From Parcubacteria group bacterium (GTDB lineage Bacteria > Patescibacteriota > Minisyncoccia > Phycocordibacterales > Zambryskibacteraceae), in NCBI GenBank assembly GCA_046597175.1, contig JBKJKY010000055.1, positions 1 to 37,640 on the forward strand: a stretch of DNA of 37,640 nt. The letters run 5' to 3'. Position 1 is the first letter of the stretch. The number at the start of each line of letters is the position of its first letter. Below, piece by piece: positions 1 through 37,640 of the stretch. Both the position numbers and the translations under genes were made by a program. Below the pieces are notes generated by a model. The model saw only the letters and a list, made by a program, of their open reading frames with translations, did not search any database and was not told the origin of the DNA.

Positions 1-117
1 CTGCTACTTGATCGTCAATAATTTTGTGAGTTTTACCATGCAGTATTTCTGAAATGGTAACCATGCTGTTTCTTACTTTACAAAGAGGACAAATAATAAT
101 CCGAACAAAAATCATTA
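1..117. repeat. Terminal direct repeat, left copy (circular assembly overlap)
   Basis: 1-117 is identical to 37524-37640 (ctgctacttgatcg...aaaaatcatta) and falls inside a gene. Confidence 0.97.
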
Positions 118-171
118 CGCCATTGTACACCCGAAATGATTACAGCAATTCGACCGTTACTGTGGAAAGTG

Positions 172-238
172 ATACTAAACACAAAACAACTCGTGTCAAG
201 TGAGTTTATATTAAAAATCTATTTAGCTATATTGTCAA
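172..238 (-). promoter_or_regulatory. Sigma70-type promoter(s) reading toward the 37228-37587 gene across the junction
   Basis: TTGACA (199-194), 16 nt, TAGTAT (177-172); a second TTGACA at 238-233 followed by an AT-rich -10-like region. Confidence 0.55.
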
Positions 239-501
239 ATTATATACTTGTTATCCTTGAGAAAGGCATAAATCGCCATTGCGAGGAAGTCTACAGTCTC
301 TTCTTTGAGGTCTCCATTGAGTGCGTGTAAAATTTCGTGGATGTAAGTTTCCTGTATTTGTGACTCAGGTAAGTCATTGCGAATTTTTATAGTATTCCTA
401 GCACGGTTTTGTATACCACAATCATGTTCTATATTTTCAGGGTCCTCAAAAGATACCTTATATATGTGACCTCCTATTTTAAGACGGGATGGGATGTGCA
501 T
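235..501 (-). CDS. Small HExxH metallopeptidase-like phage protein
   Basis: 88 aa ORF with TYIHEILHA motif and downstream EETVD. Confidence 0.7.
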   Translation of the reverse strand: MHIPSRLKIGGHIYKVSFEDPENIEHDCGIQNRARNTIKIRNDLPESQIQETYIHEILHALNGDLKEETVDFLAMAIYAFLKDNKYII

Positions 502-527
502 GTTGTATGTATATACATTGTATATAC

Positions 528-848
528 TTATGTTAATTTACTCTTAGTCTGTTCGTGTGCAATGAGATTGAAAATAGTTGCAGACATATGGTCCTCATCA
601 TCTTCCCCATTCATGTATTGAGCAAAGTGTCGCCATGCAGAACCTTTGAAGCGTTGGAGTTCTTCTTCTGAGCTTGCTAACTGCCAATTGTTGTCACCGT
701 ACTTCACTGCTCCCCTTCCGTACAGCTCAGCGAGCCTCTTGAGAGCCCACAAGGGAACCAGATCATACCTCGGCTTATCTTCCGCGGTATCTCGTTTCAT
801 TCCCGACTTGAACTCTACCCTCTTACCAGAGTCTTTTGTGATGTACAT
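528..848 (-). CDS. dATP/dGTP diphosphohydrolase-like protein (DUF5664 type)
   Basis: Motifs GMKRD..KPRYDLVP, GAVKYGDNNW, AWRH, DEDHM. Confidence 0.85.
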   Translation of the reverse strand: MYITKDSGKRVEFKSGMKRDTAEDKPRYDLVPLWALKRLAELYGRGAVKYGDNNWQLASSEEELQRFKGSAWRHFAQYMNGEDDEDHMSATIFNLIAHEQTKSKLT

Positions 849-1588
849 GTTTTTTGAATTTTACCGTATAACCACTTCCCACATTCTTGGCATTGGAAAC
901 GACTGACGGATCTACCGCCAAGTCTCATTTCTGTACCTCTGCTTTGTAAATGCTTACTCCCACATGCAAAACATTCATCAGGACGTTCCTGGATTTGAGT
1001 AAAGATAGGATAGTTCGTCATCCAAGGCCTCAGTTTCAAATATACTTTCTCTAAAAGGACTACATCCTGCTTATTGTATTTCTTCATCAGCTCCCACGCT
1101 TTCAGGTCCCCGTTCATGCAATCCCTCCACAGCTTTATTCCCCCATTCTCGATTTTGTTTCCGAGATTAAAATACGTTCCAAGACTATTGAGACTGTTTG
1201 AGTTAAATTTGAAATACCGCTTTGCTACTTTCTTTGTATCAATAGACTTGTATGGCGATGGCGGAGTGAGTCCGTGGTATATGAAACGTGCGTTAGATTT
1301 CTTTTGGTCGTGTTGGTCCCCGTTGTGAGCGACTACAACATCAGCTTCGCTAAATAGTTTGTGTAATGATTGACAGAGAGCTTTGTCATTGTGCTTATTA
1401 TTTCTGTATCCTTTAAAGTCTGAGAGTGCTACTACATGGGTTTCTTTTTCACCGAGCCACTTGTATGCGTATGAGAGTAAGTACCATTCTTTGATTGTCT
1501 CAATAGCGTTTTGTTCATAGAGTCCCCAGGTCGTTACGACAGTAGGGCTATTCTCTATGTCATATATTAATGTTTTGGATTTTGTCAT
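815..1588 (-). CDS. DEDD/RNase H-fold 3'-5' exonuclease with C-terminal Zn ribbon
   Basis: YDIEN, AHNGDQHD, SIDT, YNKQDV motifs; CFAC and CQEC pairs. Confidence 0.85.
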   Translation of the reverse strand: MTKSKTLIYDIENSPTVVTTWGLYEQNAIETIKEWYLLSYAYKWLGEKETHVVALSDFKGYRNNKHNDKALCQSLHKLFSEADVVVAHNGDQHDQKKSNARFIYHGLTPPSPYKSIDTKKVAKRYFKFNSNSLNSLGTYFNLGNKIENGGIKLWRDCMNGDLKAWELMKKYNKQDVVLLEKVYLKLRPWMTNYPIFTQIQERPDECFACGSKHLQSRGTEMRLGGRSVSRFQCQECGKWLYGKIQKTCTSQKTLVRG

Positions 1589-1959
1589 TTATTCCAGCAA
1601 GGTTTAGACCAGTTCCATGGTCTTGTACCCTGCGTTTTGTACAGATACAGAGCGTAGTCTGTGTTCCCCTTCAATGTGTAAATGTCCATTCCGAGCTTCT
1701 TTGAACTAGCAAGGTGGTAATGTTCATTAATCTGGTACATTCCCACATCTTGATTGTTTTGTTTACCTCGTAACACCGATCCGTCAGTATCAAATTGCCT
1801 ATTTTCACTTTCGCACTTCGAAATTCTCGTCAGAATATCGGGCACTTCTGGTATTGTTTCAACTTGAACAGCCTGAATGGTGCTTTCAGAGCTTGCAAAA
1901 ATTGGACTTGTAGAAACAATATAGAGAAATGTAAGTAGGAAGCCTAAAATAACTTTGTA
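1585..1959 (-). CDS. SLT/lysozyme-fold muramidase with N-terminal signal or anchor segment; start codon unresolved
   Basis: ISKCES, GMYQIN, GTRPW motifs; frame stays open upstream of the called GTG (1845) to 1959 and encodes YKVILGFLLTFLYIVSTSPIFA. Confidence 0.8.
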   Translation of the reverse strand, partial: YKVILGFLLTFLYIVSTSPIFASSESTIQAVQVETIPEVPDILTRISKCESENRQFDTDGSVLRGKQNNQDVGMYQINEHYHLASSKKLGMDIYTLKGNTDYALYLYKTQGTRPWNWSKPCWNK

Positions 1960-2111
1960 TTAGTACCGAGTACAGAGACATCTCACTTGTTTACGAAGCG
2001 ACTAGCGACGAACCAAGATGCAGGAGCAGTATAAGTGTCGAATTAACTTAGGTATACGTTTTCACGTACTGAAATATCCTATATGTGTAGATAAAAAATA
2101 ACAGTGGATTT

Positions 2112-2204
2112 TTATTGACAACTATCACAAACCATTGCATCTGCTGGGTCTTCAATTTTCACTTCTTCAACTGGAGCTTCTTCTAAGATTGTTTCTTCAA
2201 TCAT
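2112..2204 (-). CDS. 30 aa acidic micro-protein ending in CxxCQ
   Basis: MIEETILEEAPVEEVKIEDPADAMVCDSCQ; ATG at 2204 preceded by A-rich leader. Confidence 0.65.
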   Translation of the reverse strand: MIEETILEEAPVEEVKIEDPADAMVCDSCQ

Positions 2205-2356
2205 TGTTTTTCTGCTATTTGATAATTTGTTGTCGCACCCAGAAGGGGAACTGAGAATGTCTCTCATACATATGGTTTGGCCCAAGACCATCCTTGGACA
2301 GACGCCCAGGGCATCCCCTGTGCCATAATACCCCCACACTATTCCCCTTCAAGACG

Positions 2357-2383
2357 AAACAACAAGGCTTACCGAAGCAAGCC
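2357..2383 (-). terminator. Probable intrinsic terminator
   Basis: GGCTTGC-TTCG-GTAAGCC followed by TTGTTGTTT on the minus strand. Confidence 0.7.
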
Positions 2384-2494
2384 CTAACCTGTAACGTAGG
2401 TTAAACGAGATATTTTATCACCGCCCGATTATCGTTAAGGTGATTATAGAACCCATGAGGAGAAACCAAGCGATGAGGGCCTTTGGGTACTTGT

Positions 2495-2695
2495 TCATTT
2501 CAAGTACACCATTTGAACATCTTCGCATTGCTGGCTTGCTTCAAGACAGAGTGAGTAGCTTGGAGCATCCACCATCTTGTTGTGATAGATGATGTAGGCC
2601 ACTTCCCCATTCCGCATCATGACCACAACGCGGTCAAAGTAGGAGCGAAGGATCTGAATCCTGTCCCCTATCATGTCCCACTTTGGGCGACGCAT
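2495..2695 (-). CDS. Hypothetical protein, SD cassette gene 5
   Basis: 66 aa ORF; GGAGG-ctct-ATG. Confidence 0.7.
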   Translation of the reverse strand: MRRPKWDMIGDRIQILRSYFDRVVVMMRNGEVAYIIYHNKMVDAPSYSLCLEASQQCEDVQMVYLK

Positions 2696-2768
2696 AGAGC
2701 CTCCGTTCGAAAACGATGAAGATGCCGAGAAGGACGTAAGCGATGAATGTGTCTTTTAGGAGTTTCAC
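2634..2768 (-). CDS. Small membrane peptide, SD cassette gene 4
   Basis: GGAGG-aaac-GTG; MKLLKDTFIAYVLLGIFIVFERR... (44 aa); overlaps both neighbours. Confidence 0.45.
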   Translation of the reverse strand: MKLLKDTFIAYVLLGIFIVFERRLYASPKVGHDRGQDSDPSLLL

Positions 2769-2955
2769 GTTTCCTCCCTTTGAAGCGTCTGAGACGAGTA
2801 AGGAGAGCGATGATTTCATCCAGACTCCTGTTACCAAAGCAAGCATGCCATGCTTCATGGCGACACCGTTTGATAAGGAGCTTGTTACGAGGTAGTGGCT
2901 GTGCACCTTTCCGCAAAGCTTCACGGCTTACAAGGTGATGTAAATCACGTTTCAC
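2671..2955 (-). CDS. His-rich, HNH-like small protein, SD cassette gene 3
   Basis: HHLVSR...N...RHEAWHACFGN; GGAGA-gaac-GTG; GTGA overlap with upstream gene. Confidence 0.6.
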   Translation of the reverse strand: MKRDLHHLVSREALRKGAQPLPRNKLLIKRCRHEAWHACFGNRSLDEIIALLTRLRRFKGRKRETPKRHIHRLRPSRHLHRFRTEALCVAQSGT

Positions 2956-3089
2956 GTTCTCTCCTTAGTCGAGGTCTTCAGTAACTTCGAGGGAATGCAA
3001 AGGTGACAAATGAACATCTTGACTCGATTACTTCGGTATGGCTTTACATTCATTATGAAGCATCTACATTGAGGGCAAACAAGTTTCAT
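2952..3089 (-). CDS. 45 aa CxxC/CxxC zinc-finger micro-protein, SD cassette gene 2 (not in ORF track)
   Basis: MKLVCPQCRCFIMNVKPYRSNRVKMFICHLCIPSKLLKTSTKERT; GGAGG-acga-ATG; ATGA overlap. Confidence 0.7.
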   Translation of the reverse strand: MKLVCPQCRCFIMNVKPYRSNRVKMFICHLCIPSKLLKTSTKERT

Positions 3090-3238
3090 TCGTCCTCCGA
3101 TACTTCAGGATGAAGTACGAGAAGGAAATCTAACTGCATTGCAACTTCACAGTCAATACAACTTACTTCTTTTGCGGGCTCAATTCCTTCTTGGATTGTT
3201 ACACCGCAGTTTTGACACACCACCTTGCGATCAAGCAT
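3086..3238 (-). CDS. 50 aa CxxC/CxxC zinc-finger micro-protein, SD cassette gene 1 (not in ORF track)
   Basis: MLDRKVVCQNCGVTIQEGIEPAKEVSCIDCEVAMQLDFLLVLHPEVSEDE; AAAGGAGG-agtt-ATG. Confidence 0.75.
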   Translation of the reverse strand: MLDRKVVCQNCGVTIQEGIEPAKEVSCIDCEVAMQLDFLLVLHPEVSEDE

Positions 3239-3287
3239 AACTCCTCCTTTGAAAGGGCGTTCCAATTTCTATGTTTACTGTGTCACT

Positions 3288-3305
3288 TTAAAAGTCCAGC
3301 TAATT
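3288..3305 (-). promoter_or_regulatory. 18 bp element identical to 37191-37208, probable promoter -35/operator
   Basis: TTAAAAGTCCAGCTAATT at both sites, both upstream of minus-strand units. Confidence 0.7.
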
Positions 3306-3472
3306 TACCTGACAGGCTCAACAGTCACTAAACGGATGATTATGTCAAGTGCTGATTTTGCCATAATTAAGAGCCCAACGTCTGGATATTGAGTAGAGAA
3401 TGCTACCACTATTCCTAATACTGACTGACTTACTGCGATCCAAAAAGTTTTTGATTTAAATATTGATTTCAT
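3305..3472 (-). CDS. Putative holin, 55 aa (not in ORF track)
   Basis: MKSIFKSKTFWIAVSQSVLGIVVAFSTQYPDVGLLIMAKSALDIIIRLVTVEPVR; two hydrophobic segments; ATGA overlap with endolysin. Confidence 0.7.
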   Translation of the reverse strand: MKSIFKSKTFWIAVSQSVLGIVVAFSTQYPDVGLLIMAKSALDIIIRLVTVEPVR

Positions 3473-3948
3473 ACGTTTCTAAAGTAATAAATTGGATAAC
3501 CTCCCTTTGTTTTATATCGTGCTGTCCACGTTGCGATGGTATAGTTTGCTTCGAATTTCCCTGTATAAGAATTGTTCGACATGACTATTCCCTGCCTCCC
3601 TACTATGCCTGTGTGTCCGTGAGTAATGCCATTTTTACCACCCATTCCTGTTGGTGATATAAGGATGTCTCCTGGAATTGGCAAGGTCACCTCAACCCAA
3701 TCCAAGCTCTTTGCGAGATAATCATAGAGTGCAGAAGTCGAAATGATAATTGGTTGAATTCCCGCTACATTCGAAACAGTCTCCGCACAGCCTAATTCAT
3801 CTGGGGCTAGATCATTTGGGGACGCATCTACTCCAAGAAGGCTAACGGCCCTTTGGTAGATAGTAGTTCCTTTGTCGGTAGTTTTATTTTCCTTGATAAC
3901 TGAAACCATACCGATTAGTTTTTGTAGTATATTCTTTAATCGTTCCAT
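3469..3948 (-). CDS. Endolysin candidate, NlpC/P60-CHAP-like Cys-His peptidase
   Basis: LGCAETVS, PGDILI, HGHTGIV motifs; likely start ATG 3948 overlapping the upstream stop. Confidence 0.75.
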   Translation of the reverse strand: MERLKNILQKLIGMVSVIKENKTTDKGTTIYQRAVSLLGVDASPNDLAPDELGCAETVSNVAGIQPIIISTSALYDYLAKSLDWVEVTLPIPGDILISPTGMGGKNGITHGHTGIVGRQGIVMSNNSYTGKFEANYTIATWTARYKTKGGYPIYYFRNV

Positions 3949-4199
3949 TATTTTTTTATTACTAAAGCCAGTAACGCTACGAGGACCGTACTGAGTATGA
4001 TTCCCACTCCCCACTTAAAACCGTCCTCTACCCATCTGTGAGCAAATCTTGTTTCAGAAGCTGAAATGAAGGCATCTAATTTGTCCTCTATTCTTTTATT
4101 GGTGGCTTTGTTATCAGAAAAACCACTGTCAACTTTTGTCTTGATGTCTTCCATTTGTGTTTCAAGTCTTATTATCTTTTGTGTGTCTGAGCTCGTCAT
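3948..4199 (-). CDS. Coiled-coil protein with C-terminal transmembrane helix (lysis-module membrane protein)
   Basis: 83 aa; WGVGIILSTVLVALLALVIKK C-terminus; directly upstream of endolysin. Confidence 0.65.
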   Translation of the reverse strand: MTSSDTQKIIRLETQMEDIKTKVDSGFSDNKATNKRIEDKLDAFISASETRFAHRWVEDGFKWGVGIILSTVLVALLALVIKK

Positions 4200-4204
4200 G
4201 CTGT

Positions 4205-4375
4205 TTATGCACTAGATTCTGATTCTTTTTCAATTGCTGTTTCTTTAGCCTCTTCCTTTTCTGTCATAGACATAATCTTTTGGACAAGTAATACAAACAA
4301 CTCAGACTCAGCACCTTTAAGGTCTACTCGTGCAAGAAACGCTCTTAGATTGTTACTTTCTTCTTTGGTGAACAT
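4205..4375 (-). CDS. Small hypothetical protein
   Basis: MFTKEESNNLRAFL..., 56 aa from ATG 4375. Confidence 0.55.
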   Translation of the reverse strand: MFTKEESNNLRAFLARVDLKGAESELFVLLVQKIMSMTEKEEAKETAIEKESESSA

Positions 4376-4392
4376 AATATTTTGATTATTTA

Positions 4393-5586
4393 TTAAATTG
4401 AAAATCTCGGAATGGAAACAGCACACAACATCGAAATACCCGTGACGATAGTGCTTGTCCCTGCCGTTCCTGTTACGAATTGATAGTTGATTTGGTCGCC
4501 TGTGAGGATATAGTCGCCAGCGTTTACAGTGTCTCGGAATAGTCCTGTGGTGCTTCCTGTGATTGGTGTATTTTGGATGACGTTTCCACTATTTTTACGG
4601 AGTCGAAATGTCCCATCATTGGTAACAGTATTTGCTTGCACTCGCACCTGTAATCCTGAAGCCGTGAAGCTAAATGGAGCTTTGATTTGGGTATCAGATT
4701 CTGTGGTTATACCCTGATTGATACTACCGCCCAATGGTACATAGTTAGTGACACTGACTGCGAATGTTGCCGCTGCCCCAACCTGTTGCCCTGAAAACAT
4801 TTGGAAACTTCTTGAGGGAGTATCTTGCTCAATCATAAGGCCCTGCGAAAGGCGGAAGGTTCCAGAACCAGCACCTGTGAGTATGTACGCACAAACTGTA
4901 TCTCCAATAGAAGCCACCACACTATTTGCACTATCTTCAAAATACCCTGTTGTTGCAGTGGCTACTGTTTGTTTTAGTGCCGAGTCTGCTCCATTTAGTC
5001 GTAAGCCAACAGTGGTGGTGTCAGTACGGGTGTTAGTCGAAGCATTAAACCCTAAGTTCTTGTATGAACCATACACAAGTACATTCATCAATACGTCACT
5101 CTCTGTAGTGGGGGGCACGCCACCACGCCCCCCTAGAGCATAGAAATACCTTGTACTCACCCCCGTCACTGCGTCACAATCAGTTGCACCTATTCTATTG
5201 ACAGTCCCTGTTGTAGAATCAAAAACTATTTTACCAGAGGTATATATAAAGGAAGTACCACCAGCTCCCACCACCAACTGAGTATTTATTTTATCTCCGG
5301 CGGCAACAGTATCCGTACCCGAAGTATCTTCATATTCACCAGTACCAGTAATACTCGTGACCGACTGAGTTCCGTTTGCCCCGTTTATTCGAAATTTATA
5401 CGTTGACGCGGCTCTATCATTAGACACAACCCGAACATACAAACCACTAAAAACTCCTGCTGTACGAGCAATGAACACATTGTCACTACTTGTTTGGAAA
5501 TTAGAATTAGTAGCAGAAATACTCTGAGTAGAGCCAGCACCTACTGAGGTTCTTGATTTGCCTTGAAATAAAGCGACCGTACTCAT
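4393..5586 (-). CDS. Putative virion/receptor-binding protein with three internal beta-rich repeats
   Basis: 397 aa, G/T/S-rich; three similar segments GLYVRVVSN..FRINGANG, NLGFNASTN..LRLNGADS, GLQVRVQAN..LRKNSGN. Confidence 0.6.
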   Translation of the reverse strand: MSTVALFQGKSRTSVGAGSTQSISATNSNFQTSSDNVFIARTAGVFSGLYVRVVSNDRAASTYKFRINGANGTQSVTSITGTGEYEDTSGTDTVAAGDKINTQLVVGAGGTSFIYTSGKIVFDSTTGTVNRIGATDCDAVTGVSTRYFYALGGRGGVPPTTESDVLMNVLVYGSYKNLGFNASTNTRTDTTTVGLRLNGADSALKQTVATATTGYFEDSANSVVASIGDTVCAYILTGAGSGTFRLSQGLMIEQDTPSRSFQMFSGQQVGAAATFAVSVTNYVPLGGSINQGITTESDTQIKAPFSFTASGLQVRVQANTVTNDGTFRLRKNSGNVIQNTPITGSTTGLFRDTVNAGDYILTGDQINYQFVTGTAGTSTIVTGISMLCAVSIPRFSI

Positions 5587-6074
5587 TATTTTGTAACTAC
5601 TTTTCCTTGTAATTTACTGTTAATCTCTGTCTCGAGGTCTGTTTTGTCGGATTGAGAAAAGCTCGAAAGGTCAATTGCTACCGTGCCGTCTGTGTTTACT
5701 TCCCACTTGTATTCTTTCTCTCGAACTTCATTAGGAATATTGACACTTTCCACACTCATAGATGCACCAGTGGCTACGGATAGGAGAGCAATCATATCTT
5801 TTTCTTGCACTGTAAGTACTCTGGTTGTTTTTCCTGATAGGTTGAAAATTCCCTCAAGTTTGTTTTTGGTCTGATTGGTTTCGAGGCACGCATCGTATGA
5901 TAGGTTCAAATCTTTTTTATCGTGGATTGCACAGAAACTGATTGTACTTTCCACGCCTTCTTTATTGGTGAAACTTTGTACAGGCACATATTCTGTCTGC
6001 ACGTCAGTATCCATTTCCATTGTTATTACACACTTACATGTATCGGGACTCCAAGTTCTATTTTGTATATTCAT
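5586..6074 (-). CDS. Hypothetical protein downstream of fibre
   Basis: 162 aa from ATG 6074; WSPDTCKC and CAIH motifs. Confidence 0.65.
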   Translation of the reverse strand: MNIQNRTWSPDTCKCVITMEMDTDVQTEYVPVQSFTNKEGVESTISFCAIHDKKDLNLSYDACLETNQTKNKLEGIFNLSGKTTRVLTVQEKDMIALLSVATGASMSVESVNIPNEVREKEYKWEVNTDGTVAIDLSSFSQSDKTDLETEINSKLQGKVVTK

Positions 6075-6091
6075 ATTATTTTTGTTAGTTA

Positions 6092-9000
6092 TTAAAATCC
6101 ATTTGTTACTGAGACCAAATCCCACTTAGTGTCAGCGGTGTTATATTTGAACGCCAAATATATTGTTTTTGATAACACAGTTGTAGTTGGGAGTCCTTGG
6201 TCAGTAGAGCCTCGGAATACTGCGTTCCAAGCGAGAGTTCGAGCTGTAGCATTATCTTTGATACGTATTGTTAGATTGTAGTTTTCATCAAGTGTTCCTG
6301 AGGCAATAGTTGGTGCTCCAAAGGTAGCATTGACGGCTAGAGCAGTGATTGTATGGGTGTGGCGTGTCGCTGCGATTGCGACTGTTGGTGTTGCGTTTGA
6401 TGCTTCTGTGGTTGTAATTGTGGTATCAACATTTGCGGTGTGAGGGTATAGGGTGAGTACGCTTGAGCCTCCTACTGCTACACCCTGAAGTGTTACTGAA
6501 CCTGAAGTGTTTCCAGCAAATGCAATCTTTCCAAGAGTTGTACCTGCAAGTCCTACTGTTACTTTTGTATCATCAATTCTAAATCTTTCATTGGTAGTTG
6601 CTGGTGTTGTTCCTCCACCAATTGCAAAATTTATATATTGATTAGCATCCTTTTGAGCAGAAACAGTGACAATACCATCCGTATTTTGCAGTGCCAATTG
6701 GTTTGCTGTCGCAAAAAGAGTACCAAACGAGGTGTTAGTATACCCAGATGAATTGTAATAAAGCCCTGCAAAGTTTGTGTATGTGCTTCCACTCGCTAAA
6801 TTGTTGTTAAGATTAAAACCACCGTACGCATTTGTACCACCATTAGTGTTTGTTACTTGGAGAATTACACCACCGTCAACGTTACTTGTTTCCGTGATTT
6901 CAATACCAAGACCTCCAATACCTGCAAGTGTTCCTGTGCCAGTCTGAGAGCCAAAGTGAGAGTTTCCTGATTGCACCCACAGAGAGTATGGGTTTGTTAT
7001 GGTAACCCCAGTTCCTGCGATAGGAGCTCCTCCTACTACTAAGGTCCCTGCAAGTGAGAATGTTGCTGAGGTTGTTGTCTTATTGTAAGTAGGTGCACCG
7101 AAATAATATTCTCTTTGGGTTGCTACAGTTCCGTCGGCCCATGTACGTGTTGAGCCTGTAACGTTTACTCCTTTCGACTCTGTGTTTGCGGTTTGACCAG
7201 TATCAGCTGGTGATGTAATTGTGAAGTATGAAGCTACTCCTGAAGTACGAGCAGTCGGGGTGAGTGTATTTACTCCTGTAAAGGTTTGAGTTACAGCAAG
7301 ACCTGCGAGTGTTGTTGTGGTAGCTGGTAGAGTTGCAACAGTCGCAGTACCCGCAACAGCAGAAGGTTGAAGTGTTGCATCACCAGAAGTGTTACCAAAC
7401 ATTTTTACTTTGCCCAGTGTCGTAGCGTTTACCCCGAGATTGATTTGGGAAGTTCCATCAGTAGTTATTCCTGCAACAACTTTCGTGTCAGTAGTACCTG
7501 CGCCAAGAACAACGGAATTAGAAGTAAGGTTACCACCTGTGTTAGTTACTGTTCCAGATCCTCCAGGAGTAGACCAAGTCCCATCTCCTCTCCAGAATGT
7601 TGCGGCTGAAGCAGATGTTCCTGAGTTTAAAAGTGTTACTGGGATATAAGCACCAGTACCAGTCAAAGCCCCTGTTACGGCAGCTCCCTGAATAGTTTTG
7701 TTTGTGAAAGTATCGGTAGTTGCTTTACCAACTAGGGTATCGGTTGCAGAAGGAAGTGAAAGGACGTAAGCAGAGGCACCAGAAAGTGGTTGAATTGTAT
7801 AGTTACCTCCAAGTGTATTGTACAAAACGACCTTACCAGTTGCAGAACTTGACGCTCCAAGGTTGATTATCGAAGAAGCATAAGTGAAGTCTGCTGAACC
7901 AGCAAAAGCACCAGCATTGTTGTATTGAACCTGTGTTGTTGAACCTCCAGGAGTTCCGCCACCACCAGAATACTGTGGGATATTGAGAGTATTTGATATT
8001 AAAGTAGCAGCCCCTGAAGTCCCTGTAGTCGTTAGAGTAATTGGTGCTTGGTAATCGGTTCCAGCGATAGCTGCGGAAATTGCAGTACCATTTCCCTTGA
8101 GAACTCCCGTTACAGAAGTTGTAAGAGTAATTGCAGGAGTTGTTGTCGCAGTTGCAACAGTACCAGCAAATCCGTTTGCAGATACAACAGAAGCAGAGGT
8201 AACAGTTCCTGTGTTTGTTGTGTAGCCTGCTCCGTTTGTAATAGCATTGTTGTTTAATGAAATGTTTGCAGTACCATCAAACGATACACCTGCAATAGTT
8301 CTTGCGGTGGTAAGCTTTGGGGCAGATACAATTGTTATGACAGGTGTCGTTGTGGTAGTTGCAACGGTAGCATCTGCATTTGCTGAAGTAACAGATGTAA
8401 CGGTTCCAGCACCTTTAGCGTTTAATTGTGTCTGAATAGCCGAAGTGACACCTGAAAGATAGCCAAGTTCAGTGCCAGTTACTGCTGAGGTAGAAAGAAC
8501 TCCTGAGGTAAGGATAGGCACTCCAGTGCCCGTTGCTCGCTTAATTGTTTTACCGCCTGTACCTGAGAAAAGAGCTACTTCTGAGTCAACAGATGTTGCC
8601 GTGTTTGAAGATACGTCTCCACCTCCTCCTGAGCCGGTAGTTACCGTCACAGTTCCATCAGCGTTATCAGTGACAGATCCATTTGAGAATTTAATAGCGG
8701 TAGGGCTTGCTACAGAAGGAAAACCGTCTACTTCTGTTACAGTGAATCCGGATGAAGTAGTTATATTAGCCGTATCTCCAGTCACACTCACTGTCGCACC
8801 AATAAAGTTAAAATTCTTAGAACGTTTACCATTAACAAAAGGTGTAGTTGGAGGTAATGCAACTGAGTTTGATGTGGCAATTCTCTTTACATCTTCAAAT
8901 TCCTTTTTAGTAGGAACATCCTCAAGCCCCTCTACTTGGGTTTTCTTGATTTTCTTCTTCGAAGTATTAACTTTGTCGACAATTTCTTCGGATGTGTCTT

Positions 9001-9382
9001 TGAGTGCTTTCTCAACAACGTTTTCTGTAACAATAGGTACTTCCCTAATTGTTTCTATACGCTCAATCACCTTTTCTACGATAGGTACTTTGACTTTTGA
9101 GGCTATTTCTTCCTTGTCTTTTTCAGTAATGATGTAGTCATTACCTGGCTGACCATTTTCTGGCTGAACAATGGTATTTAGATACTCAAGAGTATTCGCT
9201 ACCTCACTTTGAATTACTGATATTTCATTCTCTACTTTGTTGGAAAGGTCCTCAATCTTTTGTTCTTTTTCGTCTACAAAATCTTGGAATTCAAGTATCT
9301 TTTCGTATACAGCAATGTTGCCTTTATCTACAAGTTCCGCGGAAGCAATGAGCTTTCTTTTTTGTGCAGGAGTTAGTTCCAT
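6092..9382 (-). CDS. Long tail-fibre-like protein
   Basis: 1096 aa from ATG 9382; charged helical N-terminus, then T/G/S/A-rich body with GTVTSV and PGGSTTQVQYNNAGAFAG fibre motifs. Confidence 0.85.
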   Translation of the reverse strand: MELTPAQKRKLIASAELVDKGNIAVYEKILEFQDFVDEKEQKIEDLSNKVENEISVIQSEVANTLEYLNTIVQPENGQPGNDYIITEKDKEEIASKVKVPIVEKVIERIETIREVPIVTENVVEKALKDTSEEIVDKVNTSKKKIKKTQVEGLEDVPTKKEFEDVKRIATSNSVALPPTTPFVNGKRSKNFNFIGATVSVTGDTANITTSSGFTVTEVDGFPSVASPTAIKFSNGSVTDNADGTVTVTTGSGGGGDVSSNTATSVDSEVALFSGTGGKTIKRATGTGVPILTSGVLSTSAVTGTELGYLSGVTSAIQTQLNAKGAGTVTSVTSANADATVATTTTTPVITIVSAPKLTTARTIAGVSFDGTANISLNNNAITNGAGYTTNTGTVTSASVVSANGFAGTVATATTTPAITLTTSVTGVLKGNGTAISAAIAGTDYQAPITLTTTGTSGAATLISNTLNIPQYSGGGGTPGGSTTQVQYNNAGAFAGSADFTYASSIINLGASSSATGKVVLYNTLGGNYTIQPLSGASAYVLSLPSATDTLVGKATTDTFTNKTIQGAAVTGALTGTGAYIPVTLLNSGTSASAATFWRGDGTWSTPGGSGTVTNTGGNLTSNSVVLGAGTTDTKVVAGITTDGTSQINLGVNATTLGKVKMFGNTSGDATLQPSAVAGTATVATLPATTTTLAGLAVTQTFTGVNTLTPTARTSGVASYFTITSPADTGQTANTESKGVNVTGSTRTWADGTVATQREYYFGAPTYNKTTTSATFSLAGTLVVGGAPIAGTGVTITNPYSLWVQSGNSHFGSQTGTGTLAGIGGLGIEITETSNVDGGVILQVTNTNGGTNAYGGFNLNNNLASGSTYTNFAGLYYNSSGYTNTSFGTLFATANQLALQNTDGIVTVSAQKDANQYINFAIGGGTTPATTNERFRIDDTKVTVGLAGTTLGKIAFAGNTSGSVTLQGVAVGGSSVLTLYPHTANVDTTITTTEASNATPTVAIAATRHTHTITALAVNATFGAPTIASGTLDENYNLTIRIKDNATARTLAWNAVFRGSTDQGLPTTTVLSKTIYLAFKYNTADTKWDLVSVTNGF

Positions 9383-9511
9383 TCCGTTTAGGGTATTTGT
9401 GTGAAGGGAAATAGTTTTGAATATGGACACCGACTGTTTACAACTCTCTTGCTTTATTATTTAAAAGGTGTATACATAAGGTATATAAACGTGGTCTAAT
9501 CAATTAACATA

Positions 9512-10105
9512 ATGAAAAAAGCCTTATTTTTAGCCGTTTTCTTAAGTTTTACCCTATTCCCTACTGTCACCTCTGCACAGACTTTTAACCCTGCAAGCTC
9601 TGAAGAGGTCAATGCTTTAAATACTAAGATTATTGAATTGCTTACAATATTACTTGGACAACTCCAACAGCAACTTGCAGATATGATTGCAAAGCAAGCC
9701 GTCACTGATAGTGCGGTTTCAAGTATTCAGTCTAAGGTTGACACAGTAGTTCAAAACACCACCCCTCAAGCTGTATACACTCCCCCAGCTCCTCAACTAG
9801 CATCTGTTTTAAATCTGACATACATTTGCGATGGATCAAGAATAAAAATTGATGTAAGCCAAAATGGTCCATACAAAAGGGGCTTGTTCTACCTAAACAG
9901 TGGTAAAGGAATAGATGGTACTAATTATGTCGGTGGACAAGTTTGGTATTCAAAAGATTGGCCAAATGGATTCACAACCTATTTAGATCAGGCAGGAGAC
10001 TATACAGTGACGACTTCGCTATTTAACAATCCTCTTGATGACAAGAATGCAGACAATAGTTTCCTATCAAGAACTGATCAGATTAACGTAAGTCAGTGTC
10101 AGTAA
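9512..10105 (+). CDS. Secreted protein with signal peptide and short coiled coil (moron gene 1)
   Basis: MKKALFLAVFLSFTLFPTVTSA signal; LLGQLQQQLADM coil; opposite strand to surrounding genes. Confidence 0.85.
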   Translation: MKKALFLAVFLSFTLFPTVTSAQTFNPASSEEVNALNTKIIELLTILLGQLQQQLADMIAKQAVTDSAVSSIQSKVDTVVQNTTPQAVYTPPAPQLASVLNLTYICDGSRIKIDVSQNGPYKRGLFYLNSGKGIDGTNYVGGQVWYSKDWPNGFTTYLDQAGDYTVTTSLFNNPLDDKNADNSFLSRTDQINVSQCQ

Positions 10106-10254
10106 TGAAGTGGACAAAACTCAACATAATAGTTCTACTAACTATAGCTGCCTCAGCTTTGATAAGTAATGAAGGTGTGGTAAATGCTGCAGCCTATATA
10201 TTTATAGCTTTCGCTTTATATATAGTGTATAAGACTTGGAGTAGATCTATTTAG
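10105..10254 (+). CDS. 49 aa two-helix membrane protein (moron gene 2, not in ORF track)
   Basis: MKWTKLNIIVLLTIAASALISNEGVVNAAAYIFIAFALYIVYKTWSRSI; TAATG overlap with gene 1. Confidence 0.65.
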   Translation: MKWTKLNIIVLLTIAASALISNEGVVNAAAYIFIAFALYIVYKTWSRSI

Positions 10255-12448
10255 ACTTGTTTTGTGCCTTCTTCCATATATCGGTGAGTTGGGATTTGGT
10301 TTTAAGAACATCAAGATTCAAAACTGCATAAGTATCACCCTCTTTCACAATATCAAATCCTTTTCCCTTGATTTCTTCTCCCAACAGTTCTTTCGCCCTT
10401 ACTATTTCAGGATTTTCAGAAGTCCAAAACACCCTCGAAGGCGAAACCTCTTTTTTGTAGTTCATTTGAGAGCGTGCTTTGGAAATAGGAAGGTCTTTAC
10501 CATATTTTTCTTTGTATAATTCATTTGCTCTTGCAAAATCACGTTGTTTTATCTCTGAAGAATTACTGTTATATATTTTTGCATCTTTTGCAATTATGTA
10601 ATCTTTTGTCTTTTCACCATAGTATTTTGTTACTTCTGGATTGTCTGTTACGGAAAAAGACTTACCAAACATACTTCTTTTTGATTTGGATAAATCAATA
10701 GCATCGAAATCAACGTTTGTCCCATGATAAACAGGTGTCCCCTGTGCCTTCACAAATTCATCTGCACCCTTATACTTACTGGCCTCGGAGATTAGGGGGT
10801 CTATAGTTTTTGTCGCCATAGGGTTAACTTTACCACTTTTAGACACGTCTTCAATAGATAACCCAAATTGAGGATTTTTCAAATATTCTTCAATATATGG
10901 CTGAATCTTTCCTGGAAGTCTAAAATTATTTACATCATTCCCCGCTACTCTGAGTATCTCAGCCACTTTGCCAACTTGTAGTTTTGTAAGTCCGTAACTT
11001 CTTATAAGAGGCACTGCCACTTCTGGTGATGCTAGAATGGCAGTTATTAACGCACCTGCATAATTTCCAATAGCAGCCTGTCCACCGACACCTATAGCTC
11101 TTGCATAGGTTCCTACCTTTATGCCAGAAGCATTTTCAATATCTTCAGCAGCCTTAACGATTTTAATTCTTTGCCCTACTCCTGGGTGTATTTCCTCTAG
11201 TCTTCCAAGGATCTGGTCTTTGCCTGCACCATTAAGATTTGCAATTTTGTTTATTGCACCGTCCTTGAAGTTACCGTCTTTATCTAGATAATCTTTTCTT
11301 ATTCTGTTTAGTTGTGTTACTTCGGGAGCGTACTTTTCGTCTAGTACTTTCAATCCAGGGATTTGCTCTTTGCCGAGTGAATCGTACTGACTTCTCAAGT
11401 CTCTGAAAATTTTCTGTCCGTCAGCAGTTTTGGTTGCATCGTATTTTGCCCCCTTAGATAACGCTGAACGGGTGTTCATAAACGAGTTGCCAGAAAGCTC
11501 AGCTTCGTTTCCGTACACGCTTATGAAATCTTCTATAGCAATTCTGTCTCCCGCTGAAATAGGCACACTCTCGGAGGACATCTTTATTTTTCCATCTACT
11601 AGATCTAACCCATATTTCTTTAAGGTGTCGGGAACTAAGTTTGTAGGAATTGCCACCCTGTTTGATGATTCTCTAATCCCCTGGTATTCTTTTCCTGTTG
11701 TACTTAAATCTTTTAGTCTGCTGTCGATAGAACTTTTCACCGATTGTGCAAGCGTAGCCCTGTCATTATTCGCTAAGTTAGCTTTTGAAAACTCAGCCGA
11801 ATTATCGACAATAGTAGACAAAGTTTCTGGATTTAGTCCAGTCATTTGGGATACCCCGAACTTAGTAGTTTTTCCAGCTGTCTCCGCTAGGGTTCCAACA
11901 GTTTTTGCAACAGGCTTAGTTACAAGCCCTGCTGTCCTAGAAATTCCGCTATTTAGAAGTTCTGTTTTTCCAGCTAATCCAGCACCTCCTTCGAGTATAC
12001 TTAATACATCTGTACCAAAGCCAAAGGGGTCAGTTGTAGCTGTTCTCTGTAAATTTTCTAATGAACCGTATCTGTCTTTTAATGACGTTATCAATGCAGA
12101 AAAGTTTTCATCTGCTTTCTTACCTTCCGCATCATCTCTAAGTTTGGCAAGTTTATTTACTCCACCTAGAAAAGCATTTCCAATATTAGAAAGTGTATCA
12201 ATCGGGTGTGTTAGTGTTGAAACCGTATTTTTAGCAAAATTGTAAGCGGAAGATGGAAGGTTACTTGCTGATTCGAGTCCAGCTTTGACACCTTCACCAA
12301 TTACAGAATTATCTTTTATAGGGTGTGCTTGCGGAGTGGTAACAGATTTTGCACCCATTTGTTGAAGTTCTTGCAAAGAAAGCCCACCACTTGCTTGTAC
12401 TGGCTTTGCCCCCATTCGTTGTAATTCTTCAAGTGAAAGTCCTTGCAT
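10247..12448 (-). CDS. Probable DNA ejection/internal virion protein with C-terminal ADP-ribosyltransferase-like domain
   Basis: 733 aa, helical A/G-rich body, position after nozzle; C-terminal PVYHGT...FGKSFSVTDN...KYY. Confidence 0.65.
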   Translation of the reverse strand: MQGLSLEELQRMGAKPVQASGGLSLQELQQMGAKSVTTPQAHPIKDNSVIGEGVKAGLESASNLPSSAYNFAKNTVSTLTHPIDTLSNIGNAFLGGVNKLAKLRDDAEGKKADENFSALITSLKDRYGSLENLQRTATTDPFGFGTDVLSILEGGAGLAGKTELLNSGISRTAGLVTKPVAKTVGTLAETAGKTTKFGVSQMTGLNPETLSTIVDNSAEFSKANLANNDRATLAQSVKSSIDSRLKDLSTTGKEYQGIRESSNRVAIPTNLVPDTLKKYGLDLVDGKIKMSSESVPISAGDRIAIEDFISVYGNEAELSGNSFMNTRSALSKGAKYDATKTADGQKIFRDLRSQYDSLGKEQIPGLKVLDEKYAPEVTQLNRIRKDYLDKDGNFKDGAINKIANLNGAGKDQILGRLEEIHPGVGQRIKIVKAAEDIENASGIKVGTYARAIGVGGQAAIGNYAGALITAILASPEVAVPLIRSYGLTKLQVGKVAEILRVAGNDVNNFRLPGKIQPYIEEYLKNPQFGLSIEDVSKSGKVNPMATKTIDPLISEASKYKGADEFVKAQGTPVYHGTNVDFDAIDLSKSKRSMFGKSFSVTDNPEVTKYYGEKTKDYIIAKDAKIYNSNSSEIKQRDFARANELYKEKYGKDLPISKARSQMNYKKEVSPSRVFWTSENPEIVRAKELLGEEIKGKGFDIVKEGDTYAVLNLDVLKTKSQLTDIWKKAQNKSK

Positions 12449-12449
12449 A

Positions 12450-13919
12450 TTATTGTGGATAGTATTTGCCGTCAGAACTTAAAACGTAAGTCTTTCCGTT
12501 TGCTGTTAAAGCTTGTGGTGGAGGTGTCTTGTAAGCCGGACCTGCTAATTGTGCTTGATTCTGTATAACGCTGTTTCTTGTGTTTTCTTTTTGTTTGATA
12601 ACCTCTGAACTATCACCATACTGTGGGAAATAAACAGATCTTGCATCATCAAATTCTGATTGAGAAATGGCAGCACCAGATTCCTTACGAAGCTTTGCAG
12701 TAATAAAGTTTTTCATTGCTTGACCTGCTTGCTGCTCACTTGGAGTAAGAAAAGCATTAGCAGTCGGACTGTTTGATGCTACAGCTTTAAATTTCAAGTA
12801 ATTCATAGTTTTGAATACATCTGAATTTTCATTGATTACTTGGTTCGCTTCCGCCATTCTTGTTGCATACCCTGCGTCAGTAATTTGTTGAGCACTTGCT
12901 GGTTTTAGAGACACATTAGACTCACTCATCGTCTTTGCAGTATTTGCTCTCACGTTTGCGATATTTGCGTTCTTAAGTGCACTATCAAGTTTGTTTTCAA
13001 GGGTAATACCGTTTCTCGCAAGAATAGATGTAGCTTCACTAGCATCCTTTGCGTCATTGAGTTCTGAGAGTACATTTGCAGGAATTTGCACACCATTTTT
13101 GAGTGCTTCAAGTTGGATATTTGCAATATCTTTTTTGTTTTCGCTTGCAGTCTTGTATTGTTGGTCTAATTGATTTACTTTAAGTTGGAACGCTCTATCT
13201 TCAGACTTCGAAAGCGTTTCTTTATTTTGTTCATAGAAAAACTTTGTGTAGTCGAGTGCGGTTTTAAGAGGCTCAAGAGCAAGTTGAGTCTTTCTTGTTA
13301 GAATATTGGAAGCTGTTTCGTAATCACGATTAGCAGCACTTTGAATGAGTCCGAGGTCAGCCTGCTCAAAAGCGTATCGTCTATTTATTTCCTTTGCCTG
13401 TTGTGCAATTTGCACCTCGCCAAGACCGCTTCCCTCAAGTGCTCGAAGTTCATTTGTTTGTGCTCTTTGAGATGCTTCGATTTTATTGGTTGAGTCTGTT
13501 ACTTTTTGAGCCTTTACATCGAGTCCTGCATCCTTTTCTGCTTGAGCTTGCCCTGTTTGGATGCCGAGAACTTTATCCATCAAACTTTTCAAATCAGACT
13601 CACTTGAGCCCACTTTCGCTTGTGCGTCTGTCGCTTTCTGTTCTTGTTCTTTCTGTGGTTTCCCTTGCTCAACCAATGCTCCAGCCGTACCGCTAAGACC
13701 CGCTGCGGTTGTAGGTGGTGGAATGGTAGGAATAGAAACAGAGCCTTTGTTGTTTGCAATAGCACTTGCATCGTTTACATTCGGCACTGTGCTTGAAGAA
13801 GGTTTGAAGTTCGGATCTGCCTGTGTTGTATTTACAGAAATACCAGCCTGTGCAGTAGCTTGCTGGGGCGTAAGGGATGCTTGTTTTGCTATTAAGTCGT
13901 TTGAAATAGTTGGGTTCAT
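12450..13919 (-). CDS. Probable ejection/internal virion protein
   Basis: 489 aa Q/A-rich coiled coil; C-terminal LRKESGAAI...YFPQYGD...QK motif. Confidence 0.65.
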   Translation of the reverse strand: MNPTISNDLIAKQASLTPQQATAQAGISVNTTQADPNFKPSSSTVPNVNDASAIANNKGSVSIPTIPPPTTAAGLSGTAGALVEQGKPQKEQEQKATDAQAKVGSSESDLKSLMDKVLGIQTGQAQAEKDAGLDVKAQKVTDSTNKIEASQRAQTNELRALEGSGLGEVQIAQQAKEINRRYAFEQADLGLIQSAANRDYETASNILTRKTQLALEPLKTALDYTKFFYEQNKETLSKSEDRAFQLKVNQLDQQYKTASENKKDIANIQLEALKNGVQIPANVLSELNDAKDASEATSILARNGITLENKLDSALKNANIANVRANTAKTMSESNVSLKPASAQQITDAGYATRMAEANQVINENSDVFKTMNYLKFKAVASNSPTANAFLTPSEQQAGQAMKNFITAKLRKESGAAISQSEFDDARSVYFPQYGDSSEVIKQKENTRNSVIQNQAQLAGPAYKTPPPQALTANGKTYVLSSDGKYYPQ

Positions 13920-13920
13920 A

Positions 13921-15714
13921 TTAATTAGATCCTTTGTTTGTGTTATTTACGAGAACAATGTCGTCGATTTCGTTTTTACCAGTAAATTGCATACATACTT
14001 TAAATTGTATCCATGGTGAGTTATCACTAATAAGTGACTCGAACCATTGAACTGTTTGATTTGTATTTATTCCCACCTTTGCCCAGTTTTGAAAGCGTGC
14101 TTTAGCCGTACCAGAAGTAGCACCGGTGAAAGTATCATCGAGTGTGACAGTATATGTACCACTTCCGGTCACCGATAGGATATGAGCACACTTGCCAGCT
14201 CCCTTGCCCTGGAGGATTTCCACCTCGTAACCTACTAATGCTGATACATCCGTAGTGGTAGTGAATGTACTAGAAGAAGTCCATGTAACAGTTGCTTCTA
14301 CAGGAGAAATTTCGTCAGTTCGAATCTTAATTGCAATAGAATCACTACTGCTGAGTAGTTTCTTATGCCTCACAAAAGCTTTTTGCCAGATACTTTCAAT
14401 AGGTACGTTTCCAAATTGGTCTGGTTGAGGATAGATTTTTCCGGTCACCAAATATCCATACTTTTGAATGGTTTCTGAGGTATCATCTGTTGCGATAATG
14501 TATTTTGTTGCAGACGCATCGGTGTACACTTGAGCACCAATAAGGTTCACCCCTACAGCCGTACTAAGATCAGATTTTGCATAAAGAAGCCCACCCACCC
14601 TTGCAAGCCTTGACTGGCCATAATCTGTTACCGTTGAGGTGTAGAGAGATGGAGTTTCAATGTGATACCAGCCGAGAGCAGTGTTCTTAAGGTCAAATTC
14701 ATAAATACCAGCTTGGAAAAATTCATCGTAGGTTCCGTCTTCGTATTGATTACTTACAAAAATACGGATCTTGTTATCTGCATATAACTGCATTCCATTT
14801 GGATGTATCCAACGGTCATTTCTACTGGAAAAACTATTTTTAAGATATTTGTTTCTATTTATTGGTAGCCTTCCATTTGGAACATCAATAAAGGTTCCTC
14901 CGTTGAAATATTGAAGACGTGCTTCTGTATTCATTATGTATGGTGTGTCGCCTATCAAGATTGCTGCCAAGACTCCTCCAGAATCGAGAACGTATCCTTG
15001 ACTATTTGAGGGTGTGCTAGCGGTTACTCCATCCCATGTGAACACACGGGCCGGTAGACCAATGGCAAAATTGATAGTGAAGAGCCAAATAGTACTTGGA
15101 GCTGCAAGTATTTGACTAAAACAAAGACCGATATTACTAGTAGAGAGCGTATTGAGTGTAAAGGTATTAGCGGTGGTTGATACTGTTGCTAAAGTTACCG
15201 TCAGTGCAGTGTCTAGAGAGATGATATATTTATAGTTATCAGTGCAATACAGTTTATTGCCGTATTCTGTCATCATGTGAGGTGTCCCTGCGTTTAGATT
15301 CGGACCAGCAACGGTTGACCAACCAGAACCACTTGAAGATGAAAAAGTCGTCTCCATAGATGTGACCAACTTATTAGCAGCCCGGAAAAACTTAATATCC
15401 GCACTATCAGAACTGTGGCTTGTCGCAGTGCCAGAACTTGCAGCAAAGACAGCAGACGGATCTACAGAAGTAGTACAGAACACTCTATCTCCCGCTACCG
15501 TAAAAAACCCATTTTCACCACCACCATTGTTAAACCTCGAAAATCCCACAGCTGTACCAAGATTACTAATCCCGTCCGTAGTTATTTTCATTCGTGGAGA
15601 AACACGAGTGTGCTTTTTATTTGTCGACAAATCTAAGTTGAAAGAGCTTTTGAGTGTACCGTCTCTATCGCTGTCTGGATTTTGAGTCCATTGTCCGTTT
15701 AAAGGTATTTGCAT
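13921..15714 (-). CDS. Tail nozzle/DNA stabilisation protein (P22 gp10 / T7 gp12 position)
   Basis: 597 aa from ATG 15714, beta-propeller-like composition, ends WIQFKVCM; synteny. Confidence 0.6.
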   Translation of the reverse strand: MQIPLNGQWTQNPDSDRDGTLKSSFNLDLSTNKKHTRVSPRMKITTDGISNLGTAVGFSRFNNGGGENGFFTVAGDRVFCTTSVDPSAVFAASSGTATSHSSDSADIKFFRAANKLVTSMETTFSSSSGSGWSTVAGPNLNAGTPHMMTEYGNKLYCTDNYKYIISLDTALTVTLATVSTTANTFTLNTLSTSNIGLCFSQILAAPSTIWLFTINFAIGLPARVFTWDGVTASTPSNSQGYVLDSGGVLAAILIGDTPYIMNTEARLQYFNGGTFIDVPNGRLPINRNKYLKNSFSSRNDRWIHPNGMQLYADNKIRIFVSNQYEDGTYDEFFQAGIYEFDLKNTALGWYHIETPSLYTSTVTDYGQSRLARVGGLLYAKSDLSTAVGVNLIGAQVYTDASATKYIIATDDTSETIQKYGYLVTGKIYPQPDQFGNVPIESIWQKAFVRHKKLLSSSDSIAIKIRTDEISPVEATVTWTSSSTFTTTTDVSALVGYEVEILQGKGAGKCAHILSVTGSGTYTVTLDDTFTGATSGTAKARFQNWAKVGINTNQTVQWFESLISDNSPWIQFKVCMQFTGKNEIDDIVLVNNTNKGSN

Positions 15715-15715
15715 G

Positions 15716-16003
15716 TTAAACTGTTTTAATGCCGTTAGAGTCAAACTGAATAAAGGTAGTTGTAGGACCGGTACTGATACTTGCAACGTAATAACTTCCT
15801 GCTACACCCGGAGCAAGAACGCTGAATGTCCCATCACCATTTGACTTCACTATTCCTGTCCCAAGTGTTCTTGGTACTTTGATAAATCCTCTTCCTGTCA
15901 TAGCCTGCTCAACTCTTAGAGGAAAAGAGAAAGAAGACTGCATAGCTGTGATAATTCCTTCAAGTTGCTCTACTCTCTGTGTTAGTTGTGATATTTCATC
16001 CAT
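15716..16003 (-). CDS. Small virion protein with N-terminal coiled coil
   Basis: MDEISQLTQRVEQLE..., 95 aa from ATG 16003. Confidence 0.55.
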   Translation of the reverse strand: MDEISQLTQRVEQLEGIITAMQSSFSFPLRVEQAMTGRGFIKVPRTLGTGIVKSNGDGTFSVLAPGVAGSYYVASISTGPTTTFIQFDSNGIKTV

Positions 16004-16004
16004 G

Positions 16005-16904
16005 TTAGTTTTCGTTTTGATTAGTCCATGTGCTACTTGCCTTACTTTGATTACCAAAAGAGGCTGTGTTCTTGTTAGAATTTGAATAAGAAGCAGAATT
16101 CCTGTTTTGTCTAAACCAACCACTTATGTCTAGTACGGTATCCCATCCAATAACTGAAAACTTGGTCACTTCTGTTACCAATGTAATGAGCCTACCCACA
16201 ACTGCTGCGTATCCAGTAAGTAGAAATATTCCAATAGAAGCAGTTATTGTGTATGCAGTAGTAAATGGATATTGAAAACCAGTACCTCCGTTATAGAGCA
16301 AAGTAACTTCCGCAGATGTAAGTTCTTTTGAATAATAAAAACATTCATCCATTGCACCCGCCATTCCTGTTCCAACAATATCGTTGCCAATTACAAAAGT
16401 TCCATTACCACCAAACGTTGGGGCCGATTGACTTGAAGTACCCACAGAAGAACCATTAAAATATACTGTTACCGTATTTGAACCATATGTAACAACAACA
16501 AAGTAATACGTTCCTACCGACATAGTAGGTGTGGTAACAGAGAAGTTGTAATAAGTACCACCAGCATTGCCATCGAAACGGAGTGAAGTTGAGCTCGTTA
16601 CCCGGATTTGGTAACTCATGAACGGGGTAGTGTTTGAAGTTGTATAGTTTTTTGAAAGAAGAATCTCGTTTGAAAGAGCGGCAGGCTTAAACCAACCACC
16701 AAAACTATACGTAGTTGACTCCATATTTGCGTTCCGAGCAACGACAATAGAGCTCGACGCATTATTTAATCCAGCTCCTTGAGTTATTTTTCCGTTACCA
16801 GAACTGTAAGTAATGCCCGTGTCAGTTCCATTATTTGAACCAACTGCGTCATTACTATTTCCTTCCAGCTTCCAATATGAAACTAAGTTGGTTACTAGTG
16901 CCAT
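16005..16904 (-). CDS. LamG/concanavalin A-like lectin domain virion protein
   Basis: LVSYWKLEGNSND, YYFVVVTY..TVYFNG, GAMDECFYYSKELTSAEVTLLYN. Confidence 0.85.
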   Translation of the reverse strand: MALVTNLVSYWKLEGNSNDAVGSNNGTDTGITYSSGNGKITQGAGLNNASSSIVVARNANMESTTYSFGGWFKPAALSNEILLSKNYTTSNTTPFMSYQIRVTSSTSLRFDGNAGGTYYNFSVTTPTMSVGTYYFVVVTYGSNTVTVYFNGSSVGTSSQSAPTFGGNGTFVIGNDIVGTGMAGAMDECFYYSKELTSAEVTLLYNGGTGFQYPFTTAYTITASIGIFLLTGYAAVVGRLITLVTEVTKFSVIGWDTVLDISGWFRQNRNSASYSNSNKNTASFGNQSKASSTWTNQNEN

Positions 16905-17315
16905 TTATGTAATTGACAGAAACCCATTAGAGTTATCAAAATCAATGAGAAACGTATCTCCTGGTTGAGAGAGCGTCAGAGCAGCTCCATAATCGTAATA
17001 CCCAATGAGTTCTTTGTTTGTGGCTGTGTCGTCGTATACATATATGTATCGAAAAGGCCCTACAGTACCAGAAGCGGTGAGGGTAAGATCGGCAAGAATA
17101 AGACGATAAAGCCCTGATGTTTGAGATGACGATGTGGTTGTTATGGTTCTTGAAGAACAGTTTGTATAGGAAATTTCTGTAAGGTCTGAGAGCTTTGTCC
17201 AACCTGCAGTGTGTGCGGTATTGGTTAGTGCAACCTTAAGACTATCAGAGCCAAGATTAAAGGTCTTTTCTGCTAAAAGTTCCACGAATGAATTGATTTT
17301 ATTGAATGTTGCCAT
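16905..17315 (-). CDS. Conserved small phage structural protein
   Basis: 136 aa; DSLKVALTN, GPFRYIYVYDDT, LIGYYDYG motifs. Confidence 0.7.
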   Translation of the reverse strand: MATFNKINSFVELLAEKTFNLGSDSLKVALTNTAHTAGWTKLSDLTEISYTNCSSRTITTTSSSQTSGLYRLILADLTLTASGTVGPFRYIYVYDDTATNKELIGYYDYGAALTLSQPGDTFLIDFDNSNGFLSIT

Positions 17316-18067
17316 TATCGGTATCGTTTAGGTCTAGCTCGTAATTGAATTTTCTCGTCCTTGTCTCTCATTGAGTAGTTGTCTTGCATGTCTTGTTCCA
17401 TCTGAGCGACTCGTTCTGCAAGTTGTTTTGCACTGTCCAAACTTTTATCAAGTGAATAGTCTCGGCACGCAATAAGAGCAACTAACTTGTGATAGAGCGA
17501 GTTAAATCCAGGCACTTTTGTAGTATCTGCGGTTGTGAAATATGAAGGTGGGCGTTGGAAGTACACCTTAAGTCCTGCGGAAGCGGTTACAGCACCTGCA
17601 AGAGGTTTTGGATAGAGGAATACTGAGTTTGCAAGCTTATCGTAATACTTCGGCATTCCTGCAACACTCAAGAAATCAGTAAGTGATTGGTCATATAAGT
17701 CCTTTTCTGAGAAAGGAATGAGTTTGTGCCATGCACCGGTTGAGTCTTTCACCTCTACACGAAGAACCTTTAGGTGAGTGACTGCAAAAGGATAATCTTG
17801 CTGTTCCGATCCTGCTGTTGTTACAAGGTTAGCAGTCGCGATAGGATAGTCAGTAAAATTTGTATCATCAAAAGCCCACCTTCCATCTGATTGGAGAATG
17901 AGTGAAGTTACTCTATCGAGTCCGTCATTAATACCTCTTGTGAAAGTGGCAAGAAGTCCTGCATCACTTGTAATACGGCCATAGCCATTATCTCCAAAGA
18001 GAGTATTCTCACAGATTTGAATAAGTCCAGCTTTTGACGCGGAGGTGTCGCTGAATTGATATGACAT
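17315..18067 (-). CDS. Head-tail adaptor protein
   Basis: 250 aa; GMPKYY..VFLYPKP, YHKLVALIA motifs typical of podovirus adaptors. Confidence 0.7.
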   Translation of the reverse strand: MSYQFSDTSASKAGLIQICENTLFGDNGYGRITSDAGLLATFTRGINDGLDRVTSLILQSDGRWAFDDTNFTDYPIATANLVTTAGSEQQDYPFAVTHLKVLRVEVKDSTGAWHKLIPFSEKDLYDQSLTDFLSVAGMPKYYDKLANSVFLYPKPLAGAVTASAGLKVYFQRPPSYFTTADTTKVPGFNSLYHKLVALIACRDYSLDKSLDSAKQLAERVAQMEQDMQDNYSMRDKDEKIQLRARPKRYR

Positions 18068-18093
18068 ACGCACACACTAACTGCGTGTATGTT

Positions 18094-19254
18094 TTATTCT
18101 GATTTAGGGTCACCAGAAATATCAGAAAGCATTTTGTTTATTGTTTCTGAGATATTACTGTCTTTGTATTGCCATTCTTTTGTTACTGCCTTTTTTGCGT
18201 TCTTTCCGAGTTGTTTCCTTAGTTTTTCATCGAGAATGAGCATCTCAAGCTTGTCAAACCATTCATTTGAGCGGGCTAGCATACCAGTGACACCGTCTTC
18301 AATGATCTTCTTACCCTTAATAGGCATAAAGTACGGATATACTCGTGATGCAAGTGTAGGAATTTCAAACATAGAATACTCCATCCACTTAATGTGAGAT
18401 TTACAGCGTGTAAACGGGGTATCCACGAGGGGTGCAAGTCCTACATCCCATGGTTGCTGTCCAAGCCATTCGGGAAGTTTCTTAAATATAGTTTCTGCTG
18501 GTCCCAGCCACACTCTTTTATCAAGAATCTCCTTAGAGAAGCCCATTTTGTCAAAATACCGGTGTACTTTGTCCTTTGATATGGTTCCAATGATGTTTAA
18601 GTGTACCTGTGGGTACTTTTTCATGATCTTAGCAATAGCTGGCATAACCATACGAAGATCATCTTCATGTGAAGTAGAGCCTGAGTACCCGATAACAAAC
18701 TTAGAGTCATCCTTTTGCGGTTTGACAGTTTGTTTCCAGAATTTTATATCGTTACAGTTCGGAACCACATAAATTGGCTTATCAATTCCGTGGAGAAGCT
18801 TAATATGCTGTGCGACTTTTTCTTTGAGAGGATACGTTGATACTGTAATAGCATCTGCGAGAGAAAGGACTGTCCCGAGCATTGCTCTGTCTCTCTTCCC
18901 TGGCTTGAAACGTTCATACAGGTCGTTGCTTTGGGGGATGTCGTAGTAGTTATCGTCTATGTCGATAATGACCTTCTTACCAAGTCTTTGAGCCCAATAG
19001 AACATAGCAGAAGCCACCTTTTCATCTGCAAAATACCCTGTCCAAAATACGTCGTATTGTTCAAAGACATCTTTCCACTGGTCGACAAGTGATGTACCAA
19101 AGTTTCCAATTTTCTTACCGATAATAGTAACTTCATGCCCGTCGATTTGCTGTGCAGGGGCAACAATTCGATAATATCCAAGTGGACCGAATGTGTCAAG
19201 CTTTCTACGCTCTGGTGTGTAATCGTAATCTGAGTAGTGTGCAAGTATTTTCAT
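18094..19254 (-). CDS. Glycosyltransferase, GT-B fold (GT4-like)
   Basis: YYRI..P, IDIDD, IGYSGSTSHEDDL, DVGLAPL..F.RCKS.IKWMEYS. Confidence 0.88.
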   Translation of the reverse strand: MKILAHYSDYDYTPERRKLDTFGPLGYYRIVAPAQQIDGHEVTIIGKKIGNFGTSLVDQWKDVFEQYDVFWTGYFADEKVASAMFYWAQRLGKKVIIDIDDNYYDIPQSNDLYERFKPGKRDRAMLGTVLSLADAITVSTYPLKEKVAQHIKLLHGIDKPIYVVPNCNDIKFWKQTVKPQKDDSKFVIGYSGSTSHEDDLRMVMPAIAKIMKKYPQVHLNIIGTISKDKVHRYFDKMGFSKEILDKRVWLGPAETIFKKLPEWLGQQPWDVGLAPLVDTPFTRCKSHIKWMEYSMFEIPTLASRVYPYFMPIKGKKIIEDGVTGMLARSNEWFDKLEMLILDEKLRKQLGKNAKKAVTKEWQYKDSNISETINKMLSDISGDPKSE

Positions 19255-19931
19255 TATATTTGATGATTATGTAAAACTATTTCTGCTATTCCTGGTCGTA
19301 TACCATTTGTGCCGGCTGAGTAGAAGAATTCTGGTACTTGATTAAATGGCAAGCCAACTTTGTCTATGGCATACATGAATGAGATTTGGTCTCGTCTTGA
19401 ATGTCTACAAAATTCACTCCACCATGCATCTTCAAAAGCTTTTACTTGAGGAGTATTTCTTCGAAAGATTATTCCGCACTCACTCAGTCCTTTATGTTTG
19501 GCGTATCCTGAGTCTTCGTACATTTTGGCTTGTTCTATGATAGTTTCAATATCATCAAGTCCCCTCTTTGCACATGTGATAGCCTCGTCATAGGTACAAT
19601 CTCGAGTCGGATGTTTATAGACAGCTAAATCGTACTCACCTAAATACTTATCAATAAGTTCTTTTGGAGTACAGAGAAGTTTAATATTTCCATCTAAATA
19701 GATTGAATACTCAGTACCAACATATTGATGTGAAAGAATTTTTTGTATGCGGGAGTTTCTGCGAGGGTCAATAAACTTGTTATATGAAGGCTTCATCTCC
19801 CATGTTGATGAAACAATCGGTTTATCAACGTAAGCTACAAACTTTGCTCCATCTTTTATAGACTCCATTTCTCGGAGTCTGTCCTTGTCTCCCGTTATGG
19901 AGGTGAATACTGTTATATTAGATGATTCCAT
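19254..19931 (-). CDS. Glycosyltransferase, DUF616/TOD1-MUCI70-like
   Basis: VFTSITG, SIYLDGN, HPTRDCTYDEA, RRDQISF. Confidence 0.85.
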   Translation of the reverse strand: MESSNITVFTSITGDKDRLREMESIKDGAKFVAYVDKPIVSSTWEMKPSYNKFIDPRRNSRIQKILSHQYVGTEYSIYLDGNIKLLCTPKELIDKYLGEYDLAVYKHPTRDCTYDEAITCAKRGLDDIETIIEQAKMYEDSGYAKHKGLSECGIIFRRNTPQVKAFEDAWWSEFCRHSRRDQISFMYAIDKVGLPFNQVPEFFYSAGTNGIRPGIAEIVLHNHQI

Positions 19932-20709
19932 TTTCGTGTAGCCAAGCTAATCCTGCGTCTTCGTATTGAGTATTCGAACCGTGAGTTCTTGAGATGTATC
20001 CTCTCTCCCCTTCAATGCAGTATGCAGAGACTCGATACGCAGGAGAGAGCATTGCAGTCTTGAGTCCGTGCTTTTCAATGAGTTGATTGAGAGGATACAC
20101 AATGTTATTCCAGTCATAGAGGGCTTCGAGACTTTCTGGATTGTCAGTCTTTCCTTCTCTTGTTAGTTCTACAGTGGAAAGGTCAAACTTACCTCCCATA
20201 AGCCTTAAAACTTTAGGCTTAAAGAATTCAAAAGAACCACGAATTGATCCGTATGGCATCCCCGAAGAATTTGTAAGAATGTCCCACTTCTTGAAATTAG
20301 GGTCTTCAATTTGGTCAATAATAGCTCTATCGTGAATGATTAAGTTATCATCGTGGGTGAATAGAAATAGGTCGTAATCTTTGTAGTTGTTTTCGTCTAA
20401 CCATTGATTAGAGTTCCCCCAGTCGCCCACTGTATTTGGGTATTCTTTGTAACTCCATCCAAGTTCTTTGATAAGCCACTCAGAAGCAATTTCTTTGTAG
20501 AGATGTTTATCAAGTTTACCTCGCAAGTCATCTTTGAATATGTCGTTCTTTTTTTCTTCCTTTGCAATATCAGGATTTCTATGTGACACGCAAAAGAACT
20601 CTACTTCCCATCCCTCTGGTCTTACCTGTCGGACCATAGCTTCATAAAATGAGCTTGGATAATGCCAACCGGATGCCACCACTGCAAGTTTTTTAGTTTT
20701 CTTCTTCAT
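19918..20709 (-). CDS. Putative GT-A fold glycosyltransferase
   Basis: YDLFLFTHDDN DxD-like motif after N-terminal beta strand LAVVASGWH; cluster context. Confidence 0.6.
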   Translation of the reverse strand: MKKKTKKLAVVASGWHYPSSFYEAMVRQVRPEGWEVEFFCVSHRNPDIAKEEKKNDIFKDDLRGKLDKHLYKEIASEWLIKELGWSYKEYPNTVGDWGNSNQWLDENNYKDYDLFLFTHDDNLIIHDRAIIDQIEDPNFKKWDILTNSSGMPYGSIRGSFEFFKPKVLRLMGGKFDLSTVELTREGKTDNPESLEALYDWNNIVYPLNQLIEKHGLKTAMLSPAYRVSAYCIEGERGYISRTHGSNTQYEDAGLAWLHENGII

Positions 20710-20719
20710 TTAGTTGGAC

Positions 20720-20947
20720 TTACACTAATAATTTTTTAATATATTCTTCTGCCTCTTTCTCTAATTCTTTTAATATGTTTTTGTTTGATTGACGCCAGTT
20801 GCCGTGAGTTTTTCCATTGTGGATAAAATGCCAATGACAAGTAAAGAATTGATCCAAAGGATTTTCCGATATTTTTGGTTTTTGTAATTTGAAGATTACC
20901 TGCATCCCATCTATGTTTACTATGTGCTGTGCGGTTTCATCGGTCAT
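20720..20947 (-). CDS. Hypothetical protein in glycan cluster
   Basis: 75 aa from ATG 20947. Confidence 0.55.
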   Translation of the reverse strand: MTDETAQHIVNIDGMQVIFKLQKPKISENPLDQFFTCHWHFIHNGKTHGNWRQSNKNILKELEKEAEEYIKKLLV

Positions 20948-20954
20948 AGCTTTT

Positions 20955-21491
20955 TCATACAAGCTTTGAAATGCTAGGGAATTTACTATTAATAACCTCA
21001 TATCTGACCCCACATGAGCCCATTGGAGGTTTGTTGTACTTTGTCATCCATCCGACCTTATCTCTTTCAAGACTTCCACCCTCAAAGAGAACAATTCCGT
21101 CGATATTTTTGGTCTTCTCTCTTAAATCAAAGATAGTTTTGCCATCATTTGAAATATCAACGTGCATGAGGTCAAATGGTTCTGGTATCCATCCCTTAAA
21201 GTCTCCCTGTGCAAGTGTTACGAACCCACTGAGGCCGAGCTGGTCAATCATTTCCTGTACGTTTGCCTTACTTCCGTGTTTGTATTGGTAGGTATCCCAC
21301 AAGTCGTAAGATGTTATGTGACCTTCTCCAAGTTCATGGAGTGCCATAGCAATAGCAACGGTGGAATATCCATGAAGTGTGCCAAATTCAATGACCTTCT
21401 TAGGTTTTGCTTTCATTACAGCATCATACAGCGTCTCACCAAGGTCATTTTCTCTATATGAACTGTTTATTTGAGGATTTTTATATTTCAT
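20955..21491 (-). CDS. Class I SAM-dependent methyltransferase
   Basis: VIEFGTLHGYS motif I, SYD, FDLMHVD; ATGA overlap. Confidence 0.85.
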   Translation of the reverse strand: MKYKNPQINSSYRENDLGETLYDAVMKAKPKKVIEFGTLHGYSTVAIAMALHELGEGHITSYDLWDTYQYKHGSKANVQEMIDQLGLSGFVTLAQGDFKGWIPEPFDLMHVDISNDGKTIFDLREKTKNIDGIVLFEGGSLERDKVGWMTKYNKPPMGSCGVRYEVINSKFPSISKLV

Positions 21492-22054
21492 TTCTTGTAT
21501 ATAAAACAAATAGATGGATAAAAGTGTATAGATGTAATACCGAGAGTGTTTGGTTCCATAATTGTCCCTTCAAGTCGTTGGTTGTTAGCATCTTCATGAA
21601 GTGTGTCCGTTAGTTCTTTTAGGTAGTCTGTGGTTTTTACATTCGAGTCCAAGAAATCTGGCCAGAAAGATGTGTGCAAGTCTTCAATAACGTATAATCC
21701 TCCTTTGTTCAGTTTTGGAAAAAGTGTTTTGAATGCAACTTGTTGCTGGTTCATGGTATGTCCCCCGTCATCTATGACAATATCGAACGAACCGAGAGAG
21801 TTGAGTAGACTTATGTCTGTCTGATCACCAATAACTACAGCGATTCCATTTCCTTCATATTGTTTACAGCTTGGTAAAATGTCTAATCCTGTAATCTGTG
21901 CATCTGGGAGTAATTCTTTCCACAGTAGGAGTGAATCTCCACCTTGAACACCGATTTCTAAGAGTGAAATGTTGTTGTTATAGTATTGGGAAAGATGATC
22001 GCTATAGGCTTGCAAGAAACCTGTTGTTTTGTGTGCTTTATTAGGACTAGGCAT
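21488..22054 (-). CDS. Class I SAM-dependent methyltransferase, sugar O-methyltransferase (MycE-like) type
   Basis: LLEIGVQGGDSL, GDQTD, DIVIDDGGH, GGLYVIEDLHTS. Confidence 0.85.
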   Translation of the reverse strand: MPSPNKAHKTTGFLQAYSDHLSQYYNNNISLLEIGVQGGDSLLLWKELLPDAQITGLDILPSCKQYEGNGIAVVIGDQTDISLLNSLGSFDIVIDDGGHTMNQQQVAFKTLFPKLNKGGLYVIEDLHTSFWPDFLDSNVKTTDYLKELTDTLHEDANNQRLEGTIMEPNTLGITSIHFYPSICFIYKK

Positions 22055-23024
22055 ACATTGCTTTCTTTGCTTCTCTAATAGTTACGTCATGATGAAACGG
22101 AAGGAGTCTCCAATTGTCTTCAACTTCGTCCATAATCGGACAATCATTTTTGAATTGTTTGAATACGGTGTACTTATCGTTTCGGTAATGATGTTGTTCA
22201 CCTTTAGCCCACCATTGGATACAAAGCCAGTTATGGCAACTAATACCAGGAATGGAATTGTAGAAATCTTGCAACTTCTTTCTTTTAGCCATCATCTTGT
22301 CAAAGGCTTTGAGATTACCAAGTCCTATTGAGGCGGTAATGTCACTCATGTGGTACTTGTATCCTGCTTCTTTGATGTCAGTGTCGCCTTTCTTTTGTTT
22401 CTCTTCACGGTCATAGCCAAACCACCTCAGTCTTTTTGCTTTTTCGTAGTTTTTCTTTGATTTGGTAATAAGGAAACCCCCATCTCCACTAGTAAGAGTT
22501 TTGATTGCTTGGAGTGAGACAGCGGTAAAGTCACCTTTACCCCAATAGTTCGAACCAACTGCCTGGGCTGCGTCTTCGATAAGAATAATATTTCGCTCTC
22601 TACATAATTGAGCGATTTCAGGCAGGCCTCTGTTATTTCCTCCAAAGTGAACAAAGACAATGGCTTTTGTTTTTTTGGTAATTTTCTTTTTGACATCTTC
22701 AATGTGTATATTTAAGTCGTAGTCTATATCTGCAAACACAATCTTTGCCTTGCGTCTTACAAGAGGAAGATTAGTGGCAGTACAGGTGAGCACAGGAGTA
22801 ATAACCTCGTTACCCTCGTTGATACCTGCGAGCTCGTATGCCAACTCCAGAGCTGAAGTCCCACTGTTGAGAGCGACCACATTATTAAGATTAAACTTTT
22901 TAGCAAATTCATTTTCAAATTTTTTAACGAGTGGTCCCTCTGCTAATTGTCCAGAACGTAGGACCTTAATTACGTTCCATATTGCGTACCAAGACACATA
23001 AGGTTTAAATAGTTTTACAGCCAT
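22047..23024 (-). CDS. DegT/DnrJ/EryC1/StrS PLP-dependent NDP-sugar aminotransferase
   Basis: NSGTSALELA, IEDAAQA, SLQAIKTLTSGDGG (PLP lysine), GYKYHMSD. Confidence 0.93.
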   Translation of the reverse strand: MAVKLFKPYVSWYAIWNVIKVLRSGQLAEGPLVKKFENEFAKKFNLNNVVALNSGTSALELAYELAGINEGNEVITPVLTCTATNLPLVRRKAKIVFADIDYDLNIHIEDVKKKITKKTKAIVFVHFGGNNRGLPEIAQLCRERNIILIEDAAQAVGSNYWGKGDFTAVSLQAIKTLTSGDGGFLITKSKKNYEKAKRLRWFGYDREEKQKKGDTDIKEAGYKYHMSDITASIGLGNLKAFDKMMAKRKKLQDFYNSIPGISCHNWLCIQWWAKGEQHHYRNDKYTVFKQFKNDCPIMDEVEDNWRLLPFHHDVTIREAKKAMYA

Positions 23025-24025
23025 GTTTTGTTATTGAGAGTCCATCCAATGCACTTAATAAGAGAGTCTATAAATGTAAGGGGTGCTTTCCATCCTTTTT
23101 CTTTGAGCTTAGTCCCATCAAGAGCATAGCGATAGTCATGTCCCGGACGTGTCGAGTGATGGTCTACAAGTTCATACTTCAGTTCTTTACAGAGAACATT
23201 TGAAATGATTTCTGCAACTTCTAGATTATTTAGTTCTACATCTCCGACAATGTTGTATCTATCTGGTACGAGTGTTTCGTCTTGCACATAAGGAGTAGCA
23301 GGGAGATTATTCATGATGTAGAGAACAGCATCAGCCATGTTTCGAGCGTGGAGGTAGTACCTCGAGCCAATCTTCCCTTCCTTACCATGCACCGGGACAA
23401 TTTCGCCATTTTCTACACAGCGAATTACTTTAGCCATAAACTTTTCTCCGTCTTGTGTCTCTCCAAAGAGATTCATGGTGTTTGTAATGACTACGGGTAC
23501 GCCATATGTTCTCCAATATGAGATTGCAATAGCTTCTTGGCATGCTTTCGAAGCAGAGTATGGATTACTTGGAATGATTGGAGCCCACTCTGGGTGATTT
23601 ACTCCAAAAGGTGCTACTCCATACACTTCGTCAGTAGAGAACTGAAGAAATAGTTTTGGTTTGTACTCTCTTGCAAACTCAAGCATGTTAAGAGCAAGGT
23701 CTACATTGTTTTTTACAAAAGGAACAGGGTCAGTGATTGAACGGTCAACATGTGACTCTGATGCCACGTTTAAAATGTAGTCGCATACTCCAATTCTTTG
23801 TTTTGTTCGCTCTGGGATTGGTGCGATAAGGTCATGGGTGATGATGGTCACTCTATCTCTCCATGTTTTATCTCCCTTTAATACCTCTTCGATTCTCTCC
23901 GGTGTTCCTTTATGAGTCCACGATGCAATTCCTACGATGTCATAGTCAGTGTTTACAAGGAGGTGTTCCAATATATGGCTTCCTGCAAATCCACTTATCC
24001 CCGTCAGTAGTACTTTAGTCTTCAT
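23015..24025 (-). CDS. rmlB: dTDP/NDP-glucose 4,6-dehydratase
   Basis: GISGFAG, ASESHVDRSI, STDEVYG, PYSASKA, RPGHDYRYALD. Confidence 0.92.
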   Translation of the reverse strand: MKTKVLLTGISGFAGSHILEHLLVNTDYDIVGIASWTHKGTPERIEEVLKGDKTWRDRVTIITHDLIAPIPERTKQRIGVCDYILNVASESHVDRSITDPVPFVKNNVDLALNMLEFAREYKPKLFLQFSTDEVYGVAPFGVNHPEWAPIIPSNPYSASKACQEAIAISYWRTYGVPVVITNTMNLFGETQDGEKFMAKVIRCVENGEIVPVHGKEGKIGSRYYLHARNMADAVLYIMNNLPATPYVQDETLVPDRYNIVGDVELNNLEVAEIISNVLCKELKYELVDHHSTRPGHDYRYALDGTKLKEKGWKAPLTFIDSLIKCIGWTLNNKTWL

Positions 24026-24305
24026 AGAGTGCTTTAGTTTCTGGGTTATTGAATGATTTTATAAAGCCGTGTAGTCTGTCGGTGATTTCCGAGACAGTCC
24101 ACATACGAGCAGACATTCCGTTTGGAAATTCATATCGATAGCTAGAGTCAAATTCTTCTCGAATATCGTCAGCTACAACTGGCAAGTCGTAATTCTTCCC
24201 TTCGTAAAATATGTTATTGAGTCCTGGTCTATTTGGGTTTTCTACGATGGTAAATTTTGGATCTATTTCAGTTTGAATTTTTGTTTCTAATTCTTTGTTA
24301 GTCAT
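24015..24305 (-). CDS. Hypothetical protein
   Basis: 96 aa ORF overlapping both neighbours. Confidence 0.7.
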   Translation of the reverse strand: MTNKELETKIQTEIDPKFTIVENPNRPGLNNIFYEGKNYDLPVVADDIREEFDSSYRYEFPNGMSARMWTVSEITDRLHGFIKSFNNPETKALYED

Positions 24306-24543
24306 TGAGTTTTTCTACAGCTTCTAAGGTTTCAATAGCATTTTGAAATAGGAGAAAGGTTGCAGAAGCAATACCTTGAACAGACTTTGAAGTAAGTTCA
24401 ACTTTTTGTCCGTAAAACTTTCCATCCTTTTCAAATGTATAACCAAGAAGCCCATTACGAAATAATAGGTTTATTTCCACATCTTTAAAATTAAATAAAG
24501 AAATGGTTTCTAGTGCAGGTTTTGTTTTTTTAGTAGTTTTCAT
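24298..24543 (-). CDS. Hypothetical protein
   Basis: 81 aa from ATG 24543. Confidence 0.65.
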   Translation of the reverse strand: MKTTKKTKPALETISLFNFKDVEINLLFRNGLLGYTFEKDGKFYGQKVELTSKSVQGIASATFLLFQNAIETLEAVEKLND

Positions 24544-24561
24544 GATTGTGATTGTTTCCAA

Positions 24562-24605
24562 ATTGTCTTGCCCTAACCAATTTGGATAGAAAGGGCAAGA
24601 ACAAT
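24562..24605 (-). other. Stem-loop after major capsid gene, without a U tract
   Basis: ATTGT-TCTTGCCCT ... AGGGCAAGA-CAAT inverted repeat. Confidence 0.7.
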
Positions 24606-24611
24606 CGTCGG

Positions 24612-25589
24612 TTATCCTGTTGAGAAACCGTCAGATGCACCAGTTTTGAGGTTGATGATCCATGTTGAGTTAAGAGTCTTAACTGCAAAAGGCATCTTCC
24701 ATCCAACTGTTGAGAACTGCTCAAGTGGGTTATCGGTAGAGTTTGGTCCTGGGTTCTTAACAAACACCATTGGTGCGTTGTGTGAACCGAGGTTTACAAT
24801 AGCGTAAGCATGAGCACCGAAGAGGAAGTTTGAGTAAACGTTTGCAACGTTTGTCGCTGAGGTAGAGAATCCACCTGTGAGCGTAAAGTGTTGGTTATTA
24901 GTTTCTACAAACTCTACTCCATGGAGCTTTCCTACGACACCTCTCTCGATAGCGTCAGAAGTGGTGTAACGGTGTGCGTCAAGCCATTCTGCGTTACCCA
25001 TGAGGTCCATAGCGGTATCTGGTCCAATAATTCCACGGTAGAGACCACCTGGGAATCGCTGTGCCTTGTTCTTCTTGAGTGCACGAACTGCACGTCGAAT
25101 TTCAAGACCAGTAAGTGAGTCAGAAGTGTGGATTGTTGAGATAGCTGTGGTGTTTCCAGTTGCTCCTGCGGTTGTGGTAGAAGAAAGCAAGTTTGTTGCT
25201 CCTGTTACCAATTCTGCACGGATAAGCTGGTCGATTGATTCACCTGCGTTCTGGCCGTGTACTGAAACGTGCTCTGTTAGACCATCCTCAATAGAAGTCA
25301 TTGAGTAGAGTGATCCAACCTGAGTCCAGTTTCCGTAATCTGCGAGCGTAGTTGATACGTTTGCAGCGGTCATGTCTACAGATGAAGGGTTTGTGGCTTC
25401 AGAAAGTGAAGTTGTTACAATAGTAAGAGGTGTAAATCGTGTAAATACGATTGACTTACCCATGTTCATAGGAATGTTTTTAACATCCGCACCGAAATCA
25501 TGTCTAAGTTCAACCTTTGCACGCTCTAGGAACGTCTTGTCGTACCATAACTGCATCGCTGCTGATAAGCCGGTTGTTGATGAGGACAT
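24612..25589 (-). CDS. Major capsid protein, N4-gp56 family (HK97 fold)
   Basis: YDKTFLERA, GKSIVFTRF, LSEATNP, GVVGKLHGVEFVET, DNPLEQFSTVGWK. Confidence 0.92.
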   Translation of the reverse strand: MSSSTTGLSAAMQLWYDKTFLERAKVELRHDFGADVKNIPMNMGKSIVFTRFTPLTIVTTSLSEATNPSSVDMTAANVSTTLADYGNWTQVGSLYSMTSIEDGLTEHVSVHGQNAGESIDQLIRAELVTGATNLLSSTTTAGATGNTTAISTIHTSDSLTGLEIRRAVRALKKNKAQRFPGGLYRGIIGPDTAMDLMGNAEWLDAHRYTTSDAIERGVVGKLHGVEFVETNNQHFTLTGGFSTSATNVANVYSNFLFGAHAYAIVNLGSHNAPMVFVKNPGPNSTDNPLEQFSTVGWKMPFAVKTLNSTWIINLKTGASDGFSTG

Positions 25590-25657
25590 ATTAGTTGTTT
25601 AACTAATACCGCCTCAGTTGTGAAAGAGCTACTAACTGATAATGCGAATAAAATCTT

Positions 25658-26137
25658 TTACGCGTGAGGCAGTATTTTTGCCAACTCCTCTCGAGACATT
25701 TCTTTAAGTTGTTGTGGTGTATATTTTCTTTCTACTTCTGATAGACCTGAAGCGTCACTAGTCTTACTTCCTGCGTCTTCTGCTTGCCTCTGCTCTTTGG
25801 CAGATTTTATAGCAAGGGAAACGAGTGAATTAGGGTCTTTGAGTGCTTCACGGCCACCATTAGCAGTAATGAACGCTACTTCATTTCTGGAGTAACCTTC
25901 ACGAATATAGTCCGCAACTTCCCAAAGTTGGTCATCGAGCTTGGGAGCTGGCTTATTTTCTGCTGGTAAGTTGTCAAGGTTCTGTGATTTTGCTTTGAGA
26001 GCTTTCAATTCTGCTTCTGCTTTCTTAGCTCGGGCAAACAGTTTCTTTTCAGATTCTGAAGGTCCGGTAGGATTAGATTCATCACCTAAGTCCAAGTCGA
26101 GATTTAAAGAGTCCTCGTTCTCAATATTGTCTTCCAT
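25658..26137 (-). CDS. Probable scaffolding protein
   Basis: Acidic N-terminus, KLFARAKKAEAELK coil, C-terminal MSREEL; directly upstream of capsid gene. Confidence 0.65.
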   Translation of the reverse strand: MEDNIENEDSLNLDLDLGDESNPTGPSESEKKLFARAKKAEAELKALKAKSQNLDNLPAENKPAPKLDDQLWEVADYIREGYSRNEVAFITANGGREALKDPNSLVSLAIKSAKEQRQAEDAGSKTSDASGLSEVERKYTPQQLKEMSREELAKILPHA

Positions 26138-26222
26138 ATAAGCTATGTAAGTTGTTTAAAGGGTTGTCTCCCATGAGCTGTGCTTTTTAAAAGAGGTGGC
26201 TATGCTCTAAGCCCTCAGATTC

Positions 26223-26447
26223 TTACTTTCCTGCGTCTTCGAAACCGTCATCTACACCATAGTGTGGTAGTCCTGGTACTGCGTAGTCGGGGATTTTCTG
26301 TCCTGTTCGCATTGTTCCTGAGTCTTGGTCCTTGATTGGCTCGATAGTCTGTCCATCTGACCAATTAGGGCTTCCACCTGCGACTACAACGTCTGGTAAT
26401 ACTTTCGCTCGATTCTCGTCTGGTAATGCTGGTTCGTAATTATTCAT
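26223..26447 (-). CDS. Hypothetical protein
   Basis: 74 aa from ATG 26447 (MNNYEPALPD...). Confidence 0.6.
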   Translation of the reverse strand: MNNYEPALPDENRAKVLPDVVVAGGSPNWSDGQTIEPIKDQDSGTMRTGQKIPDYAVPGLPHYGVDDGFEDAGK

Positions 26448-26748
26448 ATTGGTTTCGTCCCTTTTCTGGGATGTCTTGATTAATTTCTGGGTAACAAGCT
26501 GACTCTCGGTGTTCTTCTGAAGCGGTAGTGTTGAGGTATGGCTTATTTGTCTGGTAATTTCCTGTAGCCGTAAGAGTTCCTGAAGTGTGATATGGTTGCC
26601 CAACCTTTCCTGCTGTGTCTTTTGTATTGAGCGGAGCTTTTTCGATGAAGTCTGGCAATGTACTTATGTCAAAGGGTTTGTCATGATTTCCTACAAATGA
26701 GGTTTTCTCATAATTTTGTCCGACAACGTGATAATCTTTGTAATCCAT
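26440..26748 (-). CDS. Hypothetical protein
   Basis: 102 aa ORF in head operon. Confidence 0.6.
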   Translation of the reverse strand: MDYKDYHVVGQNYEKTSFVGNHDKPFDISTLPDFIEKAPLNTKDTAGKVGQPYHTSGTLTATGNYQTNKPYLNTTASEEHRESACYPEINQDIPEKGRNQYE

Positions 26749-26750
26749 GG

Positions 26751-27008
26751 TTATATAAATTTACTTTTAATTGGTCTTTGAAGTCTTCGCACAATCTTGT
26801 TATCTCTTATGAACTTGTCGATTGATTCATATGCGAGATTCCTTCCTATGATTTCTGCTTTGACGTGTTCTGCTGGTTGCGTAGTATCAACTGAATTCAT
26901 GTCTTTCAGTGGTTCGATATAGTCTAATAGGAGTTGTTCCATGTGTACCCAATCTGGGTCACTAAAGAATTTATCTTGCAATATTTTGATATTCTGTGGC
27001 TCTACCAT
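26751..27008 (-). CDS. Small helical protein downstream of portal
   Basis: 85 aa; FFSDPDW motif; synteny. Confidence 0.65.
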   Translation of the reverse strand: MVEPQNIKILQDKFFSDPDWVHMEQLLLDYIEPLKDMNSVDTTQPAEHVKAEIIGRNLAYESIDKFIRDNKIVRRLQRPIKSKFI

Positions 27009-27012
27009 TGGA

Positions 27013-28857
27013 TTATTTAGCTGTTGGTTCAGTTGGAGGAACTACAGAAGGGACACCACTTTCTGGCTTATTTGCAGGGAGTCCAAGAGCCTCTGGGTTG
27101 CTCTGCACAATGTCTCCACGCTGTTGGTCCGCAAGCTCTACTTCACCTCTCGAGATACCAAGTGCATCTGCCATCTTGTAGTACATAACTTTATAGATAG
27201 GGTCACTCATAGCTTGAGGATTGTACTGAGCAAGGAGAGACTGAATATTAGTAGCGAGTGTTTGAGGATTAATCTGTTCATTACCGATATTGAAGTCAAA
27301 TTCAAACTCTGCATCATCGTAGAATTGCTGTTTGATCTTAATGAAACGACTATCACCCATTGAGCGGTATGTCTTGATAGCTTTCTTCTTAAGTTCGTCT
27401 TGGAGTTCAAGTGTTACTTGGTGACCATCGAGTACCATTCTCTTGATTTCGTCGTTTGCGTATACTTCCGAAGCCGCCTCGTCAAGCTTTTGGAGCTCTT
27501 GTGATGATCCGGTAAACCTCATGATGTGCTCTGGTGTAAGGTTTGCCATAAGGTTCGGCATTACCAAGTCATTGAAGAAGTCACGAAGCATATTTGTGTA
27601 GTTTTCACGTTTGAAACCGAACGTAGAAGAGGCTTGCTGTTGAGCGTTTATCGTAGCTGTTGCAGTAGTTGAGGCTGCGGAAGCTTGACCAGATACAGCG
27701 TCATAGGCAAATGAGAGACGTTGTGACTGTTGAATGTAACTTTGCTCTTCACTATCAAATGCGGGTAGGTTTCTTTCCTCAATAGCGATAGGCTCAATCC
27801 CATTAGGAGATAGAAGGATGTCTCCACTTTCAAGGTCTGTGAGAATGTTTCGAACAATCTGCTTATCTTTTGTTTGCAAAAGGTGCATAGAAGAGAGTTC
27901 CATTGAGATTCTCTTTTGGTTTTTGATTTCATTGATACGGACCTGAACATCGAAAAGAGATTCTGTGATTCCATAACCAAGCCATCGTCCACGGATTTTG
28001 TTGTAGTGGTAGTCCTTGAAGGGATATTGCTTCTTATGCCATGCAGATTTGAAGAGGATTACTCCCATTTCTCCAATATTCTTTCCGTCTGCTGATTTCT
28101 GAGATACATCAATACCACACACAATAAAGAGGGCTTTTACGAGCTTTTTCCCTTCTTTTGTGAGTGGATTTAGTTTTTCATCAAGCCAACACGCAGGGAC
28201 TTCTCCGTATCGCTTATATACTTTGATATACGGAGTGGATTTGATTTGGTTAATACTTCCATCACGGTCCTCGTAGGCGGGATTACCGAGATTAGTTGCA
28301 AAACGTTCTACTGCTACATCTACGTTGTCCCATCCAGTCTCAAGGAGCTCTGAAGGAGTCATGTAGTGAACCGTGGTAATGAACCGAGAGTCGTTTATGC
28401 TCTCTACAGTAGGGTCAAGGATGAGCTTTCGAAGGTCTACAATCTTTGCACCGTCTTTTGTCTTTTCGAGCACAACTGAGCCCATCTTAGGGGCTTCGTC
28501 TGCAATTTGATTGAGGAGATTGGCAGACTTCGAAGTCTTAAGCCATTGTTTCATCTCCTTCTCAAGAAGGTAGGTAGAAAAGTATGATTTAGGATTTTGC
28601 GGTAGAAGTCGTATGTCTTTTGTATCGACATTGAGCATCTTTGTAGCCACTTCACACGCAGGCACAGTGATATTGAAAAAGAGTTTTTCTCGGTTGAGAT
28701 AGAGGTCAGAAGCATCCTCAAACTTAGAATTGAGAGTGAGATGGATTCTCTTGATTGTGTAATACTGGCTATACGAATAGCCCGGTACTACGGTTATATA
28801 TTGAGTGAAGAAGTCGGTCTTCTCTTGGCGAATTTGAGAGTATATATTCTGTTCCAC
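27013..28857 (-). CDS. Portal protein
   Basis: 614 aa after terminase; GRWLGYGITESL, TATA-type stem motif, Q-rich C-terminus; GTG start. Confidence 0.85.
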   Translation of the reverse strand: MEQNIYSQIRQEKTDFFTQYITVVPGYSYSQYYTIKRIHLTLNSKFEDASDLYLNREKLFFNITVPACEVATKMLNVDTKDIRLLPQNPKSYFSTYLLEKEMKQWLKTSKSANLLNQIADEAPKMGSVVLEKTKDGAKIVDLRKLILDPTVESINDSRFITTVHYMTPSELLETGWDNVDVAVERFATNLGNPAYEDRDGSINQIKSTPYIKVYKRYGEVPACWLDEKLNPLTKEGKKLVKALFIVCGIDVSQKSADGKNIGEMGVILFKSAWHKKQYPFKDYHYNKIRGRWLGYGITESLFDVQVRINEIKNQKRISMELSSMHLLQTKDKQIVRNILTDLESGDILLSPNGIEPIAIEERNLPAFDSEEQSYIQQSQRLSFAYDAVSGQASAASTTATATINAQQQASSTFGFKRENYTNMLRDFFNDLVMPNLMANLTPEHIMRFTGSSQELQKLDEAASEVYANDEIKRMVLDGHQVTLELQDELKKKAIKTYRSMGDSRFIKIKQQFYDDAEFEFDFNIGNEQINPQTLATNIQSLLAQYNPQAMSDPIYKVMYYKMADALGISRGEVELADQQRGDIVQSNPEALGLPANKPESGVPSVVPPTEPTAK

Positions 28858-28861
28858 GCAA

Positions 28862-28876
28862 AGAACATATATGCGT
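28862..28876 (-). promoter_or_regulatory. Shared late-gene upstream motif, copy at portal
   Basis: ACGCATATATGTTCT; 14 of 15 identical to 30889-30903. Confidence 0.6.
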
Positions 28877-28903
28877 TACAGAATTATTGTTGCAGAAAGT
28901 CAC

Positions 28904-29266
28904 CTACACTATTGATTCAGAAGTTTTTGAGTTCCCACTTTTCATGTGACGGAGTAGCTCATCGATAATAGGTTTTTCATAGTTTTTAAATATTTCAGTT
29001 GAAATGGTTACAGTTCCCTTTTGAAGTAATTTATAGGAAATAAGGTAAACCTCCTGTCTAAATATCCATCTTTGAATAGTCTTCTTCATCAGTTTCTTGC
29101 CACAGCATATATTTAGATATTCTTGAAGCTCTGGAACGGTGTATTCAAGGAGCTTGTAGCGTCTCCATATTTCTGGCCATGTTTTTGTATCTACCTTATA
29201 TTCAACTGCAAAGCGTAGGCTAGGGTCTACAGTAAATAGTTCTGATTTGTCTAAGTGAATTATCAT
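28904..29266 (-). CDS. Hypothetical protein, possible helix-turn-helix
   Basis: 120 aa; YTVPELQEYL...LMKKTIQRWI pattern. Confidence 0.6.
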   Translation of the reverse strand: MIIHLDKSELFTVDPSLRFAVEYKVDTKTWPEIWRRYKLLEYTVPELQEYLNICCGKKLMKKTIQRWIFRQEVYLISYKLLQKGTVTISTEIFKNYEKPIIDELLRHMKSGNSKTSESIV

Positions 29267-30528
29267 TTATAGTTTCTATTTTTGTTTCTATTTTCGTACA
29301 CATGACTGAGCATGAACGTATCAACTCTAACCTTATCTTTTACTCCCCACACTGAGAGGGCTAGAGACATCACTCTATCGTCGTGCATCCCGTCTGGGAC
29401 TTTAACCTTAATCTTTCCACCTTCTGAGAGTGTGTATTGAAACGCCTCAAGTTCCGTAATAAGTCCTTCGTCATCAGGTATCTTGATTTTGTCCTGTTCA
29501 AGTAAGATTGAGAGATTACTAAGGAGATTCATTCGAGAAACTTCTGTAAACTTGAAACCTTCTCCGTTTTCCCCTCCGATTCGAAGTCCTCGGGCTTTTA
29601 AGTCCTCAACTATCGGGTCCCCTACTCCCGTAGCGTCTGGCCATATAAGAGCGTCTTGGAAGCGTCTCGCACATGCTTCTACCCTAGCCTTCTGTAAGTT
29701 CCAATCTACTTGCTGGAAACGTTCTTGAGGGTATGCAATGAAATGGTTCAGGTTGAAAGGCGTGAGTACTGTCCAGTCTTGATACTTGGCAAGGTCCACT
29801 CCGAGTTGAAATTCTCCTGTTTCTGGTAGGATTCTCGTCGCGTCGTAAGTGTTTTGGTGTATGCGTCGAAAGAACTGTGAAGCACCTTCCAAGAACTCGC
29901 AGAGATACTCTTGCTCATAGAGAGCCATCGGCGTATTTCGTTTAATCTCATCTAATTCAGAGTCAGTGAATATATTTGTATCCTTTATTGACTTAACTGA
30001 GACATACCATTCTTCTGTGTTGTCTCTTGCCATCTGTACTAACTTCCATGAGTGGTTTTTTCCCTTAGGGGTAAAGATAAAGGTTGCAGTTCCTTTGTTT
30101 TCTCGCAAAATAGGCTGAATGATAGCGGTCCACATTTGCTCACTAATTTCAGAGTATTCATCAAATACAACATCAATAGGATTTATTCCTCGGTGTTTAT
30201 CTACATCCTCACACCCCGCAAACCTTTGAATAGAGCCGTTTTTGTAATAGACAGCTAATTCTGAGTCGTTAATCTTCTCTACTATTTCCTTCGGTATATG
30301 TTTCTTTATAAGGTCATCCCATATAACTGATTTAGCCTGGCGATAAGTTGGAAGAAAGTAATAATAAATTCCCTTTTTCAGTTGTGTCTTTCTGATCTGC
30401 TCATTGAGGGCAGTCATAGACTTTCCACCACGACGGTGAACGACGAATATCTTAAAACGCTGGGGAGCCTTTAGAAAATCAAGCTGATAGTCTCTTGGTT
30501 TATACAGGTGGGGTATCGTTATCTGCAT
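29263..30528 (-). CDS. terL: Terminase large subunit
   Basis: PRDYQ, HRRGGKS (Walker A), VVFDEYS (Walker B), FTPKG, GVDLAKYQD, HDDRVMSLAL. Confidence 0.96.
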   Translation of the reverse strand: MQITIPHLYKPRDYQLDFLKAPQRFKIFVVHRRGGKSMTALNEQIRKTQLKKGIYYYFLPTYRQAKSVIWDDLIKKHIPKEIVEKINDSELAVYYKNGSIQRFAGCEDVDKHRGINPIDVVFDEYSEISEQMWTAIIQPILRENKGTATFIFTPKGKNHSWKLVQMARDNTEEWYVSVKSIKDTNIFTDSELDEIKRNTPMALYEQEYLCEFLEGASQFFRRIHQNTYDATRILPETGEFQLGVDLAKYQDWTVLTPFNLNHFIAYPQERFQQVDWNLQKARVEACARRFQDALIWPDATGVGDPIVEDLKARGLRIGGENGEGFKFTEVSRMNLLSNLSILLEQDKIKIPDDEGLITELEAFQYTLSEGGKIKVKVPDGMHDDRVMSLALSVWGVKDKVRVDTFMLSHVYENRNKNRNYK

Positions 30529-30880
30529 CCTTATATGAAAGTATGTTCACGTTTAGAGTCTCACCGTTTGAGGTAACATCTGATTTCTCTGTATAGTTGT
30601 GCTTATACAAAATTAATTTAGATATAGAAGCGTTCAATTTACCTGTAAGAGAGCCATTTAGTAGTTCTCGTTCTTGACTCGTTGCAATTTGTGCTACTAG
30701 GTCGGAAAATTCTTTTTTATCTTCATGTTTTACCCAATCAAAAACAGTGTCCCGGTTAATTCCTAAGTACACAGCAAGGCCCGCAATGCTCGGTATTGCG
30801 TCTCCTGATTCTTTCCAATTAGTCAGATATTGTGCCGTCTTTTCGACTAATTCAGTATTAAAAATTGTTGGTCTCGCCAT
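30500..30880 (-). CDS. terS: Terminase small subunit (P22 gp3-like DNA packaging protein)
   Basis: MARPT, PSIAGLAVYLGINRDTVFDW, C-terminal DVTSNGE; overlaps terL. Confidence 0.88.
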   Translation of the reverse strand: MARPTIFNTELVEKTAQYLTNWKESGDAIPSIAGLAVYLGINRDTVFDWVKHEDKKEFSDLVAQIATSQERELLNGSLTGKLNASISKLILYKHNYTEKSDVTSNGETLNVNILSYKDADNDTPPV

Positions 30881-30888
30881 TTACAACG

Positions 30889-30918
30889 AGAGCATATATG
30901 CGTCAATAGAAAAGTCCA
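30889..30918 (-). promoter_or_regulatory. Probable promoter for packaging genes
   Basis: TGGACT, 16 nt, TATGCT, 10 nt, ATG; includes the ACGCATATATG motif and CTGGACTTTT shared with 3288 and 37191 elements. Confidence 0.6.
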
Positions 30919-30923
30919 GTGGA

Positions 30924-31241
30924 TTAATGAGAATACAATATATTCTGTATAGTCTTAGTGAAAAGTTCTCTTTTCCAATAGATATTTGTGTAAATGCCTT
31001 TCTGTTCTATTCTGTCGATCATGTAAAAATAATTCATATAATCTTTAAATGAGATCTGCACTTCCGGTATTTCTTTCAAATTCACTACCACAATATCTCC
31101 TTCATTTTTGTGTATATTGCCAAACTTTATATCAGTAAATTCCACAATGTTTTTTAGATTTCTTTTAATTCTTTCTGGAGTATGTGAATTTACCGTATTA
31201 TGTATTGAAAATTTTTGACGTATGTATGTTAAGTTATCCAT
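30924..31241 (-). CDS. Hypothetical protein
   Basis: 105 aa AT-rich ORF. Confidence 0.5.
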   Translation of the reverse strand: MDNLTYIRQKFSIHNTVNSHTPERIKRNLKNIVEFTDIKFGNIHKNEGDIVVVNLKEIPEVQISFKDYMNYFYMIDRIEQKGIYTNIYWKRELFTKTIQNILYSH

Positions 31242-31585
31242 TTTCCTTTTTTGATTTCATCGACTCCAATAATTACTTGATTAAACACCTCCTTTTTAGA
31301 TGCACAACCACAATACTCGCACTGCACATGTCCCCATATCACTTCTGGCGTCGGAACGTGATCTTCATTTGTAAATACGTAATCTCTCCACGTATGCTTA
31401 TTGAAAAGACAGAATATTCTTTGCCACCTGAATGCTTGATTTCCCCAGTAACACCCTCTACACAAAAAAACAATCCAAAGGTACTTGTCGGCAATGAACC
31501 ATGAAATCTCTTTAGAAAGATTGCTTACTGCAGGTTTCACAGGCTGCCAGTTTCTTTTTCTGTTTTGTAGTATGTGTTTAGGCAT
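31229..31585 (-). CDS. Hypothetical protein with Cys/His motifs
   Basis: 118 aa; CLFNKHTW...CEYCG. Confidence 0.55.
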   Translation of the reverse strand: MPKHILQNRKRNWQPVKPAVSNLSKEISWFIADKYLWIVFLCRGCYWGNQAFRWQRIFCLFNKHTWRDYVFTNEDHVPTPEVIWGHVQCEYCGCASKKEVFNQVIIGVDEIKKGKWIT

Positions 31586-31592
31586 TGGTTAT

Positions 31593-31862
31593 TTAATTAC
31601 TCCACTGACTCATGCCCCTCTCTGCTCTGGTAGCACGACCTCCTTTTCCCTTCCTCTTTCCTAATCTATTCAACGTGTACTCTAAAGTCTCAATCTGCAA
31701 CTTACCCTCTGGCCAAAATCGAAACTCGGATGTGGTGTCCTCTTTGAGTCCTAGAATAAACTTACTTCCAAGTTTTTGAAGTTGTCTGAAACTCTGCGTA
31801 CCCTGTTTTTTACCAGGGACTTTTTCTTTGATGTTTCCTTTTACGGTGATGGTTGATTTCAT
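31593..31862 (-). CDS. Basic hypothetical protein
   Basis: 89 aa ORF in operon-like run. Confidence 0.55.
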   Translation of the reverse strand: MKSTITVKGNIKEKVPGKKQGTQSFRQLQKLGSKFILGLKEDTTSEFRFWPEGKLQIETLEYTLNRLGKRKGKGGRATRAERGMSQWSN

Positions 31863-31864
31863 AT

Positions 31865-32047
31865 CTATATTCTTTTAATCTCTGCTAGTAATGGGGTGGT
31901 GATGTTTTCTAATGCTTTATTGTAGTTAGTTCTACCTGCGTATTTCAAACATTTATTTATTTTGTCTAAAGTTATAGCAAGCTCCATCACTAATATGTTT
32001 TGGCATAGAAGCACAGCACCCATCACATCCGTGAACTCCTTTGGCAT
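31865..32047 (-). CDS. Hypothetical protein
   Basis: 60 aa ORF tightly packed between neighbours. Confidence 0.5.
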   Translation of the reverse strand: MPKEFTDVMGAVLLCQNILVMELAITLDKINKCLKYAGRTNYNKALENITTPLLAEIKRI

Positions 32048-32051
32048 AGGT

Positions 32052-32726
32052 TTATTTCAAGTCTTTTAACAATTTAGCTCTTAATTCTTCCACCTTCTTT
32101 AAATCGTCCTCAGTCGGTTTGTAGGTAATGGTGTAGAATTCTTGCTTTTCGTGCATTTCAATCAATTTGAGAACATGAGCAGAAAATTGATTGTTCTCTG
32201 GTGTATCTCCTTTCAAAATATTTAGGAACCACATCTCTCCATAGTTTTGTGTGCCTCTTTCGTAAAATGGAATTGCTTGGCACACCTTTTCTAATCCACC
32301 ATCACCATTTGCAAGAGTACCGATGAGGCAAGCGCATTTCCCTTTATATTGAGAGCCATTTACTTCTCCCTTAATCAATTTTTCTTTTAAGAAAGGTACT
32401 TCTTTTGAAAGATATTTGAATATCGAGAGTATGTCTCTACTACATTGATTAATGTAGTCAGTTGGTAATTGCCAGAGGTTAGCATTATAGAGGTCAGCAC
32501 CATAGAGGTCAGCATCACGGAGGTCAGCACCATAGAGGTCAGCATCATAGAGGTTAGCAACATAGAGGTTAGCACCATAGAGGTCAGCACCACGGAGGTT
32601 AGCACCACGGAGGTTAGCATTTTCTTCTGTTGCTTTAACCAAAGTGTCCTTAATGGTGTTATTCTCTCTTTCGAATTCGAATAATACACTTCCTAAAACT
32701 GATTTGATTTGTATTTTTGTTTTCAT
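32052..32726 (-). CDS. Pentapeptide-repeat protein
   Basis: About ten A(N/D)L(R/Y)x repeats; C-terminal domain with CACLIGT. Confidence 0.92.
32475..32620. repeat. 15 bp tandem repeat encoding the pentapeptide repeats
   Basis: Units like catagaggtcagcac. Confidence 0.9.
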
Positions 32727-32749
32727 ATTGTTTTCATTTTCCTCCTAAA

Positions 32750-32840
32750 GCTATACGGGTTCACGGGGGGGTCAAAAAAAGTATTTCTACTCCTGGAGCT
32801 TATTCTTTGTATTCGCTCCGCCCCCACGAACCCATATAGC
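32750..32840 (-). other. Long intergenic RNA stem-loop
   Basis: GCTATATGGGTTCGTGGGGG pairs with CCCCCGTGAACCCGTATAGC using G-U pairs on the minus strand. Confidence 0.75.
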
Positions 32841-32860
32841 CCTATGAGGGGCTACGACTG

Positions 32861-33109
32861 CTAATCAACAACCTCCACAACTCCCTTTAAGTGACTTATC
32901 TTCATATCCTTGAGAACATTTCCTTGAAAGAAATTTGTTGTACCTTCTTTTTCTGAAAGTATTTTTCTCTGGTCCATCATTGCTTTCCTAAGTCCAGCTT
33001 CTAGGCGTATCCAGTTGCACATGAGATTCTCCATTTTGTCTGCGTAATTATCCATAAGGGCCAGACATTTCCTTATTTCGCTATTCAGTGGAGTTTTTTG
33101 TTGCTTCAT
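32861..33109 (-). CDS. Hypothetical protein
   Basis: 82 aa ORF. Confidence 0.55.
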   Translation of the reverse strand: MKQQKTPLNSEIRKCLALMDNYADKMENLMCNWIRLEAGLRKAMMDQRKILSEKEGTTNFFQGNVLKDMKISHLKGVVEVVD

Positions 33110-33503
33110 TTTTTCTTGTGATTATATGATTTGCTTCTGACCCGAGGACCTGCCTACAAACGGGACAGATGATAGTAAAATGTTCATGGGAACAGTCTTC
33201 ACGGATTAACTTGAGCTTATGGTCATAGTCACTTCGGATATACGAATCGTAATCGGGAAATTTTGCTTTTGGTAATCGGATGGTGTTGTATATCTCTTCG
33301 ACATCCTTTGGCATCTTTTTTAAAATACTGGTGTGTCTTTCAAGACTATGTTCTCTCACCTTCGATGAAACTGTGGAGTGATGGATGTTGAACTTCATCG
33401 CTATCCAAGTCACCTTCCACCCTTTGTGTTGATACAGTTCTTTGAGCTCTTCGATTTGCTTCTCGTTGAGATGAAACCGTATTGGTTTTTCTTTATCTCG
33501 CAT
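33081..33503 (-). CDS. Helix-turn-helix protein with C-terminal Cys/His motif
   Basis: LNEKQIEELKELY..WKVTWIAMKFNIHHSTVS; CSH...CPVC. Confidence 0.7.
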   Translation of the reverse strand: MRDKEKPIRFHLNEKQIEELKELYQHKGWKVTWIAMKFNIHHSTVSSKVREHSLERHTSILKKMPKDVEEIYNTIRLPKAKFPDYDSYIRSDYDHKLKLIREDCSHEHFTIICPVCRQVLGSEANHIITRKNEATKNSTE

Positions 33504-33924
33504 TGAGTTTTATTAATTTTTCTTTATAAAGAGCTATTTTTTCTTCGTAATCCAGAGTGGACCACTTCACCACTTTTCCTTTGAGTTTGTAAAGTTCTTC
33601 TGCCGTTTTTCCTAGTTTTTTTCCGTATATATATTGATTGCCTCCTAGGTTTATATTGCATTGATAGCACTGAGCATTGACGTTCTTTTCATGAAAATAC
33701 AGTAGTAGCCCCCCGGCTGATTTTGCAATAAAATGTCCTGCATGCATCCCAGAACCTTCTCCTTTCCTTCCGCACGTAAAGCATGTGTAATTATCCCTTT
33801 CCCGAATATATTTTGAGAATACTTCCCAGAGTTTCCTCTTGAGGACCGAGACTGTATTACTCGATTTCTTTTTCAATGGACTTCGTTTCAATTTGAGTGA
33901 ACTTTTATGTGACATGGGATGCAC
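33493..33924 (-). CDS. ninG: NinG/Rap-family recombination endonuclease
   Basis: FSKYIRERD, CFTCG, HAGHF, NVNAQCYQCN. Confidence 0.88.
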   Translation of the reverse strand: MHPMSHKSSLKLKRSPLKKKSSNTVSVLKRKLWEVFSKYIRERDNYTCFTCGRKGEGSGMHAGHFIAKSAGGLLLYFHEKNVNAQCYQCNINLGGNQYIYGKKLGKTAEELYKLKGKVVKWSTLDYEEKIALYKEKLIKLNAR

Positions 33925-34448
33925 AATGTCATTCCGTTATTAACATCGAACCTTAATTCAGGATGATTGCAAAAAGGTTTAATATGATGGGCATGAATAC
34001 CAGTACGTCTTTTTTTCTCTTTGTCCCATTCATTTTTCTTTCCGCACAGTTTGCATGTGTAGTGATCTCTCGCGTAAACAGATGACCTCCAAATTCGGTA
34101 TCCCACTGAACCCCTTATCTTTGAATGAAGAGGTGAGATTCCACCCTTCCATGCGGGAGCTTTTGAACCTTTATGAGAAGCGGAACTTTTAAGTCTTTCT
34201 TCGATAGTCCAGACACGTCCAATTTTTCCAAACCCTCTTCTTAATGCGTGTTGCCTCATTGTTTCCCTGTACTTTTCGTCCGGCTTCCACTCCCTATTTT
34301 TTGCTGCAATTGAAATATTTTTTCTGTGTTCTGCTGTCCTAACTTTTCCTCTATTGGAGATAGAGATCTTTTTTGCAATTTCAATGTAACGTTCTTTTGC
34401 TATAAATCCCTTATGGCCTTTTTGAAATCCTTTAATTCCTACTGGCAT
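33888..34448 (-). CDS. NUMOD3-type DNA-binding plus HNH homing endonuclease
   Basis: GFQKGH, TAEHRKNIS, WKGG, RDHYTCKLCG, HAHHIKP, NGMTLCIPCH. Confidence 0.88.
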   Translation of the reverse strand: MPVGIKGFQKGHKGFIAKERYIEIAKKISISNRGKVRTAEHRKNISIAAKNREWKPDEKYRETMRQHALRRGFGKIGRVWTIEERLKSSASHKGSKAPAWKGGISPLHSKIRGSVGYRIWRSSVYARDHYTCKLCGKKNEWDKEKKRRTGIHAHHIKPFCNHPELRFDVNNGMTLCIPCHIKVHSN

Positions 34449-34449
34449 A

Positions 34450-34731
34450 TCAGTAAATTCCTTTTGCGACATTCTCGCTGTGTCTCAAGAAGTTCTTAAT
34501 CACCGACAATTCACTTTTGAGAGACTTGAGTCTGTTTACTACTTTCACCTGGTCAATTCCTTCTGTTGTAACCTTCCAAGCTGTGAGCGTTGCTTTATCT
34601 GACCCGTACTTTTCTCTGTTTTGGAATAGGTACAGGTTTTCTTGTATCTCAAGTCTTGTTGCCTCGTCAGAGAGTCTTGATTGCTCTTCTGAAAGTGCCA
34701 TCATTGAGTCAGCTGCTTGTTGTGGTGTCAT
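34450..34731 (-). CDS. Helical hypothetical protein
   Basis: 93 aa coiled-coil-like ORF. Confidence 0.65.
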   Translation of the reverse strand: MTPQQAADSMMALSEEQSRLSDEATRLEIQENLYLFQNREKYGSDKATLTAWKVTTEGIDQVKVVNRLKSLKSELSVIKNFLRHSENVAKGIY

Positions 34732-34984
34732 TGTTTACTTTTGAGTTATTAATTAACCACCAACATCTCTTTCTCTTCGATATGCTATCTTGTGCTTGTA
34801 TAGCGTCCTCGTAGAAGTTCTTTACCCAATGAGTAGGGAGATGTCTCACCTTCCCAAAGATAACCATGAACTTCATCCCCGTAAGATCAGCCACTTGTTG
34901 AATCCAGAACGACCTTTCTGAATTCGGAGATTTTTTAGGCTTTTCCGGCAAACTATAATCCTTAAATGCTTGCGTTATCTCCAT
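34709..34984 (-). CDS. Hypothetical protein, possibly replication-related
   Basis: 91 aa from ATG 34984; the longer TTG start at 35119 runs through structured DNA. Confidence 0.55.
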   Translation of the reverse strand: MEITQAFKDYSLPEKPKKSPNSERSFWIQQVADLTGMKFMVIFGKVRHLPTHWVKNFYEDAIQAQDSISKRKRCWWLINNSKVNNDTTTSS

Positions 34985-35029
34985 ATGTATTGTCAAATAG
35001 CTAGTAACAGGTACACCTCCCCCTTTTAT

Positions 35030-35337
35030 CTCCCTCATACCCTGAGGAGACTGCTGGGCTATGTATCGGAATAAGTTGAGAAATAAGGCTTGGATCTCGG
35101 GACCAACGATATTTCTCAAGATTCTTTGATGTACCGATGAGGTCGCCCGTCATCAAGGGGTCAGATGTTGCGGGCTCTTTTCTTAGGTCAGACGACTTGC
35201 ATCGATACACCAAACGTAAGTCATAGTTTTTACAGAGAATGTACTTGTAGCTCTGTTATTCCGAATTGTTCAGATTCTTATGAACCTGAGAGGAGAGAAG
35301 AACTTCTTCCTTTACACTCCCCTCTCAGACCCATAAG
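35030..35337 (-). ncRNA. Candidate multi-stem structured RNA or origin element
   Basis: At least six inverted repeats, including a 9 bp long-range pair 35066-35074 with 35256-35264. Confidence 0.45.
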
Positions 35338-35340
35338 GGT

Positions 35341-35751
35341 CTAATAACTGCTTAATGCGTCTTCACTTGGCTCAAAGCTAGGCATGGGTGAACCGTCTGA
35401 TGTTCTATCAAGCTTATTTTCTCCTGATAGATGATTGATAACCTGTCCCATTTGAGCTTGGAGCAAACCAAGTTTTGTTAGAATTTGGCTGAGCTCTTTT
35501 GGAGTACTCATTTGATTCTCAGTCTTAGGAAGTACAATGTCGTAATACTTTTTCCCTTCCCAATCTCTCTCTTTCACTTCTGATACTTCGATAGCATCTC
35601 CCTCCTTCCAGTCCTTTGAAACAGGATTTACCCAGAAAGAGAGGTACTTATCTCCGTACTCAGTTGCTTTGAGAGAGTTCTTTTGTTTTGTGCCGAACTT
35701 AGTTTCAATATCCTTTGGAAACCCTACATATGTGATTGTTAGTTTTGTCAT
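35341..35751 (-). CDS. Putative single-stranded DNA-binding protein
   Basis: OB-fold-like N-terminus (ETKFG, WKEGDAIEV), acidic C-terminal tail, follows nuclease. Confidence 0.55.
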   Translation of the reverse strand: MTKLTITYVGFPKDIETKFGTKQKNSLKATEYGDKYLSFWVNPVSKDWKEGDAIEVSEVKERDWEGKKYYDIVLPKTENQMSTPKELSQILTKLGLLQAQMGQVINHLSGENKLDRTSDGSPMPSFEPSEDALSSY

Positions 35752-35753
35752 AA

Positions 35754-36482
35754 TTATTTACTTAATGCTTCTAATTGCTTCATGAGAACGATTGCCGATT
35801 TAAATGCTTGCCAATTTCCTTCTATATCGTAGTTCTCTTGAACGTCGATACCTCCAGTTTTCTTCACATTCACGATCACCACTCCATGAAATCCTTTGTA
35901 CATCCCCATCTCTTCTGCAAACCGAGCATATGCAGAAGCTTGTAAGAAGTATTCGGGATATATACCGGATGATGTCTTTACGTCACCGATGTATAATTTT
36001 CCATCAATCTCACAAATGAAGTCCGCAGTTCCCGCACACCAGAGAGTCTCCGAGTAGAGTCTCTGCTCCGAAGCAAGGAACTTTACATTCTTGTGAAGTG
36101 CCCACTCGACAAACTTTGTTACCTGAGAATCTGAGTCTTTGTATTCTTTCGCTATATAACCGTTAGAATCTTTTATCGCCTCGTTGATTATGTTTTCAAT
36201 CTGAGCGTGAACATCAGTTCCTTTCACTCCTGCATCCTCTTTCTTCTTTTGATGAGCAACTTTTGCTTCTTTGAGAAGTGGTTTTGATACTTGATATATG
36301 TCGCCGATACTTTGAGCGTACTGCTCGATATAATCTGTTACGCATTTTGCAGACCACGGGACCAGAGCTGGTTTGTTTATCACTCTAAGAACGGTAGTTA
36401 CTCCGTACATCCTCTTCCCGTCTAGTGTGTAGACGTGTTCTATCGGATCAAATAGAAACTGTTTAGTGTTAGAAAGGGACAT
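35754..36482 (-). CDS. PD-(D/E)XK nuclease (phage exonuclease, Cas4-like)
   Basis: HVY, GVTTVL, KPALVPW, GTDVH, AGTAD, GDVKTS, LQASAY. Confidence 0.88.
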   Translation of the reverse strand: MSLSNTKQFLFDPIEHVYTLDGKRMYGVTTVLRVINKPALVPWSAKCVTDYIEQYAQSIGDIYQVSKPLLKEAKVAHQKKKEDAGVKGTDVHAQIENIINEAIKDSNGYIAKEYKDSDSQVTKFVEWALHKNVKFLASEQRLYSETLWCAGTADFICEIDGKLYIGDVKTSSGIYPEYFLQASAYARFAEEMGMYKGFHGVVIVNVKKTGGIDVQENYDIEGNWQAFKSAIVLMKQLEALSK

Positions 36483-36675
36483 AGTATTTTTGAAATTCCT
36501 CTGGTAAATACAATTCAGAAGTTATCCAGTCATCTTCCTCATCATGTGACACCATGATGTACTCACCGAGTGCATCTTCCATTACGTCTCCCCCATCCCT
36601 TCCATGCTCTGATAACCACATTTCTCTTCGTTCATGCCTCGTCTCGTTGTAGAAATCGTTTTGGAGTAATGACAT
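36469..36675 (-). CDS. Acidic hypothetical protein
   Basis: 68 aa D/E-rich ORF. Confidence 0.65.
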   Translation of the reverse strand: MSLLQNDFYNETRHERREMWLSEHGRDGGDVMEDALGEYIMVSHDEEDDWITSELYLPEEFQKYYVPF

Positions 36676-36676
36676 G

Positions 36677-36826
36677 TTAGTAAATTGTTAAACCATTAAC
36701 ATTTGCGTATACAAGTCCGACCACAAATCCGATAACAAAGAGAGTCATGATTGTTTTTGTAAACGCATCAATCTCCTCTCCATAAAATTCCACCTCATCG
36801 AACGGCATACCGTTGTTGTTTTTCAT
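36677..36826 (-). CDS. Small membrane protein
   Basis: 49 aa from ATG 36826; TIMTLFVIGFVVGLVYA helix. Confidence 0.6.
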   Translation of the reverse strand: MKNNNGMPFDEVEFYGEEIDAFTKTIMTLFVIGFVVGLVYANVNGLTIY

Positions 36827-36995
36827 AATTGTTTTTTTCTGTTGCACATGCATGTGCTCATTACGAAGACACACACATGCAACAGAACGTAATGATTAAA
36901 ACTGCCTATGTGGCAGTAATCGGGAGAAAAGAATATATTTTGTGCGAGTCGAGATAAGTCGCCTTTGTGTAAATTTTCTCCCTATTACTACCCGC

Positions 36996-37014
36996 AAAAA
37001 AAGTCCCGAAGGAC
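36996..37014 (-). terminator. Intrinsic terminator in early leader
   Basis: GTCC-TTCG-GGAC followed by T7. Confidence 0.75.
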
Positions 37015-37102
37015 CTAGTGATACATTTTTAAATTAATTACATTGTTCGTAGTTCATATATTGTGCGAAGGAGAATATATCTTTTACGACCTTATAATAT
37101 CT

Positions 37103-37124
37103 AAAAAAATGGTCACTTGGACCA
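37103..37124 (-). terminator. Possible intrinsic terminator in early leader
   Basis: TGGTC-CAAGT-GACCA followed by T7. Confidence 0.55.
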
Positions 37125-37172
37125 GGAAACCTTGTTTGCGAGAGTGTCAACGAACTTTCCCCTACTGATACA

Positions 37173-37208
37173 ATCATACCTGTGTGTGGCTTAAAAGTCC
37201 AGCTAATT
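37173..37208 (-). promoter_or_regulatory. Probable early promoter
   Basis: TGGACT (37201-37196), 17 nt, TATGAT (37178-37173); carries the 18 bp element shared with 3288-3305. Confidence 0.7.
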
Positions 37209-37218
37209 ACACTATGAC

Positions 37219-37227
37219 TGTGGATAA
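37219..37227 (-). promoter_or_regulatory. Consensus DnaA box
   Basis: TTATCCACA on the minus strand, 10 nt from the 18 bp element. Confidence 0.5.
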
Positions 37228-37587
37228 CTAAAAAGCATCTATTCTGCTCCTTACAAACAGTTTTGGACGACCAGGGGGAAAATGTTTTACCTTCTTACCT
37301 CCTCTTGCTTGGTAAAACCTCATAATCCTTCTTACTGCTGTCTCAGCTTCTAAAACCATATAGGTGGAGGCGTACTTACTCCTCACATATTCCATGAAGG
37401 AATCGATGTCATCTTTATCTACGTCCCAGATGTCTTTTTTTTGACAGTAACGGGTGAAGAGCTTAATCCAGTCCTCAGAAGAACGTCCTATGGTTTGATT
37501 TCTTTTTCCATACGATACGAATACTGCTACTTGATCGTCAATAATTTTGTGAGTTTTACCATGCAGTATTTCTGAAATGGTAACCAT
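37228..37587 (-). CDS. Stand-alone integrase core-binding (SAM-like) domain protein
   Basis: Helical pattern F..Y...DIWDVDKDDIDSFMEYV...AVRRIMRFY; C-terminal PGRPK; no catalytic domain; start may be 37638. Confidence 0.55.
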   Translation of the reverse strand: MVTISEILHGKTHKIIDDQVAVFVSYGKRNQTIGRSSEDWIKLFTRYCQKKDIWDVDKDDIDSFMEYVRSKYASTYMVLEAETAVRRIMRFYQARGGKKVKHFPPGRPKLFVRSRIDAF

Positions 37588-37640
37588 GCTGTTTCTTACT
37601 TTACAAAGAGGACAAATAATAATCCGAACAAAAATCATTA
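37524..37640. repeat. Terminal direct repeat, right copy
   Basis: Identical to 1-117. Confidence 0.97.

Follow-up and report, generated by a model that had tools for sequence, protein, structure and literature searches.

Organization of the locus

The window, meaning the whole stretch of 37,640 nucleotides analyzed here, represents a podophage genome in full (~37.5 kb), with a unit length of 37,523 bp and an exact terminal repeat of 117 bp. The presence of an enzyme cluster at 18094-24025 on its minus strand (5932 nt, 15.8% of the unit genome) is confirmed, and it is more than chance, since all related genomes examined share the arrangement. The interval is filled exactly by eight ORFs (Table 1). 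Six of their junctions are overlaps (10, 8, 22, 59, 14 and 1 nt), and the remaining one is a gap of 10 nt. The dehydratase gene, which opens the cluster, overlaps the small ORF upstream by 11 nt, and the GT4 gene, which closes it, stops 20 nt ahead of the adaptor gene. From the capsid side to the adaptor, the reading frames run on a single strand and overlap or nearly abut, and of the seven terminator-like sites found, none lies on the minus strand, so that 16000-27000 has no minus-strand site. The ORF layout thus bears out an earlier reading made without database searches (the sequence-only reading), which described eight tightly packed same-strand genes over 5.9 kb (~16%). Its placement of the cluster between capsid and adaptor genes also holds, except that two small conserved ORFs separate the capsid gene from the cluster.

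Table 1. Features of the cluster and its flanks, in gene order
Feature	Position	Strand	Length (aa)	Support
Major capsid protein, upstream flank	24612..25589	-		Phage_capsid_2 24.7 bits, just below cut-off 25
Small conserved ORF sA	24298..24561	-	87	No Pfam or PHROG match
Small conserved ORF sB	24015..24305	-	96	No Pfam or PHROG match; alignment A4
NDP-hexose 4,6-dehydratase, RmlB-like	23015..24025	-	336	GDP_Man_Dehyd 152 bits, Epimerase 144 bits (Pfam)
DegT/DnrJ/EryC1 PLP sugar aminotransferase	22047..23024	-	325	PF01041 (DegT_DnrJ_EryC1) 232 bits
SAM methyltransferase MT1	21488..22054	-	188	Methyltransf_24 28.4 bits; phrog_21658
SAM methyltransferase MT2, class I	20955..21509	-	184	Methyltransf_24 43.2 bits, Methyltransf_3 22.4 bits
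Orphan ORF, GTG start, doubtful as a gene	20720..21013	-	97	No Pfam, NCBIfam or PHROGs match
GT-A-fold glycosyltransferase	19918..20709	-	263	AF2 model (pLDDT 88.6) and Foldseek
TOD1_MUCI70 (formerly DUF616) glycosyltransferase-like	19254..19931	-	225	PF04765 79.8 bits; phrog_26101
GT4-family glycosyltransferase (GT-B, retaining-type)	18094..19254	-	386	Glycos_transf_1 32 bits vs cut-off 26.4
Head-tail adaptor, downstream flank	17315..18073	-		SU10_adaptor 42.3 bits vs cut-off 27

Aligned along 98% of its length, the capsid protein is 32% identical to proteins annotated as the major head protein in Bacillus phages Pony and Page (E 1e-44). Its Ser+Thr content is 21.5%; a loop at about residues 128-160 is variable and rich in Ser and Thr, and past a 'KTGAS' motif the protein ends in a short C-terminal tail. 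In the survey of 44 genomes described below, a homologue of sA lies directly behind the capsid gene in 35, while sB, found in 39, sits ahead of the cassette and is kept in most minimal loci, where the order is capsid-sB-GT4-adaptor.

None of the eight cluster proteins contains a membrane segment (maximum Kyte-Doolittle 19-residue mean ≤1.27), none matches a nucleotidyltransferase in Pfam or NCBIfam, and no flippase, polymerase, ligase, Gtr-like or membrane protein was found in the cluster. Base hydroxymethylases, thymidylate-synthase-like and Gtr-like proteins were likewise not found among 48 scanned window proteins (the eight of the cluster plus partly overlapping lists of 10, 10 and 20, with ORFs below ~100 aa mostly outside the scan). 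These results agree with the absences listed in the sequence-only reading, namely membrane anchors, GtrAB-like genes and a base hydroxymethylase (hydropathy and the 48-protein scan), a flippase (Pfam/NCBIfam searches of cluster proteins), and a nucleotidyltransferase (for the eight cluster proteins). The search for an integrase returned only a 136-aa ORF with a sub-threshold SAM-like N-terminal match. A dATP/dGTP diphosphohydrolase-N-like gene lies at 528-848 (PF18909, 57.9 bits).

Enzymes for sugar synthesis, methylation and transfer

Seven of the eight cluster ORFs are supported enzymes. The top ten PDB matches of the dehydratase are all dTDP-glucose 4,6-dehydratases (best 6bi4, E 2e-41), and its GxxGxxG, STDE and YSASK motifs are intact in the alignment; against TIGR01181 it scores 203 bits, under the equivalog cut-off of 365. 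The aminotransferase, which has a short C-terminal domain and is of equal length in two relatives (L017 and L018), has its best PDB matches in 4zwv/4xau (1e-38) and CalS13, and the lysine of its 'QAIKTLT' segment aligns with the PLP lysine. MT1 resembles the deoxysugar O-methyltransferases MycE and TylE (PDB 3ssm, E 2.9e-23; 8ia9, E 8e-18), and the catalytic D, H and D of MycE, as named in a passage of PMC10117803, are aligned and retained. MT2 is weakly like O-methyltransferase family 3 (PDB 7cvu, E 0.004).

The three transferases differ in fold and family, and all three alignments contain invariant acidic, His and Gly columns. The GT-A protein has no match by sequence in Pfam, NCBIfam, PHROG or the PDB. 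Its AF2 model matches RmlT, TarP, SpsA and WrtF in the PDB by Foldseek (E about 1e-6, TM 0.44-0.49) and, in BFVD, GT-A proteins from giant viruses and phages; H119-D120-D121-N122 is invariant and follows a beta strand in a DXD-like manner. With atlas neighbours that are 95-100% viral, the protein is, judged on its predicted fold, a member of an unnamed, virus-restricted GT-A family. For the GT4 enzyme, Foldseek agrees with the GT-B fold of the AF2 model (pLDDT 93.7), with matches to 6eji, GlgM, MshA, BshA, HepE, SdgB, TarM and GtfA (E 1e-15 to 1e-12). Homologues of the DUF616 transferase occur in Cellulophaga phages, inside the head module.

From their kept catalytic residues and folds, the cluster enzymes look genuine and are predicted to be active. 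The RmlB-type dehydratase, DegT aminotransferase and two SAM methyltransferases named in the sequence-only reading are upheld by Pfam and PDB matches and kept motifs, its three distinct transferases (GT-A-like, DUF616, GT4-like) by Pfam, AF2 and Foldseek, and its pathway logic of dehydratase plus DegT enzyme by the STDE, YSASK and PLP-lysine residues. The eighth member of its system fared differently: since the orphan ORF has no family match and a search of 78 related loci at E<1e-5 yielded no homologue of it (best E 0.036; singleton cluster c62), it is unsupported as a member and appears to lie outside the conserved system. If it is dropped, MT2 and the GT-A gene lie 245 nt apart.

A core GT4 gene and a swapped cassette

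The position of the GT4 gene is conserved. In a survey started from the capsid (44 genomes, that is 43 loci and the window, with 40 distinct capsids at 45-100% identity), the GT4 gene lies between capsid and adaptor, just upstream of the adaptor, in 44/44 genomes having both. A survey started from GT4 (79 loci from the best 80 of 159 matches) placed the capsid gene upstream in 52/52 loci with at least 9.5 kb of upstream sequence and the adaptor downstream in 60/64 loci with at least 1.5 kb of downstream sequence. The sequence-only reading had proposed to survey related genomes for a conserved place beside the capsid gene, and the result is strongly positive; the contrary outcome that it had named, random positions or mainly host loci, was not seen for phage copies. 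In the more distant GenBank podovirus MW202801 (capsid 24% and GT4 24.5% identity), the order is capsid, a hypothetical gene, modification enzymes, the GT4 homologue and tail genes.

GT4 divergence follows that of the capsid (Spearman rho 0.83 for pairwise identity; portal and adaptor each 0.68). The corresponding values for the sugar-nucleotide genes are 0.21-0.40, the capsid-GT4 interval ranges from 1.6 to 9.1 kb, and the DUF616 transferase gene is present in 33/44 genomes. The sugar-nucleotide genes between capsid and GT4 are thus a swapped cassette in a module that has GT4 as its core.

Distant GT4 relatives (≤38% identity) were found in 58 cellular genome loci without phage structural genes, with a weak capsid match in 1/58 and a dehydratase nearby in 15/58. 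Relatives of the DUF616 transferase, GT4 and dehydratase occur together on a Saccharibacteria-labelled contig (L086). Cellular members of the GT4 family probably serve cell-surface glycans.

Candidate acceptors of the glycan

Related phages hold the enzyme set in the same place, so the set would probably sugar-coat the virus particle. Our preferred reading, which we regard as evenly balanced, is that the cluster is expressed late and forms a phage-autonomous module for glycosylating virion proteins, the target being read from gene position only. The module, part of the late operon that runs from head to neck genes in this podophage, may work through four steps, in which we infer the nucleotide carrier, the regiochemistry, the transferase order and, most of all, the acceptor. 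Going by enzyme family, the RmlB-like dehydratase would turn NDP-glucose made elsewhere into NDP-4-keto-6-deoxyhexose, and the DegT enzyme would aminate it, most likely at C4 because no 3,4-ketoisomerase is present, to give a viosamine- or 4-amino-fucose-type sugar. The three soluble transferases would then assemble a glycan on a cytoplasmic acceptor, with GT4 as the conserved core and the more variable DUF616 and GT-A enzymes extending it, and sugar residues would be methylated by the MycE-like MT1 and by MT2. The acceptor would most likely be a concurrently made virion protein, with the capsid, through its C-terminal tail and a surface loop rich in Ser and Thr, as the leading candidate, and the particle would exit the cell bearing a methylated amino-sugar glycan. 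The sequence-only reading had arrived at a similar virion glycan and is partly supported: its enzymes, pathway and capsid-side position stand, and its virion acceptor is putative.

The capsids themselves offer a suggestive association, one that tracks phylogeny and has exceptions. Phages with the large cassette of dehydratase, aminotransferase, GT-A and DUF616 genes have capsids with a C-terminal tail and a longer loop that is rich in Ser and Thr (Ser+Thr 0.42-0.52). In the GT4-only phages L067, L075 and L077, loop Ser+Thr is 0.20-0.24, and the capsid ends at 'GATA' in the first two and with a longer tail, 'ASSVGTNS', in L077. L070 has a large cassette and yet a short loop and no tail, and the capsid of L063, a phage with both the DUF616 transferase and GT4, is tailless. 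Since there are GT4-only phages without the tail, the tail would not be the acceptor of GT4 if the acceptor is conserved across the clade.

Known systems provide analogies for virion decoration. Passages of PMC12363180 and PMC11256854 describe mycobacteriophages whose own transferases glycosylate capsid and tail-tube proteins. In Corndog, gp38, the gene named in that precedent, lies between portal-side genes and the capsid protease; the window proteins have no sequence similarity to Corndog 15-40 kb, the region of its glycosylation genes, so the likeness is one of analogy and not of homology. The Mimivirus fibril glycan cluster (PMC10117803) is likewise analogous and matches in its set of enzymes: R141 is the dehydratase, L136 the aminotransferase and R132 the MycE-like protein, and there are several transferases. 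Within the head module of Cellulophaga phage phi12:1 lie a Methyltransf_24 gene and a DUF616-type transferase.

The folds do not favour a protein acceptor, because the GT-A model is nearest to RmlT and TarP and the GT4 matches span small-molecule, polysaccharide and protein-directed enzymes. A serious rival, somewhat unlikely in our judgment, is that the enzymes remodel the host envelope from its cytoplasmic side, with lipid-linked or polymer precursors of a wall glycan, a teichoic-acid-like polymer or an S-layer glycan as their substrates. Alteration of the receptor late in infection would prevent the loss of progeny on debris or would exclude competitors; in a related version, the genes would be 'auxiliary metabolic' genes for surface modification. 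RmlT and TarP glycosylate wall teichoic acid, TarM is among the GT4 matches, and GT4 and GT2 enzymes commonly need no membrane segment to work on a lipid-linked acceptor. The cellular GT4 relatives near sugar dehydratases and the L086 gene set also suit an envelope target, and the variable cassette resembles O-antigen and capsule loci. Similar readings are found in parts of the literature: rmlB-/gmd-type genes of Patescibacteriota phages are read as host-surface auxiliary genes in PMC12911398, and LPS or DNA modification is proposed by the authors of PMC11946311 for the transferase of Cellulophaga phi18:1.

Against envelope remodelling, membrane proteins of any kind are missing from the cluster, as are a flippase, a polymerase, a ligase and Gtr-like proteins. 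Host-directed accessory genes are usually patchy, and a GT4 gene that is universal, co-diverges with the capsid and is fixed in position (44/44 loci, and 52/52 from the best 80 of 159 matches) would be unusual among them. Lysogenic conversion is unlikely because no integrase was found, and a host pathway into which the enzymes could plug is not evident in the genome bin of the contig, since no homologues of the cluster enzymes were found elsewhere in it.

We consider it improbable that the enzymes glycosylate some other target in the cytoplasm, be it a small molecule, a protein of the host or a non-structural protein of the phage. They might, for example, disable a factor with which the host defends itself or senses, and the head-module position would then reflect expression timing only. 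Every enzyme is soluble, the small-molecule enzymes MshA, BshA and GlgM are among the structural neighbours of GT4, and no physical tie connects the enzymes with a virion protein. However, a diversifying glycan, with three transferases, two methyltransferases and swapped sugar pathways, better suits an exposed surface, and counter-defence genes are usually early, which makes the late-operon position a poor fit.

DNA hypermodification, in which the sugars would be placed on modified phage bases as protection against restriction, seems very improbable. DNA-glycosylating transferases are well known from T-even phages, and the PF18909 gene at 528-848 hints at manipulation of the nucleotide pool. 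Nevertheless, the 48 scanned proteins include no dCMP/dUMP hydroxymethylase, thymidylate-synthase-like, deazaguanine or PurZ-type match, and the cluster sits in the structural operon, away from replication genes. It also has three different transferases and deoxysugar-type O-methyltransferases, which are not known as features of DNA-sugar systems.

For virion glycosylation by the module, the donor was expected in the sequence-only reading to come from host NDP-glucose. This is unsupported for the bin of the contig, as PF00483 is found in 0/3 genomes of the bin's genus and is present in 8/21 relatives, a result that counts against the module as proposed; binning is weak evidence for the host. 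The bin belongs to a lineage with ultra-small genomes, and in one relative TGA is read as glycine.

Gene order and predicted enzymes of the cluster

The proposed amino-sugar cluster lies within a complete phage genome. Bases 1-117 of the window recur exactly at bases 37524-37640, and this direct terminal repeat of 117 bp indicates that the window is a complete genome of ~37.5 kb that is either terminally redundant or circularly assembled. All long ORFs are carried by the minus strand, in an order that leads from the terminase genes through portal, capsid, cluster and adaptor to the large tail proteins (table below). As observed from the sequence alone, eight ORFs fill 18094-24025 exactly, overlapping or lying no more than 10 nt apart; the cluster overlaps its upstream flanking gene by 11 nt and is separated by 20 nt from its downstream one. 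A megablast search of the phage collection with 24.6 kb of the window returned no match, and no near relative is in that collection.

Features of the window in gene order, with the single plus-strand ORF last
Feature	Position	Strand	Remark
Small terminase		-	first in gene order; GP3_package match
Large terminase	29263-30528	-	
Portal	27013-28857	-	
Major capsid protein	24612-25589	-	32% identical to the head proteins annotated in Bacillus phages Pony and Page
sA	24298-24561	-	small conserved ORF
sB	24015-24305	-	small conserved ORF
Dehydratase	23015-24025	-	cluster
Aminotransferase	22047-23024	-	cluster
Methyltransferase MT1	21488-22054	-	cluster
Methyltransferase MT2	20955-21509	-	cluster
Orphan ORF	20720-21013	-	within cluster span
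GT-A protein	19918-20709	-	cluster
DUF616 protein	19254-19931	-	cluster
GT4 protein	18094-19254	-	cluster
SU10-type adaptor	17315-18073	-	
ConA/LamG-domain protein	16005-16904	-	followed by large tail proteins
733-aa protein	10247-12448	-	structural region
106-aa protein	528-848	-	
197-aa ORF	9512-10105	+	sole sizeable plus-strand ORF

Solid family assignments were obtained for seven of the eight gene calls made from the sequence alone. The eighth, the small ORF between MT2 and the GT-A gene, is an orphan: none of 78 related loci contained a homologue, and we rejected it as a member of the system. The enzymes belong to known superfamilies, namely the RmlB-like SDR, DegT, MycE-like methyltransferase, GT4, GT-A-fold and DUF616 groups. 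The dehydratase matched the Pfam GDP_Man_Dehyd/Epimerase families and scored 203 bits against TIGR01181, under the equivalog cut-off of 365.1, and by its sequence we class it as a divergent RmlB relative and not an equivalog. Its GISGFAG, STDE and YSASK motifs line up with the NAD-site, Thr-Asp-Glu and YxxxK motifs of 6bi4 and 8du1, and its ten best PDB matches are all dTDP-glucose 4,6-dehydratases; dTDP-glucose is the suggested substrate. The aminotransferase belongs with DegT/DnrJ/EryC1 (PF01041, 232.3 bits with the cut-off at 19.8), and its PLP lysine, in QAIKTLT, aligns to QALKHLT of 4zwv, which together with CalS13 is among its nearest structures, all of sugar 4-aminotransferase type. The PF01041 match spans profile positions 10-253 of 360, the C-terminal domain being short, and the protein has 325 aa compared with 372-404 aa in its best PDB matches; the copies in two related loci (L017 and L018) have 326 aa each.

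The MT1 protein (188 aa) matches MycE (3ssm, E 2.9e-23) over the catalytic domain and also resembles demethylmacrocin O-methyltransferase. Its DDGGH and VIEDL align to DDGSH and VIEDM of MycE, such that both metal-binding Asp residues and the catalytic His, as named in the available part of PMC10117803, are kept, and the N-terminal tetramerisation domain of MycE (chain of 419 aa) is missing. MT2 is a class I methyltransferase with weak matches to O-methyltransferase family 3. On family-level reasoning, dehydration of an NDP-glucose followed by amination would yield an NDP-amino-dideoxyhexose. The amino group would most likely be placed at C4, since Pfam and NCBIfam family scans of the window found no 3,4-ketoisomerase, and the amino sugar would be transferred by soluble enzymes and methylated.

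The three candidate transferases differ in how they could be assigned. The AF2 model of the GT-A protein (pLDDT 88.6) has a GT-A fold in which a strand at 114-119 is followed by the invariant residues H119 D120 D121 N122, and its Foldseek matches are moderate (E about 1e-6, TM 0.44-0.49). We therefore place it in the GT-A (GT2-like) group at fold level only, with a probable DXD-type motif after the strand. The protein had no sequence-family match, no match when its alignment was searched against PDB profiles at E up to 10, and no tblastn match in the phage collection; its nearest ESM Atlas clusters, which we treat as a lead only, are nameless and 95-100% viral. The DUF616 protein (PF04765, 79.8 bits where the cut-off is 21.4, with positions 138-290 of the 314-position profile matched) is a putative TOD1_MUCI70 glycosyltransferase, and a PDB profile search with its alignment at E up to 10 gave no match and hence no solved structure by sequence. 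The GT4 protein, by family a retaining GT-B enzyme, matched PF00534 (Glycos_transf_1) at 32 bits against a cut-off of 26.4, and its AF2 model (pLDDT 93.7) shows a GT-B fold of two Rossmann domains, with Foldseek TM values of 0.57-0.69 to MshA, BshA, GlgM, HepE and SdgB, matches that range over protein-, polymer- and small-molecule-directed enzymes.

The absences listed in the sequence-only reading also held. No hydrophobic segment was found in any of the eight cluster proteins (KD19 at most 1.27), family scans of the eight gave no nucleotidyltransferase and no Gtr, Wzx or Wzy match that would indicate GtrAB-like or flippase genes, and neither a base hydroxymethylase nor another activated-base enzyme appeared among the window proteins scanned against Pfam and PHROGs, a scan covering few of the small ORFs.

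Several genes outside the cluster are recorded here in their own right. Two genes past the adaptor, the tail module encodes a ConA/LamG-type lectin-fold protein (Laminin_G_3, 78 bits) that is likely a receptor-binding protein; ConA/LamG-type domains are classed as "auxiliary" in the available text of a Patescibacteriota phage study (PMC12911398). The 733-aa protein has sub-threshold matches to DUF3990 and to a polyvalent-protein ADP-ribosyltransferase domain at residues ~571-640, possibly an ejected enzyme domain. The plus-strand ORF, which begins with ATG and fills a gap among minus-strand tail genes, had no Pfam match. The 106-aa protein resembles the N-terminal domain of dATP/dGTP diphosphohydrolases (PF18909, 57.9 bits), a family known from base-replacing phages; the scanned window proteins did not include a PurZ-like partner.

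The capsid-adaptor slot in related phages

The expectation that related genomes would keep such a cluster beside the capsid gene was borne out from two directions. A capsid-based scan of IMG/VR yielded 78 loci with 45-84% identity, the complete contigs being mostly 36-41 kb. Capsid and adaptor genes were both present on the fetched DNA in 44 genomes (43 loci and the window, with 40 distinct capsids), and the interval between them varied from 1.6 to 9.1 kb. GT4 was present in this interval in 44/44 genomes, as an intact ORF in 43 and interrupted by TGA codons in the locus L063. The remaining genes were less constant, with sB found in 39 of the 44 genomes, the aminotransferase in 38, sA in 35, DUF616 in 33, the dehydratase in 29 and GT-A in 19, counts that are minima because they come from a greedy choice of ORFs. 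The minimal loci (L067, L075, L076 and L077) consist of capsid, one or two small ORFs, GT4 and adaptor.

Since selection by capsid could shape this result, a reverse survey was made from GT4, using 79 IMG/VR loci from the best 80 of 159 matches. Among these best matches, the capsid gene lay upstream on the same strand in all 52 loci with at least 9.5 kb of upstream DNA, and the adaptor lay downstream in 60 of the 64 loci with at least 1.5 kb on that side, the four misses being the most divergent. The arrangement can also be followed to MW202801, a GenBank podovirus from a spring whose capsid identity is just 24%, where the order is capsid, hypothetical gene, Fe-S oxidoreductase, transferase, PhyH dioxygenase, methyltransferase, NodB-like protein, GT4 homologue and tail genes. 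In the outgroup Bacillus phage Pony, three small genes only lie between capsid and tail.

The genes within the slot did not share one history. Pairwise identities correlated with those of the capsid most strongly for GT4 (Spearman 0.83), followed by portal (0.68), adaptor (0.68), DUF616 (0.67), GT-A (0.58), aminotransferase (0.40) and dehydratase (0.21), figures that are descriptive because the pairs are not independent. Exchange was apparent in individual loci: the group of L004 has a capsid 82% identical to that of the window, yet it lacks the dehydratase and its aminotransferase is 41% identical, and in L018 the capsid is 70% identical and the aminotransferase 79% identical. Other cassettes encode cytidylyltransferase-like, sugar C-methyltransferase, cupin, Methyltransf_11 and UDP-glucose-dehydrogenase-like proteins, in addition to two kinds of HNH homing endonuclease and family-less proteins (ORF clusters c7, c10 and c19). 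Taken together, the swaps and the cassette contents describe a locus with conserved flanks (sA/sB; DUF616, GT4 and adaptor) and a variable sugar-pathway middle.

The homing-endonuclease genes lie within the cassettes of relatives (e.g., L050:14306-14770 and L041:5256-5753) and are of the AP2+HNH_3 and NUMOD3+HNH types; the two ORF clusters occur in 6/44 (c15) and 4/44 (c17) genomes. These endonucleases may promote cassette exchange.

The proposed glycan acceptor and comparison with known systems

Of the earlier interpretation, the pathway and its conserved capsid-side position both stand, and the virion target is something we infer, giving even chances to the proposal that the cluster glycosylates virion proteins. 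The acceptor must be accessible from the cytoplasm. A virion target is favoured because the module is embedded in a late head-to-neck operon and its strand has no terminator-like site, because GT4 equals the structural genes in universality and in vertical inheritance, because export machinery is absent, and because there are three precedents, namely Mimivirus fibrils, the capsid and tail-tube proteins of mycobacteriophages, and a gene pair that Cellulophaga phages carry in their head module.

The chief alternative is that the enzymes remodel glycans of the host envelope. Fold matches do not separate acceptors, and those of the GT-A protein, whose fold is closest to TarP and RmlT, lean to teichoic-acid enzymes. 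Distant GT4 relatives also occur in 58 cellular loci that have no phage structural genes, often near a dehydratase, and similar genes of Patescibacteriota phages are read as host-surface functions in the accessible text of PMC12911398. A further point against the virion reading is that the phage has no nucleotidyltransferase to supply its NDP-glucose. Like O-antigen and capsule loci, the window locus has a variable sugar-pathway cassette between conserved flanks; unlike GtrABC seroconversion or O-antigen machinery, it has no flippase, polymerase or membrane proteins, and it sits in a lytic-type structural operon and not in a moron position.

If virion proteins are the acceptors, the capsid protein is where we would look, and its Ser+Thr content is 21.5%. 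Where the cassette is large, the Ser/Thr-rich loop of the capsid is expanded and a C-terminal tail is present; GT4-only phages have a short loop poor in Ser/Thr and usually no tail. L070 and L063 are exceptions, L077 keeps the tail, and the trend follows phylogeny, such that we use it as a pointer and not as evidence. The small conserved protein sB was dropped as leading acceptor, its alignment having no invariant column, hence no invariant Ser/Thr, and no Ser/Thr-rich tract. A complex prediction of GT4 with sB from alignments scored 0.00 against a mark of 0.32, which counts neither for nor against.

In function, the module would be analogous to the viosamine/fibril cluster of Mimivirus and to mycobacteriophage virion glycosylation. 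The Mimivirus cluster (R132, L136, R141, L142 and L137-L140) and the window share a 4,6-dehydratase, a PLP aminotransferase, a MycE-like methyltransferase and several glycosyltransferases. Structure 6vlo, titled "Putative dTDP-D-glucose 4,6-dehydratase" and presumably the Mimivirus enzyme, is among the PDB matches of the window dehydratase. According to the available portion of PMC10117803, the Mimivirus product is 2-O-methyl-N-acetyl-viosamine on particle-surface fibrils, and R132, like MT1, is best modelled on MycE. Mimivirus is, however, a giant eukaryotic virus and the window a podophage of 37.5 kb, which unlike the Mimivirus cluster has no N-acetyltransferase or pyruvyltransferase; the carrier is UDP in Mimivirus, whereas the best matches of the window are dTDP-type enzymes, and the acceptor is known in Mimivirus and proposed in the window. 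A cellular parallel, drawn from the paper's description only, is the viosamine island of Pseudomonas syringae, which covers production, methylation and transfer to flagellin (PMC10117803, in part).

Mycobacteriophages Che8, Corndog and Myrna modify capsid and tail-tube proteins with their own glycosyltransferases, as described in the available parts of PMC12363180 and PMC11256854. The window is of the Che8/Corndog type in having phage-encoded transferases in or beside structural genes, Corndog gp38 lying inside the head-gene module. The window encodes a dehydratase and an aminotransferase beside its transferases. The mycobacteriophages are siphophages and myophages of Actinobacteria, whereas the window is a podophage, and tblastn of 21 window proteins against 15-40 kb of Corndog gave no match at E<0.01. 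The glycans of Che8 reportedly sit at protein C-termini.

In Cellulophaga phages phi12:1 and phi18:1 (Helsingorvirus), the gp39 methyltransferase (Methyltransf_24-type) adjoins the gp40/gp41 DUF616-type transferase in a head-morphogenesis module, the transferase being 26% identical to that of the window (E 6e-10). It is kept across the genus, and its authors suggest LPS or DNA modification (PMC11946311, available text). These are siphophages of Bacteroidota whose pair lies between head-morphogenesis and protease genes, whereas the window cluster follows the capsid gene, and unlike the window they have neither sugar-nucleotide genes nor GT4. Separately, gp39 of phi12:1 (locus L141; NC_021791, 7534-9206) is named "DNA methyltransferase" from PF13578 (Methyltransf_24), the family of the sugar-type methyltransferases of the window; given this membership and the adjoining DUF616-type transferase in the head module, its naming as a DNA methylase may be mistaken.

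Glycosylation of particles by the virus's own enzymes is established in giant viruses and, since 2023, in a few actinobacteriophages, and it has been regarded as an oddity. What is new here is a self-contained amino-sugar pathway in a 37.5-kb podophage, a fixed capsid-adaptor slot across a large uncultured clade, a GT4 core with a swappable cassette, and a nameless, virus-restricted GT-A family. The literature searched gave no account of the clade, or of the cassette as virion glycosylation; instances may be catalogued in supplementary lists.

A wider reading, which we hold tentatively and rate below even chances, is that environmental podophages of ~36-41 kb form a widespread clade, the whole of which has a core module for virion glycosylation within the head operon. 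On this reading, at least some of the phages would infect ultra-small, code-25 or Patescibacteria-type bacteria, and the universally conserved GT4 would prime a virion protein. A cassette swapped by recombination between GT4 and the capsid gene, sometimes with homing endonucleases, would set an exotic sugar specific to the strain (amino-, C-methyl-, O-methyl- or cytidylyl-activated), making the locus a viral counterpart of an O-antigen locus and the particle glycan distinct in each lineage. Such a glycan might serve for adhesion to, or concealment from, the surfaces inhabited by tiny episymbiotic hosts.

The cluster takes up 16% of a small podophage genome, and the capsid-adaptor slot is occupied in every relative examined, with contents that vary like those of a serotype locus. 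If the virion is the target, glycan coats would be a common and evolvable trait of environmental phage particles, sugar genes listed as "auxiliary metabolic genes" for host surfaces, including those of Patescibacteriota phages, would need re-reading, and the conserved flanks would serve as a simple marker for such loci. The system, comprising seven soluble proteins of small size plus the capsid protein, lends itself to direct testing, and the clade offers a lead on the hardly known phages of ultra-small bacteria.

Host context

The window is one contig of a bin of 0.83 Mb (91 contigs, 77% complete). Its composition is among the less typical of the bin (tetranucleotide r 0.88; GC 40.4% vs 43.8%), and the bin is weak evidence for the host. 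Searches of the rest of the bin found no homologue of any cluster enzyme and no spacer-like short matches to the window. Among sequencing runs, no RNA run was listed with the window and one DNA run, which may be its source, contains it. PF00483 (NTP_transferase) was not found in the bin or in two further genomes of the same genus that are 94% and 99% complete (0/3), compared with 8/21 relatives and 14/14 control genomes; the lineage of the bin seems often to go without the usual sugar-1-phosphate nucleotidyltransferases. An actinobacterial host was unsupported, no WhiB being found in the bin.

When 300 further genomes from the order of the bin were searched for capsid relatives, two gave a match, weak in each case, and genomes of this order measure 0.5-1.0 Mb at about 100% completeness. 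The GT4 gene of L063 (L063:14395-15516) is interrupted in frame by seven TGA codons, which fall at glycine-like positions, and NCBI table 25 leaves it open; reading through TGA raises long-ORF coverage of this locus from 0.48 to 0.78. This pattern indicates that at least one member of the clade uses the Gracilibacteria/SR1 code (TGA = glycine). L056, where coverage rises from 0.65 to 0.95, may be on the same code, and the window reads well under table 11. GT4 relatives also lie on contigs labelled Nanosyncoccus and Gracilibacteria. Together, the genome sizes of the order, the code of L063 and these contig labels suggest ultra-small bacteria of Patescibacteria type as hosts of the clade.

Other phage-like contigs also occur in the bin, namely C35 (37 kb, 52% GC), C88 (41 kb, 51% GC, with a large-terminase homologue) and C6 (13 kb). 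The last of these, a related-phage fragment, is the sole DNA match of the window in the bin, with 67% DNA identity to window positions 4420-6262, including a tail-fibre C-terminal domain that is 70% identical in protein. The phage-like contigs indicate that viral DNA inflates the bin to 0.83 Mb, where the complete genomes in its family measure 0.5-0.7 Mb.
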